IMG/VR virus record: IMGVR_UViG_2585427795_000009 | Span: 1 to 37,639 of that record | Strand: one strand, 5' to 3' | Source of the DNA: a virus | Lineage: Duplodnaviria; Heunggongvirae; Uroviricota; Caudoviricetes | DNA: 37,639 nucleotides | Shown here: one piece after another, positions 1 to 37,639 of the stretch | Position numbering within the stretch: position 1 is the stretch's first letter | Layout: the number at the start of each line of letters is the position of its first letter | The notes under the pieces: generated by a model | What the model was told of the DNA's origin: nothing | Databases searched by the model: none | Seen by the model: only the letters and a program-made list of their open reading frames with translations | Program-made: the position numbers and the translations under genes

Positions 1-1362
1 ATGTTTAAACCGGAACTCCTTTCCCCGGCGGGAACGCTGAAAAATATGCGTTACGCTTTCGCTTATGGCGCAGATGCTGTTTATGCGGGCCAGCCGCGTT
101 ACTCCCTGCGTGTGCGCAACAACGAATTCAACCACGAAAATCTTCAGCTCGGCATCAATGAAGCCCACGCGCTGGGGAAAAAGTTTTATGTCGTGGTCAA
201 CATTGCACCGCACAACGCCAAGCTGAAAACCTTTATCCGTGACCTGAAACCGGTGGTGGAAATGGGGCCGGATGCGCTGATTATGTCCGATCCAGGGCTG
301 ATTATGCTGGTGCGTGAGCACTTCCCTGAAATGCCGATCCACCTCTCGGTGCAGGCTAACGCCGTAAACTGGGCGACGGTGAAATTCTGGCAGCAAATGG
401 GCCTGACCCGCGTGATCCTCTCTCGCGAGCTGTCGCTGGAAGAGATTGAAGAGATCCGTAATCAGGTGCCGGATATGGAGATCGAGATCTTCGTTCACGG
501 CGCACTGTGCATGGCCTACTCCGGTCGCTGCCTGCTCTCTGGCTATATCAACAAGCGCGACCCGAACCAGGGTACCTGCACCAACGCCTGCCGCTGGGAG
601 TACAACGTCCAGGAAGGGAAAGAAGATGAAGTTGGCAACATCGTACACAAGTACGAGCCGATTCCGGTGCAAAATGTTGAGCCGACGCTGGGTATCGGCG
701 CGCCAACCGACAAAGTGTTTATGATCGAAGAGGCCCAGCGTCCGGGCGAGTATATGACCGCGTTTGAAGATGAGCACGGCACTTACATCATGAACTCGAA
801 AGATCTGCGCGCCATCGCCCATGTAGAACGCCTGACCAAAATGGGCGTGCATTCGCTGAAAATCGAAGGCCGTACTAAATCTTTCTACTATTGCGCACGC
901 ACCGCACAGGTTTATCGTAAAGCTATCGATGATGCCGCTGCGGGCAAGCCGTTCGATACCAGCCTGCTGGAAACTCTGGAAGGTCTGGCGCATCGTGGCT
1001 ATACCGAAGGTTTCCTGCGTCGTCATACTCACGACGATTATCAGAACTACGAATACGGTTATTCGGTTTCTGACCGCCAGCAGTTTGTTGGTGAGTTTAC
1101 CGGTGAGCGCAAGGGGGACCTCGCGGCAGTAGCGGTGAAAAATAAATTCTCCGTTGGCGACAGCCTTGAGCTGATGACGCCGCAAGGCAACATTAACTTT
1201 ACCCTTGAGCACATGGAAAACGCCAAAGGTGAAGCGATGCCGGTCGCACCAGGCGATGGTTATACTGTGTGGCTCCCGGTCCCGCAGGATCTTGAGCTCA
1301 ATTACGCTCTGCTGATGCGTAATTTCTCCGGGGAAACCACGCGTAACCCACACGGTAAGTGA
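1..1362 (+). CDS. yegQ: Host peptidase U32-family protein YegQ (TrhP, tRNA hydroxylation)
   Basis: 453-aa ORF starting at ATG 1-3; N-terminus MFKPELLSPAGTLKNMRYAFAYGADAVYAGQPRY and cysteine-rich core recognised from memory as E. coli YegQ; backbone-like GC. Confidence 0.88.
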   Translation: MFKPELLSPAGTLKNMRYAFAYGADAVYAGQPRYSLRVRNNEFNHENLQLGINEAHALGKKFYVVVNIAPHNAKLKTFIRDLKPVVEMGPDALIMSDPGLIMLVREHFPEMPIHLSVQANAVNWATVKFWQQMGLTRVILSRELSLEEIEEIRNQVPDMEIEIFVHGALCMAYSGRCLLSGYINKRDPNQGTCTNACRWEYNVQEGKEDEVGNIVHKYEPIPVQNVEPTLGIGAPTDKVFMIEEAQRPGEYMTAFEDEHGTYIMNSKDLRAIAHVERLTKMGVHSLKIEGRTKSFYYCARTAQVYRKAIDDAAAGKPFDTSLLETLEGLAHRGYTEGFLRRHTHDDYQNYEYGYSVSDRQQFVGEFTGERKGDLAAVAVKNKFSVGDSLELMTPQGNINFTLEHMENAKGEAMPVAPGDGYTVWLPVPQDLELNYALLMRNFSGETTRNPHGK

Positions 1363-1446
1363 TTAATTTCGATTATTTTTCCCGGATGGAAAATTCTTAG
1401 AAACCGATCACATACAGCTGCATTTATTAAGGTTATCATCCGTTTC

Positions 1447-1533
1447 GCTGAAAAACATAACCCATAAAATGCTAGCTGTACCAGGAACCACCTCCTTAGC
1501 CTGTGTAATCTCCCTTACACGGGCTTATTTTTT
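1447..1533 (+). ncRNA. cyaR: CyaR (RyeE) Hfq-dependent sRNA; its terminator stem-loop forms the prophage att core
   Basis: Sequence GCTGAAAAACATAACCCATAAAATGCTAGCTGTACCAGGAACCACCTCCTTAGCCTGTGTAATCTCCCTTACACGGGCTTATTTTTT matches the CyaR sequence as I recall it, including the CACCUCCU anti-SD loop and a terminal hairpin (GCCTGTGTAA / TTACACGGGC) plus U-tract; lies between yegQ and the prophage as in E. coli K-12. Confidence 0.8.
1507..1533. repeat. Prophage att core, left copy (overlaps cyaR 3' end)
   Basis: 27-bp sequence identical to 37136..37162; reverse complement of the P2 attP core as recalled. Confidence 0.85.
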
Positions 1534-1596
1534 ACGCGTAATACAATGAAATAAAAGGATTTATTTCTGGTCACGTCCACACATTGACCACATCGA

Positions 1597-1621
1597 CAAA
1601 AAAGCCCCTCGACTGAGGGGC
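1597..1621 (-). terminator. Rho-independent terminator downstream of ogr
   Basis: On the minus strand: hairpin GCCCCTC-AGTC-GAGGGGC followed by a run of six or more T; 14 bp beyond the ogr stop. Confidence 0.55.
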
Positions 1622-1634
1622 TTCCTGTTTGTAA

Positions 1635-1853
1635 TTACATCCACATAATTTGCTGCCCTGACGGCAACGGGTGCGGTCTTACGGCGTGGACTTCTCCCGG
1701 CTTCACGATGTATCGCTGTACCGACTCATAAGTGATGAACGTGGCGCTGCAATTCACGTTCTGACACTGGTGATAACGCTCTTTTGTCGTGTCAGTGATA
1801 TAGCGGCTTGTACGCGCATGTGCGGCATGCTGGCATAAAGGACAATGAAACAT
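1635..1853 (-). CDS. ogr: Ogr zinc-finger late-gene transcriptional activator
   Basis: 72-aa product MFHCPLCQHAAHARTSRYITDTTKERYHQCQNVNC... with C4 zinc finger; true ATG at 1853 (the ORF track extends 21 codons upstream). Confidence 0.9.
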   Translation of the reverse strand: MFHCPLCQHAAHARTSRYITDTTKERYHQCQNVNCSATFITYESVQRYIVKPGEVHAVRPHPLPSGQQIMWM

Positions 1854-1934
1854 CGCGAGCACCTCTTCCGGTTTTGTTGATGGTGCCATTTTAGTTAATT
1901 TATCCTTATAAAACAAACAGATAAAATAAAAACA

Positions 1935-3098
1935 TTACTCATCATCTTCGGTTTCGTACTCCACATCAGAAAGCCTGACCTCAAGCTCTAAGGACGTCGT
2001 GAAGCCGCTATTATTCAGAAAATGTGTCACCTTAGTGATTGTCCAGTCCTGCTCGTCTATGACGCGCTTAAAGCCTGACACTCTGACCGGTGTTTCCGTG
2101 TAAATATCAGCACGACCAGTGGCAAGGCTGATGGAGAACTCCGCAACACCCCGTTGCAGCTTATCCCACTTCGCCTGAGCGGCGCGCATGGCCTGCGCTT
2201 TCGTGGCATATACCGTGGTCAGGGCAAAAACGTTGTCAGCCTCACCGGCCATGTATTCACCTTCGCGCGCTTCCGGTACTTTTGGCGCTTTCTTCTGCGT
2301 GACTGGTTTCGCTTTCGGGTGCTCCAGTGCGCGCAGGTGTTTTTCTTTCTTTTTGCGTTTCAGTTTTACCTTCTGCTTTTGCGGCTTCGGGTCTTTGGTG
2401 TGAAGCCACTTTGCCGTTACGCCGGTATAGGCTCCACGGTCAGCAATCGCAAAATGATGACGGTCGCCGTCGCTGCGGGTGATGGTGACCTGCGGGATTT
2501 TTTTACCGCTGGCCGTCACCCCCTGCCCCGCTTTGAGAAACAGCAGTTTTCCCATTTTTACCGACACCTCACCGCCGTTGCGTTCTGCAAGACGGGTCAG
2601 AAATTTCGCATCAGACTCCTGCGACTGGTCGATGTGCGGGATTTTAATTCCGGCCAGTGACGGAGCGACACTGGCTTCCAGCCTGTTACGGGAGGCTATC
2701 GCCTCAACAATCGCACCGAGCGTGGTGTCATGCCATGAGCCTTCACGGCGGGAATTGAGCGTCCCGCGAAAATCTGCACTCCGGGCGCGGATGGTGACCA
2801 CATCCGGTGCGCCCCGGTGTTCAACCTCATCAACGGTAAATTTCCCTTTGCATACCAGGGCAAAACCTTTCCAGCCGATATACACCGTCAGGACAGCGCC
2901 ACGAATCGGTAGTCCGACCTGCCCGTCGGCATCGTTCAGTTCAATATCAAGCTGGTCAGCCTCAAAGCCCCGGTTATCCGTCAGGGTCATGCTCATCAGA
3001 CGGTCGCTGATATTGCCGGTAATATCCCTGCTGTCGAGCATCAGCATGTAATCCGGCGTCAGCGTACTGCCTGCCTCAAATGTCAGCGCATCCAGCAT
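1935..3098 (-). CDS. D: Tail protein gpD
   Basis: 387 aa, the P2 gpD length; lysine-rich internal linker; position between ogr and U; start ATG overlaps U stop (TAATG). Confidence 0.88.
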   Translation of the reverse strand: MLDALTFEAGSTLTPDYMLMLDSRDITGNISDRLMSMTLTDNRGFEADQLDIELNDADGQVGLPIRGAVLTVYIGWKGFALVCKGKFTVDEVEHRGAPDVVTIRARSADFRGTLNSRREGSWHDTTLGAIVEAIASRNRLEASVAPSLAGIKIPHIDQSQESDAKFLTRLAERNGGEVSVKMGKLLFLKAGQGVTASGKKIPQVTITRSDGDRHHFAIADRGAYTGVTAKWLHTKDPKPQKQKVKLKRKKKEKHLRALEHPKAKPVTQKKAPKVPEAREGEYMAGEADNVFALTTVYATKAQAMRAAQAKWDKLQRGVAEFSISLATGRADIYTETPVRVSGFKRVIDEQDWTITKVTHFLNNSGFTTSLELEVRLSDVEYETEDDE

Positions 3099-3577
3099 TA
3101 TCCCGCCCCCGTCATACCCGTGAATCTGGTCGCCATACTGCCAGCCTTACCGATGAGCGATTCTGCCTGTTTACCGATATCGCCATAAAGCGCGGCCAGT
3201 GACTCATCAACGCGGGTGAGCGACAGCGTAAAATCAATTTTCCGTGGTGTGCCGTCTGCAAAGAAAATACTCCCTGTTTCACTCACCCTGCCGATGACAT
3301 ACATGCCGTAAATCATGCCGGTGCCATCCAGCAACGGCCACGCCCGGCCTTCCTCTGCCATCAGTGTGAGCGTGGTCATCGTCAGCTTGCCGCCGGTCAG
3401 TTCGGGATAAAGCACACCGGCAAGCGTGATGTTTTCCTCACCCACACCGAGAAACTGAAAGGCATCCCGTTTACCGATACGGGAATTTGACGGCCAGCGA
3501 TAATCTGATTCACGCTGCATGGTCTGGTGTGGCAGCGTCTGGCGCATAAAAACAAACATACCTAACGCGAGCATCAT
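3098..3577 (-). CDS. U: Tail protein gpU
   Basis: 159 aa, synteny T-U-D. Confidence 0.85.
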   Translation of the reverse strand: MMLALGMFVFMRQTLPHQTMQRESDYRWPSNSRIGKRDAFQFLGVGEENITLAGVLYPELTGGKLTMTTLTLMAEEGRAWPLLDGTGMIYGMYVIGRVSETGSIFFADGTPRKIDFTLSLTRVDESLAALYGDIGKQAESLIGKAGSMATRFTGMTGAG

Positions 3578-3591
3578 TTTTCGTCACCTCC

Positions 3592-6039
3592 TTAACCGTC
3601 ATGCATCATGCTGGCACGGGCGCGCGCACGTTTATCCCGTTCGTATTTTTCGAGCGCATCCTGTAACTGGCGGTCGAGCTGTGTCCCCGGCGCAGTACCA
3701 CCCGTCAGGCTGATGTGATATTCGTTTTTACTCTGGTCCACATAAGAGCGGCCAGCCGGTGCCGTGACCGGCTGATAAGCCTGATAACCTGCATAAGAGC
3801 TGGTCGCCAGAATATAACCACCGCTGCCATACGTGGCGGCTTGAGTTCTGGCGGCGGTCTGGTCAAGTGTGTCTGACTCTTTGTTGATAACACCGAGTTT
3901 TTCCAGTACCCAGTCAATACCACTGCGCAGTTTGTTGAACGCATTAAGCGGCAGCATCAGCGCGTCAGCCAGTGCCTGCCCGAACATGACGCCCGTGTCA
4001 CGGCAACGGTTCAGGGTGTCCTGGGTGGCTTTGACCGGGGCAATCAGGTTTTTAAACCACTGCCACGCGGCCTGTAACTTTTCACCCAGCCAGTCAAACA
4101 CCGGTTTAAGTGGCGTGAACAGTTCCCCCACCGGCGCAAATGCCGCTTTCAGCCCTTCCACCACACCGCCAAAGAATGCGCTGACAGGCTCCCAGTATTT
4201 ACGGATAAGCAACGCCCCGGCGACAATGGCGGCCACCACGGCCACAACCGGCCAGCTAATCGCCCCGATGGCGGTTATAACAGCACTGCCAACCGTCGTG
4301 AAGATTGCCCCCATTGCGCCTGCTGCCGCGATGATGGCATTGATGCCGGTGATAACCGGCCAGGCTACGAGGCCAATGGCACCTATGACACCAATCAGTG
4401 CCAGTGCACCACCGACAATGATGCCGATGGTTGACGCCAGTGATTTGTTTTTCTGGATCCAGCCGTCGAGTTTTAACACATACTTTGTGGCCGTCTGCGT
4501 GAGATTACGCAGTGCGCCTTCCTGCTGGTCAAACAGGTCAGTCCCCACCGCCTCATAAGCGGACTGAAACTCCTTAAAGTCACCGCCGAGGTTGTCCTGC
4601 ATGATATTTACCAGCTCTGCGGTCTTCCCGTCTGAGGCTTTAAACGCAGCGGTCAGTTTGTCCAGCTTTCCGGTTGAGGCGGCAGTCATCAGCACAGCGG
4701 CGGCTGAGCTGGCCTCCTCCCCGAAAATGGTTTTCATGTATTCAGCCTGCTGGGCAGTACCGAGCCGGTTTTTCTCAAAACTGGCCTGCATTTCTTTCAG
4801 AATGGTAAATATTGGCCGGGTGTTTCCCTTGCTGTCTGAGGTTTTCACTCCAAGCTCTTTGAGTGCATCCCATGCTTTTCCCGTCGGTGCCTGCAGGCGG
4901 CTTAACACGGCACGGCTTCCCGTCCCCGCCATTGAGCCTGTGATTTTTGCATCATGCAGCGCCCCGACCATTGCGGCGGTTTCTTCAATGCTGACACCGG
5001 CATTTTTTGCCACAGGTGCGGCATAGGTCAGCGCATCGCTCATGCCGTCAAAATCGGCGGCGGTTTTGTTCATCGTCATGGAGAGAACATCCCCGATATG
5101 AGCGACCTTATCGTTTGAAAGCTGAAAGGCGGATTTCATCCCCATCAGCAGGGCGGCGTTTTCTTCCATCGTGCGGCGGTTCGCCAGCGCCATATTCAGC
5201 GTGACCGGCGTTGCCGCCTGAATGGCATCAACATCCCCACCCGCTTTCGCGATGATTATCTGTGCACCGGCCGCATCATCCGCCGAAGCGGCGGTATTGT
5301 CGCCGAGCTGGCGCGCCTGTTTGCGTAGTGCGGTCATTTCGGCGGAGTCTTTTGCCACTCCGAGCACGGCCTGCAATTCTGAGTTTTTCTGCGCAAACTC
5401 ATAACCGGGCATCAGCAACTTAACTCCGGCCATCGTTCCCGCCGCCGCAATCCCCACACCGGCAGCGCCTACTGAGGCCATATTTCCGGCCAGCTCCTTT
5501 CCGGCCTGATAACGCTGTTTGACTGCGTTAAGTTTTGCCTGTTGCGCACTGACACGCGCCAGCGCGTCACGCTGCCGGTTAAGCTGCGCGGTGGTTTCAC
5601 TGATACGGTTTTTCAGCCCCTGCTCATCATGTGCAAGATTGCGGGTATTAATTCCCACAGCAGCCAGTTCCCGCTGCTGGCGTTTAACGGAATCCGTCAG
5701 GCGGTTATATTTCGCCTGTAAGTCCTCCGCTGCTCGCTTTGCGGATTCCAGCACTTTCGCCTGAGCACGGGTCGGACGCTCGGTGTTTTTAAACTGTGTG
5801 GCAAGGGCTTCGGCCTCCTGCCGTGCCTTTTCAAGTGCATGACCAGTCACGGCGAGCTGTGCACTGGTCTTGTGGAATCCCTCAATACGGGATGCCTGAC
5901 CGTTCAGCTCGCGCAGTGATTTTTGTGTTTCCCGGATATCACCCGACAGCGACCTGCTCGCTGTACGGATGGATTTAAACGGGCGGGATGCCTGGTCAAC
6001 AGCCCTGAGCAATACCTGTAATTTTACATTGTCACTCAT
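3592..6039 (-). CDS. T: Tail tape measure protein gpT
   Basis: 815 aa, coiled-coil N-terminal half, hydrophobic Gly/Ala-rich central segment; follows E/E'. Confidence 0.9.
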   Translation of the reverse strand: MSDNVKLQVLLRAVDQASRPFKSIRTASRSLSGDIRETQKSLRELNGQASRIEGFHKTSAQLAVTGHALEKARQEAEALATQFKNTERPTRAQAKVLESAKRAAEDLQAKYNRLTDSVKRQQRELAAVGINTRNLAHDEQGLKNRISETTAQLNRQRDALARVSAQQAKLNAVKQRYQAGKELAGNMASVGAAGVGIAAAGTMAGVKLLMPGYEFAQKNSELQAVLGVAKDSAEMTALRKQARQLGDNTAASADDAAGAQIIIAKAGGDVDAIQAATPVTLNMALANRRTMEENAALLMGMKSAFQLSNDKVAHIGDVLSMTMNKTAADFDGMSDALTYAAPVAKNAGVSIEETAAMVGALHDAKITGSMAGTGSRAVLSRLQAPTGKAWDALKELGVKTSDSKGNTRPIFTILKEMQASFEKNRLGTAQQAEYMKTIFGEEASSAAAVLMTAASTGKLDKLTAAFKASDGKTAELVNIMQDNLGGDFKEFQSAYEAVGTDLFDQQEGALRNLTQTATKYVLKLDGWIQKNKSLASTIGIIVGGALALIGVIGAIGLVAWPVITGINAIIAAAGAMGAIFTTVGSAVITAIGAISWPVVAVVAAIVAGALLIRKYWEPVSAFFGGVVEGLKAAFAPVGELFTPLKPVFDWLGEKLQAAWQWFKNLIAPVKATQDTLNRCRDTGVMFGQALADALMLPLNAFNKLRSGIDWVLEKLGVINKESDTLDQTAARTQAATYGSGGYILATSSYAGYQAYQPVTAPAGRSYVDQSKNEYHISLTGGTAPGTQLDRQLQDALEKYERDKRARARASMMHDG

Positions 6040-6459
6040 TCGTGTTTCCGCTTCGCCGGAGCGCCTTTTCGCGCCATGTGATGAGTTCGGTCAGGCTCAT
6101 GGGATACAGTTCTGATGGCGGCCAGTGAAATATCACTGCCACATCCGCCATCAGGTCATCGACCGAGAAATTTTTCGGGAACGTCACTGCACCGAGTTCG
6201 GCGACAAAAAACCGACCACCTTACCGGCCAGCGCCACAAGGTCAGGCAGTTCCAGCGCGGCGACCTCCTGCTCGGTCAGCATTGGTGCCGTCATGCGCGG
6301 CAGCACCTTAATCAGCGCATCGACTTCGGAGTTTGCGACCGCAGCCAGACTGACACCGCGCAGCGTCCCGGCATTGGGTTTCATCAGCGTGACCTGTTCG
6401 ATAACCTGCTCACCACGCTTGACCGGATTGTCCAGGGTAATCACATTTTCTTTGTTCAT
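6032..6459 (-). CDS. E': gpE+E' fusion made by -1 programmed ribosomal frameshift (slip site at 6205..6211)
   Basis: Zero-frame GGT TTT TTG gives slippery T_TTT_TTG; the -1 frame stays open for 57 codons (VAELGAVTFPKNFS...RRSGNTNE) and its TGA stop overlaps the T start (AATGAGTGA); predicted product 142 aa, as recalled for P2 E+E'. Confidence 0.7.
6184..6459 (-). CDS. E: Tail assembly chaperone gpE
   Basis: 91 aa; position between FII and T; contains slippery heptamer near its 3' end. Confidence 0.85.
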   Translation of the reverse strand: MNKENVITLDNPVKRGEQVIEQVTLMKPNAGTLRGVSLAAVANSEVDALIKVLPRMTAPMLTEQEVAALELPDLVALAGKVVGFLSPNSVQ

Positions 6460-6515
6460 GGTTTTCTCACTTCTGAATCGGGGTTAACCGGTCAGCCTGG
6501 CTGACCGGATGAAAA

Positions 6516-7034
6516 TCACAGGCCGATATTGCGGCGGTGTTGCTCCAGCCGGTCGACGCCGTTCACCTTCTCAATCATGTTAATGGTGTCGATTTCGACC
6601 AGCTCCTTACCGTCCATCGTCAGCCGGAAATAGGTGCAGACCACGGAGATTTTCGACTCGGTGTCTTCTCCCTGTTTACCCTCGCCGGTGTCGATTTCTT
6701 TCTGACGGCCACGCATGACCACCTCGACGGCCACCGTTTCGCCGGTATCGTCGCGCTGGTAAGAGCCAGCAAAACGAATCGGTACGGCATCCACACCGGT
6801 TGCGGCGTAAAGCTCCCAGATAACCGAATCCGGGAAGCCCCCGAGCGACCACTCCATTGACAGCGCATCGTCATCAAGGCCGAGGTCTACCGGTGCGCTG
6901 CCGTTCATCCCCGCACCGCGATAGTTTTCGAGCTTACGGGTCAGTTTTGGCAGCGTGACGGACTTTGCAACGCCCTGATAGCTGTAGCCGTTCAGAAAGA
7001 CGTTCATTAACTTGAGTTTGCGCGGCATTGCCAT
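6516..7034 (-). CDS. FII: Tail tube protein gpFII
   Basis: 172 aa, synteny downstream of FI. Confidence 0.88.
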   Translation of the reverse strand: MAMPRKLKLMNVFLNGYSYQGVAKSVTLPKLTRKLENYRGAGMNGSAPVDLGLDDDALSMEWSLGGFPDSVIWELYAATGVDAVPIRFAGSYQRDDTGETVAVEVVMRGRQKEIDTGEGKQGEDTESKISVVCTYFRLTMDGKELVEIDTINMIEKVNGVDRLEQHRRNIGL

Positions 7035-7046
7035 CGGTCAGGCTCC

Positions 7047-8237
7047 TTAATTGCTGTTAACCGAGGTGACCAGATTTGCCAGGTATTTATCGGTAATACG
7101 CTGGCGCAGGGTCAGGTTTTCGAGAGGAGGCACCGGTGTATAGTCGTAGTCGATATACAGTTTTCCGGCCTTGAGGGTTTCCGCATCGTTGGATTCTTCG
7201 CTGAACCAGCATGAGCCATCCACGATATAGCCGTTTGTTTTCAGCTCACGGAATTTGGCATTGATGCCGTCAACGATGTCGCGAATCAGCGTTGCGGTGA
7301 TGGGCTTGTCCACCGCCCACATGTGCGCCTCAGCCATCGTGTCGGCCAGCACCTGCGCGGTGCGGGTGTAGTTTTCAAAGAGGAACAGCGGGTCATCAGA
7401 GCAGGTACGGTTACCCCAGAAGCGGAAACCGTCACGGCGAATCAGCGTTGTGACACCTGACTCATTCAACAGGTCAGCATCGGTGCCGGACTCCTGCAAA
7501 TCCCAGAATACAGAGGCACTGATGCCGGTAACACCGTTTACCCCGACGTTGGACAGCGTTTTATGCCAGCCCTGCTCCTGGTCGATTCTGGCACGCAGAC
7601 CCAGCGCACGGGCGGTGGCATACGCGGTGGCGGTGGTACTGGTGACCGTATCCCATGCGAGGAAATCCGGCCAGATAACCATCAGTTCACGCTGGCTGAA
7701 ATTCTGGCGGTAGGCTTTCACCTCGGAAATGGTTTTACAGCCCCATGCGCTGATATACCCGAAAGCGCGCAGCTTCTGACAGACTGATGCCAGTGCAACA
7801 GCCACCTCTTTGGTGTCCAGTCCCGGCACGCCGAGAATACGCGGTTTAACACCAGTTACCGACTCCGCCGCCAGCAGGGCTTTCAGTCCGGTGTACTGAC
7901 CGTTTTCGTCGGTGGTGCCGATGATATTGGAAACGGTCTGCGCGAGTTTCGTTTCCTCGTCGTCGCCGGTGCCGTCTTCCACACGCACAACAACGGTGAC
8001 CGGTTTTGACTGGTCGGCGATAGCCTGCAACGACGCCGCCAGCGTGCCTTTTTTACCGGCCTTTGCAATTGCACTCTGCACATTGGTAATCAGCACCGGT
8101 TTATTGAGGGGGAAGATTTCCGCATCCGCATCGCTGGCCGTGCAGACCATGCCAACAATGGCGGTGGATACGGTGGAAATGACGCGGGTGCCGTCGTTAA
8201 TCTCCAGCACCTGCACGCCGTGATGATAGTCACTCAT
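7047..8237 (-). CDS. FI: Contractile tail sheath protein gpFI
   Basis: 396 aa, synteny, size. Confidence 0.9.
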   Translation of the reverse strand: MSDYHHGVQVLEINDGTRVISTVSTAIVGMVCTASDADAEIFPLNKPVLITNVQSAIAKAGKKGTLAASLQAIADQSKPVTVVVRVEDGTGDDEETKLAQTVSNIIGTTDENGQYTGLKALLAAESVTGVKPRILGVPGLDTKEVAVALASVCQKLRAFGYISAWGCKTISEVKAYRQNFSQRELMVIWPDFLAWDTVTSTTATAYATARALGLRARIDQEQGWHKTLSNVGVNGVTGISASVFWDLQESGTDADLLNESGVTTLIRRDGFRFWGNRTCSDDPLFLFENYTRTAQVLADTMAEAHMWAVDKPITATLIRDIVDGINAKFRELKTNGYIVDGSCWFSEESNDAETLKAGKLYIDYDYTPVPPLENLTLRQRITDKYLANLVTSVNSN

Positions 8238-8566
8238 CCGTTTAACTCCGTGGTTAATGGGTGCAACTATTTTCTGTTGGGCAGTGCATGAGACGCTATT
8301 TGACCTGGCTGGTCAGTGGATGAAACAACAGATAAAGAAAAGGCAGGCAATTCGCCCGCCTGTCCTGATTTGTACTCACTCATTTTCCGACTGACAATTT
8401 ACATAGCCAAAACGCTATCAAATCTGACAGTCTGCTTTGAACAAGAAGCGGACATTTGCCTGTCAGGGTATATGCCGCTCTGCGGTTATTATCCAGAATC
8501 AATAATTCATCTGAGTTGGATTACATATAAAACATAGTTACCCCATGAATAACCATTAGCAGATTA

Positions 8567-9160
8567 TCAATTATGTAAATCTTTTGTTTTATGTTCTTTA
8601 GCGTATTGTGACAACAAATGGCTATAGCGTTTAAGCAAAATATTAGAAAGATTAAGCTCATTCATGAAGTGTTCTTCTAATAAGTAACCATCAATATCAA
8701 CTTTAATATCATTACCACTTTTCATCTTCTGTAACGTAGATTTTACACGCTCCAGCAGGATGCTTTGCTCATGGTAATAGTCCATAAGAAGAGTAACATC
8801 CTCTTTATCAAGCTTACTTAATTCGCTGAAGTAGGATTTAAACACTTTATCAGTCTGGTTTAATGCAATCTGTAAGCGAGGCCCCCCTAATGATTTGACA
8901 TTAATGGCAAAAGGCTCGCCAACAAAATGCTCCGAATTTTCGTCAAAGCCAATATGTCTCGTTTTATCAAGAAAAGTGAGAGCGCGATGGTTATTAGCGA
9001 TTTCATATGCAAACATTGTTCTGATACTGTCCCTCTCAGCCTCCATGCTTATATCATCACGATGATTTGTATAAAATATATTTCCAACAAAGAGAACCAT
9101 AGCAAGAATCACTGAACTTGCCTCCCAGTTAATATTTTTTAATCGTCGCTTAGTAAACAT
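8567..9160 (-). CDS. Hypothetical membrane-anchored protein, AT-rich cargo gene in the Z/fun slot
   Basis: 197-aa ORF with ATG start and AAGGTG SD 6 nt upstream; one N-terminal hydrophobic helix (SSVILAMVLFVGNIFY); clearly lower GC than flanking G and FI; no recognisable motifs. Confidence 0.6.
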   Translation of the reverse strand: MFTKRRLKNINWEASSVILAMVLFVGNIFYTNHRDDISMEAERDSIRTMFAYEIANNHRALTFLDKTRHIGFDENSEHFVGEPFAINVKSLGGPRLQIALNQTDKVFKSYFSELSKLDKEDVTLLMDYYHEQSILLERVKSTLQKMKSGNDIKVDIDGYLLEEHFMNELNLSNILLKRYSHLLSQYAKEHKTKDLHN

Positions 9161-9381
9161 ACCGCACCTTAATTATCAAAAATATTCCTTCAGTGTTATC
9201 TGGTTAGCCTAAACCAAGTCATTAAAGTCCGCAGGATATCATATACATAAAATGTATTGTTTAGAATTTGCACTAATAAAATAATGCTTTACTAAAATCT
9301 ACTCCAGACACAGAGCGGCCTGTCAGATTAGGCTTTACTCTGTGCCATAGATATGTAATCTCACACCAGAGCTTATACAAC

Positions 9382-9909
9382 TTATTGCGGCATTTCCGGC
9401 CATTCAGGATTTGCAGGATCCACACGGCTGACCAGAACGCTGTAGCGTTCCCATGCTTCCAGTCGGCTGCGTTCCTCATCTGTTGCCATATTCAGCCTGA
9501 CAGCGCGCTCCAGCGGCACAATCACGGATTCTGCTTCGGAAAGCAAAGTTGCCTTTTGTGATTCTGCCAGTTGCTGCTGTTCGTCTGCCGTATAAATCCG
9601 CTTAATCACGGCACCATCCTTAAACATCCATTTACCTGAGTCATCAGCACGTCGGTTGGCAGTAATATCAGGAACCTCGACAACGCTAAAACCTTCAGGG
9701 TTAAGCGTTGAAGCATCTCGGGTGATGCCGACAATTATATTATTCTCGTCGTAAACAATCTTTATCGTCTCTTCCTGAAAATTACTTACTTCCTCATACC
9801 AGTTTTTTCCCTCTTCGGACCATAACCAGATAACATCAAAATTTTTTGTCAGTTGATATTGGGCAACAGTTTTTGGATTACCCGCAGTAATATTTTTTAA
9901 ATGCTGCAT
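9382..9909 (-). CDS. G: Tail fibre assembly protein gpG (Tfa family)
   Basis: 175 aa; Tfa-like C-terminal region ([30 protein letters not shown]); immediately downstream of H; N-terminal half AT-rich. Confidence 0.85.
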
Positions 9910-9912
9910 AAA

Positions 9913-12135
9913 TTACACCTGTGCGACGTTATACCATGTGCCATTGATGTATTTTTGTATTGGTCTGAATACTGCGGGGTCATCACCATCGACTTCACCG
10001 ACAATACCAAGCCCTGTAATTACGTGCCCTGCTTTCTCATACATCACTCCTTTCTGCATGGTCTGAACAACACGAGTGCCCAGGCGAATATCCCGGACAT
10101 AGCGAGAATCTGATTCAGCTTTGGTGTATGCACCAACATCTCCCGCTGATGGTTTTCGTGTTGTGGTATAGAAATCAGACCAGCCAGATTCAAAACCATA
10201 ACCATCACGGGCTGACCTGTAAGATATACCGCCATTTTTATAATTCACACGAAACTGTACAGCCGGGCAGCTACCAGCATTTATATTAAAGTGAAGAATT
10301 AATGCAGATGCTCCCCCAATCAGAGCGTTGTATGCGCCACTGTCCCAATTCCATCCCACGGCTGTATCACCATTAACCGTATTACCTGTCTGCCGAAGTG
10401 CAAATGCACCGACATTTCTGGCATTAAGGGTAATATCTCCAGAACCATCAAAGGCAACACCTGCTATTTTCCTCGGTGTTTCGAGTTTTGAGGCTGTTGC
10501 AGCATTTCCTGAAAGGTTGGAAATAAATGGATGTGAGCAGTAATAACCGCGCCCATTTTTAAAATCCAGAATAGCCTGTGCGTTCGTGCTTTCTGTAGCG
10601 GGATTAGTTGCCCCCCACTTATATGTCGTTTTACCGACGACATAATCCTCTGTCGGAACAATAACCGTTAGCCCTTCCTCTGCAAGAATTTGCACAGGGA
10701 AAGCTCTGGCTTCAACATAAAAAACACTACATACATCATCATCTTTCAGGCTTGTAACAATGGAATGGATTGAACGCTCATTGGTCTGATACGTCCAGAA
10801 ATAACCTGCCGCATATGAACCACGATCGGTCCAGCCTCCGGGCATAACCATGCCATTAAACTCGCAGTTATTCATTACATAATCGCCGTTATAACAACCA
10901 GTTGAAATAACGACGCGGGATGCCATTTCTCCTGAAAGGCTGGCAGCACGGCGAAAGATAACGGGATACCACTTCCCGGCAACGACATTTGCAGGGGCGG
11001 CAAACGAATACTTTCGCATTCCCTTTTTCTTATCCACTTCACCTTTGCTGTAAACATTAATGTTACTCAGGAAGCGTCCTTTATCAGGAATATCCGCACC
11101 GTTCTGATCTTTCTGGAGACGTTTTTCAGCATTGTCATAGGCAGACTTCACCGCTTTTGGTGTTGCAGCCAGCGTTTCAGAATCACTGTTGGTGGCGCTA
11201 CTGAGCTGGACAAGACCTTTTCGCGCTGTGGTGGCATCCTGTGCAGTGTATTTCCCGTTAGCAAGGTCATACGCTGTCTTAACCGCCTTTGGCGTTGCCG
11301 CAAGCGTTTCAGAATCGCTGTTGGTGGCGCTACTGAGCTGGACAAGGCCTTTTCGCGCGGTGGTGGCGTCCTGTGCAGTGTATTTCCCGTTAGCAAGGTC
11401 ATATGCTGCTTTTACCGCTTTTGGTGTTGCGGCGAGCGTTTCAGACGTGCTGTTGGTGGCACTACTGAGCTGGACAAGGCCTTTTCGCGCTGTGGTGGCG
11501 TCCTGTGCAGTGTATTTCCCGTTAGCAAGGTCATATGCTGCTTTTACCGCTTTTGGTGTTGCGGCGAGTGTTTCAGACGTGCTGTTGGTCGCACTGCTTA
11601 ACTGAGTAAAACCTTTGGCGGTCAGCGAGGCGTCCGGGTGACGTCGTGACTGTTCATGTTCTGCAATTTTGTCATCAACGTAATCCTGCGTTGCCATCAC
11701 CGTTGTGGTGTCAATGGTCAGCGCCACTGAGGCCACACTGCTGACGATGATGACCATGCGGCAGGTCTGCGAACGCCCTGAGCCTTCGGCAAGAGCTGGC
11801 TTATAACTTTCAGCCATGTTCGCCACGGCAATTAACGTTCCAGCATCATCGTACAGGCCAAGCTCACGCATCCAGAAACCGCCCACCTCCGGCGGAATAA
11901 CCAGCTCTGCGATAATATAATTACTGTTTCGTTTGTCCTGGCTGATTTTGTTCAGCGCATGTCGCCAGACTTCGTGGATAAGCCCGGTCTGTCCGGCATC
12001 CGGGACAGGCAATTTACCACCGCCATCCCCGACGGCCATCGTGGTAATGTTGACCTTCCGCCCTCCCGGTGCGGTTGCCGCTGCCAGCTTTGCTGCACCG
12101 GCAGTGGTGATAACGGTTTTGAATTTTGTGCTCAT
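9913..12135 (-). CDS. H: Tail fibre protein gpH with four tandem 40-aa fibre repeats
   Basis: 740 aa; N-terminal MSTKFKTVITTAGAAKLAAATAPGG typical of P2 H; internal repeats KGLVQLSSATNS(T/D)SETLAATPKAVKAAYDLANGKYTAQDATTAR x4. Confidence 0.88.
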   Translation of the reverse strand: MSTKFKTVITTAGAAKLAAATAPGGRKVNITTMAVGDGGGKLPVPDAGQTGLIHEVWRHALNKISQDKRNSNYIIAELVIPPEVGGFWMRELGLYDDAGTLIAVANMAESYKPALAEGSGRSQTCRMVIIVSSVASVALTIDTTTVMATQDYVDDKIAEHEQSRRHPDASLTAKGFTQLSSATNSTSETLAATPKAVKAAYDLANGKYTAQDATTARKGLVQLSSATNSTSETLAATPKAVKAAYDLANGKYTAQDATTARKGLVQLSSATNSDSETLAATPKAVKTAYDLANGKYTAQDATTARKGLVQLSSATNSDSETLAATPKAVKSAYDNAEKRLQKDQNGADIPDKGRFLSNINVYSKGEVDKKKGMRKYSFAAPANVVAGKWYPVIFRRAASLSGEMASRVVISTGCYNGDYVMNNCEFNGMVMPGGWTDRGSYAAGYFWTYQTNERSIHSIVTSLKDDDVCSVFYVEARAFPVQILAEEGLTVIVPTEDYVVGKTTYKWGATNPATESTNAQAILDFKNGRGYYCSHPFISNLSGNAATASKLETPRKIAGVAFDGSGDITLNARNVGAFALRQTGNTVNGDTAVGWNWDSGAYNALIGGASALILHFNINAGSCPAVQFRVNYKNGGISYRSARDGYGFESGWSDFYTTTRKPSAGDVGAYTKAESDSRYVRDIRLGTRVVQTMQKGVMYEKAGHVITGLGIVGEVDGDDPAVFRPIQKYINGTWYNVAQV
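11110..11640. repeat. About 4.3 tandem copies of a 120-bp unit inside H (coding fibre repeats)
   Basis: Near-identical 120-bp units visible directly in the DNA; they give identical peptides in three frames of the ORF track. Confidence 0.85.
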
Positions 12136-12145
12136 TATTCCTCAC

Positions 12146-12676
12146 TTATCCGGGGTAAACCGTAATTACATCGCCGTCGTAAGCCACACCACCGGCGAAC
12201 AGGTAGCCGGGAATGTCCCGGGAAATGTTCAGGCCAATAAGGTGACGGCTTGCAGGTTTGGCATCAGCAATCAGCCGTTCCATTTCCTGATACATTGCCT
12301 CTGTGATGCCACTTTCCAGTACACCAATATCAAGCCGGAAGGTGCCGGGCGGGTCACTGTTTTCCCACCACTCCGTCACGTTGATGAGATAGCCCAGCGG
12401 CTCCACCACACGCCGGATTGCACCTATCGTGCCCTTATGACAGTGGATGAAATAGGCATCGCGAATAACGGCGCGTTTTGTCGCTTCCGGCCACTTTTCA
12501 TCCCACCTGTCAACCGAAAACGCCCACGCCAGCCACGGCAGCAGATTTGCCGGACAGGTGTCCGGGTTCCAGAGCTCACGAATACTGACCGGCGTTTTTT
12601 CAATTTCCGCACAGGCTTTTGCGGCGGCAACTTCAAGCGGTGATGAGCCGGTCGGCAGCAGTCGCGAATCACTCAT
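12146..12676 (-). CDS. I: Baseplate protein gpI
   Basis: 176 aa, synteny J-I-H. Confidence 0.85.
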   Translation of the reverse strand: MSDSRLLPTGSSPLEVAAAKACAEIEKTPVSIRELWNPDTCPANLLPWLAWAFSVDRWDEKWPEATKRAVIRDAYFIHCHKGTIGAIRRVVEPLGYLINVTEWWENSDPPGTFRLDIGVLESGITEAMYQEMERLIADAKPASRHLIGLNISRDIPGYLFAGGVAYDGDVITVYPG

Positions 12677-13577
12677 CCGAGCCTCCGGTCACGACGTGGT
12701 ATTCGGTGCAGAAAGACGCCTGCGTACTGTTGAGCACGATGTCGGCCAGTGGTGCAGCCAGTTCGACACGCTGCACGCCTTCCACATGCAAGGCGGCATA
12801 AATGGCAGACAGACGGATGTCGCGCCCCAGCCGGTGCTGTGCCGTGATGTACGCTTCCAGTTTTTTCACGGCGGCAGCGCGGATGGGTTCGCTTTCGGGA
12901 CCAGGGTAAAGGTAAAGCGTGGCGTTTATCTGGTATTCAACGATGGCGGCAGACTGCACGGTCACGCGGTCGGCCACCGGCCTGACGTCCTCGCCATTAA
13001 GAGCGTTACGCACCACAGCCAGCAGGTCTTCGGATGCGACACCGTTATTTTCACGTGACAGTACGGAGATGGTGACGCAGGCCGGAGACGGACTGGTGAC
13101 AGAGATATCCGCGACACGCCCGTCGGCACTGCGACCATGATACTGATAGGCTCCCACCGACCCGGCGACGCTTAAGCCCTCAAACGCCTGCTGAATACGC
13201 AGACGATAATCGGTGTCAGATTCCATCACTGCCGGTGTCGGCGGGATAGTCGAATCATCTGCCGGAGTGATAATCAGGCGCGTGGTGTTGTAATTGGCAC
13301 CAATCACATCAAGGTCATTACCGGCGGCACAGGCCAGCATCACCGCCCGTGCGGCCTCATTCACACGCTGACGCCAGATAAGCTCACGATAAGCATTTTC
13401 CTCCAGCAGTTTGACGAGAGGCTCGGATTCCAGTGTCAGGGTACCGGCGACCGCCTCCTGCTGATCTTCCGGGTAAAGGGAAATCAGTGTCGCCTTGCGT
13501 TCAGCGAGAATGCTTTCAAAATCCAGCTCCTCGACCACATCCGGTGCGGGTAGCTGGTTCAGGTCGATAATCGGCAT
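12669..13577 (-). CDS. J: Baseplate protein gpJ
   Basis: 302 aa, synteny. Confidence 0.88.
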   Translation of the reverse strand: MPIIDLNQLPAPDVVEELDFESILAERKATLISLYPEDQQEAVAGTLTLESEPLVKLLEENAYRELIWRQRVNEAARAVMLACAAGNDLDVIGANYNTTRLIITPADDSTIPPTPAVMESDTDYRLRIQQAFEGLSVAGSVGAYQYHGRSADGRVADISVTSPSPACVTISVLSRENNGVASEDLLAVVRNALNGEDVRPVADRVTVQSAAIVEYQINATLYLYPGPESEPIRAAAVKKLEAYITAQHRLGRDIRLSAIYAALHVEGVQRVELAAPLADIVLNSTQASFCTEYHVVTGGSDE

Positions 13578-13581
13578 GGTT

Positions 13582-13929
13582 TCAACTCACAGGGATGGTT
13601 AACGAAAGTGGCTGGCCGGTGTCGTTGTGCTGGCCGGTTAACGTGACCGTCATTCGCCCGTCAAAACTGCGCTCAGTGGTGACGGATGACAGGGTGACGC
13701 GGGGTTCCCATTTCAGCACCGCCATGTAACAGGCGACCTTAATCTGCAACTCAAGCGCCGGGGTCTGCGGCTGGTCAATCATTGATGCCAGCAACGAGCC
13801 GTAATCACGACGCATCACCCGTGAGCCGACCGGTGTGCGCAGGATATCGCCGATACTCTGGCTGATATGCTCAAGGTCAGTGACAGTCAGGCCATCACTG
13901 CGATTCATTCCGAGATAACGCGCTGTCAT
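13582..13929 (-). CDS. W: Baseplate wedge protein gpW (gp25-like)
   Basis: 115 aa, synteny V-W-J. Confidence 0.88.
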   Translation of the reverse strand: MTARYLGMNRSDGLTVTDLEHISQSIGDILRTPVGSRVMRRDYGSLLASMIDQPQTPALELQIKVACYMAVLKWEPRVTLSSVTTERSFDGRMTVTLTGQHNDTGQPLSLTIPVS

Positions 13930-14561
13930 AGAGGGCTCCCGGTTGTGCCGCCGCTGTCGCCGGGGTGTTTATGGGTATGCAGTACCTTACCGTTTGATGA
14001 GAGTTCACCGCCGGTGTGTTCAATGTTGCCGCGCATCGTCCCGCCCTTCTGCACTTCCAGCGTGCCGGTAGTCAGTTTGTTAGTGCAGACCACTTCTGGT
14101 GTGTCCAGGGTGACACGGGTTGACGCTTTCACCGTGACCACCGGTACCGTGGCAGTAACAGAATCAGAAGCCGTCACGCTGGCCGTTTTAATTCCGCTTA
14201 CCGTGAGTGCACTGGTTTCGGGTTCATACTCAATCACCGCCCCGTCAGGGAAACGGATATGCAGGGCATCAGCCGACGCAGACGGCGCAGGGTTATCGCC
14301 GGAATAAATCCCCGGCAGAACGAACGCCGTGTCGAGTTCACCGCCCACGGCCAGAATCAGCACCTGTTCCCCCACGGAAGGTGCCCACCATGTGCGCGAA
14401 CGTCCTGCGCGATGGGTCAGCCACTGAAGCCAGTCGGTGCACATGCCGCCGGTCTGCACGCGGCAGCGACCGGCGTTAAGGTCGGTTTCGACGATAATGC
14501 CGGTGCGAATCATGTTGCGCAGTGCGCGCGCGAGTTCCTGAATATTTGCGAGAGTGTTCAT
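13926..14561 (-). CDS. V: Baseplate spike protein gpV
   Basis: 211 aa from ATG at 14561 (MNTLANIQELARAL...); the ORF track start at 14579 is a TTG extension. Confidence 0.88.
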   Translation of the reverse strand: MNTLANIQELARALRNMIRTGIIVETDLNAGRCRVQTGGMCTDWLQWLTHRAGRSRTWWAPSVGEQVLILAVGGELDTAFVLPGIYSGDNPAPSASADALHIRFPDGAVIEYEPETSALTVSGIKTASVTASDSVTATVPVVTVKASTRVTLDTPEVVCTNKLTTGTLEVQKGGTMRGNIEHTGGELSSNGKVLHTHKHPGDSGGTTGSPL

Positions 14562-14644
14562 GCATGTGAGATTGCACAATATATAAAAGTTATGCTATCT
14601 GGATTCATTTGTAGAACTACCAGACAACATTCAAGGAGAGCGTA

Positions 14645-15430
14645 ATGGTCAGCTATAATGTGACTAATGTGTGGGAGCTAATCGTTTTTTTCCTTTGTAG
14701 CTTTGCAGTATTAGCATTTTTTAGCTTTGGTAAAAGTAACCTTATGAGGCTTATTGCACATTATTTCAATTTTGGATATTCAGACAAAAAATTAAAAAGA
14801 CTTGACCGCGAGTGGCGCGACATTCAACTATTTAAAATAATTAACGGAATCAATGTATCAGGCATTGAAAATGTGAGAATGATACAGCAGGGACTGATTG
14901 ATGGAAAACTAAAAACATCGTATTTTTTCCTTACTCGCATCTGGGGTGACATAACAAAGCCACCACACATAATTAAAACAATAATTGTAATTCTGGCCAG
15001 TATTTTTTACATTCTTCTCGCATGTTACATACACAACGAACAATCCGTTATAGTAAGGGATGCCATAGGCATACCATATAAAAACATGATGTACTATGTT
15101 TATAGTGACAAAGTTCTTTTATCCTTCAAAAATAAAGCAGTTGAATTTAATAAAACTTATAGCCTTGCCGATTGCAAGAGACTGCAAAACGTATTTATAA
15201 AAGACACACTTCCTGAGATCGCCTGCAATAAGCTCTTACAGCTAAACGAGGAGGACTCCGAATGGTTAAGTCAGGAGATTAAAGATAATAACAGTCACAA
15301 AAAAGCATTATTAATACTATCCCTCGTCTATTTCACTTCAGGTCTGGTTATATTCCTGTCATATACAAAATTCTTTTACGCCAATAAGAAGGTTTTAGAA
15401 TACAAAGCATCAAATAAAAATCACTCATAA
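14645..15430 (+). CDS. Hypothetical multi-pass membrane protein, AT-rich cargo gene in the orf30 slot between S and V
   Basis: 261-aa ORF with strong SD (AAGGAGAGCGTAATG); opposite strand to the late operon; three hydrophobic helices (LIVFFLCSFAVLAFFSF, IIKTIIVILASIFYILLACYI, ALLILSLVYFTSGLVIFLSY); much lower GC than neighbours. Confidence 0.65.
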   Translation: MVSYNVTNVWELIVFFLCSFAVLAFFSFGKSNLMRLIAHYFNFGYSDKKLKRLDREWRDIQLFKIINGINVSGIENVRMIQQGLIDGKLKTSYFFLTRIWGDITKPPHIIKTIIVILASIFYILLACYIHNEQSVIVRDAIGIPYKNMMYYVYSDKVLLSFKNKAVEFNKTYSLADCKRLQNVFIKDTLPEIACNKLLQLNEEDSEWLSQEIKDNNSHKKALLILSLVYFTSGLVIFLSYTKFFYANKKVLEYKASNKNHS

Positions 15431-15501
15431 ACCTCTAAACATTGAGCGACCAGCATGGCCGCTCAATGTTTAATTGCGCATCAGCCTCTGCCTGGATAAA
15501 A

Positions 15502-15954
15502 CTAACGCTCAAGGTGAGCCAGGATAATCTCTTCAATCATCTGCACATCCTCACAGGTAAAGCCGAGCAGAGGACGCGCCGGATAATCAATTTTCTTACC
15601 GTCTTTCCGGGTTTCTTCCGACAGACCGAACTGATGCACACTGGCGATTTTCGGCGACTTCCCGCCGTAAAATTCCATTGATGCCTGTTCCGGGCTGGCG
15701 CGGATATGCAAAAAACGACTGGTGATAAGTTTCGCAAACATTTTTCGCTTAACACGACCGGTCTTTTTTCTGGCGCGCTGCTGCTGGCGTGGCGCGTAGG
15801 GTGTGCCGTCCGGGGCTTTCTGTGCCATCACCCGGCGCTGCTGACTCTGCCGCAGACGTTTCGCCAGTTCGGTGCTCAGTCGCCGACGCCCTGACGGTGA
15901 CAGTGATTCAATCAGTCCGGTCAGACGGTCTTCAAAACGCTTAAACTCATTCAT
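15502..15954 (-). CDS. S: Tail completion protein gpS
   Basis: 150 aa, synteny. Confidence 0.85.
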   Translation of the reverse strand: MNEFKRFEDRLTGLIESLSPSGRRRLSTELAKRLRQSQQRRVMAQKAPDGTPYAPRQQQRARKKTGRVKRKMFAKLITSRFLHIRASPEQASMEFYGGKSPKIASVHQFGLSEETRKDGKKIDYPARPLLGFTCEDVQMIEEIILAHLER

Positions 15955-16414
15955 CCCACTTGCTCACCAGTTCACCATTGATATAAAGCTCCATCGGGCG
16001 GGTGACCGGCTCCGGCGGCGGAGGTTCCGGGATATTTTTCACATGCAGTGCGCCGCCAACCTCACTGACCAGCGTGCGCTCGGTCAGCATCAGGCTGATG
16101 CTGATATCAAAGCTGCTGTCATTGTTGATGTCCGCATAAAACGTGAAGCCCTTTTTCTGGCCTTCGTCGGTGGTCATGATGTCGGGCTGATTTTCCCGCA
16201 GCCACGCCAGCACCGGCACGATGAGCAGGTCAAAATCACCGGTAAAGTCGGTCACAATCACATTGAGCGTGTAACGCTTTTCGAACGACAGCGACGCCGC
16301 CAGCGTGGAGGCAATACTCCCGTTATCCACGAATATCCGCAGCATATCGGGGTTAGTTTTCAGCACCGTGACGGCATCAGTCAGCGCCCTGCGCAGGCTG
16401 TCGGGTTTGAGCAT
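15947..16414 (-). CDS. R: Tail completion protein gpR
   Basis: 155 aa, synteny. Confidence 0.85.
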   Translation of the reverse strand: MLKPDSLRRALTDAVTVLKTNPDMLRIFVDNGSIASTLAASLSFEKRYTLNVIVTDFTGDFDLLIVPVLAWLRENQPDIMTTDEGQKKGFTFYADINNDSSFDISISLMLTERTLVSEVGGALHVKNIPEPPPPEPVTRPMELYINGELVSKWDE

Positions 16415-16667
16415 CGTTTTCGTCCTGACAGTGTTTAACCATTTTTACCTGGCTGGCACAGCGTGCCAGCGCGTTCTCAAGCTGCCGGATATCGGCACTT
16501 AAATCGCCGTTCGTCTCCGGGTCACTGCCCGGCATCGGGCAAAGACTCACTTTCGGACAGGCGTTGGCGACAATCACTGGCGTCAGTGCAGGCGGGGCGC
16601 TGGTGCAACCGGCGCACAGCATCAGGCAGGTCAGCACCGTACCAGCGGCGAAAATCTTCGTTTTCAT
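16377..16667 (-). CDS. lysC: LysC, Rz1-like outer-membrane lipoprotein spanin, embedded out of frame in lysB
   Basis: Internal ATG at 16667 gives MKTKIFAAGTVLTCLMLCAGC lipobox signal followed by a proline-rich segment; overlaps the lysB 3' half in another frame. Confidence 0.7.
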   Translation of the reverse strand: MKTKIFAAGTVLTCLMLCAGCTSAPPALTPVIVANACPKVSLCPMPGSDPETNGDLSADIRQLENALARCASQVKMVKHCQDENDAQTRQPAQGAD

Positions 16668-16947
16668 TGAGTAATCTCGTGATGGTTTTCTCGCGCTGTG
16701 CTTCACGCTTCGCGGCGTTCTCCAGTTCCTGACGCAGAGCCACCTGCGCCAGCTCGTTTTTGTCTGCCCTGGTGAGCGCAACATGAAGCTGATTTTTCAG
16801 CATGGTGATGGTCGCCTGCTGCTCGCTGGCTACGTTGTTTACCCTGTCCAGTGAGGTGCGCAGGCTGGCATTTTTGTGTTTCACCAGAAACAGACCGGCC
16901 ACCGCCAGCGATAACAACACGACCAGCACAATCATCAGCTTTGACAT
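16522..16947 (-). CDS. lysB: LysB, Rz-like inner-membrane spanin
   Basis: 141 aa, N-terminal TM helix then coiled-coil region; synteny after K/lysA. Confidence 0.8.
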   Translation of the reverse strand: MSKLMIVLVVLLSLAVAGLFLVKHKNASLRTSLDRVNNVASEQQATITMLKNQLHVALTRADKNELAQVALRQELENAAKREAQREKTITRLLNENEDFRRWYGADLPDAVRRLHQRPACTDASDCRQRLSESESLPDAGQ

Positions 16948-17186
16948 AGTTCCCGCCCCTCAAGACGCTGACGACAGGCTTTACGTATCAGCCGGAAAAA
17001 CAGCGACGCCACAAGATAAATCAGCGCGATAAAAATCCACCCGGCAGCGACCAGCGAGATAAACGTCGCCAGAATCGCCCAGGCGGCGACAAAATTGACG
17101 GCCACGCTCTGCGGGTAAATCAGGGACAGTGCCAGCATCAGCGCCAGCAACACGTTCAGCATCAGTGAAAGGGATAATTTCTTCAT
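16935..17186 (-). CDS. lysA: LysA-position small membrane protein (lysis timing regulator candidate)
   Basis: 83-aa strongly hydrophobic ORF between K and lysB; assignment by position only. Confidence 0.55.
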   Translation of the reverse strand: MKKLSLSLMLNVLLALMLALSLIYPQSVAVNFVAAWAILATFISLVAAGWIFIALIYLVASLFFRLIRKACRQRLEGRELCQS

Positions 17187-17200
17187 GGTGTTTACTCCGT

Positions 17201-17698
17201 TTAAGCCGGTACGCCGCCAGCGGTACGCCAGACGGTGACCAGTTTTTCCAGTGAATGCTCACGCTGACCGTAACCGGCACCCGGCAGGGACGCCCAGATA
17301 TTGCGACAGCGTGAAATGGCGCGCTCAATGCGTCCCGCCCGGATGTCATCCAGTGCACCGCGTTCGCGGATCAACTGAATGGCGAGTCTGTCCTGTGACA
17401 ACGGACTGAAATCCGGCAGGGCAAGTTGTTTGCGGTAATGCGGCCAGAACAGGTAAAGCTGCTGATAGCGACCGGAGGCCGTGGATTTTTCACCGCGACG
17501 GTTAAACACCTTCGCTGGTCGACCATGTGCGAACGGGTGGTCACTGTAGTCGGTAAAAATTTCCGGCTTTCCGTCCAGTCCGGTGACTATCACGTCATAG
17601 CCCCGGTTTTTCGTCAGCGGATGGTTCGCCGTCCCTTCGGACACGGCCAGCATGTCGAGAAAGGCGGCGATATTCTGATGCGTGTTAATAACCGGCAT
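17201..17698 (-). CDS. K: Endolysin gpK (lysozyme-like)
   Basis: 165 aa, synteny after holin; start overlaps Y stop (TAATG). Confidence 0.88.
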   Translation of the reverse strand: MPVINTHQNIAAFLDMLAVSEGTANHPLTKNRGYDVIVTGLDGKPEIFTDYSDHPFAHGRPAKVFNRRGEKSTASGRYQQLYLFWPHYRKQLALPDFSPLSQDRLAIQLIRERGALDDIRAGRIERAISRCRNIWASLPGAGYGQREHSLEKLVTVWRTAGGVPA

Positions 17699-17979
17699 TA
17701 CTGTTTCCCCCTGCCCTTAAAGCGGCGCTGAATGGCAATCTCAATCACCTGATAACCGGCGATACCCAGCATGGAGCCGATGCCGCACACCGCAGGCAGT
17801 GACAGGTCAGGAAACTGCACCAGAACAACACCGGCAACCATCGAGACAAAACCACCGAGCAACATGCGCCCGATAAACAGACGCGGGGTGATGGGTTCAC
17901 CACCGGCAAGCACCTTGCCGACAACAATCAGCACCCCAATCATGAAAAGCGACAGGACGCTTTTTTCTTCTGCTGTCAT
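17698..17979 (-). CDS. Y: Holin gpY
   Basis: 93 aa with three hydrophobic segments and a charged C-terminus. Confidence 0.85.
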   Translation of the reverse strand: MTAEEKSVLSLFMIGVLIVVGKVLAGGEPITPRLFIGRMLLGGFVSMVAGVVLVQFPDLSLPAVCGIGSMLGIAGYQVIEIAIQRRFKGRGKQ

Positions 17980-17982
17980 GCG

Positions 17983-18186
17983 TTACTCCCACAGATTGAC
18001 AGTTTCAGCCACGGGCGCGGTCTGAACGTCGGGCAGTTCGACGGCGGTGCCGTGTGGCAGCACCGCACCCAGTTCAGCCAGTCCCGGATTTGCGGCGAGC
18101 ACGGTCTCAACCACGCCCTCAGTGCGCCCGTAATACCGGACACAAATGGCGTCGAGCGTGTCGCCCTGTAGCGCAAAGGTCTTCAT
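17983..18186 (-). CDS. X: Tail protein gpX
   Basis: 67 aa from ATG 18186 (MKTFALQGDTLDAICVRYYG...); the ORF track version is 5'-extended. Confidence 0.82.
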   Translation of the reverse strand: MKTFALQGDTLDAICVRYYGRTEGVVETVLAANPGLAELGAVLPHGTAVELPDVQTAPVAETVNLWE

Positions 18187-18695
18187 CAGATTTGACTCAC
18201 GATGCAGCGCGGCTTGTCCTGGATACGCGCCACCGCCCAGCGCATATCCCGCCAAAGTTCATCAATGGTGCTGTCAATGCTGTCAGCCTTCTTGTCGCCT
18301 TTCGCACTGGCATCCACGCCGCGATAACGCTCATAAAGCGACGCGGTCGCCATCGCACACACGGCGCGCTCGTAGTAAAAAACTTTGATGCTTTCACCGT
18401 CGATGTCGTCCGCCGGAACGTCCGCCAGACGCGTAAAACCGGCGGCAATTTTCTGTTCGCGGTACTCGTACAGCTCCGCATTCGTCTCCGCCATGCCTGA
18501 CTTGATGGCCTCTCGCAGACGGGCGGGGGCGACGGTCTGCTCAAGGCGCATACGTTCCCGGACGCGCTTCGGGTCGATATCGGGAAAAAAGAACGTGTTT
18601 TTAATCACCGGCTCGTCGCCTGCCGGTTGCGGGATGACCACCGTACCCTCACCGGACACGGGAGCCTCCTTTCGCGGAATAATCAGCGTCATCAT
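18186..18695 (-). CDS. L: Head completion protein gpL
   Basis: 169 aa from ATG 18695 (MMTLIIPRKEAP...). Confidence 0.82.
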   Translation of the reverse strand: MMTLIIPRKEAPVSGEGTVVIPQPAGDEPVIKNTFFFPDIDPKRVRERMRLEQTVAPARLREAIKSGMAETNAELYEYREQKIAAGFTRLADVPADDIDGESIKVFYYERAVCAMATASLYERYRGVDASAKGDKKADSIDSTIDELWRDMRWAVARIQDKPRCIVSQI

Positions 18696-18794
18696 GACTA
18701 CCTCTGAAAAGTCGGGCGGTGGACGCCGGTGCAGTGTCAGGTGATTCACCCTCACTGACCGGCGTGCCGCCCTGGCGCGGGGCGCATTCGGTTG

Positions 18795-19532
18795 TTAACT
18801 GGCTTTCTTTTTCGGGCGTCCACGTTTTGCCGGTGTCGCACTCCGGGTCTTACGCGGGGCGCGGGTGACCGCTTTTGGCTCCGGCTTCGGTTTCAGCTCC
18901 CGCTCCAGTCGTTCAATCTCTTTTTTGACGCCTGCCTGACAGTCGAGCTGTGTCGCACGTTGCAGGTGTGCCAGCGCACCTGCGGCATCACCACCGTCAC
19001 GCAGAAACAGACCGGTGATTTTGTGCAGCTTTGCGCGCACTTCATCAGGCATGTCAGCCGTGGCGGTCAGTTCAAGGGTGTCCGTCAGCAGGCGGGTATC
19101 CACAGACTCACCGGCAGCGTGAGCGCGCATGGCCGCGAGCGCCACCTCCTCGGTGAACATGTACGGCGGGGTACGGCGGTGTTTACCCGGCATGGTCAGA
19201 CCGTACTTCAGGGCATAACGGGCAATCTCCAGCGCACCGGCAATATCGCCGGTATCCAGACGCCACAGCATGACTGTCATCAGAATGTCATCCTGTGCGC
19301 CTTTGCCCTGCTCCAGCACGCCGTTCACCCACGGCAACCAGAACGGCAGCAGTTCGCGTTTTTTCGCAGCCTTCAGCTCTTTTGAATAAATCGCTTTCAG
19401 TGTGCGCTGGTCTGCGGCGAGCTTAACCAGCATCTGCTCATAGACAGTTGCATGTCGCAGCGGGGCGGCTTCCCGCTGCGCGGTCATCGCTGCCGAGACC
19501 CGCATCATGTGGCGCTGTGCGGGACTCGTCAT
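18795..19532 (-). CDS. M: Terminase small (endonuclease) subunit gpM
   Basis: 245 aa, basic C-terminus, synteny N-M-L. Confidence 0.85.
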   Translation of the reverse strand: MTSPAQRHMMRVSAAMTAQREAAPLRHATVYEQMLVKLAADQRTLKAIYSKELKAAKKRELLPFWLPWVNGVLEQGKGAQDDILMTVMLWRLDTGDIAGALEIARYALKYGLTMPGKHRRTPPYMFTEEVALAAMRAHAAGESVDTRLLTDTLELTATADMPDEVRAKLHKITGLFLRDGGDAAGALAHLQRATQLDCQAGVKKEIERLERELKPKPEPKAVTRAPRKTRSATPAKRGRPKKKAS

Positions 19533-19535
19533 CGG

Positions 19536-20609
19536 TTACGCTCCCGGCTCTGCGGTCGCTTTAGCCGGTGTGGAGAAGTCACCGACCTTAATTTTTTCCA
19601 CCAGACAACCGGCGGCATAGTCTTCCACCACGTAATCAATGTTCATTGACTCGTAGTTCTCCACGCGGTCGAGTTTCGGGTTTTCCACAATCACGCGGCG
19701 ATGGCTGTCATCCATGTAGTAGATGGACAGGTTTTCCAGCTTCGTGATGAGCATCGCATCCGCCGGGAAGTACGGGACGCGTACCGCCGGCAGGTTGCCG
19801 ATGCGTTTCTGGCTGATGATAACGTCAGCGGCCAGCATTTCGCTGTTGTCCTGCTCCTTGTTGACGATGGGGAAATACTTGTCCGCCAGTAGCTGACGCC
19901 CCACAATCACCACAAGGTCAGGGTCTTCCTGATACCACGGCTCAATCAGGTTGTTGGTCGCATCCATCACCAGTGCATCGAGGCTGGCATAATCACCGCC
20001 CTTACCCACGCGGATGACCTCAGAGGTCGTGTGACCTTCCTCGTCAGTGACCTTGCTCATCACGCGCGCCGGGGCTTCATTGCGGTATTTCTGCAGCCAG
20101 CCGACCGCCACATCCTGCAGCATCGGATTGCTGCTGCGGTCAGAGGTTTCGGCACGCTTCACGCCGTTAAAACCGGCCATGATGAAATCAAGGGACTGAC
20201 GTTTGATAATGGCGTTACGGATACGGAGCTGGAAATCCTGATAACGCGCCCACAGGTCAAGCGTTTTGTAGCGGATATAAAAATCGAAGTTAATCTGGTC
20301 GCATTCGTACTTGTTTGACGCCAGCTTCGAGAAGTCCTTCGGCTGACGCTCGGTGCCACCGGCAGTGTCGGTGGTGCTGGCGATGGAGCCGGTGACACCG
20401 ATACCAATTTTTTCCCCTTTCATTTCGCTGACCGGCACAATGTTGATGCGGGTCAGAAAGTCAGAGGACTCCTGCATGGTGTTCATCAGGGTCTGGGTGA
20501 CCGAAGGTTCAACGGTGAATTTTTTCGACACATCACCGGCGTCAATGCCGTTCAGTTCGGCAACACGGGACAGGTAGGCATTAAATTTAAAGCGGGTTTC
20601 CTGGCGCAT
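19536..20609 (-). CDS. N: Major capsid protein gpN
   Basis: 357 aa, synteny O-N-M. Confidence 0.9.
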   Translation of the reverse strand: MRQETRFKFNAYLSRVAELNGIDAGDVSKKFTVEPSVTQTLMNTMQESSDFLTRINIVPVSEMKGEKIGIGVTGSIASTTDTAGGTERQPKDFSKLASNKYECDQINFDFYIRYKTLDLWARYQDFQLRIRNAIIKRQSLDFIMAGFNGVKRAETSDRSSNPMLQDVAVGWLQKYRNEAPARVMSKVTDEEGHTTSEVIRVGKGGDYASLDALVMDATNNLIEPWYQEDPDLVVIVGRQLLADKYFPIVNKEQDNSEMLAADVIISQKRIGNLPAVRVPYFPADAMLITKLENLSIYYMDDSHRRVIVENPKLDRVENYESMNIDYVVEDYAAGCLVEKIKVGDFSTPAKATAEPGA

Positions 20610-20667
20610 AGTTTTTCCTGAAATTAAGGGTTAATCGTGAAGGTTTTCCCGGACTGACTGACGCCGG

Positions 20668-21522
20668 TCAGCAGTTCGTCATCAGGGCGTCACCGCCACC
20701 GCCGGTGGCCTTGCTGCGGCGCTGCTGGGTCAGACTTTCGGTGTGGTCGAGACTGTTTTTCAGGCGGGTGAATGCCTGGCTGGTTTCATCCGCCCTGTCA
20801 GTCACCTCCTGCTTAAGTGCGGAAAAGGCGGTTTCCACCTCAGCGAGGCGCTGCTCAGTGGCGCTCAGTTTTTCCTGCACATGTTCAGCAACAGCGGTCA
20901 CCGCTTCATGCACGTCATTCAGACGGGCGTCATCGCTGGCCTGTTTGCGGCCAAAAATGGATTTCACCTTTTCGGTCAGGGCGGTGAACACGGTTTCAGG
21001 CAGGTCTTCAAATTCCAGCTCAACGGGCGTTGCCACTGAAATCAGATTTTCAGGGCTTAATTTGAAGCGGTTCAGAGGGTTGTGTTTTGCCGTGCGGCAG
21101 AATTCCAGGTATTCCGTGCCGAGGCTTGCCGGGTCATCGGTGACGGCCAGCCCCACCAGATAACATTTGCCGGTGTTGGCAAAGTTCGGCTGAATTTCCA
21201 TTGAGGTGTAGACCTTCTGCGCGGCCTTGTTCATCGCGATAAGGTCATCGGTCGGGGTGATTTTCGCAAACAGCGCCCATTTGCCTTTCAGCGCCGAATC
21301 ATCGTCAATCTTTTCGGCCTTCAGTTCGGTCACATCGCCATAACGCTTAAAAATACCGTCAGGCAGGATGCCGCGCAGATGTTCCAGGTTAATGCGGCAA
21401 CCATAGACTCGCGGGTCAAAGGTTTCGGCCATTTCCTGAATATCCTGCGCACTGATGACACGCCCGTCACAGGTGTCACCCTCAACGCCGATACGAAAGA
21501 ATTTTGAGACTTTTTTTGCCAT
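20668..21522 (-). CDS. O: Capsid scaffolding protein gpO
   Basis: 284 aa from ATG 21522 (MAKKVSKFFRIGVEG...). Confidence 0.88.
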   Translation of the reverse strand: MAKKVSKFFRIGVEGDTCDGRVISAQDIQEMAETFDPRVYGCRINLEHLRGILPDGIFKRYGDVTELKAEKIDDDSALKGKWALFAKITPTDDLIAMNKAAQKVYTSMEIQPNFANTGKCYLVGLAVTDDPASLGTEYLEFCRTAKHNPLNRFKLSPENLISVATPVELEFEDLPETVFTALTEKVKSIFGRKQASDDARLNDVHEAVTAVAEHVQEKLSATEQRLAEVETAFSALKQEVTDRADETSQAFTRLKNSLDHTESLTQQRRSKATGGGGDALMTNC

Positions 21523-21695
21523 TGTCAGGAGTCCTGAATAGTGATTAGAAGAGTCACATGTCGGCATCAGTTTCCCGACGATGCGCATCCTCCGCCATCA
21601 GTCCCGGATGGCTTATCACTGACACAACAGCACTTTAGCGAATCGCGGGGCGCGACTCAGTAGCCTTGCCGTGTATTCATCACGGCGAGGTATTC

Positions 21696-23468
21696 ATGAC
21701 CATCACCACAGACACCACTCTTTTACACGACCCGCGTCGTCAGGCGGCGCTGCTGTACTGGCAGGGGTTTTCCGTGCCGCAGATTGCCGCCATGTTGCAG
21801 ATGAAACGCCCGACGGTGCAGAGCTGGAAACAGCGCGACGGCTGGGACAGCGTTGCCCCCATCAGCCGTGTCGAAATGAGTCTGGAAGCGCGGCTGACCC
21901 AGCTCATCATCAAACCGCAGAAAACCGGCGGTGACTTCAAGGAAATTGACCTGCTCGGACGCCAGATTGAACGACTGGCACGGGTCAACCGTTACAGTCA
22001 GACCGGCAACGAGGCAGACCTTAATCCGAACGTCGCTAACCGCAACAAAGGCGGGCGTCGCAAACCGAAAAAGAATTTTTTCAGTGACGAGGCCATCGAA
22101 AAGCTGGAGCAGATTTTCTTTGAGCAGTCTTTCGAATATCAGTTGCACTGGTATCGCGCCGGGCTTGAGCACCGCATCCGCGATATCCTGAAATCCCGCC
22201 AGATTGGCGCGACGTTTTATTTTTCCCGCGAGGCGCTGCTGCGCGCCCTGAAAACCGGTCATAACCAGATTTTTCTGTCGGCCAGTAAAACGCAGGCGTA
22301 TGTGTTCCGCGAATACATCATCGCCTTTGCCCGGCTGGTTGACGTTGACCTGACCGGTGACCCGATTGTCCTGGGCAATAACGGCGCAAAACTGATTTTT
22401 CTCGGCACCAACTCCAACACCGCGCAGAGCCATAACGGCGACCTGTACGTCGATGAGATTTTCTGGATCCCGAATTTTCAGGTACTGCGTAAGGTGGCAT
22501 CAGGTATGGCCTCACAGAGTCACCTGCGCTCGACCTATTTCTCCACCCCGTCCACGCTGGCGCACGACGCCTACCCGTTCTGGTCGGGTGAACTGTTCAA
22601 CCGGGGACGCGCCAGCGCCGCCGAACGTGTGGAAATCGACGTCAGTCATAACGCCCTTGCCGGTGGTCTTCTCTGTGCGGACGGCCAGTGGCGGCAGATT
22701 GTCACCATTGAGGACGCGCTGAAAGGCGGCTGCACGCTGTTCGACATTGAACAGCTCAAACGCGAAAACAGCGCCGATGATTTTAAAAATCTGTTCATGT
22801 GTGAATTTGTTGACGACAAGGCGTCGGTGTTCCCGTTCGAGGAGCTGCAACGCTGCATGGTCGACACGCTGGAAGAATGGGAAGACTATGCCCCCTTTGC
22901 TGCCAATCCGTTCGGCTCCCGTCCGGTATGGATTGGTTACGACCCGTCACACCGTGGCGACAGCGCCGGATGCGTGGTGCTGGCACCGCCGGTGGTGGCC
23001 GGTGGCAAATTCAGAATACTTGAGCGTCATCAGTGGAAAGGCATGGACTTTGCCACTCAGGCTGAATCCATCCGCAAACTCACCGAAAAATACAACGTCG
23101 AATACATCGGAATTGATGCCACCGGCCTCGGTGTCGGCGTGTTCCAGCTCGTGCGCTCGTTCTATCCCGCCGCGCGCGACATCCGCTACACGCCGGAAAT
23201 GAAAACCGCAATGGTGCTCAAGGCCAAAGACGTTATCCGCCGTGGCTGTCTGGAATATGACGTCAGCGCCACCGACATCACCAGCTCGTTTATGGCTATC
23301 CGCAAGACCATGACCAGCAGCGGACGCAGCGCCACCTATGAGGCCAGCCGCAGCGAGGAAGCCAGCCACGCCGACCTCGCCTGGGCGACCATGCACGCCC
23401 TGTTAAATGAGCCACTCACCGCCGGTATCAGCACCCCGCTGACATCCACCATTCTGGAGTTTTACTGA
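21696..23468 (+). CDS. P: Terminase large (ATPase) subunit gpP
   Basis: 590 aa from ATG 21696 (MTITTDTTLLHDPRRQ...); divergent from O; stop overlaps Q start (TGATG). Confidence 0.9.
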   Translation: MTITTDTTLLHDPRRQAALLYWQGFSVPQIAAMLQMKRPTVQSWKQRDGWDSVAPISRVEMSLEARLTQLIIKPQKTGGDFKEIDLLGRQIERLARVNRYSQTGNEADLNPNVANRNKGGRRKPKKNFFSDEAIEKLEQIFFEQSFEYQLHWYRAGLEHRIRDILKSRQIGATFYFSREALLRALKTGHNQIFLSASKTQAYVFREYIIAFARLVDVDLTGDPIVLGNNGAKLIFLGTNSNTAQSHNGDLYVDEIFWIPNFQVLRKVASGMASQSHLRSTYFSTPSTLAHDAYPFWSGELFNRGRASAAERVEIDVSHNALAGGLLCADGQWRQIVTIEDALKGGCTLFDIEQLKRENSADDFKNLFMCEFVDDKASVFPFEELQRCMVDTLEEWEDYAPFAANPFGSRPVWIGYDPSHRGDSAGCVVLAPPVVAGGKFRILERHQWKGMDFATQAESIRKLTEKYNVEYIGIDATGLGVGVFQLVRSFYPAARDIRYTPEMKTAMVLKAKDVIRRGCLEYDVSATDITSSFMAIRKTMTSSGRSATYEASRSEEASHADLAWATMHALLNEPLTAGISTPLTSTILEFY

Positions 23469-24487
23469 TGAGCAAGAAAAAAGGGAAAACACCGCGACCT
23501 GCGGCAAAAACAATCACCGCCAGCGCCCCGAAAATGGAAGCATTCACCTTTGGCGAGCCGGTGCCGGTACTCGACCGCCGTGACATTCTGGATTACGTTG
23601 AGTGCATCAGTAACGGCAGATGGTATGAGCCACCGGTCAGCTTTACCGGTCTGGCAAAAAGCCTGCGTGCTGCCGTGCATCACAGCTCCCCGATTTACGT
23701 CAAACGCAATATTCTGGCCTCGACATTTATCCCGCATCCGTGGCTTTCCCAGCAGGATTTCAGCCGCTTTGTGCTGGATTTTCTGGTGTTCGGTAATGCG
23801 TTTCTGGAAAAGCGTTACAGCACCACCGGTAAGGTCATCAGACTGGAAACCTCACCGGCAAAATATCCCCGCCGTGGCGTGGAAGAGGATGTTTACTGGT
23901 GGGTGCCGTCCTTCCATGAGCCGACACCTTTCGCGCCCGGCTCCGTGTTTCACCTGCTGGAGCCGGATATTAATCAGGAGCTGTACGGTCTGCCGGAATA
24001 TCTCAGCGCCCTTAACTCTGCCTGGCTGAATGAATCAGCCACGCTGTTCCGCCGCAAGTATTACGAAAACGGCGCTCATGCCGGATACATCATGTATGTC
24101 ACCGATGCCGTGCAGGATCGCAACGATATCGAAATGCTTCGCGAAAACATGGTTAAGTCGAAAGGCCGCAACAACTTTAAAAACCTGTTTCTCTATGCCC
24201 CACAGGGGAAAGCCGACGGCATTAAAATTATCCCCCTCAGTGAAGTGGCGACGAAGGACGATTTTTTTAATATCAAAAAAGTCAGCGCCGCAGATCTCCT
24301 GGACGCACACCGCATCCCCTTTCAGTTGATGGGCGGTAAGCCGGAGAATGTCGGGTCACTAGGAGATATTGAGAAAGTGGCAAAGGTCTTTGTCCGCAAT
24401 GAACTCATTCCATTACAGGAGAGAATAAAGTCAATAAATGAATGGTTAGATATGGAAGTCATAAAATTCCTTGATTATAACTTATAA
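23468..24487 (+). CDS. Q: Portal protein gpQ
   Basis: 339 aa, synteny P-Q next to the cos region; last 25 or so codons are AT-rich. Confidence 0.88.
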   Translation: MSKKKGKTPRPAAKTITASAPKMEAFTFGEPVPVLDRRDILDYVECISNGRWYEPPVSFTGLAKSLRAAVHHSSPIYVKRNILASTFIPHPWLSQQDFSRFVLDFLVFGNAFLEKRYSTTGKVIRLETSPAKYPRRGVEEDVYWWVPSFHEPTPFAPGSVFHLLEPDINQELYGLPEYLSALNSAWLNESATLFRRKYYENGAHAGYIMYVTDAVQDRNDIEMLRENMVKSKGRNNFKNLFLYAPQGKADGIKIIPLSEVATKDDFFNIKKVSAADLLDAHRIPFQLMGGKPENVGSLGDIEKVAKVFVRNELIPLQERIKSINEWLDMEVIKFLDYNL

Positions 24488-24729
24488 GTAAATATATAAA
24501 GTTGGCGGAATGCAATCCCGCCAACTTAACTATATATGCGTATTTTCATGAAAGGAGATCACTCAATAACTTCCATCGAGATCGGGTAATAACATTTGAA
24601 CAGATCGCTGAATAACATCGATGGAGATCACTTTTGACTCATTTTGTTATTCAGTGATCTCCATCAATGTTATTGGAACTTCACAGGTGTGTTGATCTGT
24701 ATCTTTTGCCATTCCGGTAAAGGATACCT

Positions 24730-26271
24730 ATGCCAACAGTTCCAATTTCTATGAGAAAACTTAAAGAAATTCTTAGGCTTAAATACGGTGTTGGACTCAG
24801 CCATCGACAAATTGGTCGTAGTCTTGCAATCTCCCCTTCCGTTGTATCCAGATATGCTAATCGGGCGGCTCAACTTGGCATAAAGCAGTGGCCCTTACCT
24901 ACAGGATGGGATGATACAAAACTAAAACATGCGTTCCTTCAGACCCAGGTTAAGATGAAGAAGCACTCTCTGCCTGACTGGGCTACAGTACACCGGGAAC
25001 TGCGTAATAAATGCGTGACGCTGCAGCTACTCTGGGAAGAATACTGTGAGCGTAATCCAGGCGGTTTTTACAGCTATAACCATTACTGCCGGATGTACCG
25101 TGAATGGCTCAAAACCACTTCACCATCAATGCGTCAGGTACATAAAGCTGGCGAAAAACTTTTCGTTGATTACTGTGGACCTACCGTTGGCGTTACCGAC
25201 CCTGAGACCGGAGAAATAAGAACTGCTCAGGTCATCGTAGCTGTTCTCGGGGCATCAAGTTACACATGGGCAGAGGCCACCTGGTCTCAGCAGCTTGAAG
25301 ACTGGGTGATGAGTCATGTTCGCTGCTTCCAGTGGTTGGGTGGCGTTCCTGAACTTGTTGTTCCGGACAATCTGAAAAGCGCCACATCCAGGGCATGTAA
25401 GTATGATCCTGACGTTAACCCTACCTACCAGCAGATGCTTGAGCATTATAATGTCGCAGTTTTGCCTGCGCGGCCACGTAAACCGAAAGATAAAGCCAAA
25501 GCTGAAGTTGGCGTTCAGGTTGTTGAACGCTGGATCATGGCCCGAATCAGGCATGAGATCTTCTACAGCCTTGCATCGCTTAATCAGCGCATTCGGGAGT
25601 TGCTGGAAAGACTGAATAACAAAATAATGCAGAAGTTGGGTTATTCACGTGCAGAACTCTTCATCCAGCTTGATAAACCCGCACTGAAGCCTCTTCCTGA
25701 AGCCAGTTACAGTTACACCCTGGTGAAGAAAGTCAGAGTTCATGCCGATTACCACGTGGAAATCGACAAACATTACTACTCGGTTCCATGTTCGCTGTTA
25801 GGCCAGCAACTGGAAGCATGGATCTCCGGAGAACTGGTAAGACTCTTCAATCAGGGGCAGGAGGTTGCTGTGCACCCGCGCAAGCGTACTTATGGCTACA
25901 GTACCCGCAACGAGCACATGCCTGAAGCTCATCGACAGCATGCCACCTGGACGCCAGAGCGTCTTCTGGAATGGGCGGGGCACATAGGCAGTGAAACTCA
26001 TAGTTATGTGCTTCATATACTGAACTCTCGTCCACATCCGGAACAAAGCTATCGCTTCTGCCTTGGACTCCTGAACCTTCATAAAAAATACAGTAAAGCC
26101 AGACTTAATGCAGCATGTGCAAGAGCTCTGAAAACAAAGGTATGGCGTCTGTCAGGTATTAAATCGATCCTGGAAAAAGGTCTGGATAAACAACCTGTTC
26201 AGGATCCAAAACCAGATCTGTTATCCACGATGGAACACGAAAACGTACGCGGCAGTGAGTATTACCACTGA
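24730..26271 (+). CDS. istA: IS21-family transposase IstA
   Basis: 513 aa; N-terminal HTH (LSHRQIGRSLAISPSVVSRY), DDE-type core, SD AAAGGA upstream. Confidence 0.9.
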   Translation: MPTVPISMRKLKEILRLKYGVGLSHRQIGRSLAISPSVVSRYANRAAQLGIKQWPLPTGWDDTKLKHAFLQTQVKMKKHSLPDWATVHRELRNKCVTLQLLWEEYCERNPGGFYSYNHYCRMYREWLKTTSPSMRQVHKAGEKLFVDYCGPTVGVTDPETGEIRTAQVIVAVLGASSYTWAEATWSQQLEDWVMSHVRCFQWLGGVPELVVPDNLKSATSRACKYDPDVNPTYQQMLEHYNVAVLPARPRKPKDKAKAEVGVQVVERWIMARIRHEIFYSLASLNQRIRELLERLNNKIMQKLGYSRAELFIQLDKPALKPLPEASYSYTLVKKVRVHADYHVEIDKHYYSVPCSLLGQQLEAWISGELVRLFNQGQEVAVHPRKRTYGYSTRNEHMPEAHRQHATWTPERLLEWAGHIGSETHSYVLHILNSRPHPEQSYRFCLGLLNLHKKYSKARLNAACARALKTKVWRLSGIKSILEKGLDKQPVQDPKPDLLSTMEHENVRGSEYYH

Positions 26272-26282
26272 TACGGGATCCA

Positions 26283-27032
26283 ATGATGAATCATCTTTAC
26301 GAACAACTGACCGCACTTAAACTCACCGGCTTCCGTGATGCGCTTAAAAAGCAACTTGCTCAGCCGGGCACATACCAGGAGCTGGGCTTCGAAGAACGCC
26401 TGTCATTACTGACAGCAGAAGAACTAACCTGCCGTGAAAACAGGAAGGCAGAGCGTCTGATCAAACATGCACGGTTCAGACTTAATGCTGAGTTATCAAA
26501 GCTGGATTATCGTAACAATAGAGGGCTGGACAGGGCCCTCATCCGTTCACTCAGTCAGGGAAACTGGTTAACCCTGAAACAAAATATTTTACTGACCGGG
26601 GCCACCGGCAGCGGTAAAACGTTCCTGGCATGTGCACTTGGTCATAATGCCTGCCGACAGGGATACAAGGTCTACTATTATCGCCTTAAAGCGCTGATGG
26701 AACAGTGCTATCAGGGGCATGCTGATGGAAGATACAGCAAACTTTTGACCAGGCTGAATAATAGCGATCTGCTGCTTCTGGATGACTGGGGGCTGGAACC
26801 TCTCTCATCAGAACAGCGTAGCGACCTGCTGGAAATAGTGGATCTGATGTACCAACGAGGCTCAATCATCGTAGTGAGCCAGTTGCCGGTGGAAAACTGG
26901 TACAAAATGATCGGAGACTCCACACATGCGGATGCCATCCTAGATCGACTGGTTCATGGCAGTATCAAGATCGAACTTAAAGGAGAATCAATGCGGAAAA
27001 TACAATCTCCGTTGACCGAAGGAGATCAGTGA
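26283..27032 (+). CDS. istB: IS21-family ATP-binding helper IstB
   Basis: 249 aa; Walker A (LLTGATGSGKTF) and Walker B (LLLLDDWG); AAA+ IstB pattern. Confidence 0.9.
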   Translation: MMNHLYEQLTALKLTGFRDALKKQLAQPGTYQELGFEERLSLLTAEELTCRENRKAERLIKHARFRLNAELSKLDYRNNRGLDRALIRSLSQGNWLTLKQNILLTGATGSGKTFLACALGHNACRQGYKVYYYRLKALMEQCYQGHADGRYSKLLTRLNNSDLLLLDDWGLEPLSSEQRSDLLEIVDLMYQRGSIIVVSQLPVENWYKMIGDSTHADAILDRLVHGSIKIELKGESMRKIQSPLTEGDQ

Positions 27033-27118
27033 AGGTAATTTAAAAACGGTTCTGTGAAAGTGACACGAACCGATCTCCATCGATGTTACTCACCGATCTC
27101 CTTCACGGTAATACGCAA

Positions 27119-27826
27119 CTATATATACTTCCTTTTTACTCTACTTAATTCTATCACTGATGAGGAGTGACAAAATGACAAATTAATAGTATCGATATAA
27201 TCCAAAATTTGACTCTCAACCTCAATAAAAATATTTTTGGGCCCATTACTAATCGATATACCGATTTCATCCAAAACAGCCATCATTTTTCTCTGATGAG
27301 TTTTATATTTATAGTCTTTATTTTCCTCTGTAATATGTGCATTGGCTTCCTCAATAACACATTTGATTCTAGATATTATTTCTAGATAATCTCTCGAAAC
27401 AGATATATCACCGCCTTGCGCTTCAGGGAACATAACCCTATACCATCTAAAAAAATTAACTTTCTCTGGATAGATGCTACTTCTTTTAGTTAACTCAGCA
27501 CTTGCAAATTCTCTAAACATCGTCAGATGACTAGTGTAATTACTATTATTATTATTTTTAACTCCAGCGTTATATGTCATCAAAGCAATCATAACACCAA
27601 AAACGGTAACAAAAGTTGTTATAAGCCATCCAAACGCCTGAAAATACATTACTATACCAGATGTTTTTTCCGCAAAAAATTTTAAGCACTGGCTATCGAA
27701 GCATATATCACGCTCATATAGCTTTTCATTCTGAATAGTTTCAAAAAGAGAAATTAGCGAAAAAATCAAAAAAAGAGCTGACGACACACCGACAATATAT
27801 TTGAGAAGTCTAATATTTGCATTCAT
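27119..27826 (-). CDS. 2-TM membrane protein, candidate effector translationally coupled to the upstream reverse transcriptase
   Basis: 235 aa; two N-terminal TM helices (LLKYIVGVSSALFLIFSLISLF and GIVMYFQAFGWLITTFVTVFGVMIALM) then a roughly 150-aa soluble domain; its ATG overlaps the RT stop (ATGA); AT-rich. Confidence 0.7.
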   Translation of the reverse strand: MNANIRLLKYIVGVSSALFLIFSLISLFETIQNEKLYERDICFDSQCLKFFAEKTSGIVMYFQAFGWLITTFVTVFGVMIALMTYNAGVKNNNNSNYTSHLTMFREFASAELTKRSSIYPEKVNFFRWYRVMFPEAQGGDISVSRDYLEIISRIKCVIEEANAHITEENKDYKYKTHQRKMMAVLDEIGISISNGPKNIFIEVESQILDYIDTINLSFCHSSSVIELSRVKRKYI

Positions 27827-29049
27827 AATGGTTTTAAAGATGCCAATCTAGATTTAAAACACTCCAGTTTTTCTTTAAATGATTCAGAGCGAGTAAGAAT
27901 AATCATCTTATATCTCGTCAAATCATATTTTCTTTTATACCAATGTTTATTTTGATTACCTTTCGAATACGACAACTCTAAACTTTTTATAGCTGCATCA
28001 ATCACAGCAACATCTCTTTTAGATGGCATCGGTTTTATTGCCTGCAACTGTTTCTTGAATGATTCATATTTTTCATGCCCAACACGGCCAAGCTTATTCA
28101 CTCTCCCCATACATCTATTGAATTCTTTTCTGTATGCAACACTTGTTTTTGTGTTATTTTTTGCCGCCAGTAATTTCAAATTATGTATAGATGCCCTGAT
28201 TCTTTTGACTTCATCGGATGGTAGTCGAGGTGAGTCATAGTCAACTCTTAAACCATGTACTTTTATAGGTTCAGATGAACAGTGAAATATTTTAGTTTTG
28301 TGCTTATTTATCGGCAAGTCATGCTCAGAAAGCATCCTCTCTATATGGCTTTGCATTTGAGAAAAATCATAATTACTTATTTTAGATGACACGGTAATAT
28401 CATCTACCAAACGCGTATAAACAAGTCCTTTCCTCTGCGCACGTCTTACCACATCCCCTTCAACAGCGAATAAACACAAAGTTGCTATATAGCTTGATGT
28501 TAAGGCCCCCTGTACGACAAAATCATCCTTAGTACATATATCCACCAAGTATTCAAGAGCCTCATCCTTAATATGCAATATCTCCTCAAACACGCTCCTA
28601 ACCAGATCTCTATGGATATTATCGAAAAAATTACTTATATCCACCTTGAGAACTGTTTTTGCTCCACAATGAGCCTTTGCACATGAAACATAGTCACGTT
28701 TGACATTAGAATTTAAAACATCATTTTTACTGGGAACTGAACCAAACAAAAATGAAGGAAAAACAACCAATTCCTTAAAGATACGTTTATTAATTCTACT
28801 CTGTAATAATCTCATTTTAGGATGCAGGGAGTAGACAATCCGTTTGCTTCCGTCAATTTTGGGAATTTCTTTTAGAGTATATTTCTCATCTAATGGTAAT
28901 TCTGCAATAGCTTTAAGCTCTTCAACAGAAATCGATAAAGCCTTTGACAACTTTTCAAGTGTTGTGATAGGAGCATTGGATTTGCTGTATGGTTTAAATT
29001 TATCCATAAACATACCATTCAAATTCAAAGTTACGTACGGTCTTCCCAT
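27823..29049 (-). CDS. Retron-type reverse transcriptase (start uncertain: ATG at 29049, 29013 or 29007)
   Basis: RT motifs read directly: KRIVYSLHPKMRLLQSRI (motif 1-2), CAKAH-x5-VLKVDISNFFDNI (NAxxH-like plus motif A), QGALTSSYIATL (motif B), YTRLVDDITVS (motif C, YxDD), LPINKHKTKIF (motif E), IKVHGL in the position of the retron VTG motif; about 130-aa C-terminal extension. Confidence 0.82.
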   Translation of the reverse strand: MGRPYVTLNLNGMFMDKFKPYSKSNAPITTLEKLSKALSISVEELKAIAELPLDEKYTLKEIPKIDGSKRIVYSLHPKMRLLQSRINKRIFKELVVFPSFLFGSVPSKNDVLNSNVKRDYVSCAKAHCGAKTVLKVDISNFFDNIHRDLVRSVFEEILHIKDEALEYLVDICTKDDFVVQGALTSSYIATLCLFAVEGDVVRRAQRKGLVYTRLVDDITVSSKISNYDFSQMQSHIERMLSEHDLPINKHKTKIFHCSSEPIKVHGLRVDYDSPRLPSDEVKRIRASIHNLKLLAAKNNTKTSVAYRKEFNRCMGRVNKLGRVGHEKYESFKKQLQAIKPMPSKRDVAVIDAAIKSLELSYSKGNQNKHWYKRKYDLTRYKMIILTRSESFKEKLECFKSRLASLKPL

Positions 29050-29265
29050 ACTCAAGGGTGGAACAGCAGAGATGCTTACATCAACAATTGTCAGCAACAG
29101 CCTCTGCTATCTTTCGACCGTACGTAATGTCGTCGGCTACGGCACCATCGTAGTTGACGACGGTGGGGCCTCGCTGATAGGTCCATAGTGGACGCTTTTT
29201 TGTAAAAGCAAAAACTGACAATTTAATGTTGTTGACTGCCGCATACCAAGCGAATCGCTGGTGCG
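29050..29265 (-). ncRNA. Candidate structured leader or ncRNA upstream of the retron-type RT (possible msr-msd-like element)
   Basis: Non-coding leader with several perfect hairpins (GTCCA-TAG-TGGAC 29181..29193; GCTTTT-N4-AAAAGC 29194..29209; CACCATCG-N7-CGACGGTG 29143..29165) and two interleaved long-range inverted repeats (29031..29040 with 29118..29127, 10 bp; 29081..29094 with 29215..29236). Sequence-only inference. Confidence 0.3.
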
Positions 29266-29271
29266 CTAAGA

Positions 29272-29300
29272 ATAATGCAACAAAAAAATAAGAATTTCAA
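29272..29300 (-). promoter_or_regulatory. Putative sigma-70 promoter for the RT/2-TM operon
   Basis: On the minus strand: TTGAAA (-35), 17-nt spacer, CATTAT (-10); about 215-250 nt upstream of the RT start. Confidence 0.3.
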
Positions 29301-29338
29301 CCGGGTAACTGCAAGCCAGCGACATCGTTTAGCGCGCA

Positions 29339-29357
29339 GTGCTTTCCCCGCCTCGCC
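29339..29357. other. cos site (19-nt cohesive-end sequence of P2/P4 type)
   Basis: Minus-strand sequence GGCGAGGCGGGGAAAGCAC matches the P2 cohesive end as I recall it; flanked at 29357..29380 by hairpin CCGCCC-N8-GGGCGG plus TTTT. Confidence 0.75.
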
Positions 29358-29546
29358 CGCCCGCTTAATGGGGCGGTTTTAATGCACTTGCATTATGTCC
29401 CGCTCCTCAGTGCTGCGCTCCATCCTGATTACAAAAACCGTTATCAAAAACACATGCAAATAGACGCAGTCAAATGCACTACCGCCTCTCGCAATACCTT
29501 CAATTTCATGATAAAAAACATCATCCCTAACAAGAGCATTATCCTC

Positions 29547-31094
29547 ATGAAAAAAGTATATGAACTAACCAGTGAAGAAGCACTGTCATATTTTCTTCGC
29601 CATGACTCCTACACAACCTTAGAATTACCGGCTTATATTAATTTCACCACATTATTAAATGATATTAATTCATCTATCCATAACAAAAAAATTAAAATTG
29701 AACCAACCGCCAAGGAGCTGATGGGTAAAGATATCAATTATGAGGTGCTTGTCAGTAAAGATGGTCTATATAGCTGGCGTAGGATAACACTTATCAATCC
29801 CCTTTATTATGTCTACTTCTGTAGAAAAATCACAGCACCAACAACCTGGGAAATCATAACAGAAAAATTCAAATCTTTTGAATCAAACGACCTTTTTACA
29901 TGTTCAAGCATCCCCGTCAGAAAAGACAACTCGTCAAACATTGCTGCGTCTGTAATGAATTGGTGGGAAGATTTTGAACAAAAAAGCCTTGCCCTTGCTC
30001 TTGAATACGAATTCATGTTCAGCACTGACATCTCAAACTTCTACCCATCAATATATACTCATAGTTTTGAATGGGTATTCATATCAAAAGAAGATGCAAA
30101 GAAGAAAAAAAACAAAAATAACCCAGGGGGATTAATTGACAGCCACATTCAAATGATGATGAACAACCAGACAAATGGTATTCCACTCGGCAGCACATTG
30201 ATGGATACATTTGCTGAGCTTATCTTGGGTCAAATCGATATAGAATTAAGAAAAAAAACTAACGAACTCAAAATAATAAACTACAAGGTAGTACGCTACC
30301 GTGATGATTACCGGATCTTCTCTAATAGCAAAGATGATTTAGACATAATATCAAAATGTTTAGTCAATGTGTTGGGCGATTTTGGTTTAGATCTAAACTC
30401 AAAAAAAACTGAACTATATGAAGACATCATACTTCATTCGTTGAAACAAGCCAAAAAAGACTACATCAAAGAAAAAAGACATAAGTCACTCCAGAAAATG
30501 CTCTATTCAATATATTTATTTTCACTTAAACATCCAAACTCGAAAACAACCGTTAGATATCTAAATGATTTTCTTAGGGATTTATTTAAGCGAAAGTCAA
30601 TTAAAGATAACGGCCAACAGGTTGATGCTATGCTTGGTATTATTTCAAGCATCATGGCAAAAAACCCTACAACGTACCCAGTAGGAACGGCAATTTTCTC
30701 AAAACTCCTCAGTTTTCTTTATGGTGATGACACCCAAAAAAAATTAACAAAACTAGAACAGCTCCATAAAAAACTGGATAAACAACCCAATACAGAAATG
30801 CTTGACATATGGTTTCAGCGAACTCAAGCAAAAATAAACCTAGAGTGGAATAAATCTTATAAGTCAGCTCTATGCGTCCGTATAAATGATGAACTCACAA
30901 AAGAGAAAACATTTTCTGTAAATAATTTATGGAATATTGACTGGATCCAAGGAAAAGAAACGAGCCCCAATAAAGCCAAGATATTATCCTTGCTAAGAAA
31001 AACAAAAATCGTTGACACAGATAAATTTGATAAAATGGATGACAATATAACACCTGAAGAAGTTAATCTATTCTTTAAAGAGCACAGCAATTAA
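29547..31094 (+). CDS. AbiK/Abi-P2-like (UG/Abi class) reverse transcriptase in the old/tin position (start uncertain; longest ATG is at 29382)
   Basis: Motifs STDISNFYPSIYTHS (compare AbiK LDLSNFYHTLYTHS), GIPLGSTLMDTFAELIL (motif B), VVRYRDDYRIF (motif C), GLDLNSKKTEL (motif E), then a roughly 250-aa helical C-terminal domain; AT-rich; the 29382..29546 extension overlaps the cos-flanking region and is probably not coding. Confidence 0.8.
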   Translation: MKKVYELTSEEALSYFLRHDSYTTLELPAYINFTTLLNDINSSIHNKKIKIEPTAKELMGKDINYEVLVSKDGLYSWRRITLINPLYYVYFCRKITAPTTWEIITEKFKSFESNDLFTCSSIPVRKDNSSNIAASVMNWWEDFEQKSLALALEYEFMFSTDISNFYPSIYTHSFEWVFISKEDAKKKKNKNNPGGLIDSHIQMMMNNQTNGIPLGSTLMDTFAELILGQIDIELRKKTNELKIINYKVVRYRDDYRIFSNSKDDLDIISKCLVNVLGDFGLDLNSKKTELYEDIILHSLKQAKKDYIKEKRHKSLQKMLYSIYLFSLKHPNSKTTVRYLNDFLRDLFKRKSIKDNGQQVDAMLGIISSIMAKNPTTYPVGTAIFSKLLSFLYGDDTQKKLTKLEQLHKKLDKQPNTEMLDIWFQRTQAKINLEWNKSYKSALCVRINDELTKEKTFSVNNLWNIDWIQGKETSPNKAKILSLLRKTKIVDTDKFDKMDDNITPEEVNLFFKEHSN

Positions 31095-31100
31095 TATCCC

Positions 31101-31134
31101 AAAGCCATGTTAGTAACATAACATGGCTTTTTTT
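31101..31134. terminator. Bidirectional rho-independent terminator between the convergent Abi-like RT and A
   Basis: Perfect 12-bp stem (AAAGCCATGTTA / TAACATGGCTTT) with 6-nt loop, followed by TTTT on the plus strand. Confidence 0.6.
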
Positions 31135-31198
31135 AAATCACTCATTATCAGTTATCAAGAACGAACATAACATTCTATTCCGAGGAGTTAAATTATCA

Positions 31199-33484
31199 TT
31201 AGCTCCACTTAATATCCGTTATATCCTCCAGCCACTCCTCATCTACAAGATAGGTGAATTTTTTCCCGTCATAATTTACGGTTGCTCCACGTGCCAGCGC
31301 CTCAAGCTCCCATCGCTGCGGCCTGATACCGTTCTGAGCGAGGTCAACGCGGATACGGGTAATTTGCATTCGTTCTGACCGGGTCAGTCTGGCCGATGGC
31401 GCTATTTCATGTGGTTTTAACGGGCTTCCGTTTCTCTGCTGACGACCAGTCGTTCTCAGGCCGTGTTTTAATGCTCCCCTGAGCGCCTTCACGACCTCCG
31501 GGTCATTCCATTCGATAACACCGTCATCAACCAGATTAAGCACTGCTGCGGCGTGCTCAGAAGGTGTGGGAGCTGGTAACGAAGCATCACCACTGGTGAG
31601 CTTTCCACAGTTATTGACAGGACTCCGAGGCGCGGCGATGCCGCTTTTTAAAGTCAAAGGCTCAACGACCGGAACTTTCGGCACAATGCGCCAGTCCGTC
31701 GTTCTGGTGATATGAATATGACGCGCGCCGAGATGCGGCGCGTAAATGCCGACCACTCTCTCGACTTCTTCCTCGTATTCGTTGACGTCATCCGACGGAC
31801 TACGGGCAACCCTGACAATCTGACTATCGCGCGGGACATTTGCCCCGCCCTGCGCGCTGATATACAGCGCAAAATCACCACTGTCTGCGGCGGCGCGTGC
31901 AGCCTCGACGCGCTCGTCAAACTCATCAGCAATGCTGACGCCGCGCGGCAATTTGCGTAGTTCACGGTAAGCCCCCATTGTCGGCAGACCAACCGTTTTA
32001 AATTGCGGGATGCGCCACGTTGACGCCCATGCGGTAACAGCCGCGGCAGTGTCTTTCAGCGGTCTGCCGGTATCATTATCGAGCTGACCATCCAGTGCAT
32101 ATCCGTCGATATTTTTTGAGATGTACTTCGCGATATACCCCGCAGCACCGCCCCGGTTAAGGTGTTTCGCCTGAAAACGGTTTCGCGCGGCTCCTCTTTC
32201 GTCGCCATCCTCTTTGAGCGCGTAGCGACGCATGATTTCAATAATCTGGTTACGCTGGCGTGGATTACAAAAAAGCATCATATGCCAGTGCGGCGTTCCG
32301 TCGTGGTGTGGCTCGACGACACGCAAACCGTAGACCTGTAAATCATTATCCTTGAATGCCGTGCGCATCAGGCTCCAGATGCGGCAGAGATAACGCTGCG
32401 CATCCTTTGGATTAAATGCCTCATCGTTCCAGCCGTGATTAAGCTGAACGGTTTTACTTTCGCCTTTTCTGACCTGACGAGTCGGGTGATACTTTGACGG
32501 CGCAGTCAGCGTGATAAACATCCCCACATCACCCTCTGCGGCGGCGTAACGCTCAATACCGGCAATGGTGTTCATCAGCTCCATCCGGCGAATTTCAGGA
32601 TTAGAAATACTGCCCATCACCTTACTGATAAGGTCGATGCGCTCGCCGGTTTCCCTGTTTTCAAGGTCACACGATTTAAGAAATTCCAGATTTGCCTGGC
32701 GGCGCGCACGCACATCACGAATGGCGTGTTTACTGGCATAAGGAGAACGGTCTTTATTGACCTCCCCGACAGCTATCAGTAACGCTTCATGCCAGCGCAT
32801 ACGCTGGCCTTTAAGCTGATGAGTCCACCACTCATCGTTAAACAGACGGGCAATGGCAGAATATGCCTGCCTCGTGGTTATCTGTCCTTTACGGTATTTT
32901 TTCCAGTAGAGCGGGGAAATATTGAAAGCTCGTGCAGCGCCAGCAACATGACCATACAGGTGAGCCTGAGCCTCATCCGTAAACAGTGATTCTTTTTCGC
33001 CATGCGCATCCACCCAGGCATCGCTGAGTTCCTCATACATCATGAAAAGCTGCGATGAGATACGGGCAGCAAACTTTTTCAGCTCCTTGTCATTCATTCC
33101 CGGCAGGCGCGCATAGTGGTCACGCTCTGCCAGAAACAGCAACGACGCGTCGGTGTTCATTTCATGGCGCTGATTCACACGCTCAATGCGCGGCCATAAA
33201 CGACGCTGAAAAGTGGATGTGAGGAAATAAAACCCGTGTACCGGGCTTTTATTGCGCCGGATGTAGTCATAGCGTGAAGTAAACAGCGAGCGCAAAAAGT
33301 AAGGCAGGCGGTTAATCGTGGATAAAACACCTTGCACCTGACGCATCTCGTCACGTGTAAGGGGTCTTTCGCGCCCGACGGCCTCGCGTGGCGCGTTCCA
33401 TGCATAAGCACCGGTAAACGTCTCACCGGTGCCTGCGGCAAATGCTGACGGAGGGACAAAATGCACGGAGGCTTTAACGGCCAT
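31199..33484 (-). CDS. A: Replication initiation protein gpA (rolling-circle nickase)
   Basis: 761 aa from ATG 33484 (MAVKASVHFVPP...); the ORF track start at 33526 is a TTG extension; size and synteny match P2 A. Confidence 0.9.
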   Translation of the reverse strand: MAVKASVHFVPPSAFAAGTGETFTGAYAWNAPREAVGRERPLTRDEMRQVQGVLSTINRLPYFLRSLFTSRYDYIRRNKSPVHGFYFLTSTFQRRLWPRIERVNQRHEMNTDASLLFLAERDHYARLPGMNDKELKKFAARISSQLFMMYEELSDAWVDAHGEKESLFTDEAQAHLYGHVAGAARAFNISPLYWKKYRKGQITTRQAYSAIARLFNDEWWTHQLKGQRMRWHEALLIAVGEVNKDRSPYASKHAIRDVRARRQANLEFLKSCDLENRETGERIDLISKVMGSISNPEIRRMELMNTIAGIERYAAAEGDVGMFITLTAPSKYHPTRQVRKGESKTVQLNHGWNDEAFNPKDAQRYLCRIWSLMRTAFKDNDLQVYGLRVVEPHHDGTPHWHMMLFCNPRQRNQIIEIMRRYALKEDGDERGAARNRFQAKHLNRGGAAGYIAKYISKNIDGYALDGQLDNDTGRPLKDTAAAVTAWASTWRIPQFKTVGLPTMGAYRELRKLPRGVSIADEFDERVEAARAAADSGDFALYISAQGGANVPRDSQIVRVARSPSDDVNEYEEEVERVVGIYAPHLGARHIHITRTTDWRIVPKVPVVEPLTLKSGIAAPRSPVNNCGKLTSGDASLPAPTPSEHAAAVLNLVDDGVIEWNDPEVVKALRGALKHGLRTTGRQQRNGSPLKPHEIAPSARLTRSERMQITRIRVDLAQNGIRPQRWELEALARGATVNYDGKKFTYLVDEEWLEDITDIKWS

Positions 33485-33749
33485 ATGAGCCAAAAGCCTC
33501 TGAACAACGCTTGCTGAGTTGCTCAACCTGCGCGTTTAAATCAGCAAAAGACTTTGCGCTTCCGGTCAGAATATCGTGATGCATCAGGCCGGAAACGAGC
33601 TGGCTTAATTTCGGGTAATAACCAACCACCGCCAGCCACTCCTGACCGGCGTTTTTACCGCTTTCCGCTCTCTTTTTCTCGTGGAGAATAAACTGAAAGC
33701 TGTCACTGGTAACGACATAACGTTCGCCAATTTCGATACGAATACTCAT
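33474..33749 (-). CDS. P2 orf83-position hypothetical protein
   Basis: 91 aa, synteny between B and A. Confidence 0.65.
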   Translation of the reverse strand: MSIRIEIGERYVVTSDSFQFILHEKKRAESGKNAGQEWLAVVGYYPKLSQLVSGLMHHDILTGSAKSFADLNAQVEQLSKRCSEAFGSYGR

Positions 33750-33970
33750 GCCATTCTCCGGTAATGCTTGTTTTTTGCTTCAAAGACTGACTGGCAGGAA
33801 ACACAACGCGTGGCTGACGGATAAGCCGCACGACGGGCAGCAGGTATTGGCGCATCACACTCTTCGCAAACCAGCGCAGAAGTACCGCAATGTTTTACCC
33901 TTGCCGCGTTAATCTGGCGCTCCAGTAATTCAGCCTGTTGTTCCTGAATAAAATCCACGTTGTCCGGCAT
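33746..33970 (-). CDS. P2 orf82-position DksA/TraR-type C4 zinc-finger protein
   Basis: 74 aa with CGTSALVCEEC...RCVSCQ four-cysteine zinc finger. Confidence 0.7.
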   Translation of the reverse strand: MPDNVDFIQEQQAELLERQINAARVKHCGTSALVCEECDAPIPAARRAAYPSATRCVSCQSVFEAKNKHYRRMA

Positions 33971-34272
33971 TACCAGCTCCTTTTATCGTTCAGTTTCTTA
34001 AATTCATCAGCGCAATAGCTGGCGATTTCTGTCGTTAATTTTGTCAGTTCATCCACGGAGGAAATTTGCTTGTGAAATACAGCGCGTTTAACAAGTAAAT
34101 TGACCACATCAGACAGGAGGTTTAATTCGTTCTGATAAATCGCGATAACAGACTCAGTTATTTCGCGTTTTTCTTTATCAATACCAAGTTGAATAAGAGA
34201 CAAATCGCCATTTTTCATAACGGCGATTTTTAAGGCGTTATTCAGTAATACAATTGAACGAGAACAGGACAT
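33970..34272 (-). CDS. P2 orf81-position hypothetical protein
   Basis: 100 aa from ATG 34272; the ORF track start is TTG one codon upstream; stop/start overlap with the next gene. Confidence 0.6.
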   Translation of the reverse strand: MSCSRSIVLLNNALKIAVMKNGDLSLIQLGIDKEKREITESVIAIYQNELNLLSDVVNLLVKRAVFHKQISSVDELTKLTTEIASYCADEFKKLNDKRSW

Positions 34273-34496
34273 CAAAGCACCTCCCCGCGAGACAATCCGA
34301 TATTGTGAAATTTTTCCGACTCCTGACTGAGCAGCTCGACTATCTCCACGCGGGATAACTCCGTCTTTGTGATGTGGCGAATCATGGCATCAAGATGAGA
34401 CGAAAAGCGCGTTGCTGCATCGGCCTGTGCTTCGGTTCTGGCCTGTTGCAGCAGTAATGCGTATTTACCGCACTGATTTTCAGAAACTGTATGCAT
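34272..34496 (-). CDS. P2 orf80-position hypothetical protein
   Basis: 74 aa, synteny. Confidence 0.6.
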
Positions 34497-34559
34497 GACT
34501 TTCTCCAGGCAAAAAGAAGCCCCGCACGATTAAGTGCGTTAAAAACTCTGGTTAATTAT

Positions 34560-35066
34560 TTAATGCAGATATTGCTCTGGTTTTACCGACGTCAGAATTG
34601 TCGGTGCATACTCAAACAGGCTGAATAATTCACGTAATGCACGGAATAAAGCATCACGCCAGTAACATGATTCTTCATTAATTCGCCAGTATGGCTGGTT
34701 GAATTCTTTTTCAGTCAATCCGGCATGCATAAATAAAGTACGACGCTGACTGACTGTTAAAAAACTAATATATGCATACTCACTTGCGCCAACCTGACGG
34801 CGTTTTGAGAATGCCCCACGCAATTCATCAATTGCACAAACCAGCCGTTCACGTTCGACGTCGTTCATTTCTTCAAAACGCATCGTTGCGTGACGTTGTT
34901 TTAACTGCGCATGAAAGCAAACTGTTAGCCGTTCGCGCTCCATCATCTGATTATAATAATCACATGTATCCTGCCAGCGAGGAACGGCAAGATGCTTACC
35001 AATTATCCGGCGCATAGCTGCTGGCTGTTTTTCAACGAGATTGAGCGTCATCACTGTCATTTCCAT
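34560..35066 (-). CDS. B: Replication protein gpB (helicase loader)
   Basis: 168 aa, synteny cox-orf78-B. Confidence 0.8.
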   Translation of the reverse strand: MEMTVMTLNLVEKQPAAMRRIIGKHLAVPRWQDTCDYYNQMMERERLTVCFHAQLKQRHATMRFEEMNDVERERLVCAIDELRGAFSKRRQVGASEYAYISFLTVSQRRTLFMHAGLTEKEFNQPYWRINEESCYWRDALFRALRELFSLFEYAPTILTSVKPEQYLH

Positions 35067-35227
35067 ACCCTCCGGCTTTTCAGAAAGGTCAGAGCCTTTT
35101 TTAACGGACTCTGTTTTTTGGTGCGGATAATGATTCCCTTACGCCCCTTACCGTGGGTGATGGTGAAGTCAATCGCCCTGGGGCTTTCGTTACGCAGTAA
35201 CTGAGCAATACAACGAGGCTCATTCAT
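35057..35227 (-). CDS. P2 orf78-position small protein
   Basis: 56 aa from ATG 35227; the ORF track version starts at an upstream GTG. Confidence 0.5.
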   Translation of the reverse strand: MNEPRCIAQLLRNESPRAIDFTITHGKGRKGIIIRTKKQSPLKKALTFLKSRRVWK

Positions 35228-35237
35228 ACGGTTCTCC

Positions 35238-35513
35238 TTAACGTGGTTCACCGAGACCTAACCACATCAACCAGCCGTCACGAATCTCTTTAGGGCGGCT
35301 TTCATAAGCCAGTTTTAGTCCGTTATTCCATGCCGGAAGGTATACCCAATATTCACCTGCACGACCTGAAGCTGATTGTGGATCGGTCATATCAATTACA
35401 GGCAGCTTTCCTTTATCGATCATCCGACGAACCGCTCCTGTCGATTTTCCTATTAGTTTTGCGAACTCCTGATAAGGAATCGCATCAGTCATGAGTGTTA
35501 CTTGCTTGCTCAT
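35238..35513 (-). CDS. cox: Cox excisionase / early repressor
   Basis: 91 aa, MSKQVTLMTDAIPYQEFAKLIGKSTGAVRRMIDKGKLPV HTH; divergent from C. Confidence 0.88.
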   Translation of the reverse strand: MSKQVTLMTDAIPYQEFAKLIGKSTGAVRRMIDKGKLPVIDMTDPQSASGRAGEYWVYLPAWNNGLKLAYESRPKEIRDGWLMWLGLGEPR

Positions 35514-35627
35514 GTCGTCCTCTAGCCCTCATGAATTGCGTTTAATGTCTTATAATGCCTTTTAGTGCCCACATCCAAGCACTAAACAATCTACATCTAA
35601 ACTAAATACTATTGAGATCTAAACACC
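35514..35627. promoter_or_regulatory. Immunity switch region with divergent promoters (Pe for cox, Pc for C) and candidate operator repeats
   Basis: Minus strand: TTGGAT, 17-nt spacer, TTATAA upstream of cox; direct repeats ATCTAAAC at 35595..35602 and 35616..35623 upstream of C. Confidence 0.4.
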
Positions 35628-35927
35628 ATGTCAAACACGATAAGCGAGAAGATAGTCTTAATGCGAAAATCAGAGTATTTGAGCAGACAACAACTTGCTG
35701 ATTTAACAGGGGTTCCGTATGGCACGCTGAGTTACTATGAAAGTGGTCGTTCAACACCTCCAACAGATGTCATGATGAACATCCTGCAGACCCCACAATT
35801 CACCAAATACACTTTATGGTTCATGACCAATCAGATCGCTCCTGAGTCCGGGCAAATTGCGCCCGCTCTCGCACACTTTGGGCAAAACGAAACAACGTCG
35901 CCCCACTCCGGTCAAAAGACTGGTTAA
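35628..35927 (+). CDS. C: Immunity repressor C
   Basis: 99 aa, MSNTISEKIVLMRKSEYLSRQQLADLTGVPYGTLSYYESG HTH; position next to int. Confidence 0.9.
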   Translation: MSNTISEKIVLMRKSEYLSRQQLADLTGVPYGTLSYYESGRSTPPTDVMMNILQTPQFTKYTLWFMTNQIAPESGQIAPALAHFGQNETTSPHSGQKTG

Positions 35928-36042
35928 CAATTCATCGTGAATATATTCATCACAAGTGCCTACTATTGGTGGCTAAATTTCAGCCACCACGAAAAAAGCG
36001 ATTAGTAGTCGCAAAAAAACACACCACTCGGAGGGTTTTCTG

Positions 36043-37056
36043 ATGGCAATCAAAAAACTCGATGATGGTCGATATGAAGTGGACATCCGCCCTACTGGAC
36101 GTAATGGAAAACGCATCCGTAGGAAGTTTGATAAGAAAAGCGAAGCTGTCGCTTTCGAGAAATACACGTTGTACAACCACCACAATAAAGAATGGCTATC
36201 AAAACCAACAGACAAGCGACGTCTGTCGGAGCTGACACAGATCTGGTGGGATTTAAAGGGTAAACACGAAGAGCATGGGAAATCTAATCTTGGAAAAATT
36301 GAAATCTTCACAAAAATAACGAATGACCCATGCGCATTTCAAATTACGAAATCGCTTATCAGCCAGTACTGCGCCACCCGAAGAAGTCAGGGTATTAAAC
36401 CTTCGAGTATCAATCGTGATTTAACATGTATTAGCGGCATGTTTACAGCCCTGATTGAAGCGGAGTTATTCTTTGGTGAGCACCCTATCAGAGGGACAAA
36501 AAGGCTTAAGGAGGAAAAACCAGACACAGGCTATCTCACGCAGGAAGAAATTGCCTTACTGCTTGCTGCTCTTGACGGCGACAACAAAAAGATTGCGATT
36601 CTTTGCCTGAGTACTGGAGCACGTTGGGGAGAAGCAGCTCGTTTGAAAGCAGAAAATATCATCCATAACCGCGTCACGTTTGTTAAAACGAAAACAAACA
36701 AACCACGCACCGTCCCGATCTCAGAGGCTGTTGCCAAAATGATCGCGGATAACAAACGAGGTTTTTTATTCCCTGATGCTGATTACCCTCGCTTCAGACG
36801 AACAATGAAAGCAATAAAACCGGATTTGCCAATGGGGCAAGCCACACATGCACTAAGGCACAGCTTTGCCACTCATTTCATGATTAATGGAGGAAGTATT
36901 ATCACACTACAACGGATACTAGGTCACACGCGGATTGAGCAAACTATGGTTTACGCTCATTTTGCGCCAGAGTACCTTCAGGACGCCATTTCTCTTAATC
37001 CGCTAAGAGGTGGTACTGAGGCCGAGAGTGTCCACATAGTGTCCACAGTAGAGTAA
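36043..37056 (+). CDS. int: Tyrosine integrase
   Basis: 337 aa; C-terminal catalytic signature HALRHSFATHFMINGGSIITLQRILGHTRIEQTMVYAHF (R..H-x-x-R...Y); adjacent to the att core. Confidence 0.9.
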   Translation: MAIKKLDDGRYEVDIRPTGRNGKRIRRKFDKKSEAVAFEKYTLYNHHNKEWLSKPTDKRRLSELTQIWWDLKGKHEEHGKSNLGKIEIFTKITNDPCAFQITKSLISQYCATRRSQGIKPSSINRDLTCISGMFTALIEAELFFGEHPIRGTKRLKEEKPDTGYLTQEEIALLLAALDGDNKKIAILCLSTGARWGEAARLKAENIIHNRVTFVKTKTNKPRTVPISEAVAKMIADNKRGFLFPDADYPRFRRTMKAIKPDLPMGQATHALRHSFATHFMINGGSIITLQRILGHTRIEQTMVYAHFAPEYLQDAISLNPLRGGTEAESVHIVSTVE

Positions 37057-37135
37057 CGTTTAAGGGCTTTCAGTGGTAATTTATGCCGCTCAAACCCGCA
37101 TTGTACCGTTGAAAGCCCCTACTGGTGACACTCTA

Positions 37136-37162
37136 AATCTCCCTTACACGGGCTTATTTTTT
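37136..37162. repeat. Prophage att core, right copy (int-proximal)
   Basis: Identical 27-mer to 1507..1533. Confidence 0.85.
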
Positions 37163-37321
37163 TATGCATAAGCCCTATCTCTGGTAACCGTCTTCCATTG
37201 ACCACATCGATAGAATCCTCCTTCATAGCACGATGCCTTTCACTTATCGGCATCGTGCTCCCACAGGTTCCGGCTACGCACAGCCAGAACGCGCATATTT
37301 GACGCTTACCAAAAAATATTC

Positions 37322-37639
37322 TCACTCTCCACATTTGAATGTCAGACGAGCGACACCATGTAATCCTACACCTTCTGTCTTCAGCTCAACTATTTGCATT
37401 TTTTTGCCCTGAGTAACACAGAAATGAGTTGCATCATTTTTTACTATATTTTCTGCACCAGATATTCTACCCCTGGCTAAAGAAGCTTCGGCTTCGGTGT
37501 AGTATTGGTTATCGAGTTTACGCTGAATATTACTTTTATATGCAAGACCAAATTTACCGATACTTGTCTCATCATTATGCACAGCACAACCAGACATAAT
37601 AAAAATACTAATTAATGATATAGCAGCTATCTTTTTCAT
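37322..37639 (-). CDS. yegR: Host lipoprotein YegR
   Basis: 105 aa with lipoprotein signal MKKIAAISLISIFIMSGC; flanks the prophage opposite yegQ/cyaR, as at the E. coli K-12 ogrK remnant locus. Confidence 0.75.
   Translation of the reverse strand: MKKIAAISLISIFIMSGCAVHNDETSIGKFGLAYKSNIQRKLDNQYYTEAEASLARGRISGAENIVKNDATHFCVTQGKKMQIVELKTEGVGLHGVARLTFKCGE

Follow-up and report, generated by a model that had tools for sequence, protein, structure and literature searches.

What occupies the slot between the tail genes G and FI in this P2-like prophage, and what might its product do? To our knowledge, most of the cargo that P2-like phages carry in this slot has never been tested. The DNA analysed here (the window, 37,639 nt) holds the whole of a P2-like prophage. 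Its late genes are read from the minus strand, in the order T (3592-6039), E, FII (6516-7034), FI, a 197-codon open reading frame that we call ORF197, G and H (9913-12135). Phage PhiR44_1 is collinear with the window and is annotated alike. An earlier note, made from the sequence of this DNA alone, had placed ORF197 in the Z/fun slot of P2. The borders agree with this, since G and FI flank the slot in the window just as they flank fun(Z) in the P2 sequence AF063097. This tail-gene region of P2, with the T5-excluding fun(Z), is a recognised defence hotspot (bioRxiv 10.1101/2024.10.15.618418). The main hotspot of the window's prophage is another one, and holds an IS21 element, a type IV retron and AbiP2.

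The limits of the cargo were defined by aligning the interval between FI and G with those of P2, PhiR44_1 and P2-EC31, the last of which has another ORF there, of 362 aa. Homology common to all the aligned phages extends from the start of FI to ~8456 and from the stop of G to ~9309. Seen from the G side, the flank alignment with the same three phages keeps homology until ~9310 and diverges beyond. Phages with other cargo match the 1144-bp query only from position 1 to ~203-229 and again from ~1057-1072 to its end; since they align at the flanks only, the variable cargo is 8457-9308. The pF promoter and the terminator lie in the conserved region 8238-8456, which P2-like phages with other cargo have too. 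Indeed, unrelated cargo lies between the same flanks in other P2-like phages. The locus had been described as an AT-rich island of 1.1 kb. Its AT-richness is plain, the GC content falling from ~0.56 in FI to 0.32-0.40 over 8300-9350, but its size was overestimated, as by alignment the variable cargo takes up just 852 bp. The features of the slot are collected in Table 1.

Table 1. Features of the G-FI slot and its borders in the window, in order of position.
Feature	Position	Strand	Remarks
Gene FI (tail sheath)	7047..8237	-	Downstream border of the slot
pF transcription start, F operon	8261..8263	-	By homology with AF063097
pF activator (Ogr) binding region	8305..8332	-	By homology; AF063097 annotation transferred via alignment
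Intrinsic terminator	8341..8361	-	AGGCGGGCGAATTGCCTGCCT then TTTCTTT; terminator scan; conserved in P2, P2-EC31 and PhiR44_1
Inverted repeat, right arm	8421..8439	+	AATCTGACAGTCTGCTTTG; inside the conserved flank
Variable cargo cassette	8457..9308	-	852 bp, GC 0.345; limits from alignments
Cassette 3' untranslated part	8457..8566	-	
ORF197	8567..9160	-	ATG start; 197 aa, 23-kDa protein; family phrog_3829
G6 homopolymer, coding strand	8882..8887	-	Codons for Gly92-Gly93
Cassette 5' region	9161..9308	-	AT-rich; blocks GATAT... and TAACCA common to Pantoea cassettes
Shine-Dalgarno AAGGTG	9165..9170	-	5-10 nt upstream of the ATG
RNA hairpin just 3' of G	9307..9346	-	10-bp outer stem; MFE and centroid fold; conserved in P2 and P2-EC31
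Conserved flank distal to G	9309..9381	-	Present in P2-like phages regardless of cargo; database match H60 covers query 1072-1144
Inverted repeat, left arm	9311..9329	-	AATCTGACAGGCCGCTCTG; brackets the cargo
Gene G (tail fibre assembly)	9382..9909	-	Upstream border of the slot; GpG in PhiR44_1 and P2

The two arms of the inverted repeat are complementary at 16 of 19 positions, with a local-alignment score of 23 compared with 15.1 +/- 2.1 in shuffled sequences. The motif is found at the same positions in P2-EC31 and PhiR44_1, and the depositors of AJ512677 annotated a 'left inverted repeat' and a 'Right inverted repeat' there. Longer repeats like the 91-113 nt features of AJ512677 were sought, and in the window just the 19-nt core is detectable. 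A diverged copy of the right arm lies 3' of the cassette in a Pantoea sp. A search of 8100-9500 against Rfam gave a chance snoRNA match alone, and no known RNA element in the island. The hotspot has the end of the V-W-J-I-H-G late operon on one side and the pF promoter on the other, with the short conserved inverted repeat bracketing it, and the segment 8457-9308 may be regarded as a self-contained, horizontally mobile accessory cassette within it.

The reading frame on the late-gene strand is present as the earlier note described, and it encodes a real protein. Given the local composition, in which stops make up ~7% of codons, simple arithmetic puts a 197-codon open frame at ~5e-7 per start, and thus ORF197 is not a chance frame. 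The Shine-Dalgarno sequence had been judged good, and comparison strengthens that view, for its GG core is invariant in the four homologous cassettes from other genera (five cassettes aligned). ORF197 has a GC content of 0.35, close to that of the cargo as a whole (0.345) and compared with 0.56 for FI and 0.50 for the whole window; at third codon positions the values are 0.33 for ORF197 and 0.675 for FI. Between genera dN/dS is about 0.06-0.15, with synonymous sites near saturation. The low ratio identifies a functional protein-coding gene under purifying selection.

That selection makes it hardly credible that the cassette is decaying or functionless passenger DNA. Decay might be read into alleles that are one G short in the G6 run, where a -1 slip gives a truncated product of 99 aa; these occur on at least 40 contigs, and the products P0068 and P0070 have the C-terminus ...SLGGLAYRLH. 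Only the E. coli allele has this run, and the truncations could be homopolymer sequencing errors. Against decay, moreover, length and motifs are conserved across genera, and ORF197 is intact in all 28 of the viral loci that cover the gene.

How is the cassette distributed? The exact ORF197 sequence is found on at least 386 public contigs, and the full 1144-bp interval in 201 of 5426 complete E. coli genomes (~3.7%), always in the chromosome. Any part of the interval is matched in 1017 E. coli genomes, of which the same 201 have the cargo; the ~800 further genomes have a partial match, mostly to the conserved flanks. One of the exact copies is in a uropathogenic strain (match H31). Of 70 phage records, 13 have the cargo, and these are sequenced phages of the Peduovirus type. 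The cassette is thus among the commoner alleles of the Z/fun slot.

The cassette moves independently of the tail-fibre allele. In IMG/VR the arrangement G-ORF197-FI is seen in 28 of 30 loci, and identity to the window is 98-100% for FI and 94-100% for ORF197, with 74-99% for G and a highly variable H. The G and H genes closest to those of the window belong to P22H4 and 9W, both of which are without the cargo. The window itself combines the cargo allele of one locus (L019, 100%) with G and H alleles that match those of another (L044, 99%). Since the same cargo occurs with differing G and H alleles, the cassette reassorts independently of the receptor-binding module. The idea that ORF197 masks the receptor of its own phage was rejected, as the cargo is uncoupled from the G/H alleles and is present in elements that have no tail.

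The term moron denotes an accessory unit of a phage genome that is independent of its surroundings (Juhala 2000 and Cumby 2012, summarised in PMC3594210). The cassette is present or absent at one site in close relatives, and its composition is unlike that of the surrounding genes. A terminator follows it on the strand of ORF197 (8341-8361), though this belongs to the conserved flank and not to the cassette. The suggestion that the gene is a horizontally acquired moron is upheld by its patchy presence, by the unrelated cargo found within the same flanks, and by low-GC homologous cassettes in other elements. All the homologues examined are AT-rich, with GC contents of 0.31-0.37 whatever the host.

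To what family does the protein belong? ORF197 was said to have no recognisable motifs, and indeed there is no match in Pfam or PADLOC and no meaningful one in NCBIfam. An NCBIfam match to a radical-SAM epimerase is noise, at 13.9 bits against a cut-off of 300. A profile search of PHROGs, of the kind that the earlier note suggested, yields a single family, phrog_3829, of unknown function, which matches over the full length (E = 7.1e-137, with residues 1-197 aligned to all 197 profile positions). PADLOC-DB v2.0.0, which includes PD-T4, PD-T7, PD-Lambda and the PDC candidates, returned no family at E <= 1 for ORF197, and none for the distant relative P0044. Pfam searches with 24 family members gave scattered single matches only (E > 0.002), a profile search of PDB sequences gave one match that is not meaningful (E = 0.09), and a search of BFVD gave no relative of ORF197. 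NCBI names the protein 'lysogenic conversion protein', an inherited label. In the searchable literature, the coverage of which is incomplete, we found no paper that names or tests ORF197. The novelty lies in the family, none of whose members has been characterised and for which no relative with a known function is detectable; the slot as a hotspot, the idea of morons and exclusion at the envelope were known before.

The family is phyletically narrow. Searching 5.8 billion proteins by a word index, we recovered 38 relatives; each is at least 53% identical and each comes from Enterobacterales. A profile search of 1.84 billion cluster representatives gave 28 matches only, and the distant ones among these, 19-38% identical, agree with ORF197 in size and layout. 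Homologues that are full-length and as long as ORF197 are present in Escherichia, Pantoea, Salmonella, Kosakonia, Pluralibacter and Enterobacter. The 45 invariant columns of the close family take in N11, W12, E13, A14, S16, V17, A20, M21 and F24 of the hydrophobic helix. When all members are considered, R47, N57 and L117 do not vary, and E53, I54 and Y129 hardly do.

A single N-terminal transmembrane helix had been proposed, and the hydropathy profile agrees. There is one hydrophobic segment, at residues about 12-31, with a Kyte-Doolittle 19-mer maximum of 1.54; no second window of ORF197 exceeds 1.2, and each family member likewise has one hydrophobic segment. Summed over 24 members, the net charge is +46 in the 15 residues before the helix and -3 in the 15 after it. 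By the positive-inside rule, the more basic flank of a transmembrane helix is cytoplasmic. This would place the N-terminus in the cytoplasm and the remaining ~165 residues in the periplasm, an N-in, C-out topology that is predicted from the rule alone. No small-residue cleavage motif follows the helix of ORF197. Together with the conservation of the helix this points to an uncleaved signal anchor (type II). ORF197 has no cysteine, and therefore no lipobox.

For the fold of the predicted periplasmic part, a single-sequence AF2 prediction gave an unusable model (pLDDT 45). With the family alignment AF2 gave a model of moderate confidence (pLDDT 62.9, pTM 0.59), residues 1-35 and 77-103 scoring below 50, and placed helices at 36-67, 83-100, 104-114, 119-148 and 151-185. 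On this model we tentatively assign a helical-bundle fold to the domain of ~165 residues. Such a fold is generic, and the matches to four-helix bundles are unspecific; periplasmic sensor domains of the 4HB_MCP type, found in chemoreceptors and histidine kinases, were among the known systems with which ORF197 was compared.

How might the gene be expressed? Upstream of ORF197 we found one weak match to a sigma-70 promoter only (ATAACA-16-GATAAT at 9199-9172). This site was rejected as a promoter, as only 11 nt separate its -10 hexamer from the ATG and the transcript would lose the conserved Shine-Dalgarno sequence. Relatives in P4-like satellites are informative on this point. There the primase gene and the cassette are separated by an intrinsic terminator (5406-5429 in locus L010, 5236-5258 in locus L004), so that in these contexts the cassette should bring its own promoter. 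The Pantoea cassettes have upstream blocks in common with the window. A promoter of the cassette's own thus probably lies somewhere inside 9161-9308, and ORF197 may be expressed in the lysogen.

Expression from the late V operon is a further possibility. The hairpin just 3' of G is without a proper U-tract, and the terminator scan did not pick it up; as a terminator it is probably inefficient. Since it is a poor one, read-through into ORF197 is likely, and a late-strand transcript across the slot would end at the first good terminator downstream, 8341-8361. This late-strand position, and the want of a good terminator after G, would also fit a role in the lytic cycle, in which ORF197 would act as the last gene of the V operon, for example by masking a receptor or entry site late in infection so as to spare the progeny, as T5 Llp does, or by tuning lysis. 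We consider such a role improbable. The gene is missing from most P2-like phages and is uncoupled from the tail-fibre allele. Moreover, elements without a late operon (satellites, plasmids and islands) carry it too, insulated by terminators, and its presence in them makes a lytic-cycle function unlikely.

The relatives of ORF197 in other mobile elements recur beside defence genes. This evidence comes from about a dozen contexts. In four cases (Pantoea ananatis, two Kosakonia species and a metagenomic virus) the homologue lies directly after the primase gene of a P4-like satellite. The region between the P4 primase gene and att is a minor defence hotspot (PMC13586616), and phage and satellite hotspots generally are dominated by defence genes (PMC9122126, PMC13586616). 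At the end of a lambdoid Salmonella prophage a homologue adjoins a type II methylase and restriction enzyme. Other relatives adjoin Lamassu LmuA/LmuB and, in Proteus mirabilis, a putAbiC protein, and 38 bp upstream of a distant relative is a TIR protein matching the PADLOC candidate PDC-S66. A 1524-aa ATPase with a weakly LmuA-like N-terminus is among the neighbours within one or two genes. Further homologues are located in a small AlpA island in Pantoea, in integrase-bearing islands, on an IncFII plasmid where the gene adjoins VapC, and within a conjugative transfer region among tra genes. One relative is located in an island near Rhs toxins. The defence-gene neighbours support, as circumstantial evidence, the idea of a defence function; the earlier note had thought exclusion or abortive infection plausible.

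Not all of these contexts speak for defence. ORF197 might instead serve a lysogenic conversion that has nothing to do with phages, as an envelope protein for stress tolerance, colonisation, resistance to colicins or toxins, or conjugative entry exclusion. The relatives among tra genes and near Rhs toxins are consistent with this, as are the name given by NCBI, the exact sequence in a uropathogenic strain and the finding that morons often encode traits other than defence (PMC3594210). We regard such a function as unlikely. The name is an inherited one, several independent neighbours are bona fide anti-phage systems, and the carriers are phages and satellites, the hotspots of which are dominated by defence (PMC9122126, PMC13586616).

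The defence systems among the neighbours, the membrane anchor and the single-gene organisation could also be taken to indicate an abortive-infection effector. ORF197 would then sit in the inner membrane, and infection would trigger its oligomerisation or the opening of the membrane, so that the cell dies or arrests before the phage completes its cycle, in the way of the transmembrane effectors of retrons or CBASS, or of RexB. The unusually conserved transmembrane helix would suit this, and the TIR protein 38 bp upstream of the distant relative could be a partner. We think it unlikely, even so. There is one transmembrane helix only and the bulk of the protein is predicted to be periplasmic, out of reach of cytoplasmic cues of infection. 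Genes of the close family always stand alone, and the TIR neighbour matches a PADLOC single-gene candidate that needs no partner.

ORF197 was also compared with systems already described. P2 fun(Z) gives T5 exclusion and FUdR sensitivity, and it resembles ORF197 in its place in the G-FI slot, in being non-essential AT-rich cargo and in having the same conserved flanks. The two differ in size, Fun(Z) having 528 aa and ORF197 197, and in orientation, ORF197 being read with the late genes and fun(Z) against them. Homology between them was rejected (hhalign probability about 0.1%, 0.09%; E = 0.58), and so was homology to ORF1 of P2-EC31. The family's own two labels, phrog_3829 and NCBI's 'lysogenic conversion protein', are both without a tested function.

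A closer parallel is HK97 gp15, a YebO-like inner-membrane exclusion moron in the tail operon, which blocks genome entry without touching outer-membrane receptors (PMC3594210). Like ORF197 it is a moron within tail genes, and its product is a small inner-membrane protein with an N-terminal anchor, as is predicted for ORF197; ORF197 is larger, with a predicted folded helical ectodomain. No homology of ORF197 to HK97 gp15 or YebO was detected in scans of PHROGs and Pfam, which gave phrog_3829 only. HK97 gp15 is the best functional analogue for the mechanism proposed below. T4 Imm and Sp, P22 SieA, Cor and Llp are envelope-located, single-gene, phage-encoded blocks to entry (PMC11436027; see also PMC10883804). 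Searches of PHROGs with ORF197, and of Pfam with 24 family members, gave no match to the superinfection-exclusion families of T4 Imm and Sp, P22 SieA, phi80/N15 Cor or T5 Llp. Cor and Llp also differ in acting on outer-membrane receptors. T5 Llp is a lipoprotein, unlike ORF197, which is without a lipobox.

Taken with the mobility of the cassette and its neighbours, these comparisons lead us to propose, tentatively and by analogy with HK97 gp15, that the cassette is an autonomous moron whose product excludes phages at the level of the envelope. The basic N-terminus of ORF197 would be kept in the cytoplasm, the strongly conserved transmembrane helix (residues ~12-31) would fix the protein to the inner membrane, and a domain of ~165 residues, acidic and folded as a helical bundle, would lie on the periplasmic side. 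The protein would be expressed from the prophage, and probably by late lytic read-through too. At the inner membrane or in the periplasm it might hinder the machinery by which incoming phages deliver their genomes, or a membrane protein of the host on which they depend. ORF197 would thus play a role of the single-gene superinfection-exclusion type. Points against the exclusion reading are that no convincing sigma-70 promoter could be placed upstream of ORF197, that the gene is on the late strand behind a G without a good terminator, that the AF2 model is of moderate confidence, and that PADLOC, with its candidates from defence-island enrichment, is without this family.

This proposal can be put in a narrower form, which we find doubtful. 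ORF197 would represent a new single-gene immunity family, a signal-anchored periplasmic four-helix bundle that blocks genome translocation by way of tape-measure or ejection proteins, or of a host inner-membrane channel. Binding would in that case involve the conserved transmembrane helix and the face formed by the invariant R47/E53/N57.

ORF197 is a well-defined, abundant and easily testable single-gene candidate, not a surprise. If envelope-level exclusion is correct, a new family would join the short list of defences that block entry, and it would bear on the host range of therapeutic phages in E. coli, Salmonella, Pantoea and Proteus. Moreover, it would provide a simple one-gene system with which to study the passage of phage genomes across the periplasm and the inner membrane.

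The prophage has exchanged sequence in the neighbourhood of the Z/fun slot. The slot gene ORF197, which encodes a predicted membrane protein, is identical to its allele at L019, a locus whose G gene is only 77% identical to that of the window. At a second locus, L044, both G and the tail fibre gene H are 99% identical to their counterparts in the window, and ORF197 is 94% identical. Comparison of window 9382-12135 with these two loci identifies the prophage as recombinant in this region.

How far does the 19-nt motif that brackets the slot (AATCTGACAGNCNGCTNTG) extend beyond P2-like phages? An unrelated conjugative element, which harbours a distant homologue of ORF197, has a copy with one mismatch; by our own rough estimate, about 0.01-0.02 copies at ≤1 mismatch would be expected by chance over all the loci fetched. 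The conjugative-element locus has a further copy, with three mismatches, 21 nt past the stop codon of the homologue, and an IS110-family transposase sits between these two copies. A diverged copy also lies downstream of the cassette in a Pantoea sp. The copies hint at a role of the motif as a recombination site, either travelling with the cargo or attracting it.

ORF197 itself contains a run of six G residues. Alleles one G shorter (database proteins P0068 and P0070) give a truncated protein of 99 aa, and are present in at least 40 contigs in the databases. Comparison of alleles shows that the run is not present in the Pantoea, Salmonella and Kosakonia members of the family. The run may be an on/off site prone to slippage, or else an artefact of homopolymer sequencing error.

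Further features of the window are collected in the table. The main P2 hotspot has a GC content of 0.32-0.41, and holds an insertion element, a retron and a defence reverse transcriptase. A low-GC patch (14000-16000, GC 0.45-0.49) houses a 261-aa ORF for which neither Pfam nor PADLOC returned a match; it may be further accessory cargo. In P2, orf30 is located in this region. At the site of the small ORF beside the slot some phage records annotate an ORF as 'hypothetical protein' (FIG00643520), with a length of 38 aa in the collinear phage PhiR44_1. This ORF is most likely a spurious call, since the underlying DNA is regulatory and is conserved with P2. In translation, the 740-aa H protein (that of P2 has 669 aa) exhibits four tandem units of ~44 aa (...KGLVQLSSATNS-SETLAATPKAVK-AYDLANGKYTAQDATTAR...) encoded within 11100-11650, and there is a marked anomaly in both AT-skew and GC-skew at 11150-11750. 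The prophage boundary is marked by a peptidase gene of the host chromosome.

Positions of features in the window and of motif copies at other loci
Feature	Position	Strand	Context
Peptidase U32 family gene	1-1362	+	host chromosome, left window end
Small ORF	8257-8394	+ (opposite)	overlaps conserved pF promoter/terminator region
G6 homopolymer	8882-8887	coding	within ORF197, otherwise 35% GC
261-aa ORF	14645-15430	+ (opposite to late genes)	among tail genes
Main P2 hotspot	24730-31094		flanked by Q (portal) and A (replication)
IS21-family element	IstA-like 24730-26271; IstB 26283-27032		Q-A hotspot
Type IV retron	RT 27823-29097; 2TM effector 27119-27826	-	Q-A hotspot
AbiP2-type defence reverse transcriptase	29382-31094		Q-A hotspot
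19-nt motif copies elsewhere	L016 5675-5693; L016 9690-9708; L006 6723-6741		other loci

The conserved flank on the G-distal side (window 9294-9378) has ~78% identity to many Stx1a- and Stx2c-converting lambdoid phages, where the match is located near their start, at positions of about 3500-3800. Thus the shared sequence reaches past the P2-like phages.

Follow-up and report, generated by a model that had tools for sequence, protein, structure and literature searches.

Between its genes S and V, phage P2 carries an inserted 786-bp ORF of unknown function, orf30, which Wphi and L-413C are without (PMC2771037). This S-V region is one of three regions in P2-like phages with horizontally acquired genes (PMC3091744), and it is not treated in two hotspot studies (PMC9122126; bioRxiv 10.1101/2024.10.15.618418). 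In the P2 record, AF063097, orf30 covers positions 9439..10224 and is annotated as "nonessential". It is one of the few genes of this model phage that have never been given a function.

HK97 gp15 and P22 SieA are small phage-encoded membrane proteins of superinfection exclusion. Another such small inner-membrane protein, Imm of T4, blocks genome entry via binding of the tape-measure channel (bioRxiv 10.64898/2026.03.06.709160). Orf30 is like Imm, SieA and gp15 in being a small phage-encoded and predicted inner-membrane protein without a catalytic motif; however, no sequence or fold similarity to any of the three is detected, and both the size and the number of transmembrane (TM) helices differ. 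Within P2 itself, orf30 resembles old, tin and fun(Z), which are also non-essential, AT-rich and horizontally swapped cargo at a fixed position in P2-like phages. Here too, Orf30 is without homology to the three gene products (Old, Tin and Fun), and there are no reports of an exclusion phenotype of Orf30.

The stretch of DNA analysed here (the window, 37,639 nucleotides) comes from E. coli UPEC-245U/190328 (UPEC), where it lies between yegR and yegQ and makes up a complete P2-like prophage. That orf30 is present in it is ordinary. What is new is the picture at the level of the family, i.e., synteny across genera, hyper-divergence, tandem paralogues, a link to DUF6216 and BL21, and a model of the topology and fold.

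Orf30 and the slot between V and S

The original prediction described an unnamed cargo gene in the orf30 slot, but the gene is orf30 itself. The protein of the window is identical to P2 Orf30 (AAD03281.1) at 259 of 261 positions (99.2%), with E11 and I141 in the window and G11 and T141 in P2, and a region of 1,061 nt is 99.3% identical to P2. The product also matches phrog_2407 (PHROG, unknown function) over its full length (E 1.2e-148, positions 1-261/261). Given the 99.2% amino-acid identity, the ORF is, as judged by sequence, a gene that was already known. The length of orf30, its place between S and V, the opposite strand, the terminator hairpin and the pV activator site are all the same in P2 and in the window prophage, which differs from P2 in its UPEC host context and in the cargo of the other two variable regions. 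All features discussed below are listed in Table 1.

Table 1. Features of the orf30 locus, with positions in the window.
Feature	Position	Strand	Basis
Gene V (baseplate spike), left border	13926..14561	-	P2 and PGAP annotation
Palindromic -10-like element TATATAAA	14580..14587		Between V and orf30; sequence reading
Putative Ogr activator-binding site of the late pV promoter	14603..14630	-	Transferred from AF063097 misc_feature 10239..10266, +13002 offset
Shine-Dalgarno AAGGAG	14633..14638	+	6 nt 5' of the orf30 ATG; sequence reading
orf30 CDS	14645..15430	+	ORF list; P2 Orf30 match; phrog_2407; PGAP WP_032213766.1 "hypothetical protein"
Predicted TM helix 1, aa 9-28	14669..14728	+	Hydropathy; most variable segment among close alleles
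Predicted cytoplasmic helical loop, aa 29-108, net charge +7	14729..14968	+	Hydropathy/charge, alignment A3, AF2
Predicted TM helix 2, aa 109-129	14969..15031	+	Hydropathy
Predicted periplasmic domain, aa 130-219: four-stranded beta-meander and helices	15032..15301	+	Charge, alignment A3, AF2
Predicted TM helix 3, aa 220-240; then basic cytoplasmic tail, aa 241-261	15302..15364 (TM3)	+	Hydropathy, AF2
Hairpin, 17-bp stem	15436..15472		Inverted repeat; common to the convergent orf30 and O-operon (S) transcripts; P2 9397..9433
Gene S (tail completion), right border	15502..15954	-	P2 and PGAP annotation

orf30 starts with ATG and encodes 261 aa followed by a stop. At its base composition one would expect one stop per ~14 codons, and the probability of 262 open codons is ~3e-9; the observed open stretch of 271 codons can be compared with 198 for the longest one in 2000 shuffles. 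orf30 is thus no chance ORF. The ORFs on the opposite strand within it are of 44-48 aa only. The GC content of the gene is 0.337 (0.34-0.35 in 400-nt windows), while both flanks are at 0.55-0.60 (~57%). The original prediction of an AT-rich 261-aa ORF on the plus strand with a strong Shine-Dalgarno sequence, lying opposite to the minus-strand late genes, is borne out in all these points, as both the ORF and the AAGGAG are found and both V and S, which belong to two late operons, run opposite to orf30. For V, the ORF listing reaches a TTG at 14579, and the start in the P2 and PGAP annotations is the ATG at 14561.

The hairpin, 6 nt after the orf30 stop, has a folding energy of -22.4 kcal/mol on the plus strand and -28.3 kcal/mol on the minus strand (z ~-5), and P2 annotation names it the rho-independent terminator of the O operon. 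It is predicted that it can end both convergent transcripts. The terminator of its own that is expected of a moron is therefore present at orf30 in the form of this hairpin, which is common with the O operon.

On the other side of the gene, the putative Ogr site sits in the 5' leader of orf30, 3 nt from the Shine-Dalgarno sequence. The ACAAC half-site of the pV activator site is conserved in all loci, and the cargo starts just beyond it. Since there are only a few bases between the activator site and the Shine-Dalgarno sequence, any orf30 promoter must overlap the pV core region. No strong sigma-70 site is found in a consensus scan upstream of orf30, and no canonical TGT-N12-ACA site can be assigned to orf30. 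A weak promoter candidate, TTCATG-17-TATATA, overlaps pV. From this arrangement we infer only that TATATAAA is a candidate -10 element common to pV (minus strand) and a weak orf30 promoter (plus strand). The opposite orientation, the Ogr site in the leader and the 3' hairpin would fit an expression of orf30 outside the late programme.

P2-type orf30 is found in 461 of the 5,426 complete E. coli genomes, i.e., in 461 of the 1,572 genomes with V/S flanks. In the remaining genomes with these flanks orf30 is mostly absent or replaced, and the majority of them have nothing in the slot. The V-S slot is also empty in Wphi. From the 1,575 E. coli records matching the V/S flanks, 40 evenly spaced ones were sampled: 12 have orf30 (one copy is split by IS2), 23 are empty, three have other single genes and two are one-flank records. 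The three alternative genes encode a 359-aa RelA/SpoT protein (toxSAS-type) that matches the PADLOC candidate PDC-S33, a 247-aa protein without a family, and a protein of 246 aa that has a weak HNH-like match and is encoded on the strand of the late genes. AT-richness is common to the three genes, but they are unrelated to orf30. The orf15 of phiCTX, located in the same slot, was also considered as a member of the Orf30 family and is unrelated by comparison.

The V-S slot is variable, yet its commonest occupant is one family. The original prediction regarded it as a known variable slot. The sample, with its orf30, empty and otherwise filled slots, agrees with the variability, but the occupant is not arbitrary, as the phrog_2407 family, probably a distant relative of DUF6216, recurs across several enterobacterial genera. 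The gene had also been called a moron, and this description is upheld by its GC content (0.34 vs 0.57), by its presence in only some of the genomes with flanks (461/1,572), by the hairpin terminator directly 3' and by the P2 record, which annotates the gene as nonessential. orf30 is a non-essential, AT-rich and horizontally exchanged accessory gene, located between the O-operon terminator and the pV activator site.

The Orf30 family and its link to DUF6216

A word-indexed search of 5.8 billion proteins finds only close E. coli alleles and a single Enterobacter relative with 39% identity. When 1.84 billion representatives are searched exhaustively with a profile, there are 44 Orf30 relatives, of which ~25 are full length (250-270 aa) and colinear. 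A profile scan of genome contigs using alignment A2 gave no confirmed match.

The relatives, 17-39% identical to Orf30, are found in P2-like prophages in the same V-S slot, divergent from V and convergent with S. Relatives in the slot come from Serratia nevei, S. ureilytica, S. rubidaea, Sodalis, Enterobacter, an unclassified Enterobacteriaceae bacterium and metagenomic contigs, and there is a cluster of Yersinia relatives (P0026) from Y. enterocolitica, Y. kristensenii and Y. frederiksenii. The opposite-strand arrangement between V and S is seen at 12 of the 15 loci examined. The three exceptions are accounted for by short metagenome contigs, an Enterobacter copy at a contig end and a Leclercia copy located beside a P4-like Psu/primase remnant. 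In the loci examined, the gene stands by itself, and neither a sensor nor an antitoxin accompanies it. One Orf30 relative adjoins a NACHT gene.

The family has diverged much more than its neighbours. Across the family the identity of Orf30 is 22-32%, compared with 59-84% for V, 54-76% for W, 43-65% for S and 52-80% for R. The clearest case is a pair of Serratia prophages, in which W is 99%, V 94%, S 90% and R 97% identical, while the two orf30 copies are only 45% identical. Among alleles from E. coli and Yersinia phages, orf30 has a dN/dS ratio of 0.4-0.5, compared with 0.03-0.2 in the case of V and S, and its dN is 4-10 times higher. Among close alleles, 70% of the columns in TM1, 52% in TM2 and 42% in the periplasmic sheet are variable, and the cytoplasmic loop is conserved. 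All copies have a GC content of 0.33-0.38; in Serratia it is 0.35-0.38, with flanks at 0.61.

In spite of this divergence the gene is kept open. In the seven phage alleles from E. coli and Yersinia phages, orf30 is always intact at 786 nt, and several decayed prophages keep an intact copy of the family. One degraded prophage (L021) even contains two tandem paralogues, which are 25% identical. From these comparisons, orf30 is under selection and fast-evolving, a pattern that would be expected of conflict genes that determine specificity.

A connection to a described family exists through DUF6216 (PF19723). The Sodalis relative (P0030) reaches, over its full length, 28.9 bits with this Pfam family, whose gathering threshold is 27.3 bits, and at least 13 other relatives have colinear matches below the threshold, at 10-24 bits. 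Orf30 itself has no match at the DUF6216 gathering threshold (27.3 bits). As it has no Pfam match of its own, and one relative passes the threshold with the others below it, Orf30 is at best a distant relative of DUF6216. This relationship is probable, and by the Pfam rule Orf30 is not a member.

The gene of the DUF6216 protein of BL21(DE3), WP_000115390.1 (named by PGAP), likewise lies between V and S and opposite to them in strand, within a defective P2-like prophage with the retron Ec86. The protein resembles Orf30 in length (268 aa), GC content (0.33), three TM segments and the slot, and its periplasmic two-Cys motif aligns with that of Orf30. However, the two proteins are only 23% identical over 172 aa (E 0.07), the alignment by hhalign is limited to the two-Cys region (probability 9%), and the cytoplasmic loop is ~40 aa in the BL21 protein and 80 aa in Orf30. 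The BL21-type gene is found in 111 of the 5,426 complete E. coli genomes, and no match to the protein is found in the phage-isolate collection. A 2026 preprint on H-NS silencing of antiviral immunity mentions DUF6216, BL21 and a 'P2-like prophage'.

Predicted topology and fold

Hydropathy (Kyte-Doolittle) identifies three hydrophobic segments in Orf30, at aa 9-28, 109-129 and 220-240, in line with the three TM helices of the original prediction. From the hydropathy, the positive-inside rule and two conserved Cys in loop 2, we suggest that Orf30 is a three-pass inner-membrane protein with the N-terminus outside, loop 1 in the cytoplasm, loop 2 in the periplasm and the C-terminal tail in the cytoplasm. 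In the alignment of 29 sequences (A3), G68, G87, C194 and I212 are invariant and Q61, D76 and K254 nearly so. Loop 1 contains the family motif D-x-QLF[KR]-x2-NGINV-x4-D[AV], and the second conserved Cys of loop 2 is C177. A disulfide between C177 and C194 in the periplasmic domain is probable.

An AF2 model of Orf30 built with the family alignment has a pLDDT of 84.7 and a pTM of 0.76, and the single-sequence model (pLDDT 49.7) was discarded. In the model the helices of loop 1 are at 48-67, 74-86 and 91-94. No structural match to Orf30 is found in BFVD or the PDB, and a PDB sequence-profile search found nothing.

Orf30 has no match in Pfam even at E<=10, and it matches 0 families in PADLOC-DB 2.0, where the 29 relatives give matches at chance level only. 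In PHROG the sole match above chance level is phrog_2407, and no known superinfection exclusion (Sie) family is found. Neither the homology searches nor the structure prediction leads to a Sie or defence relative. Orf30 contains no enzymatic motif, as had been noted originally for catalytic motifs. Two candidate identities were rejected. An NCBIfam match to a tick cell-line protein (E 0.018, 15 bits vs a cut-off of 120 bits) is a chance match. SLATT 2TM-effector is the UniProt name of one relative (P0060), but no SLATT Pfam match exists in P0060, in Orf30 or in the 29 members of A3.

Possible functions of Orf30

We tentatively propose that Orf30 could be a prophage-expressed inner-membrane exclusion or defence factor that protects the lysogen against other phages, as the P2 conversion genes old, tin and fun/Z do; superinfection exclusion, already suggested in the original prediction, is the likeliest of the readings considered here. 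In its favour are the fast evolution of an ORF that is always intact, the copies kept in degraded prophages, the toxSAS candidate found as other cargo of the slot, the Psu remnant and the NACHT gene beside relatives, the orientation against the late operons and the precedent of T4 Imm. The prophage would express orf30 at a low level, independently of Ogr and possibly damped by H-NS. The periplasmic or TM face of the protein would then interfere with the channel, or with a host partner, through which the DNA of an incoming phage passes, and the diversity of the alleles would set which phages are blocked. An action at the inner membrane on genome entry is proposed because of the architecture of Orf30 and its solitary state. 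Three points weaken this reading: Orf30 has no homologue among known Sie or defence proteins, its gene has no clear promoter, and the part of the protein that is conserved best is cytoplasmic.

The last of these points would fit an abortive-infection (Abi) effector, i.e., a latent pore or depolarising protein that, on sensing infection through its conserved loop in the cytoplasm, would kill the cell or arrest it instead of blocking entry. A toxic product would also fit an AT-rich and possibly H-NS-silenced gene, and the H-NS preprint does name DUF6216 together with BL21 and a 'P2-like prophage'. Further, the slot also hosts a toxSAS, a classic type of Abi toxin, and one relative (P0060) bears the SLATT 2TM-effector name in UniProt. 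Against this, neither SLATT nor another effector family is found by Pfam in the scanned members, P0060 included, orf30 stands alone without a sensor or antitoxin partner, and the conserved periplasmic domain of disulfide type would be left unexplained, so an effector of this kind seems unlikely. A conversion function that has nothing to do with phages, either immunity to a bacteriocin, tailocin or T6SS toxin or a transporter or envelope-modulating role in the niche of the host (UPEC), is quite unlikely in our view. It would agree with the small multi-TM architecture, similar to colicin-type immunity proteins, with the tandem divergent paralogues, which recall arrays of immunity genes, with the intact copies retained in decayed prophages and with the wide occurrence of orf30 in clinical E. 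coli. However, no cognate toxin gene is nearby in any locus examined, the only Pfam match to Colicin-K immunity is at chance level (E 0.11, one member), and outside a single slot in a single phage family the Orf30 family hardly occurs, which points to a phage-centred role.

A phage-centred role could also mean an accessory of the P2 lytic cycle, acting in the timing of lysis, in the entry or exit of DNA or in the assembly of the baseplate and tail at the membrane. The gene does lie between tail genes and near the lysis cassette, the overlap of its leader with the pV activator site could tie its expression to the late switch, and the synteny with V is strict across genera. But orf30 is annotated as nonessential in P2, is absent from the viable Wphi and from most P2-like prophages of E. 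coli, is replaced by unrelated soluble proteins in other prophages, is transcribed against the late operons and is intact in remnants unable to make virions; a lytic role is therefore improbable. That orf30 is dispensable, has no known phenotype and is interrupted once by IS2 might even suggest passenger DNA with no function, retained only by linkage after a selfish or decaying insertion. This is very improbable, given an intact ORF of constant length in all seven phage alleles examined, a dN/dS below 1, a strong Shine-Dalgarno sequence and a family that remains colinear, with invariant residues, down to 17% identity across genera.

Returning to exclusion, a broader version of it can be speculated, in which Orf30 and DUF6216 together would form a superfamily of solitary three-TM exclusion factors tied to the V-S junction. 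Their periplasmic disulfide domain, together with the variable TM helices, would serve to recognise the ejection proteins that specific incoming phages insert into the membrane, and the divergent alleles and tandem paralogues, kept quiet by H-NS as long as they are not needed, would be a repertoire of specificities. We consider this version doubtful. If true, about one in ten complete E. coli genomes would contain an anti-phage protein of a new, single-gene class.

If Orf30 is a membrane-level phage-exclusion factor, all three classical variable regions of P2 would count as defence loci, the S-V region in addition to old/tin and Z/fun. It would also be a single-gene system that current defence finders miss, with effects on the phage susceptibility of both clinical isolates and laboratory strains. 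The synteny, the hyper-divergence and the topology model supply concrete constructs and alleles for work on the function of orf30. At least 572 of the 5,426 complete E. coli genomes, BL21 among them, have either orf30 (461) or its DUF6216 relative (111) in this slot.

Cargo in the gap between S and V

The gap between tail genes S and V (the S-V slot), which in the window holds orf30, has other occupants in related prophages, see the table. In the defective P2-like prophage of BL21(DE3) the slot carries a protein of DUF6216, the family to which Orf30 is probably distantly related, and retron Ec86 is found in the same prophage. This BL21-type gene is present in 111 complete E. coli genomes, strain C and B derivatives among them. 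The terms DUF6216, BL21 and "P2-like prophage" also occur in a preprint from 2026 that deals with silencing by H-NS.

A toxSAS-like RelA/SpoT cargo occupies the slot in some of the P2-like prophages of E. coli. The 359-aa protein at L016 matched the PADLOC candidate PDC-S33, and the GC of its gene is 0.33. The cargos at L014 and L015 are AT-rich, unrelated single genes; no family assignment was found for the 247-aa protein of L014. The L015 gene has the same length as an ORF of phage R18C, 741 nt (PMC6823313).

Features in the compared genome loci (L numbers) and in the window
Feature	Position	Strand	Setting	Source
DUF6216 family protein (PGAP name)	L034 35115-35921 = NC_012971.2 885114-885920	opposite	S-V slot	PGAP
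RelA/SpoT-domain protein, toxSAS-like, 359 aa	L016 802-1881 (NZ_CP023357.1)		S-V slot, E. coli P2-like prophage	
246-aa protein, weak HNH_5 match	L015 740-1480 (NZ_CP013025.1)	late-gene strand	S-V slot	
247-aa soluble protein	L014 746-1489 (NZ_CM151386.1)		S-V slot	
Tandem Orf30-family paralogues	L021 6001-6771 and 6900-7658		between V and S fragment, degraded prophage	
orf30 interrupted by IS2	L017 746-2867 (NZ_CP173472.1)		two halves	each annotated pseudogene
Orf30-family gene and P4-like satellite remnant	L032 1385-4750		chromosomal junction, Leclercia adecarboxylata	
Retron Ec48-family RT and its membrane effector	window 24530-26418	-		PGAP annotation, identical UPEC record
Second RNA-directed DNA polymerase, 515 aa	window 26958-28505	+		PGAP annotation, identical UPEC record
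197-aa hypothetical protein	window 8567-9160	-	Z/fun slot	PGAP annotation, Pfam scan

Unusual copies and names of the Orf30 family

The two tandem paralogues of L021 are both AT-rich and share only 25% identity with each other. The copy split by IS2 is seen in one clinical isolate. At L032 the Orf30-family gene lies in a non-P2 setting, where its neighbours are Psu and a primase D5 fragment. At L031, an Enterobacter locus, the family member is followed about 1.5 kb downstream by a NACHT-domain gene.

One relative from Rahnella ecdela (P0060, A0ABS6LJP2) is named [quoted passage not shown] in UniProt. A Pfam scan of this protein gave a weak DUF6216 match only and no SLATT model; the UniProt name probably stems from automatic prediction. 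The R18C paper describes P2 ORF30 as "261-bp-long" (PMC6823313); the gene is 786 bp, and it is the protein that has 261 residues.

Other cargo regions of the window

The Z/fun slot, i.e., the interval from the tail-fibre assembly gene to the sheath gene, contains a further uncharacterised cargo, a 197-aa protein for which no Pfam family was found. The Ec48-family retron and the 515-aa RNA-directed DNA polymerase are both located in the A-to-portal (old/tin) hotspot, within window positions 24530-28505.

Follow-up and report, generated by a model that had tools for sequence, protein, structure and literature searches.

A single intact copy of ISEc12, an insertion sequence of the IS21 family, has very probably entered the spacer of about 42 bp that separates portal gene Q from a retron effector gene in a P2-like prophage, in one simple transposition that was recent and close to neutral. 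The prophage is contained in a 37,639-nucleotide window (the whole stretch of DNA analysed, IMG/VR virus record IMGVR_UViG_2585427795_000009) and lies at the cyaR/yegQ-yegR site; its 27-bp att core is duplicated at the prophage ends (1507 and 37136), and its P, Q and capsid are 99% identical to those of P2. The locus order is gpA, AbiP2 reverse transcriptase, cos, type IV retron and gpQ, with the P2 gene order read from the annotation of a nearly identical, IS-free "twin" prophage. ISEc12 thus sits in the cos-proximal defence hotspot, between Q, whose stop codon is 49 bp upstream of the left IS end, and a type IV (Ec48) retron. Both the element and the kind of event are already known. Coordinates are collected in Table 1.

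Table 1. Features in and around the ISEc12 insertion, in window coordinates
Feature	Position	Strand	Evidence or remark
Portal gene Q, convergent with the retron	23468..24487	+	PF04860; "phage portal protein" in the twin
Original intrinsic terminator of the retron operon, a hairpin whose 13-bp stem is followed by UUUAUAUAUUU	24499..24527	-	top terminator-like site
Left copy of the 8-bp target-site duplication ACTATATA	24529..24536	.	single copy in empty sites
ISEc12 (IS21 family), complete, 2581 bp, TG...CA ends	24537..27117	+	100% identity to ISEc12-annotated copies
Left terminal inverted repeat region, repeated GGAGATC-type motifs	24537..24680	+	presumed IstA binding sites
istA, DDE transposase, 513 aa, intact	24730..26271	+	NF033546, PF00665 rve, PF22483 Mu-transpos_C_2
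istB, AAA+ helper ATPase, 248 aa, intact	26286..27032 (alternative start 26283)	+	PF01695, NF038214
Hairpin within the IS (27072-27047) with UUUUU after it, a possible replacement terminator for retron transcripts	27042..27072	-	fold
Right terminal inverted repeat region, repeated motifs	27047..27117	+	includes outward -35-like TTCACG (27102-27107)
Right copy of ACTATATA	27118..27125	.	carries the TAG stop of the retron effector (27119-27121, minus strand)
Retron Ec48-family (type IV) 2-TM effector gene, 235 aa, intact	27119..27826	-	NF038235, PADLOC 2TM_IV
Retron type IV reverse transcriptase (RefSeq start; longest ORF to 29097)	27823..29007	-	PADLOC RT_IV, PF00078
P2 cos 19-mer GGCGAGGCGGGGAAAGCAC, exact	29339..29357	-	1 match, 0.01 expected

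Identification of the element is based on its DNA, its two genes and its ends. Many copies named "IS21-like element ISEc12 family" by PGAP match it at 100% identity over all 2581 bp, and the name is taken from these annotations. The istA product matches the IS21 transposase profile NF033546 (1.3e-92, 310.5 bits against a cutoff of 160) and is as long as RefSeq WP_001298859.1. After a spacing of 14 nt, istB matches PF01695 (IstB_IS21; 2.2e-67, 227.5 bits) and NF038214 (1.8e-80, 270 bits, cutoff 200), and is as long as RefSeq WP_001016257.1, the RefSeq istB being 747 nt. The 5' terminus reads TGCGTATT and the 3' terminus AATACGCA; when the ends are aligned with each other, the terminal bases match 8/8 and about 37/50 match over the first 50. 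GGAGATC-type motifs occur nine times in the window (3.07 expected), and six of these are in the ISEc12 ends, three near each. Chance falls far short of explaining these matches. The element therefore presents what defines the IS21 family, i.e., istA followed by istB, TG...CA terminal inverted repeats built of repeated units, and a short target-site duplication. ISEc12 of RefSeq E. coli genomes is the same 2581-bp DNA, with the same istA and istB product lengths and TG...CA ends; IS21-family prototypes are shorter, at roughly 2.1 kb. A near-full ISEc12 (a copy covering at least 80%) is present in 1366 of 5426 complete E. coli genomes. The window copy seems to be transpositionally active, to judge from its intact reading frames, its perfect duplication and the many dispersed copies that are identical to it.

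In organization, ISEc12 resembles IS21 and IS5376, in which an istA DDE transposase gene likewise precedes the gene for the istB AAA+ helper (PMC10122671, PMC11208146). The terminal inverted repeats of the family begin and end 5'-TG...CA-3' and contain several repeated units, L1/L2 and R1/R2 (PMC10122671); repeated-unit repeats are common to all three elements, as is the absence of a target consensus, and ISEc12 also carries candidate counterparts of the outward-facing -35-like hexamer at the right end and the -10-like hexamer at the left end.

The IS is bounded by perfect copies of ACTATATA, which arose when IstA cut the target with an 8-bp stagger and repair then duplicated the sequence. When the flanks are joined with one copy of ACTATATA, they match NZ_CP049845.1 in one piece (1200/1200), and the event is therefore a simple insertion; the same joined flanks are contiguous, at 99% identity or more and with full coverage, in 56 complete E. 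coli genomes. When the whole window is aligned to NZ_CP049845.1 by BLAST, the alignment is interrupted at the IS and nowhere else; the two pieces overlap by 10 bases, which correspond to the 8-bp duplication plus one ambiguous base per side. The exact insertion was not found in the 5426 complete E. coli genomes. Its exact left junction found no match in a one-genome-per-species collection or in metagenomes, and the ISEc12 left end alone found none in the former; IMG/VR was used instead of that collection for the sample of target sites. A sequence-only reading had described a clean simple insertion of a 2581-bp IS21-family element with TG...CA termini, inverted repeats, istA plus istB and a perfect 8-bp duplication, and each of these points held on re-reading the sequence, profile search and the comparison with IS-free relatives that it had proposed, in which the empty site is single-copy and the twin lacks the IS. 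The span given in that reading, 24529-27125, is ISEc12 together with both duplication copies.

On the other side of the IS, the effector matches NF038235 (retron_Ec48_2TM; 2.3e-67, 226.7 bits, cutoff 65) and PADLOC 2TM_IV (4.1e-85, 283 bits), and the reverse transcriptase, 1185 nt in the twin annotation, matches PADLOC RT_IV (7.6e-177, 586 bits). A type IV reverse transcriptase followed by a 2-TM effector makes this a type IV (Ec48 / Retron-Eco6) retron, which gives the genes called simply "RT" and "2-TM effector" in the sequence-only reading their family. Retrons of this type respond to inhibitors of RecBCD made by phages. The msr/msd RNA would have room at 29008-29338, where a promoter-like site lies on the minus strand (29300-29272); a search of Rfam at gathering thresholds gave no match in or near ISEc12 or the retron, this space included. 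The effector stop codon (CTA on the plus strand at 27119-27121) lies within the right duplication copy, which supplies the TAG, and the reading frame is therefore unchanged: its product has the same length, 235 aa, as WP_000993280.1 in the twin that lacks the IS, and from 27117 onward the window matches the twin DNA at 100%. Both flanking frames, Q and the effector, are untouched, the right duplication copy keeping the effector's last codons. The right IS end is 2222 bp from the exact cos 19-mer, in agreement with the earlier figure of about 2.2 kb. Rousset et al. (2022, PMC9122126) described the cos-proximal P2 hotspot between gpA and gpQ, and the locus and kind of cargo here are the same; the window differs from that description in holding an IS, and the main text of each of two hotspot papers, PMC9122126 being one, makes no mention of transposases or insertion sequences.

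The insertion seems to be recent: only 2 SNPs in 33 kb separate the prophage from its twin in strain UPEC-245U, with chromosomal flanks that differ by 2-4%; the duplication is perfect, and the IS is 100% identical to other ISEc12 copies. The sole non-synonymous prophage difference is T134P in the portal protein (position 23867). This substitution was considered as a private or compensatory mutation tied to the larger genome. In complete E. coli genomes, none of 1860 portal places is 100% identical over a 121-nt stretch around it (best 99.2%). The allele does occur in IMG/VR, however, in three P2-like contigs that are more distant and lack this IS context, and the idea was rejected in favour of ordinary polymorphism.

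What the insertion does displace is the 3' flank of the retron operon. The native hairpin is the strongest terminator-like site in the region (fold -21.7 kcal/mol, z -6.1; 0/200 shuffles equally good); as had been proposed from the sequence, it is now found across the IS from the effector, on the Q side, cut off from the operon that it served. Retron transcripts would now enter the right IS end by about 50-80 nt, where they would probably be ended by the IS-borne hairpin and its U-run, so that retron expression is probably little changed. The insertion is most likely close to neutral, an IS landing where nothing breaks. It also adds 2589 bp, by which the phage genome grows from 33,040 to 35,629 bp, and packaging might suffer or fail as a result. 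The inward-facing hairpin with its U-run, which could replace the lost terminator, was overlooked in the sequence-only reading. On the plus strand this hairpin has no U-run after its stem, and the stretch from the istB stop codon to the right end of ISEc12 showed no terminator-like site on that strand.

Several other accounts of the insertion and its effects deserve consideration. That the junctions are an assembly artefact, or the outcome of recombination between two IS copies, is scarcely credible. IS elements do often cause misjoins in draft assemblies, but here a perfect 8-bp duplication surrounds the IS and its two flanks lie side by side in 56 other genomes, whereas recombination between two copies would have given non-matching flanks. 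The left junction also recurs in an independent record, IMGVR_UViG_2585427787_000003 (100% identity over window 24487-27082). The right junction has no IMG/VR match, and that record is uninformative on it, ending at window 27082, 35 bp before the IS end. It is also very improbable that ISEc12 was drawn to this place by a preference for terminator hairpins, stop codons or the P2 hotspot. In P2-like prophages, the P-Q/hotspot region and its borders contain at least six independent ISEc12 insertions where about one would be expected, a figure derived roughly from the genome-wide density of ISEc12 places, but the count of at least six varies with how the search joins pieces and carries no correction for clonality. 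The other hits fall in the portal gene, the AbiP2 gene and the hotspot. Those in PCP06022, CREC8, EcPF20, GZEC065 and 22AR0010 involve the same IS in the same prophage family near P-Q or the hotspot; they split the portal or AbiP2 gene or sit elsewhere in the hotspot, and none uses the window site. In three of these other hits it is the portal gene that is broken, each time at another codon. Their uniform ISEc12 orientation is an artefact, because the search joins only pieces on one strand. The duplication ACTATATA does resemble GTCTATA in L003, but no consensus emerges from 19 distinct sites, which range from GC-rich to AT-rich. As for the stop codon, the ORF-sparing gap is only about 42 bp, so that any insertion able to survive on the effector side of the hairpin has to touch it. 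Duplications of the IS21 family are 4-8 bp long; among the 19 ISEc12 sites they are 5-8 bp, the 8 bp of the window being the longest and the others 5-7 bp. In E. coli ST131 clade C, ISEc12 interrupts tssM, likewise as a single simple insertion with a short duplication (PMC10711316, where 100-bp junction indicators were used for screening); the duplication in the window is 8 bp, as against 5 bp (ACTGC) in tssM and 5-7 bp in 15 other sites, and the window copy, unlike the tssM one, breaks no ORF. IS5376 in vitro gives uniform 5-bp duplications, differing in this from ISEc12, and is without strong target specificity (PMC10122671), and IstB selects deformable DNA (PMC11208146). The flexible, TA-rich landing stretch fits a choice of target by structure and not by sequence.

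The remaining accounts accept a simple insertion and give it a consequence. It could act as a regulator, with antisense RNA from the right IS end, through istAB read-through or a promoter formed by the -35 of the right repeat and a -10 from the TA-rich flank, tuning retron toxicity or defence; this is unlikely. The geometry is right, as had been noted from the sequence: istAB face the effector gene from its 3' end, on a strand where no terminator-like site follows istB. IS21 has a -35 box in the right repeat, directed outward, and a -10 box in the left, which form a strong promoter in tandem copies (PMC10122671). ISEc12 has TTCACG 10 nt from its right end and TATTTT 4 nt from its left, and across a hypothetical 3-bp tandem junction these would be 17 nt apart. 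With the flank, TTCACG, a 16-nt spacer and TATACT (27124-27129) form a candidate hybrid promoter scoring 9/12. However, this AT-rich region contains about as many promoter-like matches of such quality as chance predicts (13 found, 12.8 expected), a single IS21 has a weak promoter of its own, and binding of IstA occludes the promoter elements of the repeats (PMC10122671). Transcription from istAB or the possible hybrid promoter would be antisense to the effector and is expected to be weak. An even less probable elaboration is a rewiring in both directions. Antisense RNA would lower the toxic 2-TM effector relative to the reverse transcriptase in the lysogen; on induction, read-through from the P-Q transcript, a strong late transcript of P2, would drive istAB, because the Q-side hairpin has no U-run on that strand, and a burst of ISEc12 transposition would be coupled to lytic growth in a 35.6-kb genome that can still be packaged. 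Size provides the least unlikely of these accounts, though a doubtful one: at 35.6 kb the genome might fit the P2 T=7 head poorly or not at all, and the insertion would then disable the phage, leaving a locked-in defence island and a domesticated prophage. Against the 35,629 bp that the prophage reaches with ISEc12 (33,040 bp otherwise), deposited phages whose capsid is identical at 98.6% or more are all smaller, at 28.9-33.8 kb among the matches listed (60 of 92 close records); transposable elements are rare in phages, which has been attributed to packaging constraints (PMC13586616), and a full ISEc12 is found in only 4 of 50,697 phage records. A literature search on the P2 packaging limit and on IS-carrying P2 mutants returned nothing usable. 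On the other hand, the excess is only about 5% beyond the largest close relative among the matches listed; P2-family phages that are less closely related, and whose capsid proteins differ, attain 38-42 kb; and cos and all P2 genes are intact in a prophage 2 SNPs from its twin.

A simple, recent and nearly neutral insertion remains the preferred account. The event is an ordinary one. As a very recent hop of ISEc12, dated in an otherwise pristine and recently mobile P2-like phage, it has little import beyond annotation, and adds one more case to those of ISEc12 repeatedly hitting P2-like prophages. Its value lies in the comparison that it offers. The window and UPEC-245U constitute a natural IS-plus/IS-minus pair differing by 2 SNPs, which could gauge how much extra DNA the P2 head tolerates, could test the effect of terminator loss or IS read-out on an Ec48-type retron, and could show whether phages ferry IS elements.

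In the P2-like prophage contained in the window, the portal gene Q is separated from a neighboring retron by ISEc12, an insertion sequence (IS) of the IS21 family. The 27-bp P2 att core AATCTCCCTTACACGGGCTTATTTTTT occurs at 1507-1533, where the CyaR sRNA gene (1445-1530; Rfam RF00112, 100.7 bits) overlaps it with its 3' end, and again at 37136-37162, after the integrase; the chromosomal flanks are yegQ and yegR. These att copies and the CyaR overlap therefore place a prophage of 35,629 bp between yegQ/cyaR and yegR. By their profile matches, the reverse transcriptase (RT) and 2-TM genes constitute a type IV, Ec48-like retron. The position of this locus, with gpA on one side and gpQ on the other, is that of the cos-proximal defence hotspot reported by Rousset et al. 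(PMC9122126). The right end of the IS is 2222 bp from cos, in keeping with the roughly 2.2 kb estimated earlier. A second, AbiP2-type RT lies on the opposite side of cos from the retron.

Features of the cos-proximal region, with profile evidence
Feature	Position	Strand	Evidence
Terminase P	end at 23468	+	
Portal Q	23468-24487	+	
ISEc12	24537-27117	+	
IstA	24730-26271		513 aa, intact ORF; NF033546 IS21 transposase, 310 bits (cutoff 160)
IstB	26283/26286-27032		intact ORF; PF01695, 227 bits; NF038214, 270 bits (cutoff 200)
Retron 2-TM effector	27119-27826	-	PADLOC 2TM_IV, 283 bits; NCBIfam retron_Ec48_2TM, 227 bits (cutoff 65)
Retron RT	27823-29007	-	PADLOC RT_IV, 586 bits
P2 cos 19-mer	29339-29357	-	exact
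AbiP2-type RT	29382-31094	+	PADLOC AbiP2, 536 bits; under NCBIfam Drt4/Drt3b cutoffs
gpA	next gene, past 31094	-	

The interval from the RT start to cos (29008-29338, minus strand) is probably the place of the retron msr/msd RNA; a promoter-like TTGAAA-17-CATTAT is present at 29300-29272 (minus strand), and an Rfam search gave no match in the interval. A GC-rich hairpin with a T-run (29357-29376, plus strand) adjoins the cos 19-mer. Elsewhere in the prophage, the tail-fibre gene contains internal repeats of about 132 bp (11134-11604), 85-91% identical, which gave off-diagonal hits in the BLAST comparison with the twin prophage of E. coli UPEC-245U (NZ_CP049845.1).

The 2581-bp element begins with TGCGTATT and ends with AATACGCA; the terminal bases are identical at 8/8 positions, and the first 50 positions show about 37 identities. 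Both ends are composed of repeated GGAGATC-containing units, and together they hold six of the window's nine copies of GGAGATC (3.07 expected over the whole 37.6 kb). Besides its IS21 profile, IstA matches the rve and Mu-transposase C-terminal domains. Identity is 100% across all 2581 bp with RefSeq copies named "IS21-like element ISEc12 family", and by this match the element is ISEc12. Reading of window 24400-27300 places the 8-bp duplication ACTATATA at 24529-24536 and 27118-27125. The sequence-only reading had described an IS21-family element of this length, with TG...CA ends, istA and istB, within a perfect 8-bp duplication; the coordinates, the end alignment and the NF033546 and NF038214 scores bear it out, and terminal repeats and family profiles alike held on re-inspection. 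ISEc12 is at least 80% covered in 1366 of 5426 complete E. coli genomes, with a median of three places per genome having any match. Gene disruption by ISEc12 has been reported before, for instance of tssM in ST131 clade C, where the duplication is 5 bp (PMC10711316).

That this was a clean simple insertion, as first proposed, was confirmed at the empty site. A query of 600 bp of left flank, one ACTATATA copy and 600 bp of right flank is unbroken at 99% or better in 56 complete E. coli genomes, and matches UPEC-245U at 1200/1200. Alignment of the window to this IS-free twin splits at the IS into two blocks, 1-24537 and 27117-37639, that abut with a 10-base overlap consisting of the 8-bp duplication plus a T and an A common to the IS ends and the flank. 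The occupied site is absent from the 5426 complete E. coli genomes searched. An artefact of a single assembly is ruled out, because the left junction recurs in IMGVR_UViG_2585427787_000003, a record showing 100% identity to window 24487-27082.

A survey of target sites drew on IMG/VR, on E. coli loci and on the window itself, and comprised 19 distinct ISEc12 sites with both ends. Duplications are of 5 bp (7/19), 6 bp (2/19), 7 bp (6/19) and, in the window, 8 bp (1/19), thus clustering at 5 and 7 bp; three copies have none, presumably through rearrangement. No target consensus emerged across the 19 sites, a trait shared with IS5376, which is without strong target specificity (PMC10122671), and in agreement with target choice by IstB through DNA deformation (PMC11208146); the TA-step-rich ACTATATA would fit such a choice. 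The position at a stop codon needs no special explanation, since the spacer sparing both convergent ORFs (Q and the effector) is only about 42 bp and insertions on the retron side of the native hairpin hardly avoid the stop. ISEc12 also occupies the portal gene in P2-like prophages of CREC8, EcPF20 and 22AR0010, and the hotspot in that of GZEC065. In the P2-like prophage of E. coli PCP06022 it interrupts an AbiP2 gene (duplication GTCTATA), which from flanking sequence appears to be a split homologue of the second RT. An apparent common orientation in P2-like prophages is a search artefact, arising from how pieces get joined.

Apart from the IS, the window and the UPEC-245U prophage are distinguished between the att sites by just two SNPs: 22928 in P, synonymous, and 23867 in Q, which yields T134P, the sole non-synonymous difference. 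The chromosomal flanks (1-1350 and 37163-37639) are about 2-4% divergent, far above the prophage (1507-37162), with 26 differences in 1.35 kb of yegQ and 20 in about 0.5 kb on the yegR side; the same phage therefore recently entered different host backgrounds. Because the duplication is perfect and the IS identical to other copies, the insertion is, on sequence grounds, more recent than phage entry into these chromosomes. Portal codon 134 is Thr in six compared relatives, and the 121-nt stretch around 23867 has no 100% match in complete E. coli genomes (best 99.2%). A tie between T134P and the IS was rejected, as three P2-like IMG/VR contigs that are more distant (L071-L073) also carry the Pro allele, and T134P is treated as an ordinary polymorphism. 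In one of these, L072 (IMGVR_UViG_2585427728_000006), a match to window 1-2251 is joined directly to one to 23614-24420, the 3' part of the portal gene; the arrangement suggests a P2-like prophage that has lost about 21 kb of late genes.

The insertion leaves the effector ORF unchanged: rightward of 27117, the window and the twin are 100% identical across 8609 bp. The effector stop codon, at 27119-27121 (CTA on the plus strand), is part of the right duplication copy, as the sequence-only reading had it. Loss of the native 3' flank and Q-proximal hairpin was likewise upheld. At the empty site two bases separate the stop from the region's strongest terminator-like structure (24527-24499, minus strand; 13-bp stem then UUUAUAUAUUU; -21.7 kcal/mol, z = -6.1), which is now on the far side of the IS from the retron. 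On the minus strand, the right end of the IS carries its own hairpin (27072-27047, then UUUUU; feature 27042-27072), between the istB stop and the right terminal inverted repeat (TIR). Only transcripts coming in from outside the IS would meet it as a terminator, and it may shield ISEc12 from incoming antisense transcription; retron transcripts would probably end about 50-80 nt past the effector stop.

On the plus strand, a terminator scan found no terminator-like site from the istB stop to the IS end, so read-out would, as suggested from the geometry, be antisense to the effector gene. A candidate hybrid promoter joins TTCACG (27102-27107) through a 16-nt spacer to TATACT (27124-27129), in line with the outward-facing -35 box that the right TIR of IS21 is known to carry (PMC10122671). 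Promoter-like matches of 9/12 occur in the region at the chance rate (13 found vs 12.8 expected), and the promoter of a single IS21 is described as weak (PMC10122671).

The IS enlarges the genome between att cores from 33,040 to 35,629 bp. Scarcity of transposable elements in phages is usually explained by packaging constraints (PMC13586616). Among the 60 listed phage records whose capsid protein is at least 98.6% identical, complete genomes measure 28.9-33.8 kb; P2-family phages at greater distance extend to 38-42 kb. Impaired packaging of the 35.6-kb genome is possible but less likely than not. Full ISEc12 is found in only 4 of 50,697 phage records, all of the PhiR12 series (52-54 kb; recorded host K-12 MG1655 or E. 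coli C), 100% identical and in the tail-fibre/assembly region (PhiR12_1, PV340549.1, 48143-50723); ISEc12 therefore does occur in deposited complete phage genomes.

Overall, the insertion is genuine, and its structure was interpreted correctly at the first reading. A regulatory effect on the retron is possible but unlikely. The insertion is of a kind already known: ISEc12 is an established IS that used the established IS21 mechanism, and both the P2 hotspot near cos and the adjacent type IV retron were known beforehand.

Follow-up and report, generated by a model that had tools for sequence, protein, structure and literature searches.

The window analyzed here, a stretch of 37,639 nucleotides from a tailed-phage genome, carries at 27119-29366 a locus that, judged from its sequence, is almost certainly retron Ec48 (Retron-Eco6, type IV in the classification of Mestre), present as cargo between cos and the portal gene Q of a P2-like prophage. 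The locus is a single minus-strand operon that comprises a structured non-coding RNA next to the promoter, the gene for a retron reverse transcriptase (RT), and an overlapping gene for an effector with two transmembrane (2-TM) helices. This two-gene operon is an already known anti-phage system and is neither new nor a member of a divergent family. A description of retron Ec48 reportedly goes back to Mao and colleagues in 1997. The retron has since been reported to act as an anti-phage guard of RecBCD (Millman et al. 2020). The features of the locus and its surroundings are as follows.

23468..24487: portal gene Q
24499..24527, no strand assigned: GC-rich hairpin AAGTTGGCGG-AATGCAATC-CCGCCAACTT, read directly from the sequence
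24537..27117, plus strand: ISEc12 (IS21-like), 2581 bp, with istA at 24730-26271 and istB at 26283-27032, directly 3' of the effector gene
27119..27826, minus strand: retron Ec48 effector, 235 aa, two TM helices (PADLOC, NCBIfam, hydropathy)
27823..29007, minus strand: retron Ec48 RT, 394 aa from ATG 29007, catalytic box LVDD
29030..29266, minus strand: Ec48 non-coding RNA (msr-msd), from the clone match and covariation
29272..29300, minus strand: probable sigma-70 promoter from a consensus scan, -35 TTGAAA (29300-29295), 17-nt spacer, -10 CATTAT (29277-29272)
29339..29357, minus strand: P2-type cos cohesive end, 19 nt, GGCGAGGCGGGGAAAGCAC, a single exact match (0 matches in 100 shuffles)

Identification of the locus as retron Ec48

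When compared to the PADLOC models, the RT matched RT_IV at 7.6e-177 (586 bits), versus 3.8e-63 (212 bits) for the runner-up, RT_V, and the effector matched 2TM_IV at 4.1e-85. The effector also scored 226.7 bits, against a cut-off of 65, with the NCBIfam equivalog model NF038235 (retron_Ec48_2TM), and its exact sequence bears the UniRef name "Retron Ec48 transmembrane protein, TM48_ECOLX," which includes the Swiss-Prot entry name of the Ec48 effector. The cassette was found at an identity of at least 99.8% in 57 complete E. coli genomes, where the RefSeq label for these genes is "retron Ec48 family effector membrane protein," and in phage pro147. Positions 29366..29088 of the window, which span the cos site, the promoter, and most of the non-coding RNA, matched the Ec48 insert of pAA10 exactly over 279 nt, the comparison being with the visible part (the first 399 characters) of the insert sequence in Supplementary Table 4 of Millman et al. 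(2020). The identity of the RT coding region to that of the tested clone rests on the uniformity of the cassette (at least 99.8%) and on matching residue numbering rather than on a base-by-base comparison: in the numbering of a 408-aa form of the RT, the two catalytic aspartates are residues 216 and 217, in agreement with the D216A/D217A mutants of Millman and coworkers. Because of the PADLOC and NCBIfam classes, the 279-nt clone match, the TM48_ECOLX name, and the D216/D217 numbering, we called the locus Ec48 itself, and the proposal of an earlier note on this DNA, an anti-phage RT-plus-2TM retron resembling Ec48, can be narrowed to that retron. The accession given for the Eco6 RT in the census paper (WP_097505494.1) differs from that of the present copy in RefSeq (WP_021565821.1), a discrepancy that may reflect another start codon or a few substitutions. 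Both NCBIfam and PADLOC have curated models for Ec48, and the effector also has a Pfam family.

The reverse transcriptase and effector genes

The longest open reading frame of the RT gene spans 27823..29097 and offers two further in-frame starts on the minus strand, ATG 29049 (408 aa) and TTG 29097 (424 aa). The start is probably ATG 29007, the PGAP call, rather than TTG 29097; conserved structured RNA occupies 29266-29030. Exact copies of the 394-aa form were found on 227 contigs and of the 408-aa form on 114. The RT matched Pfam RVT_1 (1.7e-31), and its translation contains all of the motifs that had been quoted for it (LSISVEELKAIAEL, CAKAH, VDISNFFDNI, QGALTSSY, LVDD, and VHG). In the retron-specific regions X and Y, the RT has CAxxH rather than NAxxH and VHG rather than VTG, which are the two peculiarities published for RT-Eco6 (Ec48) (PMC6868368). 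In a set of 17 type IV RTs with 46-79% identity, C109, H113, H251, and G252 did not vary, and A110 and V250 hardly did. The C-terminal extension that the earlier note described as unusual, of about 130 aa, is present but is family-wide: RT residues 36-423 align with positions 2-385 of the 386-position type IV RT profile of PADLOC, and the C-terminal region is kept in homologues down to 44% identity, with coverage of 93-100%.

The two genes are AT rich and coupled, as had been noted: the effector ATG (27826-27824) overlaps the RT TGA (27825-27823) to give ATGA, an arrangement for translational coupling, and the GC content was 0.30-0.37 over 27001-29000 compared to about 0.55 in the phage structural genes. 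Hydropathy placed two TM helices in the predicted 2-TM protein at about residues 7-30 and 58-86, with a C-x4-C motif between them; their location within residues 3-85 is consistent with the mutants of Millman and coworkers. A 2TM-type gene was found at or just past the RT stop codon in nearly all of 35 distant loci, and the linked 2TM genes in neighbours carry the Pfam family Retron_Ec48_antiviral. A PDB sequence search with the effector found nothing.

Prophage context and the ISEc12 insertion

The retron cassette is bounded upstream by the cos site, which was recognized by comparison to the published P2 sequence (PMC3931495). The homology with P2 stops at about 29331, and P2-family phages match the window only at 29331-29393. 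P2-like phages are known to have a hotspot for defence genes at this position next to cos (PMC9122126), and PADLOC detected an AbiP2-type RT encoded on the other side of cos; the prophage has two different RT-based defence genes flanking cos. The placement of the operon between the portal gene and cos was correctly noted earlier with respect to both landmarks, but ISEc12 now intervenes between the effector gene and Q.

ISEc12 lies between two copies of ACTATATA (24529-24536 and 27118-27125), a target-site duplication of 8 bp. The TAG stop codon of the effector gene (27121-27119) lies within the right-hand copy of the duplication, and the reading frame is intact. The element matches annotated ISEc12 copies with 100% identity and contains the Pfam domains rve and IstB_IS21. 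When the window was compared to the uninterrupted strain UPEC-245U, two aligned blocks were obtained that abut at the insertion point. In uninterrupted prophages (loci L001, L002, and L003), the convergent Q and effector genes are 42 nt apart, and the hairpin now at 24499..24527 lies between them, where it is the likely bidirectional terminator. The element at the 3' end of the retron is a recent insertion worth recording in the annotation, and it could alter retron expression.

Alternative readings of the locus

[quoted passage not shown] However, these RT features are traits of the published Ec48 RT and are conserved across type IV, the type IV profile is spanned from end to end, the stretch of cos, promoter, and non-coding RNA is identical to that of the Ec48 clone, and the effector passes the Ec48 equivalog model; we consider a divergent family extremely improbable. 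The probability is practically negligible that the RT is instead of a non-retron kind (DRT/UG, Abi, or group II intron) and is paired with an unrelated membrane protein. Such a reading could draw on the AbiP2-type RT next door and on weak cross-matches of the RT to other models, but the latter were all far under the NCBIfam cut-offs (Drt3a, 40 bits versus 200; Drt2, 35 versus 390; AbiA, 24 versus 250; group II intron RT/maturase TIGR04416, 45 versus 300). The best 25 PADLOC matches were retron RT models except for one CRISPR-associated RT, with no DRT or Abi model among them. The nearest solved structures in a PDB sequence search, which returned distant retron RTs only and no Ec48 RT structure, were the retron RTs Ec86, Kva2, Ec67, and Ec78, and a conserved non-coding RNA lies upstream of the RT gene. 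The HMM classification against retron and UG/Abi/DRT profiles that had been proposed as a check placed the RT in RT_IV.

A different question is whether this is a genuine Ec48 cassette that ISEc12 has functionally impaired, the operon being cut off from its terminator and convergent transcription leaving it silenced, destabilized, or decaying. The ISEc12 junction is 3 nt past the stop codon, with a fresh duplication; the native hairpin has been displaced 2.6 kb from the retron; and istAB is directed toward the effector gene. In the other cassette-bearing genomes examined, matches continue past the insertion point, and the insertion was not seen in them. Nonetheless, every open reading frame is intact, the effector and the visible promoter and non-coding RNA stretch are identical to the reference, the cassette is 100% identical to that of the uninterrupted strain, and two minus-strand terminator-like sites less than about 100 nt inside the end of the element (27021-26994) are possible substitutes for the displaced hairpin. 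We regard impairment as unlikely.

Promoter and non-coding RNA

Transcription is predicted to start at about 29266, on the basis of the promoter prediction. A -35-like TTGAAA or TTGAtt is conserved in position in six related loci, and nearly all of 25 homologues have a TAnnnT-like hexamer that precedes an invariant GC by approximately 6-10 nt, as judged by eye. The non-coding RNA downstream contains the following elements.

29264-29241: SL1
29235-29215 with 29094-29081: pseudoknot arms
29209-29194: SL2
29193-29181: SL3
29165-29143: msd hairpin, with an alternative pairing at 29161-29129
29127-29116 with 29042-29031: long-range helix
29108-29102 with 29071-29065: inner helix
29059-29044: conserved hairpin that includes ATG 29049

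In a G-INS-i alignment of 21 homologues, 80.9% of the cells at paired positions could pair, compared to 66.1% after shuffling and 32-43% with slid partners, and compensatory changes were found in 54 of the 65 pairs. The conserved long-range helices in these homologues are internal and pseudoknotted. Single-sequence folding of 29330-29095 was uninformative (z-score, -1.47), and Rfam at gathering and E-value thresholds returned no retron family, no group II intron RNA, and no other meaningful match. A text search of the literature for sequence strings of msDNA-Ec48 gave no match, and the supplements of PMC8989520 and PMC6868368 do not contain the Ec48 non-coding RNA sequence.

The census paper places the Eco6 non-coding RNA at 29283..29101 in window coordinates, has the RT-DNA start at the complement of C29120, and suspects the non-coding RNAs of clade 3 to be non-canonical. 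Across 21-25 homologues, transcription apparently starts at the invariant GC right where the first stem-loop begins, a canonical 5' a1 arm not being evident, and the most conserved domain, an msr-like three-way junction, lies 3' of the msd hairpin and comes within 25 nt of the start codon of the RT. We offer only as a tentative and rather doubtful suggestion that type IV non-coding RNAs depart from the canonical a1-G-msr-msd-a2 layout and have a permuted priming geometry, perhaps one that is undescribed. Several family-invariant G residues were weighed as priming sites (29264, 29242, 29137, 29102/29101, 29098, and 29042), and none was singled out.

Three candidate pairings were set aside. The only long a1/a2 candidate, 29325-29314 with 29138-29127, has an upstream arm that is not conserved and that lies upstream of the conserved promoter. 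The pair 29264-29256 with 29150-29142 was not conserved when the alignment was inspected by eye, and SL1 accounts for its 5' arm. The boundaries in the census paper imply a canonical a1 arm that precedes the invariant GC and pairs with sequence 3' of the msd; the duplex energies were -5.24 kcal/mol for cognate partners versus -5.10 kcal/mol for non-cognate ones, which shows no complementarity specific to the cognate partner, and the sequence preceding the invariant GC resembles a -10 box.

Proposed mode of action

According to the literature on the tested clone, the RT of Ec48/Eco6 reverse transcribes part of the non-coding RNA into an msDNA of 48 nt (45 by sequencing). Defence by Ec48 requires the catalytic aspartates D216/D217 and both TM helices (Millman et al. 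2020), and expression of the effector alone is not toxic. If the present copy behaves as the tested clone does in the literature, its RT-msDNA complex would monitor RecBCD, and it would be triggered when RecBCD is inactivated by a phage inhibitor such as lambda Gam or T7 gp5.9, or by deletion of recB. The triggered 2-TM effector would then kill the cell or arrest its growth before the phage cycle is completed, a form of abortive infection. [quoted passage not shown]

The types of experiment proposed in the earlier note, mutation of the catalytic DD, removal of the TM helices, and detection of msDNA, have already been published for Ec48. The significance of the locus is the annotation of a known defence system and not a discovery, and the window makes none of Ec48 sensing, effector action, and msDNA priming more testable than the existing clone does.

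Comparison with known systems

The present copy shares with the published Ec48/Eco6 clone the exact visible 279 nt, the effector name, the RT motifs, the residue numbering, the gene order, the ATGA coupling, and the placement downstream of a P2-type cos. It differs in having ISEc12 at the effector stop codon and an AbiP2-type RT across cos, where the clone has unrelated sequence. The membrane-spanning effector for abortive infection is analogous to that of 2-TM CBASS, as drawn by Millman et al., but a cyclic oligonucleotide rather than an RT-msDNA complex activates the latter, and PADLOC, Pfam, and PDB searches found no sequence relation of the retron genes to 2-TM CBASS.

Retrons Ec67 and Ec86 are carried by 186-related prophages, going by the title of Dodd and Egan (1996), and a cos-like sequence lies upstream of both inserts. 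They differ from Ec48 in their non-coding RNAs and triggers, Ec67 being type I-C with an RT-Toprim fusion and Ec86 being type II-A3 with an NDT-like effector. Retron Se72 (Retron-Sen1, type V) has an RT that is also of clade 3, and it too is a RecBCD guard, its triggers being lambda Gam and the loss of RecB, but its effector is a cold-shock-domain protein rather than a 2-TM protein and its RT is only about 25% identical to that of Ec48. P2 Old has no RT, msDNA, or membrane effector; it is an ABC-ATPase/TOPRIM nuclease whose gene lies on the gpA side of cos. Like Ec48, however, Old (as well as tin) belongs to the cos-proximal gpA-cos-gpQ hotspot of P2-like phages, and Old is activated by the inhibition or absence of RecBCD and excludes lambda.

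The operon and its position

The features that define the operon and its surroundings are as follows.

27823..29097, minus strand: reverse transcriptase (RT) ORF, 424 aa counted from the first TTG
27119..27826, minus strand: effector ORF, 235 aa
23468..24487: portal gene Q
31199..33526: gpA
29339-29357, minus strand: P2 cohesive end GGCGAGGCGGGGAAAGCAC (19 nt; sequence from PMC3931495), the single exact match in the window

The coordinates of the cos match, Q, and gpA place the operon between cos and Q. The two ORFs overlap at ATGA, and GC content was 0.30-0.37 in the operon region versus ~0.55 in the adjoining phage genes, which bears out the AT-rich, ATGA-coupled gene pair described at this site in the earlier note. 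Every RT string quoted there was found in the translation, and the two transmembrane (TM) helices that it reported in the downstream protein correspond to hydrophobic helices at residues ~7-30 and ~58-86.

The locus is retron Ec48

When compared to PADLOC profiles, the RT matched the type IV retron model RT_IV along the whole protein (7.6e-177; runner-up RT_V, 3.8e-63), and the effector matched 2TM_IV (4.1e-85). The effector also scored 226.7 bits against the NCBIfam equivalog "retron Ec48 family effector membrane protein" (cut-off, 65), while RT scores against the NCBIfam group II intron, DRT, and Abi models were far under their cut-offs. The HMM classification advocated in the earlier note thus returned RT_IV, and these searches agree with the Ec48-like RT-plus-2-TM system that it had named at this location. 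The closest solved structures to the RT were retron RTs.

The 2.28-kb cassette was at least 99.8% identical in 57 complete E. coli genomes (megablast), in which RefSeq labels it retron Ec48, and is also borne by phage pro147. The exact effector sequence carries the UniRef name of Swiss-Prot entry TM48_ECOLX, and the exact RT sequence was found in a 394-aa form on 227 contigs and a 408-aa form on 114. Millman et al. 2020 used the Ec48 clone pAA10 in their experiments, and only the beginning of its insert is readable in their Supplementary Table 4. The final 279 bases of this readable part match window 29366..29088 exactly, a segment that takes in cos, the promoter, and the greater part of the noncoding RNA (ncRNA). 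The catalytic aspartates are D216/D217 in 408-aa numbering, the same residues mutated by Millman et al., and both TM helices lie within their delta3-85 deletion. The locus is therefore retron Ec48 itself, which is already known.

The earlier note had suggested a divergent family with an unusual C-terminal extension, and neither suggestion held. According to a review of retrons (PMC6868368), two validated retron RTs have another residue at the asparagine of NAxxH; RT-Eco6, the Ec48 RT, is one of them, and its VTG is replaced by VHG. Across 17 aligned type IV RTs that share 46-79% identity, C109, H113, H251, and G252 were invariant, whereas A110 and V250 were nearly invariant. The type IV profile matched the long C terminus end to end, and homologues from Enterobacterales, Pseudomonas, Marinobacter, and others kept this region (coverage, 93-100%). 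In nearly all of 35 distant loci, a 2TM-type gene of ~230-255 aa was located at the RT stop or shortly beyond it, and in four intermediate loci this neighbor carried Pfam PF28197, Retron_Ec48_antiviral. The NAxxH substitution, VHG, and long C terminus are family hallmarks and no mark of a divergent family.

Promoter, ncRNA, and RT start

When six related loci were aligned over the sequence upstream of the RT, conservation started directly after a -10-like box, CATTAT (29277-29272), preceded by a conserved -35 TTGAAA (29300-29295), and extended to ~29030, beyond the in-frame ATG 29049. An ncRNA structure was derived from homologue comparisons and then tested on 21 homologues. The following elements were well supported.

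29264-29241: stem-loop SL1
29209-29194: stem-loop SL2
29193-29181: stem-loop SL3
29127-29116 with 29042-29031: long-range helix
29108-29102 with 29071-29065: inner helix
29059-29044: hairpin with a conserved loop holding ATG 29049
29235-29215 with 29094-29081: covarying pseudoknot

Across the 21 homologues, 80.9% of cells were paired; the corresponding values were 66.1% after shuffling and 32-43% when partners were slid. The covariation score was 0.516 versus 0.245 shuffled, and 54 of the 65 pairs had compensatory changes. The msd hairpin (29165-29143 or 29161-29129) was variable, poorly aligned, and 38.8% paired; a three-way-junction domain lies 3' of msd in the type IV ncRNA.

The census paper places the Eco6 ncRNA at 29283..29101, with RT-DNA starting at the complement of C29120, and its authors note that clade 3 ncRNAs may be noncanonical. 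In nearly all homologues (loci L004-L040 and L083-L086), a -10-like box lies ~6-10 nt upstream of an invariant 5' GC. Because the region upstream of this GC resembles a -10 box and had no cognate-specific complementarity to the post-msd region, a canonical 5' a1 repeat arm is not supported. The type IV ncRNA (here 29030-29266, minus strand) appears to start at the invariant GC without a detectable a1 arm, and its architecture is apparently noncanonical and pseudoknotted. Rfam has no family for the Ec48 ncRNA, and this architecture is the sole loose end with some potential for novelty.

The literature annotates a 408-aa RT starting at ATG 29049, while PGAP starts it at ATG 29007 (394 aa). ATG 29049-29047 (minus strand) falls within the near-invariant hairpin loop UAUGGG, and some homologues, read by eye, have an in-frame stop after this position. 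For these two reasons, ATG 29007 is the most likely start.

ISEc12 at the retron 3' end

24537-27117: ISEc12 (IS21-like), 2581 bp, 100% identical to annotated copies

Its 8-bp target duplication, ACTATATA (24529-24536 and 27118-27125), includes the effector stop codon, and the effector ORF is intact despite the insertion. The hairpin at 24499-24527, which in the usual arrangement separates Q from the effector gene, here lies 2.6 kb from the retron, toward which istAB is oriented. ISEc12 was not seen at this position in the other cassette-bearing genomes examined.

Prophage context

1445-1530, plus strand: CyaR/RyeE sRNA (Rfam, 100.7 bits)
36043-37056: integrase
29382-31094, plus strand: AbiP2-type RT, PGAP start 29547 (PADLOC AbiP2, 2.1e-161)

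The window is a P2-like prophage adjoining cyaR at its end; the CyaR position identifies the yegQ-cyaR region, where P2-like prophages attach. Two further AT-rich islands were observed. One (GC, 0.34) holds a 197-aa ORF (8567-9160, minus strand) between tail sheath FI (7047-8237) and tail-fiber assembly gene G (9382-9909), at the Z/fun position, the other locus known to vary among P2-like phages. The other (14259-15430, plus strand; GC, 0.35-0.37), oriented against the tail genes on either side, encodes 128 aa (14259-14645) and 261 aa (14645-15430). None of these three ORFs matched Pfam or PADLOC.

The AbiP2-type RT lies directly across cos from the retron, so that the packaging site is flanked by two unrelated RT-based defense genes. 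Window positions 29377-29450, including ATG 29382 of the longest AbiP2 ORF, match P2-EC30 record AM157365, and the exact AbiP2 allele was joined to Ec48 in only three complete E. coli genomes. The published Ec48 clone, in contrast, has other sequence on this side of cos.

Comparison with known systems

The gpA-cos-gpQ interval is a published defense hotspot of P2-like phages (PMC9122126), and for 186-like prophages, the title of a cited reference places retrons Ec67 and Ec86 at the corresponding site between cos and the terminator. The Ec48 clone protects against phages from three families; lambda vir escapers carry mutations in gam and T7 escapers have changes in genes 5.9 and 1.7, expression of Gam or gp5.9 is lethal to cells with Ec48, recB mutants do not allow the plasmid to be established, and defense is lost in RT catalytic mutants and upon TM-helix deletion (Millman et al. 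2020). [quoted passage not shown] The same insult is reported in the literature to elicit responses from Se72, a type V retron whose RT shares a clade with that of Ec48, and from P2 Old.

Follow-up and report, generated by a model that had tools for sequence, protein, structure and literature searches.

The island at positions 27,119-31,198 most probably (probability approximately 0.88) houses two autonomous, already characterised abortive-infection systems, a type IV retron and Abi-P2, which occupy one cargo slot each beside a constant 63-bp cos core. The window, i.e. the whole stretch of 37,639 nucleotides that was analysed, carries within this short segment a complete retron (minus strand), cos and Abi-P2 (plus strand), the whole representing the hotspot for cargo next to cos, between gpA and gpQ, in a P2-like Escherichia coli prophage integrated in cyaR. 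In the current work the identity, completeness and intactness of both systems, the position of cos, the breakpoints of the cargo and its assortment among genomes were determined, while the mechanisms are taken from the literature.

Composition of the island

The features that compose the island and its borders are as follows:

23468-24487, plus strand: portal gene Q (339 aa), bordering the hotspot on the left, annotated in RefSeq as ‘phage portal protein’ in a near-identical prophage
24501-24525: GC-rich hairpin GTTGGCGG-N8-CCGCCAAC between Q and the retron operon
24537-27117, plus strand: ISEc12 (IS21 family), 2581 bp, sharing 100% identity with copies that bear the annotation ‘IS21-like element ISEc12’
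24730-26271: istA (513 aa), IS21-family transposase of ISEc12
26283-27032: istB (249 aa), helper ATPase of ISEc12
27119-27826, minus strand: retron Ec48 (type IV) effector, 235 aa (PADLOC 2TM_IV, 4.1e-85; NCBIfam NF038235)
27823-29049, minus strand: retron Ec48 RT, 408 aa from M17 of a 424-aa ORF (PADLOC RT_IV; Pfam RVT_1)
29072-29262, minus strand: retron ncRNA (msr-msd), predicted by its MFE fold (z = -3.3) and by covariation in a multi-genus alignment
29272-29300, minus strand: candidate sigma-70 promoter of the retron operon, TTGAAA-17-CATTAT, from a consensus scan only
29331-29393: constant cos core, 63 bp, with matches to P2 and P2-like phages (92-98% identity) confined to that stretch
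29547-31094, plus strand: Abi-P2 (P2-EC30 type), 515 aa (PADLOC AbiP2; PDB 7R08; AM157365)
31101-31130, plus strand: terminator-like hairpin with a 12-bp stem followed by a T-run, after Abi-P2 and facing the end of gene A
31199-33484, minus strand: replication gene A, bordering the hotspot on the right, annotated in RefSeq as ‘replication endonuclease’ in prophage L001

The hotspot, as defined by Rousset et al. 2022 (PMC9122126), is recognised here by variable cargo between gpA and gpQ adjoining cos, in the presence of a full P2-like gene set, and the GC content of the island is 0.32-0.41 versus approximately 0.55 in the phage backbone. The 19-nt cohesive-end sequence of P2, GGCGAGGCGGGGAAAGCAC, is present on the minus strand at 29357-29339, and deposited linear P2-like genomes begin exactly at window position 29339. 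The breakpoints of the variable cargo fall at 29331 on the left and at 29393-29395 on the right, so that both slots start at the edges of the cos core; these positions define what appear to be two separate cargo slots, Q-side and A-side, flanking a constant core. An earlier note made on this DNA had placed the packaging site between two divergent RT genes, which is borne out by the 19-mer at 29339-29357 together with the minus-strand retron and the plus-strand Abi-P2; in the packaged linear genome the two modules lie at opposite ends. At the far left, the retron cassette already takes in the last 25 bp of gene Q (from 24463), while in prophages that carry only Abi-P2 homology ends at 24462 and the portal protein is 344 aa. 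The island is 100% identical to its counterpart in E. coli UPEC-245U, with 0 of 4081 bases differing.

The same note had proposed a retron-type RT with effector and an Abi-type RT within 4 kb, and PADLOC family matches identify both. Among the retron types, the RT fits RT_IV by far the best (7.6e-177), and it also matches Pfam RVT_1 (1.7e-31). Its full ORF extends over 27823-29097 (minus strand, 424 aa), and the true start is probably M17 at 29049, yielding 408 aa, because homologue conservation begins there, with homologues aligning from residue 1 of this form, and because the DD of the catalytic LVDD (residues 214-217 of the 408-aa form) then lands at 216/217, corresponding to Millman’s D216/D217. 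The effector gene, which lies directly downstream and overlaps the RT gene by 4 bp, encodes a protein that scores 226.7 bits against the NCBIfam equivalog NF038235 retron_Ec48_2TM (cut-off 65), has two hydrophobic transmembrane helices in its N-terminal part (residues 5-32 and 58-86), and is identical both to RefSeq WP_000993280 ‘retron Ec48 family effector’ and to protein 2 of ‘Type IV retron’ in Rousset Table S5B.

In the predicted ncRNA, a1 (≈29244-29213) pairs with a2 (≈29095-29072), with the msr stem-loops and the msd template located in between. An alignment across 6-7 genera (79% identity) comprises 55 pairs, 12 of which exhibit compensatory changes; eight of these 12 fall in the long-range a1/a2 helices, which are 100% paired, and 98.4% of cells in the consensus are paired as compared to 28-55% after shifting the partners against each other. 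A candidate for the branching G is the invariant G at 29215, though it is paired in the consensus, and a search of the ncRNA against Rfam returned no family matches. The call of the upstream promoter is weak, since the region has no more promoter-like sites than expected after shuffling. With its catalytic DD and its a1/a2 stem retained, the retron looks functional. It has the three parts of Retron-Eco6 (Ec48; Millman et al. 2020, Mestre et al. 2020) in the same order (ncRNA-RT-2TM effector), and its DD at 216/217 and transmembrane helices match the published Ec48 mutants (helices at approximately residues 3-85); judged by mutant positions and by the RefSeq and Rousset entries the two systems do not differ, apart from the presence here of ISEc12 one base past the effector stop codon.

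For Abi-P2, a UG/Abi class 1 RT, the family match is full-length, taking in the RT-like palm and fingers as well as the C-terminal helical domain (PADLOC AbiP2, 2.1e-161, model positions 4-487 of 489) and begins, as does the RefSeq annotation, at 29547, while a longer reading, ORF570, spans 29382-31094 (plus strand). The protein is approximately 99% identical to PDB 7R08 over 510 residues (five substitutions), and its gene shares 99.2% nucleotide identity with P2-EC30 AM157365. The priming tyrosine is located at residue 30 in LELPAYINF (equivalent to Tyr61 in the 546-aa numbering), and the active-site residues are kept (motif A TDISNFY at 160, YRDD at 251), so that Abi-P2 likewise looks functional as read from its sequence. 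In P2-EC30 (Odegrip et al. 2006; 7R08, Figiel et al. 2022) Abi-P2 occupies the same site between gene A and cos; the substitutions between the two are few and conservative, and their annotated starts differ (570-, 546- or 515-aa readings). In the window a retron sits across cos from Abi-P2; for P2-EC30 the comparison covers a deposited record of 1.9 kb (ECOR30). Protein-primed, template-independent DNA synthesis by Abi-P2 alone in vitro (PMC9508834) and exclusion of phage T5 (PMC8632793, PMC11077055) have been reported, these activities having been measured on a protein ≈99% identical to the window’s own allele.

The IS21 copy that had been noticed at the edge of the island is ISEc12, situated just outside the 27119-31198 range. 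It is bounded by terminal inverted repeats (TGCGTATT / AATACGCA) and by an 8-bp target duplication, ACTATATA, at 24529-24536 and 27118-27125. ISEc12 is absent from the UPEC-245U prophage, which is otherwise 99.8-99.99% identical, and this copy is a recent, strain-specific insertion. The effector ORF is intact because the target duplication restored its stop codon. In prophage L001, which is free of the IS, the hairpin equivalent to 24501-24525, probably a bidirectional terminator, is located ≈20 bp past the effector stop codon; ISEc12 thus leaves all ORFs intact, yet parts the retron operon from this putative terminator, and could affect how the 3’ end of the retron transcript is processed or how stable the transcript is.

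Assortment of the two modules among genomes

Among 5426 complete E. coli genomes, the retron cassette was found in 57, Abi-P2 of the EC30 type in 11 (together with the retron in three), and Abi-P2 of the type present in Escherichia phage pro147 in 64 (together with the retron in 42). An Abi-P2 allele is consequently present across cos in 45 of the 57 Ec48-carrying genomes (79%), which far exceeds the one to two co-occurrences expected under naive random assortment. Phage pro147 (NC_028896) and the 42 genomes exhibit an identical layout (portal-effector-RT-ncRNA-cos-Abi-P2-gene A); the retron cassette of pro147 is 99.8% identical to that of the window, its Abi-P2 allele shares 75% protein identity, and it differs by being free of an IS and by having a further 72-aa ORF ahead of gene A. 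Since the retron/Abi-P2 arrangement is included in Table S5A of Rousset et al. 2022, where the two systems are curated separately (PMC9122126), and is present in pro147, their co-residence is not new.

In E. coli, either module also occurs alone. The right-hand slot across from the retron can alternatively hold an AAA ATPase, a DUF7380 protein or a segment poor in ORFs, and Abi-P2 is found in prophages that are devoid of the retron. Two of the four close retron copies in IMG/VR are without Abi-P2. One IMG/VR record, L027, holds a decaying copy of the same island. Outside E. coli, no Abi-P2 was detected within 7-10 kb of Ec48-family retrons of Klebsiella, Enterobacter, Serratia, Photorhabdus, Buttiauxella and Xenorhabdus, the homologues in these 5-6 other genera being 40-76% identical. 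The cassette itself is at least 99.6% identical everywhere it was found, which fits the recent spread of one lineage, and linkage within one successful phage lineage is the likeliest explanation for the frequent pairing.

Independence, coupling and impairment

DRT3 (Drt3a UG3, Drt3b UG8 and an ncRNA) likewise combines two RT-family polymerases in a compact locus, of which one copies an RNA template while the other is Abi-like and works untemplated, and DRT3 and Ec48 both respond to RecBCD loss. In DRT3 a class 2 templated RT cooperates with a class 1 untemplated RT in a RecBCD-guarded, Gam-triggered manner. As Drt3a, the retron RT reaches 39.8 bits against a cut-off of 200 (NF041747), its best PADLOC family being RT_IV; as Drt3b, Abi-P2 reaches 111.5 bits against a cut-off of 350 (NF041748), and within PADLOC its Drt3b match (1.6e-38) compares with 2e-161 for AbiP2. 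The ACACAC template is absent from the sequence of the retron ncRNA. Moreover, the DRT3 RTs belong to other RT clades and sit in one operon, whereas the genes of the window are divergent with cos between them and are found separately in many genomes, which argues against a single DRT3 unit of inheritance. The view of the earlier note that the two RTs are independent rather than DRT3-like is thus upheld, although independent assortment and sub-cut-off scores carry more weight here than the gene orientation on which that view was built; neither RT is decayed, and the two belong to no described two-RT system. Layered or complementary protection, which the same note proposed, may be a consequence of their co-residence.

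Nonetheless, the retron and Abi-P2 could form a coupled two-RT system of their own, whose DNA products or RecBCD-dependent control interact. The pairing in 45 of the 57 cassettes, the fact that two Abi-P2 alleles of only 75% identity pair with the same retron, the DRT3 precedent of a templated and an untemplated RT under a RecBCD guard like that of Ec48, and one review that regards the autonomy of Abi-P2, or its need for other elements of the locus, as not fully settled would all fit such coupling. We nevertheless consider it very unlikely: each module occurs alone in E. coli, two of the four close IMG/VR copies are without Abi-P2, the retron homologues outside E. coli never have Abi-P2 within 7-10 kb, Abi-P2 alone makes DNA in vitro, the genes are divergent, have regulatory regions of their own and lie at the two ends of the linear genome once packaged, and the near-invariance of the cassette (≥99.6%) is that of one lineage’s recent spread. 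Furthermore, Ec48 defends MG1655 from a plasmid carrying the Ec48 system, in a manner that requires both RT and 2TM effector, although the cloned fragment may include Abi-P2 (bioRxiv 10.1101/2020.06.21.156273). The notion that the two are co-adapted partners, their pairing reflecting selection for an interaction between templated and untemplated RT, appears less probable still. The reading of two independent systems is supported because the modules assort independently at the cos core, and the retron and Abi-P2 presumably do not interact.

Impairment of at least one system in this strain, for example because ISEc12 deprives the retron operon of its terminator or is transcribed into it, or through an enlarged prophage that can no longer be packaged, would be compatible with the position of ISEc12 one base from the effector stop codon, where it parts the operon from the hairpin at 24501-24525, with the enlargement of the prophage from ≈33.0 to 35.6 kb, and with the decaying copy in L027. 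It is a distinctly improbable explanation, however, given that ORFs, catalytic residues, ncRNA and cos are all intact, that the island is base-for-base equal to the IS-free UPEC-245U copy, and that the effector stop was regenerated within the target duplication; P2-like phages of approximately 35.5 kb, such as phiCTX, exist. Both systems are accordingly taken to be intact, and they are probably expressed and active in this strain.

Proposed working and meaning of the locus

Under the reading of two autonomous systems, the retron operon in the Q-side slot would produce the ncRNA, the msd part of which the RT would copy into msDNA, and the resulting RT-msDNA complex would hold the 2TM effector silent. 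Inhibition of RecBCD by an infecting phage (lambda Gam, T7 gp5.9) would then release the effector, which would damage the membrane such that the cell dies before the phage matures; this mechanism, including RecB-dependent abortive infection, has been published for Ec48 (bioRxiv 10.1101/2020.06.21.156273). In the A-side slot, Abi-P2, an RT-like polymerase, is predicted to act as a trimer in which a tyrosine of the protein itself serves as primer for untemplated ssDNA synthesis, and its presence in lysogens would exclude phage T5. In P2, the cargo found at this position near cos, between A and Q, consists of the genes old and tin; they encode unrelated proteins and are likened to Ec48 in their response to RecB loss. 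Within the P2 genome both genes are confined to the A side of cos, as opposed to the window’s retron on the Q side.

The island, both of its systems and their pairing are already known, and nothing new is found here: the locus is real but ordinary, comprising two well-studied anti-phage systems in a known hotspot. If Ec48 and Abi-P2 were co-adapted after all, they could have a shared RecBCD-guard logic or ssDNA products that anneal or compete, analogous to DRT3, and the cos core would represent a recombination joint at which retron/Abi-P2 pairs are assembled.

Layout of the prophage and of its cos-proximal hotspot

The window represents a P2-like E. coli prophage (Peduovirus) and aligns with a prophage of strain UPEC-245U/190328 at 99.99% (4528-24537) and 99.81% identity (27117-37639), the annotation of which comprises the full P2 gene set, being tail genes, terminase, portal, replication gene A, cox, repressor and an integrase located next to yegR. 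The sole large difference between the two is a 2581-bp insertion in the window (24537-27117).

Features of the window (coordinates, strand where assigned, description)
1445-1530: CyaR sRNA gene (Rfam, 100.7 bits)
1507-1533 and 37136-37162: 27-bp att core AATCTCCCTTACACGGGCTTATTTTTT, one copy at each prophage end
24529-24536 and 27118-27125: 8-bp target duplication ACTATATA of ISEc12
24537-27117: ISEc12, IS21 family, with IstA and IstB ORFs and ends TGCGTATT/AATACGCA
27119-27826, minus: retron effector, 235 aa (PADLOC 2TM_IV, 4e-85; NCBIfam equivalog, 226.7 bits, cut-off 65)
29300-29272: candidate retron promoter, TTGAAA-17-CATTAT (consensus pattern match only)
29357-29339, minus: P2 cohesive-end 19-mer GGCGAGGCGGGGAAAGCAC
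29382-31094, plus: Abi-P2, 570-aa ORF (PADLOC AbiP2, 2e-161)

The prophage is integrated at the 3' end of cyaR and, since the att core is present at both prophage ends, this gene is regenerated upon integration. Position 29339 corresponds exactly to the first base of several deposited linear P2-like phage genomes. Once packaged in linear form, the genome carries the retron and Abi-P2 at opposite ends.

The limits of the hotspot cargo were determined by comparison with the prophages TUM10828 and Combat13F7, which carry Abi-P2 and no retron. On the side of the portal gene Q, homology ends at 24462, 25 bp before the Q stop codon, and restarts at 29331, 8 bp from the cos 19-mer, from which it follows that the retron cassette (24463-29330 minus the IS) replaces the last Q codons and the approximately 200-bp spacer between Q and cos; the portal protein is 339 aa in the window versus 344 aa in the two retron-free prophages. 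On the side of the replication gene A, homology with prophages carrying different cargo stops at 29393-29395. Taken together, these breakpoints define the hotspot as two cargo slots parted by a 63-bp constant cos core (29331-29393), which is the only part of the hotspot conserved with P2 itself. As the retron cassette ends 8 bp from the 19-mer, the Q-side sequence required for cos function must be very short.

The insertion in the window corresponds to ISEc12, full-length copies of which were found in 1366 of the 5426 complete E. coli genomes, with none at this site in the three complete genomes that carry the island (27118-31198, the retron, cos and Abi-P2), and the insertion is therefore recent. 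It increased the prophage from approximately 33.0 to 35.6 kb and left the effector ORF unchanged, because the effector stop codon lies inside the target duplication. ISEc12 now stands between the retron operon and a hairpin (24501-24525) which probably formerly terminated this operon.

Three other regions of the prophage were noted. A 197-aa ORF (8567-9160, minus strand) of low GC content, with one N-terminal hydrophobic segment, is flanked by the tail sheath and tail-fibre assembly genes and occupies the second P2 cargo slot (Z/fun). A 261-aa ORF (14645-15430, plus strand) with several hydrophobic segments, located in a stretch of GC 0.36, lies among baseplate and tail-completion genes of the opposite strand. 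Neither was matched in Pfam, PADLOC or NCBIfam, by which the latter ORF is taken as another uncharacterised moron. Tandem repeats of approximately 132 bp (units TARKGLVQLSSATNS.SETLAATPKAVK.AYDLANGKYTAQDAT) occur at 11128-11595, inside the tail-fibre gene (9913-12135), and are visible as offset self-matches in BLAST against the related prophage.

Components of the Ec48 retron and Abi-P2

All components that the earlier note had placed here, namely a retron RT with its effector, an Abi-type RT, cos and an IS21 element, were recovered through family matches, the cos 19-mer and ISEc12. Its proviso that either RT might be decayed does not apply, as the motifs are intact and the island is identical to that of the annotated UPEC-245U genome (0 differences in 4081 bases). 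At the level of sequence comparison, the identities of both systems are settled by a solved structure of 99% identity and by curated equivalog models.

The retron is complete, with all three parts (ncRNA, RT and effector) present. The effector matches the NCBIfam equivalog "retron Ec48 family effector membrane protein" and contains two hydrophobic helices (residues 5-32 and 58-86); a PDB search with this 2TM protein found no relative. The RT gene, matched by PADLOC RT_IV (7.6e-177) and Pfam RVT_1, is located upstream of the effector gene with a 4-bp overlap. Its ORF was listed from a TTG at 29097, while M17 at 29049 is more likely to be the true start, given that the homologues of six other genera align from M17 and that the catalytic aspartates then fall at 216/217, the residues mutated in Ec48 by Millman et al. 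(bioRxiv 10.1101/2020.06.21.156273).

No retron msr family was found in Rfam, either for the whole window at the gathering threshold or for 28900-29600 at E<=10, and the ncRNA was therefore delimited by covariation in an alignment of the 260 nt preceding the RT gene in E. coli, Klebsiella, Enterobacter, Serratia, Photorhabdus, Buttiauxella and Xenorhabdus (mean identity 79%). RNAalifold predicts a long-range closing stem, 29244-29213 / 29095-29072, which corresponds to the retron a1/a2 duplex and encloses stem-loops. Compensatory changes occur in 12 of the 55 pairs, eight of these in the a1/a2 helices, and 98.4% of the alignment cells are paired versus 28-55% when the partners are slid; the observed covariation score was reached in 0 of 500 shuffles. 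A 12-nt inverted repeat TTACGTACGGTC/GACCGTACGTAA (~29124, ~29042) considered as a1/a2 was dropped, the covarying helix being the one described.

In the published mechanism, the Ec48 RT produces msDNA from the ncRNA and the resulting complex guards RecBCD; when lambda Gam or T7 gp5.9 inhibits RecB, the 2TM effector is released, causing abortive infection (bioRxiv 10.1101/2020.06.21.156273).

For Abi-P2, both the family match and the RefSeq annotation start at 29547, generating a protein of 515 aa which shares approximately 99% identity over 510 residues with the crystallised Abi-P2 (PDB 7R08), its DNA being 99.2% identical to the original P2-EC30 gene. It retains both YRDD and the tyrosine used for priming, which is residue 30 in the 515-aa form and Tyr61 for Figiel et al. 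(PMC9508834), who used a 546-aa numbering. The enzyme is a trimer (potentially a hexamer), self-primed on this tyrosine, and performs untemplated ssDNA synthesis (PMC9508834); exclusion of T5 is its phenotype according to reviews (PMC8632793, PMC11077055).

Assortment of the retron and Abi-P2

Co-occurrence was assessed over 5426 complete E. coli genomes.

Genomes carrying each module or combination
Retron cassette: 57 (all at least 99.7% identical)
EC30-type Abi-P2: 11
Retron cassette with EC30-type Abi-P2: 3
pro147-type Abi-P2 (75% protein identity to the window Abi-P2): 64
Retron cassette with pro147-type Abi-P2: 42

An Abi-P2 allele is thus located across from the retron cassette in 45 of its 57 carriers, far above the one to two pairings expected under random assortment among approximately 2100-2900 P2-like cos loci. 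To true co-adaptation of Ec48 and Abi-P2 we assign a small probability; it is made conceivable by DRT3, in which one RT that is templated and one that is not work together, with RecBCD as guard and Gam as trigger. A functional unit is opposed by the other 12 retron carriers, whose A-side slot contains an AAA ATPase, a DUF7380 protein or an ORF-poor segment, by approximately 30 genomes with an Abi-P2 allele and no retron, and by two of four close copies in IMG/VR that lack Abi-P2. It is further opposed by the Ec48-family loci (40-76% identity) of six other genera, where tblastn detected no Abi-P2 homologue within 7-10 kb of the retron, and by published experiments, as a plasmid with the Ec48 system, of which RT and effector are both required, protects MG1655 (bioRxiv 10.1101/2020.06.21.156273), and purified Abi-P2 alone polymerises DNA (PMC9508834). 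Scores for the DRT3 families fall below their cut-offs (Drt3a, 39.8 bits versus 200; Drt3b, 111.5 bits versus 350), and a single DRT3-like system was rejected on these scores and on independent assortment. The proposal of the earlier note that the two RT systems are independent is thereby supported, and the simplest reading is that of two autonomous modules that stay associated because they are physically linked in a successful pro147-like lineage, and that are reshuffled at cos.

Contexts of the homologues were taken from contigs encoding homologous proteins, an effector-alignment profile search of genome contigs having retrieved two loci only. The Enterobacter retron occupies the same A-Q slot, and homologues are also present in Buttiauxella and Xenorhabdus. 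That of Serratia is located in the second P2 hotspot, which lies between the tail-fibre and sheath genes, that of Photorhabdus directly after a Hachiman HamA/helicase pair with flanking transposases, and those of Klebsiella in a non-P2 prophage.

In the Ec48 prophages of E. coli G3, ESBLEC_HM50, AHB22 and AH21I008, approximately 0.9 kb separates cos from gene A; this slot contains small ORFs only, none annotated as a gene, and a PAPS-reductase-domain gene is fused into the replication operon. Another copy of the retron/Abi-P2 island (IMGVR_UViG_648276644_000011) has Abi-P2 split by a frameshift and an effector match that starts only at residue 29, and is thus the same pair in a state of decay.

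Relation to published work and significance

The cos-proximal gpA-gpQ hotspot, many loci of which hold more than one system, was defined by Rousset et al. 2022 (PMC9122126). Their Table S5A, which covers 18,150 loci, includes this exact effector (WP_000993280) among the "RVT_1 + RVT_1 + hypothetical" loci. In Table S5B, "RT-Abi-P2" and "Type IV retron" are curated as two distinct systems. The same survey places old at this locus, and RecBCD-loss-responsive cargo occurs more than once in P2-like phages. Phage pro147 (GenBank NC_028896) has the same layout as the island, so that the two-RT arrangement is already public, both in this genome and in the survey's supplementary tables; Ec48 and the EC30-type allele form a rare combination (3/5426 genomes), but one that is simply an allelic variant of this catalogued arrangement. 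No paper discussing the Ec48/Abi-P2 association as such was found in the literature searched.

The finding is hence already known, with one modest loose end, namely how strongly the two modules are associated in E. coli, and its importance is low as it stands, with mechanisms or structures published for both systems and the hotspot described. If the association exceeded linkage, Ec48 and Abi-P2 would join DRT3 as a second natural instance in which an antiviral RT that uses a template and one that does not act together. The locus illustrates cleanly, in a natural setting, that a P2-like phage has two cargo slots which recombine independently on either side of a 63-bp cos core, and that a retron can lie as close as 8 bp to the sequence at which cos is cleaved.

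Follow-up and report, generated by a model that had tools for sequence, protein, structure and literature searches.

The locus and its genes

The window analysed here is the whole stretch of 37,639 nt of a caudoviral record (IMGVR_UViG_2585427795_000009), and all coordinates below are positions in it. On its minus strand, in a part of a P2-like prophage that is flanked by replication gene A and by the portal gene, lie a structured leader, a reverse transcriptase (RT) gene and an effector gene (Table 1). The RT (29007..27823) matches the type IV retron RT profile RT_IV at 5.4e-177 in a PADLOC profile search, with RT_V as the second-best profile (3.7e-63), and it contains an RVT_1 domain according to Pfam. 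The effector matches the PADLOC profile 2TM_IV at 4.1e-85, and its gene overlaps that of the RT by 4 nt at the stop codon (27826-27823). This position fits the type IV layout, in which a gene for a protein with two transmembrane (TM) helices lies just downstream of the RT gene or overlaps it (Mestre 2020). On the opposite strand the divergent neighbour encodes the AbiP2 RT, identified by its profile at 2.1e-161. The window's copy carries an IS21 insertion close behind the effector gene.

On the whole, relatives of the RT number in the hundreds, and in six closer loci the gene after the RT is called an Ec48-type effector. A block of 2.2 kb carrying the retron recurs with 99% identity or more in 57 complete E. 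coli genomes. In these the RefSeq name of the effector is 'retron Ec48 family effector membrane protein', and the block is also found in the P2-like phage pro147. The RT has VHG and CAKAH in place of the motifs VTG and NAXXH, in agreement with the peculiarities reported for RT-Eco6. Its catalytic DD stands at residues 202/203, or at 216/217 if counted from the ATG at 29049, and the latter numbering agrees with the catalytic mutant D216A/D217A of Millman et al. Its best match in the PDB is the Ec86 RT, to which it has low identity (E = 6e-16); the search brought up no type IV RT among the solved structures. Taken together with the ncRNA and RT-DNA matches given below, the RT_IV and 2TM_IV profiles, the RefSeq naming and the numbering and motifs of the RT make it very probable that the leader, which lies in a P2-like prophage, is the msr-msd ncRNA of the type IV retron Ec48 (Retron-Eco6). 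The original prediction of a possible retron msr-msd RNA in front of the RT is thereby borne out. The element, its ncRNA and its msDNA are already known and published, and Ec48 is an experimentally characterised anti-phage retron.

Table 1. Positions of the genes, promoter elements and RNA elements of the retron locus in the window.
Feature	Position	Strand	Basis
2TM effector, 235 aa	27119..27826	-	PADLOC 2TM_IV; RefSeq name
Retron Ec48 reverse transcriptase, 394 aa	27823..29007	-	PADLOC RT_IV; Pfam RVT_1
-35 hexamer TTGAAA	29295..29300	-	consensus scan
-10 hexamer CATTAT, 17-nt spacer to -35	29272..29277	-	consensus scan
Presumed priming (branching) G in CTTAGCG	29266	-	TAGC rule
Whole predicted conserved structured ncRNA, ~245 nt (msr, msd, 3' domain)	~29022..29266	-	38-locus alignment; covariation; RNAalifold
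Hairpin H1, CCAGCG-AUU-CGCUUGG, one bulge	29246..29261	-	paired block; RNAalifold
S2 5' strand (S2c 29244-29241, S2a 29236-29232, S2b 29221-29215)	29215..29244	-	covariation; duplex energy
msr hairpin H3, GCUUUU-ACAA-AAAAGC	29194..29209	-	covariation
msr hairpin H4, GUCCA-CUA-UGGAC	29181..29193	-	pairing across homologues
msd, template of 48-nt msDNA	29120..29167	-	census RT-DNA mapping; reported length
S1 5' arm UUACGUACGGUC, pairs with 29042-29031	29116..29127	-	covariation; RNAalifold
S3 5' arm, pairs with 29071-29062	29102..29111	-	covariation; RNAalifold
S2 3' strand	29072..29094	-	covariation
S3 3' arm	29062..29071	-	covariation; RNAalifold
Hairpin H5, CCC-UUGAGUAU-GGG, carries AUG	29045..29058	-	covariation
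S1 3' arm GACCGUACGUAA, followed by a moderately U-rich tract	29031..29042	-	repeat search; covariation; RNAalifold

The published ncRNA and the msDNA

For comparison we used the supplement of a retron census (PMC10849725), in which the entry 'Retron Terminal 488 = Retron-Eco6 (Ec48)' represents this retron. Its ncRNA of 186 nt maps to 29286..29101 with no substitution and with three single-base indels in the machine-read text, which are plausibly errors of text extraction. The RT-DNA of the census begins with GTACGTAATGTCG..., the complement of the template from C29120. Read on the plus strand, the msDNA is GTACGTAATG...GGTGGG, starting at 29120, and the msd template is about 29167..29120 for an msDNA of 48 nt. 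That length is the one reported; the sequenced product is 3 nt shorter at its 3' end (45 nt) and ends at 29164 (Palka 2022). The listing of the RT-DNA in the census extends to 29279; it was considered for the branch position and left out of account. Within the msd the window can form internal stems in either of two registers, 29161-29149 with 29141-29129 or 29165-29157 with 29151-29143, the latter being the minus-strand hairpin CACCGTCGT/ACGATGGTG at 29165-29143 with one G.U pair. Neither register covaries convincingly in the 38-locus alignment described below, probably owing to length variation of the msd. The original paper on msDNA-Ec48 is that of Mao et al. 1997 (J Bacteriol 179:7865).

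Strings of the leader sequence had no match in the main texts of the literature and were found only in the census supplement, and the available portions of Simon 2019, Palka 2022, Zhang 2025 and Kong 2021 contain no explicit branch position or a1/a2 for Ec48. A match to retron covariance models, which the original prediction had put forward as a check, was not obtained: no Rfam 15 family was placed on the leader at E up to 10 in a scan of 27000-31500. Retrons of other types underlie the msr model of Rfam.

A conserved fold upstream of type IV RTs

Below we report the structure of the leader as seen across its homologues. The set comprises 43 related loci taken from genome contigs, to which six closer loci were added from assemblies; the alignment used throughout holds 38 sequences of about 260 nt upstream of the RT, and it spans Enterobacterales, Pseudomonas, Marinobacter, Aeromonas, Burkholderiales and others. 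When all helices of the window are projected onto the 38 sequences, 77.9% of the cells are paired against 37-44% in slid controls, and 58 of the 72 pairs change on both sides. In more local terms, the block of helix H1 is paired in 86% of cells and its core of 5 bp in 98%, with the loop context GCG-NNN-CGC conserved. H3 is 96% paired with compensatory changes in five of six pairs, H4 is 95% paired, and H5 is 96.5% paired with covariation from CCC/GGG to CUC/GAG. The short hairpins claimed from the sequence alone are present on the minus strand, where H1, H3, H4 and the msd hairpin can be read directly from the sequence. As for the hairpins by which a retron leader is recognised, one to three in the msr and a stem-loop in the msd, H1, H3 and H4 are conserved and covarying, and the msd stem is present in the window and variable across the family.

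The long-range helices are preserved to a similar degree. S1 is 94% paired, with changes on both sides in 11 of 12 pairs, and S3 is paired at 75% in the register of the window and at 89% in that of the family. The composite helix S2 (29244-29215/29094-29072) is 82.6% paired against 30-44% in slid controls, and all 16 of its 16 pairs change on both sides. An all-against-all scan of the alignment columns recovers these helices and adds S2c (AUGC 29244-29241 with GCAU 29075-29072). RNAalifold independently predicts H1, H3, H4, S1, S3 and H5, with 34 of 38 pairs compensatory; pseudoknots cannot be drawn by this program. Both of the interleaved inverted repeats that had been noted in the leader are therefore conserved helices that covary across the 38 homologues. 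The shorter one is S1, real and covarying, only that it is a perfect repeat of 12 nt (29031-29042 with 29116-29127) instead of the 10 first counted; the longer one, described as 14 bp with a bulge, resolves into 29086-29094 with 29215-29223 and 29081-29087 with 29229-29235. Two candidates were not retained. A local hairpin in the single-sequence minimum free energy fold, 29240-29235 with 29222-29217, is paired in 55% and was dropped, and an extension of H1 by 29264-29262 with 29243-29241 was set aside since S2c covaries better.

These features exceed what chance would give, as seen from shuffling in addition to the covariation. When the 351-nt region was dinucleotide-shuffled 1000 times, a perfect inverted repeat of at least 12 nt arose in 6 cases, and the fold of the 266-nt leader has z = -3.66, with none of 200 shuffles as good. 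The duplex of S1 and S3 amounts to -31.4 kcal/mol and that of S2 to -19.4 kcal/mol, and for neither did any of 500 shuffled partners match it.

The S1/S3 hairpin holds the 3' strand of S2 in its apical loop, which makes the fold pseudoknotted, and S2c abuts S3 with no linker nucleotide. From the comparative evidence, S1 and S2 are real, selected helices, and together with S3 and H5 they are predicted to make a pseudoknotted RNA of about 245 nt (~29266..29022). A structured RNA is thus present where one had been proposed, though with other bounds, as it reaches from ~29266 to ~29022 and so 20-30 nt past the proposed lower limit of 29050. The conserved fold also reaches about 80 nt past the 3' boundary of the published ncRNA. 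A covariance model built on the 3' domain (29128-29026) has a single match at each type IV locus, always just in front of the RT, and this holds also for eight loci outside the building set; there was no match at the 36 loci whose RTs are of other types, nor at any other place in the window. On geometric reasoning, the linker 29101-29095, with its 7 nt, seems too short for S2b, S2a, S2c and S3 to be joined in one straight stack, which makes bending of the helices or alternation between conformers likely. The first eight templated bases lie inside S1. It follows that S1 must be opened for initiation, unless the S1/S3 helix takes the role of a1/a2.

Promoter, presumed priming guanosine and template start

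The minus-strand promoter of the original prediction is upheld by the homologues, which have sigma-70-like promoters at a conserved position, with spacings of 16-18 nt and at equal distance from H1. In 23 of 27 homologues the best -10 element ends 6-9 nt upstream of the conserved G-C before H1, and several promoters are near consensus (TTGACA-16-TAAAAT, TTGACA-16-TATTAT). The G-C dinucleotide, located 1-3 nt 5' of H1, is itself conserved among the homologues. The priming G of retrons is usually found within TAGC, and Ec48 is absent from the exceptions listed by Simon et al. 2019. On the msr side of the present leader the sole TAGC is at 29268-29265, and by this rule the priming G is presumed to be G29266. 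As judged from the conserved position of the promoter, the primary transcript probably starts at or beside this same nucleotide. With such a predicted start no a1 would be transcribed. A downstream candidate, G29038, which is opposite C29120 in S1, was rejected as priming G, being A or U in most homologues and unsuitable in geometry.

No pair of terminal inverted repeats a1/a2 bordering the priming G and the template start was found at this locus, and a duplex scan for an upstream partner of 29119-29095 gave no consistent site across the homologues. The remark in the original prediction that the spacing departs from a textbook a1/a2 layout proves apt, as the implied stem is neither conserved nor stabler than shuffles. 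Based on these results, we tentatively suggest that type IV retrons prime without a terminal a1/a2 stem: the priming G would be the first or second nucleotide of the transcript, the template start would be buried in the S1/S3/H5 hairpin 3' of the msd, and the loop of this hairpin would form a pseudoknot with the msr through S2, which joins G and template. We put this proposal at somewhat short of an even chance.

Alternative explanations

Two alternatives concern the nature of the leader as a whole and of its 3' end. In some DRT systems, too, the defence RT is immediately preceded by a structured ncRNA, and with a true Abi/UG-class RT, AbiP2, next door, the leader might be taken as the ncRNA of a DRT-type (UG/Abi) RT, for example as a template for concatemeric or homopolymeric cDNA. 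This is extremely improbable, for the RT matches retron profiles only, with no DRT profile among the top 25 matches, AbiP2 is divergently transcribed from the opposite strand, and a discrete RT-DNA of 45-48 nt is documented for the identical sequence. A coding role for 29049..29008, whether by extending the RT at its N-terminus or by forming a short upstream ORF from the invariant ATG, is also very improbable, if less so. This ATG (29049-29047) lies in the loop of H5; in E. coli an open frame joins it to the RT, it is used in some annotations with an RT of 408 aa as well as in the numbering of Millman et al., and it is kept in 38 of 38 homologues. However, such an open frame leads from it into the RT in only six of the 38; in the others stops occur 2-34 codons after it and the peptides are unrelated, and the conservation around it obeys the base-pairing rules of H5 and S1. 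Kept in every homologue yet usable in so few, the ATG in H5 is, on comparative grounds, an RNA element and not a start codon. The RT start is most likely 29007. The description of the region as non-coding in any sensible frame holds in this respect, except that some annotations do extend the RT into it.

The other two alternatives accept the retron and question how it is primed. Following the textbook layout, the transcript would start upstream of 29286, an a1 at about 29286-29267 would pair with an a2 at about 29118-29101, beside G29266 and C29120, and S1, S2 and S3 would be accessory or alternative. Such arms are implied by the census boundaries of Eco6 in analogy with Eco1, because census ncRNAs begin with a1 and finish with a2, as the Eco1 entry shows, and the Eco6 entry is 29286..29101. 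The two putative arms have similar lengths and stand exactly beside the G of TAGC and the template start, and in the close relative L082 the corresponding stretch, judged by eye, has a complementarity of 12 nt with one mismatch. Against this, the a1/a2 duplex amounts to -5.8 kcal/mol, which 67% of shuffled partners equal or better, and 56% of cells are paired against 36-48% in slid controls, with no convincing covariation. The a1 stretch moreover overlaps the -10 box and the spacer of the promoter that is position-conserved in 23 of 27 homologues, and the a2 stretch is paired instead with 29071-29039 with strong covariation, so that we find this layout decidedly unlikely. Less easily set aside, though still on the unlikely side, is the view that the 3' domain (S1, S3 and H5; 29127..29022) is no priming scaffold but a separate cis-regulatory or processing element at the junction of ncRNA and RT. 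Its possible roles are to act as a leaky terminator or attenuator, to stabilise the 3' end and so raise the ncRNA far above the RT mRNA in abundance, or to serve as an operator by which the RT controls its own translation. The end of the S1 3' arm lies 24 nt upstream of the RT start codon, and a moderately U-rich tract comes after it (mean 4.1 U in 8 nt). Retron ncRNA regions are reportedly strongly enriched over the downstream genes, and in the sister type VI retrons an RNA structure beside the msr-msd controls translation of the downstream ORF. However, the U tract after S1 is weak and a terminator scan did not flag the site, for which reasons S1 was rejected as an intrinsic terminator; the likely ribosome-binding region is outside the conserved helices; and the 3' domain is physically interlocked with the template, as eight templated bases lie in S1 and S2 links it to the msr.

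Proposed mechanism and comparison with known retrons

In the core mechanism, the RT, bound to the folded leader, primes from the 2'-OH of a guanosine and copies 29120 to 29167 into a single-stranded DNA of 45-48 nt, with RNase H1 setting the stop and removing the template. In this folded leader, the S1/S3/H5 hairpin may hold the template start, its apical loop pairing with the segment just 3' of H1 to form S2, and the pseudoknot scaffold, in place of a terminal a1/a2, would bring the 5' G next to C29120. The msDNA and the RT then hold the 2TM membrane effector silent, until phage inhibitors of RecBCD (lambda Gam, T7 gp5.9) release it and the infected cell dies. The core of this mechanism comes from published work on the identical sequence, to which the present analysis adds, as what we infer, G29266, the position of the 5' end and the ~245-nt scaffold. 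Ec48 protects E. coli against several phages and guards RecBCD; its defence requires the catalytic residues of the RT and the TM helices of the effector, and it is triggered by inhibition of RecBCD by lambda Gam or T7 gp5.9, upon which the infected cell dies (Millman et al. 2020). Gam alone triggers Eco6 (Zhang et al. 2025), and precise termination of the RT-DNA needs RNase H1 (Palka 2022).

The element is the same as Retron-Eco6 (Ec48) (Mao et al. 1997; Millman et al. 2020; Palka et al. 2022) in its ncRNA, RT motifs, effector and P2-like prophage context, and there is no difference at the level of the system; what the window's copy adds is the IS21 element. With Retron-Eco1 (Ec86) it shares a promoter-proximal msr with short hairpins, the heptamer CTTAGCG, an msd stem-loop, an RT immediately downstream and RNase H1-dependent termination. 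Unlike Eco1, in which a perfect terminal a1/a2 of 12 bp flanks the G and the template start, the Ec48 locus has no such stable or conserved stem; its G is at the predicted transcript start, and its template start is in a hairpin that is predicted to be pseudoknotted with the msr. The hybrid RNA of type VI belongs to a retron that shares RT clade 3 with Ec48. In Retron-Vpa2, as described in a preprint (Zhang et al. 2025), the msr-msd lies within a longer structured transcript, and distant inverted repeats past extra arms close the structure 'like a1/a2'. The type VI RNA encodes a toxic small protein and gives almost no msDNA until triggered, whereas Eco6 has abundant constitutive msDNA and a separate 2TM effector. 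Retron-Sen1 (Se72), of type V, is a sister type in clade 3, and its effector has a cold-shock domain, unlike the 2TM effector of Ec48.

Since Ec48/Eco6 is among the best-studied defence retrons, the discovery value of the present locus is small, and a non-canonical ncRNA architecture in type IV is a moderately interesting and testable side result. Retron engineering, however, relies on the right ncRNA boundaries, which gives a comparative fold of type IV its practical value. If the proposal of priming without a terminal stem is true, the 'minimal' Eco6 ncRNA in current use (29286..29101) misses about 80 nt of functional RNA, a possible reason for the poor results or failure of Eco6 and other type IV retrons in the census. 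There, an Eco6-based construct gave 0.2x the editing of Eco1, and no RT-DNA was obtained with an Acinetobacter ncRNA of type IV whose drawn extent began at the 5' strand of S2 and left out H1 (PMC10849725). Both outcomes fit incomplete ncRNA boundaries without proving them: the census Eco6 ncRNA lacks the 3' strands of S1, S2 and S3, yet the Eco6-based construct edits, and the boundaries of the construct may differ from those of the entry. The fold supported by covariation offers targets for mutagenesis, together with a covariance model for annotating loci that Rfam misses.

Conserved elements in the retron leader

Across all 38 aligned homologues, the loop of H5, the hairpin in the 3' domain (C-U...A-U-G; window 29045-29058, minus strand), is nearly invariant and exceeds every msr hairpin in conservation, and H5 could be a recognition site for the reverse transcriptase (RT). 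Conservation also extends to the unpaired linkers beside the 3' strand of S2, the long-range helix that links the msr to the apical loop of the S1/S3 hairpin (29095-29101 and 29076-29079, minus strand), where the conserved nucleotides are GGCWG, which follows S3, and, ahead of S2c, the A of GUAA/GAAU; on the 5' side, GCAG before S2a is likewise conserved. These nucleotides at the S2 junctions are candidate sites of tertiary interaction or of contact with protein. In the msd template, three of the four positions of a G-U-A-G motif (29137-29140, minus strand) show conservation of 90% or more, implying a conserved CTAC in the msDNA, while the sequence and the stems around it are variable.

An alternative pairing is possible in 91% of the sequences, in which CGCUU of the H1 3' strand (29248-29252) pairs with AAGCG at the junction of H3 and H4 (29193-29197), both on the minus strand. 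CGCUU can do so because AGCG, part of the 5' strand of H1, recurs at the end of H3. The pairing could reflect an alternative conformation or a mere repetition of sequence.

At a few more distant type IV-like loci from Pseudoalteromonas and Acinetobacter, with RT identity of 40-45% (L034, L036-L038 and L041), the covariance model of the 3' domain has no match, and their leaders appear to be organised differently.

Genomic neighbourhood of the retron

AbiP2 is transcribed divergently from the retron, so that two unrelated RT defence systems stand back to back in the hotspot of P2 that has gene A on one side and the portal gene on the other. In the longest ORF of AbiP2, the PADLOC profile is matched from residue 56 onward, and the protein that RefSeq gives for an identical locus has 515 aa. 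A GC-rich hairpin in the divergent intergenic region that separates AbiP2 from the retron promoter looks like a plus-strand terminator; no plus-strand gene lies upstream of it, and it may be a boundary marker between the two defence cassettes.

Features flanking the retron in the window
Feature	Position	Strand	Basis
GC-rich hairpin CCGCCC-GCTTAATG-GGGCGG, then TTTT	29357-29376	+	sequence
AbiP2, second defence RT	29382-31094 (likely start near 29547)	+	PADLOC 2.1e-161
IS21-family insertion sequence	24730-27032	+	IstA and IstB genes
IstA, rve and Mu-transposase C domains	24730-26271	+	domain matches
IstB	26283-27032	+	IstB_IS21 2.2e-67

A weak PADLOC match of IstB to the defence gene DrmD was rejected, as it reflects the common AAA ATPase fold. 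In other E. coli genomes the effector is followed directly by the P2 portal gene, whereas here the IS21-family element comes directly after the stop codon of the 2TM effector.

Follow-up and report, generated by a model that had tools for sequence, protein, structure and literature searches.

The cos core of phage P2 is given as 55 bp by Ziermann & Calendar 1990, as cited in PMC5694545, and the latter source names the position between cosL and gpQ as a hotspot. Retrons are found here: Ec86 and Ec67 replace approximately 180 bp between cos and the packaging-gene terminator (Dodd & Egan 1996, as relayed in PMC6868368 and PMC5694545). More widely, the interval between gpA and gpQ is a defence hotspot that adjoins cos (PMC9122126, Rousset et al. 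2022; PMC13586616). On the gpA side, the passage of PMC9508834 that cites Odegrip 2006 places the reverse transcriptase (RT) AbiP2 in the variable region of P2. On the portal side, the retron of interest is type IV, whose founding member is Ec48/Retron-Eco6 (PMC7736814), and AbiP2, Q and gpA have been noted alongside Ec48 (PMC8934634, Sharifi & Ye 2022). The cos core, retrons at cos, AbiP2 at the variable locus, the gpQ-gpA hotspot and the Ec48/AbiP2 neighbourhood are all already published, and repeatedly so since 1996.

The stretch of DNA analysed here, which is 37,639 bp long and is referred to as the window, holds a prophage that is very close to P2 and runs in the reverse orientation of the P2 map. 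Positions 29339-29357, together with their flanks, are very probably a functional-looking cos site of a close P2 relative, located in a gpQ-gpA variable region with two cargo slots. A preliminary description of the window had noticed that cos lies between two divergently transcribed RT genes, a retron-type RT/2TM operon on one side and an Abi-type RT on the other, and this is borne out. What it missed is that the arrangement is that of a documented hotspot and no peculiarity of this locus. For annotation, the value of the analysis is that it fixes the cos site, the start of AbiP2, the retron promoter and ncRNA, and the boundaries of the insertion sequence (IS) in the prophage.

The prophage and its cos site

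The prophage is delimited by a perfect direct repeat, and the genes that matter for the cos region are as follows.

1507-1533 and 37136-37162, no strand: att core, 27 bp, perfect direct repeat flanked by ogr and int; unit length 35,629 bp
18798-19532, minus strand: small terminase gpM, full length, 93% amino acid identity to P2 M
21696-23468, plus strand: large terminase gpP, full length, 99.8% amino acid identity to P2 P
23468-24487, plus strand: portal protein gpQ, Pfam Phage_portal, 95% amino acid identity to P2 Q
31202-33484, minus strand: replication protein gpA, boundary of the hotspot, Pfam Phage_GPA, 95.5% amino acid identity to P2 A

Protein comparison with P2 shows that all essential P2 proteins are present at full length and 93-100% identity, including both terminase subunits, the portal and gpA, and that the C repressor is identical to that of P2. 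Four accessory genes of P2 are unmatched in the window: fun(Z), orf91, tin and old. Between the portal gene and gpA lies the cos site.

29331-29393, no strand: conserved cos core, approximately 63 bp, made up of a portal side of about 8 bp (AGCGCGCA), the 19-mer and a gpA side of about 36 bp (CGCCCGCTTnnnGGGGCGGTTTTAATGCAnnTGCA)
29339-29357, minus strand: 19-nt cohesive-end sequence (cosN equivalent), GGCGAGGCGGGGAAAGCAC, exact single match, equal to bases 1-19 of P2 and P4
29357-29380, plus strand: GC hairpin CCGCCC-N8-GGGCGG followed by TTTT, inside the cos core; 6-bp all-GC stem, terminator-like score

The preliminary description had reported an exact match to the P2/P4 cohesive end on the minus strand, and direct comparison confirms it. 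A scan of the window finds GGCGAGGCGGGGAAAGCAC once, at 29339-29357, with 0 mismatches, while dinucleotide-preserving shuffles of the window yield 0.01 matches even when 3 mismatches are tolerated. The sequence is identical at 19/19 positions to bases 1-19 of P2 (NC_001895, where they are annotated as cosL) and of P4 (NC_001609), and phage 186 differs from it at 2 positions. The flanks are intact as well: the conserved core is present on both sides and matches P2 and P4 base for base except at a few loop positions, where the window has a variant, CTTAAT, that is absent from the other loci compared. The likeness to P2 and P4 thus extends from the 19-nt cohesive end to the flanking core, which includes the GC inverted repeat and TTTTAATGCA, and to the position of the site between gpQ and the accessory genes on the gpA side.

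The extent of the core was defined by two comparisons. In a sensitive search of 50,697 phage records, 29331-29393 is, two special cases apart, the sole segment common to the window and 84 P2-like records, and this 63-bp block is 88-97% identical to P2-like phage records. In addition, 80 P2-like loci were gathered around the portal gene and anchored on the 19-mer, with cos being detectable in 79; in these 79 the 19-mer lies between Q and A in the same orientation, and the core is the sole segment common to loci that carry differing cargo on either side. The approximately 63-bp segment corresponds to the published 55-bp cos core (PMC5694545).

Cleavage at 29339-29357 by the terminase of the strain carrying the window is expected by analogy. 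The P2 terminase, whose subunits gpM and gpP are both intact in the window, is established to recognise the approximately 55-63-bp core in P2 and would do the same here, nicking the two strands 19 nt apart and leaving a linear genome that has 5' cohesive ends. As the substrates of this terminase are monomeric circles, both flanks of cos would be present at recognition.

The retron cassette on the portal side

In P2, only about 170 bp separate cos from Q, whereas in the window a 2.2-kb retron cassette and an IS are found there. The P2 spacer is thereby replaced, and with it the tQ terminator and the final codons of Q. The elements of the cassette, listed from the portal side towards cos, are:

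24499-24527, no strand: bidirectional terminator hairpin between the portal gene and the retron effector, 13-bp stem
27119-27826, minus strand: retron effector with two transmembrane helices, PADLOC 2TM_IV, E=4e-85
27823-29013, minus strand: retron reverse transcriptase, type IV (Ec48/Eco6 type), 396 aa (408 aa from 29049), PADLOC RT_IV, Pfam RVT_1
29031-29265, minus strand: retron ncRNA (putative msr-msd), between the RT and cos, from inverted repeats
29031-29042 and 29116-29128, minus strand: ncRNA long hairpin, built on a perfect 12-nt repeat (29031-29042 and 29116-29127)
29129-29161, minus strand: ncRNA stem, from inverted repeats
29215-29235 and 29081-29094, minus strand: ncRNA a1 and a2 repeats, from inverted repeats
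29246-29261, minus strand: ncRNA 5' hairpin, from inverted repeats
29272-29300, minus strand: predicted retron promoter TTGAAA-17-CATTAT from a consensus scan, with a predicted transcription start near 29265

The closest described retron is Ec48/Retron-Eco6 (Millman et al. 2020; Mestre et al. 2020 for type IV), and the window retron matches the RT_IV and 2TM_IV profiles at full length. For the RT (ORF 27823-29097) the match has E=7.6e-177 and covers profile positions 2-385 of 386. Counted from a start that lies 12 codons further upstream than the one favoured by the profile, the catalytic DD occupies residues 216/217, which fits the Ec48 numbering. The RT and effector genes overlap by 4 nt, and the RefSeq name of the effector, ‘retron Ec48 family effector membrane protein’, is that of the same family. 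Unlike Ec86 and Ec67, which belong to 186-related prophages, this retron is of type IV and Ec48-like, with a 2TM effector, and resides on a P2-type backbone.

The preliminary description had placed the promoter of the RT operon within 100 bp of cos. The predicted promoter (29300-29272) is 39-67 bp from the 19-mer and directs transcription away from cos. It aligns with the TTGACA-16/17-TAnnnT of three diverged type IV retrons (L094, L098 and L095), in which the promoter lies 7-11 nt upstream of a conserved 5' hairpin. The proximity of a predicted promoter to cos is therefore supported by comparison with diverged retrons.

The ncRNA region folds more stably than its controls (z = -3.85). In five marine gammaproteobacterial retrons (L094-L098), whose RTs are only 43-49% identical, the sequences are unrelated, yet each helix recurs at an unchanged distance from the RT start. 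These helices were detected sequence by sequence; column-wise covariation counts on a MAFFT alignment are weak owing to register slips. An Rfam scan of 24400-31300 at E<=1 returned no retron or other RNA family, and a search of a collection of papers for the ncRNA sequence gave no match.

In the leaders of type IV retrons, the 3' strand of the a1/a2 helix lies within the apical loop of the conserved long hairpin. In the window, this hairpin pairs 29031-29042 with 29116-29128 and also 29063-29071 with 29102-29110, the inner hairpin spanning 48 nt. Both sets of helices recur with different sequences in the five diverged retrons. Given the placement of the 3' strand, the two sets would be either pseudoknotted or alternative conformations.

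At the other end of the cassette, the portal gene stops 5 codons before the end of P2 Q, and a different hairpin stands in place of the P2 tQ terminator. The cassette therefore came with a terminator of its own and took the place of the 3' end of Q. In the mechanism proposed for the portal-side slot, a complete type IV retron cassette (promoter, ncRNA, RT, 2TM effector and terminator) would have replaced the spacer of P2.

ISEc12 and the size of the prophage

The open reading frames between the portal gene and the retron do not form a defence system: they are istA and istB of an insertion sequence.

24537-27117, plus strand: ISEc12 (IS21 family), Pfam rve and IstB_IS21, RefSeq names, at least 99.7% identity to annotated ISEc12 copies
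24730-26271 and 26283-27032, plus strand: istA (DDE transposase) and istB (ATPase) of ISEc12
24529-24536 and 27118-27125, no strand: 8-bp target duplication ACTATATA, from comparison with the empty site

The ends of ISEc12 were set by comparison with the empty site in NZ_CP049845, which is free of the IS and has an otherwise 100% identical locus. The terminal inverted repeats TG...CA are present. The element inserted directly beside the bidirectional terminator at 24499-24527 and left all genes intact; the stop codon of the retron effector falls inside the target duplication and has been kept. Insertion of the IS between Q and the retron would have come later than the cassette and lengthened the genome, to which it adds 2,589 bp. 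The prophage measures 35,629 bp, compared with 33,048 bp for the IS-free version and 33,593 bp for P2, or 106% of P2 length.

This size bears on whether the prophage can still be packaged. Because it is 106% of P2 length, packaging of the IS-bearing copy is not assured and is regarded as uncertain, as it may exceed the capacity of the capsid. Among the matches listed, no P2-like phage record is larger than about 34.1 kb, except for one 45-kb record. The IS is absent from this site in all 5,426 complete E. coli genomes, which suggests a recent event. One reading is then that cos is a relic in a prophage that is no longer packageable, so that the picture of two cargoes at opposite ends of the virion DNA fails for the copy in the window. 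This is unlikely: none of the essential genes of the prophage is disrupted, the cos core is intact, as are the two att cores, the IS-free version is 33,048 bp, and the same retron arrangement has been deposited as phage pro147.

Several copies of ISEc12 are found near cos in P2-like and P4-like elements, and targeting of cos or of the cos hairpin by the IS was considered. It was rejected, as the sites are scattered and the duplications unrelated. Three such copies (L010 3803-6383, L011 2511-5091 and L012 2703-5283) lie, respectively, inside AbiP2, which is truncated, inside the scaffold gene gpO and approximately 170 bp from a P4-like cos.

AbiP2 on the gpA side and the cos hairpin

On the other side of cos, the cargo is AbiP2.

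29547-31094, plus strand: AbiP2 reverse transcriptase (P2-EC30 orf570 allele), 515 aa from the conserved start, PADLOC AbiP2, Pfam RVT_1

This gene occupies the same place as P2-EC30 orf570 or Abi-P2 (Odegrip et al. 2006; PMC9508834 for the structure): it lies between cos and gpA, in the interval that holds old and tin in P2. At the nucleotide level it shares 98.9% identity with P2-EC30 (AM157365). Ec48 has the P2-EC58 allele of AbiP2 across cos, whereas the window has the P2-EC30 allele. The PADLOC match has E=2e-161 and covers profile positions 4-487 of 489, aligned from residue 56 of the ORF.

The longest ORF of this RT begins at an ATG at 29382, as the preliminary description had said, but this is not the start of AbiP2. 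The ATG at 29382 is that of the conserved TTTTAATGCA, which occurs in P2, P4 and 186 whatever gene lies downstream. In the other AbiP2 allele, which is found in pro147 and many genomes and has approximately 75% amino acid identity, similarity starts exactly at MKK(V/I)YELT, and upstream of this motif the in-frame sequence is unrelated and has stop codons. As the allele comparison, the PADLOC profile and RefSeq, which places the start at 29547, all agree, AbiP2 starts at 29547, which is 190 bp away from the 19-mer. The number in ‘orf570’ is reckoned from the ATG within the cos core, 55 codons ahead of the start of the conserved protein.

AbiP2 is transcribed away from cos, as are old and tin in P2, for which the P2 record maps mRNA starts 150-170 bp from the right end. 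A consensus scan of 29394-29546 found no convincing sigma-70 promoter for AbiP2.

The GC hairpin lies between the 19-mer and this gene. The preliminary description had treated it as an element that follows cos; it is present at 29357-29380, but it is not separate and instead belongs to the conserved cos core. On the plus strand it scores like an intrinsic terminator, with its all-GC stem followed by TTTT, and could be read as primarily a transcription terminator that shields AbiP2 from rightward (late or IS) transcription and not as a packaging element. This reading is quite doubtful. The hairpin is found in P2, P4 and 186 whatever lies downstream (kept in P2 and P4, with its register shifted in 186), it is inside the published cos core, and P2 has its own annotated tQ terminator elsewhere. 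In addition, its fold energy does not differ from that of shuffled controls (z = -0.7), and it is broken in at least one prophage (L067). The hairpin is better read as part of the cos core, while a dual role as packaging element and terminator is still conceivable. Apparent covariation in the hairpin (G/A with C/T) was dropped, as the most stable register puts the variable positions in the loop and the folding is no better than that of shuffles.

Two slots parted by the cos core

The gpA-gpQ hotspot of P2-like phages has variable anti-phage cargo at cos and often more than one system per locus, as is the case here. Whereas PMC9122126 and PMC13586616 treat the region as one hotspot, the comparison presented here splits it into two slots that are parted by the 63-bp core.

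On the portal side, cos lies about 188 bp past the portal stop, as in P2, in 72 of the 79 P2-like loci, while the remaining 7 carry 1.9-2.3 kb of cargo, always oriented from cos to Q. In 4 of these 7 the cargo is the same retron; the others have PD-T4-4, an NsnA/GmrSD-like pair and a PDC-S02-like pair. The intervals concerned are L020 6610-8384 (the PDC-S02-like pair), L052 8327-10004 (the NsnA/GmrSD-like gene, beside a partner of unknown family) and L073 2395-4393 (PD-T4-4). On the gpA side, the same retron cassette is paired with four different cargoes (two AbiP2 alleles, PDC-S28 and PDC-S39), and AbiP2 is also found without the retron. These combinations indicate that each side is a slot independent of the other, with the cos core as the join. 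Escherichia phage pro147 (KR073660) is a deposited example: it has the same retron cassette beside cos at 98.8% identity and AbiP2 across cos, but is without ISEc12 and carries the other AbiP2 allele (~75% amino acid identity).

Loci with unrelated portal-side cargo have only about 8 bp in common beyond the 19-mer. This suggests that on the portal side P2 packaging requires very little sequence. Such a small requirement would be useful in the design of P2/P4-based transducing vectors.

The two slots would relate to the virion DNA as follows. The portal-side slot holds the retron and the gpA-side slot, where P2 has old and tin, holds AbiP2. In the linear molecule, the retron operon would then be approximately 40 bp inside the left end and AbiP2 approximately 190 bp inside the right end, each unit being whole on its own end. 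Annealing of the ends after injection would restore the divergent arrangement and make the retron and AbiP2 neighbours in the circle and in the prophage. As both units are transcribed away from cos, no transcript need cross the cleavage site. The presence of RT domains in both cargoes would reflect the usual content of the hotspot together with tight linkage, and no property of cos.

A P2-type phage is not known to inhibit RecBCD, so a retron that guards RecBCD would be a compatible cargo for it. The Old protein of P2 behaves similarly to such a retron.

Pairing of the retron with AbiP2

The frequency of the arrangement was counted in 5,426 complete E. coli genomes, of which 2,135 have the cos core, at 2,906 places. 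The retron cassette is found in 57, always at full length and at least 99% identical, whereas AbiP2 is represented by 10 intact copies of the EC30 allele and by the other (P2-EC58-type) allele in 64 genomes. An intact retron-cos-AbiP2 junction is present in 42 genomes with the P2-EC58-type allele and in 3 with the EC30 allele. AbiP2 is therefore directly across cos in 45 of the 57 retron carriers, compared with approximately 1.5 expected under independence over the 2,906 cos sites. This figure is a quantitative addition to known facts, and physical linkage probably explains it. As the units are less than 100 bp apart and the copies near-identical, the simplest account is that they are linked within a successful lineage of phages.

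The excess over expectation, and the occurrence of two AbiP2 alleles with ~75% amino acid identity beside the same retron, might instead point to a co-selected pair of RT-based abortive-infection systems that work better together, with the position astride cos keeping them joined or allowing expression from the genome ends right after injection; this is improbable, since at less than 100 bp the two should be strongly linked and spread clonally with one phage lineage, every copy has at least 99% identity, the EC30-allele pairing seems to be that of one lineage, AbiP2 is missing from 12 retron carriers and the retron from approximately 29 AbiP2 carriers, and each system defends when assayed alone (PMC9508834 among the sources). 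Equally speculative is the fuller version, in which selection would keep an Ec48-type retron and AbiP2 together across cos as a defence pair of two RTs whose triggers complement each other or act in synergy, in a phage that does not itself inhibit RecBCD, and in which the 63-bp core would act as a recombination pivot for swapping halves. The pairing statistic is a cheap lead on synergy, with linkage as the default explanation.

Other features of the prophage

Two further regions depart from P2. Between the tail-fibre and sheath genes, where fun(Z) lies in P2, the window has a 197-aa ORF (8567-9160, minus strand) without a Pfam match. The tail-fibre gene H (9913-12135) matches P2 in its first 251 residues only, and at 11128-11616 it contains three 225-nt direct repeats with a spacing of 132 nt, so that the copies overlap.

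Follow-up and report, generated by a model that had tools for sequence, protein, structure and literature searches.

An Abi-P2 reverse transcriptase gene of the P2-EC30 type in the old/tin position of a P2-like Escherichia coli prophage

Introduction

Which reverse transcriptase (RT) occupies the slot between cos and gene A of a P2-like prophage, where does its translation begin, and does it act alone or with a partner? The question was raised by IMG/VR record IMGVR_UViG_2585427795_000009, of which the whole stretch of 37,639 nucleotides was analysed (hereafter the window). A preliminary description of the window, made from the sequence alone, had noticed an RT gene of the AbiK/Abi-P2 group at 29382-31094. 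Here, we examined the identity, start codon, surroundings and likely mode of action of this gene.

Results

Profile, structure and DNA matches identify Abi-P2 of P2-EC30

The ORF listing of the window contained an uninterrupted frame of 570 codons at 29382..31094 on the plus strand, just as it had been described. It was AT-rich, as also claimed, with a GC content of 0.31-0.37 in this segment versus 0.50-0.58 in the flanking phage genes. All four RT motifs named in the preliminary description were found in the translated ORF: DISNFYPSIYTHS at aa 216 (30027..30065, plus strand), which covers the palm aspartate region and includes DISNFYPSIY; GIPLGS at aa 266; RYRDDY at aa 305-310 (30294..30311, plus strand), which holds the catalytic YRDD box with the published Tyr282, Asp284 and Asp285; and NSKKTEL at aa 339. 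Pfam gave only the generic RVT_1 match above the gathering threshold (aa 198-347), and the aa 216 motif lay inside it.

The check suggested in the preliminary description, an HMM search, was run. PADLOC AbiP2 was the best profile for the protein (E = 2e-161, 536 bits, profile positions 4-487 of 489). Next came Drt6 (150 bits), UG14 (143 bits), Drt4 (135 bits), Drt3b (131 bits) and, far below AbiP2, AbiK (about 100 bits). PHROG 12132, a profile of 514 positions, aligned end to end (1-514) with the 515-aa version of the protein at 1064 bits. The AbiK/Abi-P2 class was thus borne out, and the profile assignment did not point to any RT class that depends on a partner gene or ncRNA. Retron profiles were marginal on this protein, retron St85 RT scoring 29.5 bits, under its 235-bit cut-off. 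Retron membership of abi-P2 was rejected on these marginal profiles and on the finding that the msr-msd and effector features of the region belong to a neighbouring retron, Ec48.

A PDB search matched chain 7R08_A along all of its 541 residues (1195 bits). This structure covers residues 1-541 of Abi-P2 from the E. coli prophage EC30, a protein of 546 aa (Figiel et al., PMC9508834). At the DNA level, 29377-31200 was 99.2% identical to GenBank AM157365, a record titled 'Bacteriophage P2-EC30 proviral ORF570 DNA for reverse transcriptase', and the EC30 and window proteins shared 540 of 546 residues (about 99%). The six substitutions, given with the window residue first and in 546-aa numbering, were T9A, T130A, D214E, N220S, D376N and S382T. 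The first of them falls in an N-terminal extension that is probably untranslated (see below), two lie in the crystal-disordered loop 214-222, and neither the catalytic YRDD box nor the priming tyrosine is touched. On these comparisons we identify the window gene, with high confidence, as prototype Abi-P2, orf570 of P2-EC30, which is a narrower identification than 'AbiK/Abi-P2-like'.

The fold of 7R08 is bilobal, with an RT-like palm and fingers and an 11-helix solenoid where the thumb would be (PMC9508834). Through the 541-residue match, the window protein is predicted to have the same architecture, a thumbless RT with a fused helical solenoid. The C-terminal alpha-helical (alpha-solenoid/HEAT-like) domain would be encoded at approximately 30430..31076 (plus strand), given the identity of about 99% to 7R08, and this agrees with the long helical C-terminal domain proposed earlier. 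In the published comparison with AbiK, Tyr282 of Abi-P2 is the counterpart of the DNA-contacting Tyr245 (PMC9508834). The codon of the priming tyrosine was located at 29634..29636 (plus strand) in the motif PAY (aa 83-85); this residue is Tyr85 of the long ORF, Tyr61 of the published 546-aa protein and Tyr30 of the 515-aa version.

The gene fills the cargo slot between cos and A

An exact copy of the P2 cos cohesive-end 19-mer, GGCGAGGCGGGGAAAGCAC, was found at 29339..29357 on the minus strand (19/19 matches; 0.01 chance matches expected), and it sets the left boundary of the cargo slot. On the other side lay the replication endonuclease gene A (31199..33526, minus strand), as assigned from the ORF list and the annotation of NZ_CP049845. 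Because the cos 19-mer and gene A bracket the ORF, its placement in the old/tin position was literally correct. An intrinsic-terminator-like hairpin with a 12-bp stem and a T-run (31101..31130, plus strand) begins 7 nt past the stop codon, in the interval where abi-P2 and A converge.

Portal, terminase, capsid, A, cox, C and int genes surround the slot and mark a P2-like E. coli prophage. At its left end the window includes the host gene trhP (yegQ), and the integrase gene (36043-37056) lies close to its right end. The segment 27117-31200 matched, at 100% identity, a P2-like prophage carried by E. coli UPEC-245U/190328 (NZ_CP049845), in which PGAP annotates, in order, capsid/terminase/portal genes, the retron Ec48 effector and RT, an 'RNA-directed DNA polymerase', the replication endonuclease, cox, repressor and integrase. 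Identity of the whole window with that prophage was ruled out, since the sequence to the left of 27117 differs by the insertion of an IS21-family element. Two further AT-rich ORFs occupy other variable positions of the prophage, at 8567-9160 (minus strand) and 14645-15430 (plus strand); neither had a match among the defence profiles.

Translation most probably starts at ATG 29547

The start codon had been described as ambiguous among the in-frame ATGs at 29382, 29454, 29508 and 29547. All four are present on the plus strand; the ambiguity was largely resolved in favour of the last. The PADLOC AbiP2 alignment opened at aa 56 of the long ORF, opposite profile position 4, and position 1 of PHROG 12132 paired with the first residue of the 515-aa version. 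PGAP predicted a 1548-nt CDS from the same ATG in NZ_CP049845, NZ_CP134389 and NZ_LR778152. The crystallised EC30 construct, which defines the 546-aa numbering, starts at ATG 29454, and its residue 32 is the Met of ATG 29547; in 7R08, residues 1-31 are invisible and the ordered part spans 32-541 (PMC9508834). A second allele of the family, the EC58 type (orf544 of P2-EC58 and ORF33 of pro147), is 75% identical at the amino acid level, and the similarity begins at the Met of 29547. As these five lines agree (PADLOC, PHROG, PGAP, crystal order and EC58-type similarity), the CDS most probably runs from ATG 29547 to 31094 on the plus strand, encoding 515 aa plus the stop codon. At its N-terminus, this form is 31 residues shorter than both the deposited CDS and the crystallised construct; the longer N-terminus is at least tolerated, as follows from the activity of the published constructs that start at 29454.

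The in-frame upstream extension of 55 codons (29382..29546, plus strand), with its ATGs at 29382, 29454 and 29508, is probably untranslated and would form the 5' flank and promoter region. No amino acid similarity was found between this extension and the equally open one upstream of the EC58-type gene, and aligning their DNA required indels of 3 nt and 14 nt. A GC-rich hairpin with a T-run (29357-29376) abuts cos, and ATG 29382 comes only 5 nt later; ATG 29508 is embedded in a conserved block, TGaTAAAAA, at 29509-29517. That block could serve as the extended -10 element of a putative promoter (29489..29517, plus strand), together with a -35 element TCGCAA (29489-29494) and a 17-nt spacer, and these promoter blocks are among the few that the upstream regions of the EC30 and EC58 types have in common. 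A consensus promoter scan of the plus strand from cos to 29547 gave no site with at least 9/12 matches; the putative promoter is therefore weaker than this threshold, and it is proposed from conservation only. We suggest that abi-P2 may be transcribed from a weak promoter near 29489-29517. A weak Shine-Dalgarno-like AAGAG (29532..29536, plus strand) lies 10 nt before ATG 29547 and may act as the ribosome binding site; the TAA.AAGA block around it is conserved in the EC58-type allele.

Retron Ec48 lies on the other side of cos

Beyond cos, 290-450 bp upstream of abi-P2 and divergent from it, we found a retron that the preliminary description had missed. Its RT gene is the minus-strand ORF 27823..29097, with the start placed at 29007 by profile and PGAP, and it matched PADLOC RT_IV at E = 7.6e-177. 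The adjoining gene (27119..27826, minus strand) encodes the two-transmembrane effector; it matched 2TM_IV at E = 4e-85 and is named 'retron Ec48 family effector membrane protein' by NCBI. These RT_IV and 2TM_IV matches indicated that the neighbour is a complete, separate retron Ec48 (Eco6, type IV), a characterised system whose proposed role is to guard RecBCD (PMC8632793).

A candidate retron RNA was located at 29075-29242 on the minus strand. It was predicted to fold into a multi-hairpin structure with a long terminal closing helix (z = -3.4; none of 200 shuffled sequences was as stable), as expected of an msr-msd RNA with a1/a2 repeats. Other boundaries gave poorer folds: 29098-29338 (minus strand), folded whole, gave no significant structure (z = -0.9), and 29125-29270, which contains a candidate a1/a2 pair at 29256-29264 and 29142-29150, was marginal (z = -2.1) and had no closing helix. 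An Rfam scan of 26500-31500 at E <= 1 returned nothing, retron msr-msd RNAs included. A promoter-like site on the minus strand (29300->29272) lies on the retron side.

Further to the left, an IS21-family element occupies 24537-27117, with IstA at 24730-26271 and IstB at 26283-27032. It is flanked by an 8-bp target duplication, ACTATATA, and splits the short gap that separates the portal gene from the retron effector. NZ_CP049845 lacks this element.

Abi-P2 occurs with and without Ec48

The preliminary description had stated that the RT has no partner gene and no obvious upstream structured RNA. The second statement held: the fold of the abi-P2 5' region was not significant (z = -0.5), Rfam gave no match there at E <= 1, and the region is poorly conserved relative to the EC58 type. 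The first was correct for abi-P2 itself and needed qualification for the unreported Ec48 across cos. We therefore compared the occurrence of the two modules.

Among 5426 complete E. coli genomes, Ec48 was present in 57, EC30-type abi-P2 in 11 and EC58-type abi-P2 in 64. An Abi-P2-family gene accompanied Ec48 in 45 of the 57 genomes, 42 times as the EC58 type and three times as the EC30 type. Phage pro147 has the same Ec48, cos and Abi-P2 layout, with the 75%-identical Abi-P2 allele. Each module was also found without the other. In NZ_CP134389 and NZ_LR778152, EC30-type abi-P2 alone occupies the interval between Q and A, and 18 of the 60 EC58-type records listed had no Ec48. Conversely, Ec48 occurs alone in NZ_CP196251, where tblastn found no Abi-P2 homologue on the A side of cos. 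We treat abi-P2 and Ec48 as independent because each occurs without the other.

The arrangement could be read as one composite system, DRT3-like or new, in which Abi-P2 and the divergent RT at 27823-29007 share an intergenic ncRNA and act together. Two RT genes do stand head to head with a structured minus-strand RNA at 29081-29239 between them, the association recurs in most Ec48-bearing genomes and, with a diverged allele, in pro147, and Drt3b was a secondary profile match of the protein. Such a composite is nevertheless highly improbable, given that the neighbouring RT has the retron type IV match above and is not Drt3a, its downstream gene has the 2TM_IV match, AbiP2 leads Drt3b by 400 bits, and the genes diverge from a cos site that parts the two modules. 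The separate occurrences also count against it, as does the activity of the EC30 protein on its own in vitro (PMC9508834). DRT3 membership, defined by UG3 and UG8 RTs in one operon with a shared ncRNA, was accordingly rejected on profile scores, cos separation and independent occurrence.

With cos between the modules, packaging places the retron and abi-P2 at opposite ends of the phage chromosome. The cos separation, the unequal genome counts, the separate occurrences and the featureless 5' region together indicated that abi-P2 is a stand-alone gene and that Ec48 is not its partner. The simplest reading of their pairing is descent from one successful phage lineage together with recombination at cos. 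The high rate of pairing, and its occurrence with two Abi-P2 alleles that share only 75% identity, may instead be cited for selection, the pair being maintained as a two-layer defence rather than linked by descent; we consider this unlikely. If it were true, Ec48 might fire on inhibition of RecBCD by a phage, the ssDNA of Abi-P2 might be unleashed when phage proteins shield ssDNA from host exonucleases, and escape from one layer would sensitise the phage to the other.

Discussion

The gene between cos and A is very probably explained, as a whole, as stand-alone abortive-infection or superinfection-exclusion cargo in the old/tin slot that encodes an EC30-like enzyme from a start at 29547. The preliminary description had further called it a protein-primed, template-independent DNA polymerase acting in abortive infection. 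Such synthesis and the exclusion of T5 have been shown in published work on the 99%-identical EC30 allele, and by analogy they should extend to the window protein. EC30 Abi-P2 forms trimers, with a dimer of trimers in the crystal, and needs no template to make DNA, its products measuring about 40 nt and >100 nt (PMC9508834). DNA synthesis was lost in the Y61F mutant and kept in Y46F (PMC9508834). This contrast marks Tyr61 as the residue that primes synthesis. As summarised in PMC8632793, which cites Odegrip 2006, orf570 of P2-EC30 lowered the efficiency of plating of T5 by >1e7, and resistance was lost when the YRDD region was deleted; the T5 exclusion is cited from the same work in PMC9508834. 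The assays of Figiel et al. were in vitro only, and host factors may matter (PMC9508834).

On the strength of its near identity to the EC30 protein, we assign the same enzymology to the window protein with high confidence. The enzyme would assemble into trimers, possibly hexamers, and the hydroxyl group of Tyr61 in the enzyme itself (Tyr85 in the long ORF) would prime polymerisation of ssDNA without a template, the product remaining covalently attached. A lysogen would then be expected to block superinfecting T5, as reported for the EC30 allele. How synthesis leads to exclusion may be suggested by two relatives. DRT4 constitutively makes tyrosine-linked random ssDNA that is held down by a host exonuclease and reaches toxic levels once its 3' end is shielded by a DNA-binding protein of the phage (PMC12783706), and phages escape AbiK through mutations in single-strand-annealing (sak) genes (PMC9508834). 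By analogy, a phage ssDNA-binding or annealing protein would stabilise or engage enzyme-linked ssDNA that host exonucleases otherwise remove, and the accumulated ssDNA would abort the infection. We hold this ssDNA-accumulation mechanism to be likely for Abi-P2, with moderate confidence.

One report is not easily squared with an enzyme that works only without a template: RT activity of the P2-EC30 protein was described in 2006, according to the summary in PMC8632793. The enzyme might then be a genuine RNA-templated RT that copies some unrecognised RNA of the cell or a phage in vivo, with template-independent synthesis as an in vitro side activity, and its UG/Abi relatives DRT2, DRT3 and DRT9 are described as using ncRNA templates. 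Several observations make this highly improbable. The flanks of abi-P2 carry no conserved or structured RNA, and the locus thus provides no template RNA; the purified protein synthesises DNA with the template absent, and its thumbless structure has a DNA channel that fits a single-stranded product (PMC9508834). In addition, the class-1 relatives AbiK, AbiA and DRT4 are likewise described as template-independent (for DRT4, PMC12783706). Protein-primed, template-independent synthesis by a stand-alone Abi-P2 therefore remains our preferred reading.

The finding is correct but ordinary, because the structure, biochemistry and T5-blocking activity of an approximately 99% identical Abi-P2 have already been published. 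The gene, its slot, its structure, its enzymology and T5 exclusion are all known from an allele that differs by six residues, and little is added beyond a correct annotation. Of the checks proposed in the preliminary description, most are covered by the literature, namely profile assignment, resistance to T5 and an active-site mutant. The modest gains are the start codon and the recognition that the window prophage combines two RT-based defences, with retron Ec48 on one side of cos and Abi-P2 on the other. As to what triggers Abi-P2 in vivo and how killing follows, the window sequence offers no easier access than the prototype.

Among known systems, the nearest is Abi-P2 of P2-EC30 itself (orf570; AM157365/CAJ43154; 7R08), which is the same gene in the same cos-A slot, with the same YRDD box, Tyr61 and helical C-terminal domain. 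The window allele differs from it by conservative substitutions, and the window prophage adds Ec48 and the IS21-family element on the Q side of cos. The EC58-type allele belongs to the same family, has the same slot and nearly the same length (514 aa), and is also found beside Ec48. It has diverged in sequence, however, its upstream region is unrelated, an additional small ORF separates it from A, and it is the commoner type in E. coli.

AbiK of Lactococcus lactis and AbiA resemble Abi-P2 as class-1 UG/Abi RTs with a helical C-terminal domain that act as single-gene abortive-infection systems, and they too are described as carrying out protein-primed, template-independent ssDNA synthesis. Their hosts and target phages differ from those of Abi-P2, and AbiA has an extra HEPN domain. 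The AbiK profile score was low, the RT domains of AbiK and Abi-P2 are 32% identical (PMC9508834), and their helical domains have no sequence homology. AbiK forms hexamers and uses Tyr44 as its primer; Abi-P2 forms trimers and uses Tyr61. DRT4 (UG15) and DRT6 (UG12) were among the next-best profiles, at 135-150 bits. Both are single-gene, class-1 systems that make random ssDNA from a tyrosine primer, but they belong to different families. In DRT4, Tyr125 in the palm is the primer, the enzyme is a stable hexamer, and both the trigger, phage ORF55, and the antagonist, host SbcB, have been demonstrated (PMC12783706).

Retron Ec48 is the nearest neighbour of the Abi-P2 gene

The nearest neighbour of Abi-P2, the RT-like gene between cos and the replication endonuclease gene A, is retron Ec48 (Retron-Eco6, type IV), which was absent from the preliminary description. 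The complete retron occupies 27119-29300 on the minus strand, on the same side of cos as the portal gene. On that strand, it comprises a two-transmembrane effector (27119-27826), an RT (27823-29007, with the ORF open to 29097) and a candidate msr-msd RNA (about 29081-29239) with a long closing a1/a2-like helix (fold z = -3.4); a promoter-like site runs from 29300 to 29272. A GC-rich hairpin with a T-run (CCGCCCGCTTAATGGGGCGG TTTT; 29357-29376), terminator-like on the plus strand, directly adjoins the cos 19-mer and is kept in P2 itself, and the first ATG of the long Abi-P2 ORF lies 5 nt beyond it. This hairpin may terminate the P-Q operon when the DNA is circular or in the prophage state; alternatively, it may form part of the terminase recognition region.

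An IS21-family insertion sequence (24537-27117), encoding IstA (24730-26271) and IstB (26283-27032), occupies the spacer that separates portal gene Q from the retron effector. An 8-bp target-site duplication, ACTATATA, flanks the element, with copies at 24529-24536 and 27118-27125. The end of the element has matches at thousands of sites in E. coli genomes. The prophage in NZ_CP049845 lacks the element and is 100% identical to the window over 27117-31200.

Two further AT-rich ORFs may be additional prophage cargo: one of 197 aa (8567-9160, minus strand) adjoins the tail sheath gene in a Z/fun-like slot, and one of 261 aa lies at 14645-15430 on the plus strand. They belong to phage protein families of unknown function (phrog_3829 and phrog_2407, respectively), and neither matched any PADLOC or NCBIfam profile.

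Pairing of Ec48 and Abi-P2 across genomes

The loci bearing on the pairing were 27119-31094 of the window together with L003, L005, L006 and L007. Retron Ec48 without Abi-P2 and Abi-P2 without Ec48 both occur. The prophage at L005 (NZ_CP196251) carries Ec48 and lacks Abi-P2; its interval of about 1 kb from cos to gene A (6722-7727, GC = 0.42) contained neither an annotated gene nor an ORF of more than 86 aa, and is apparently an empty or decayed cargo slot.

The order retron Ec48, cos, Abi-P2-family RT was found in 45 of the 57 Ec48-bearing complete E. coli genomes, with the EC58-type Abi-P2 allele in 42 and the EC30-type in three. This recurrent pairing may reflect descent or, alternatively, selection. 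Phage pro147 has the same arrangement, with Ec48 and an Abi-P2-family RT on either side of cos.
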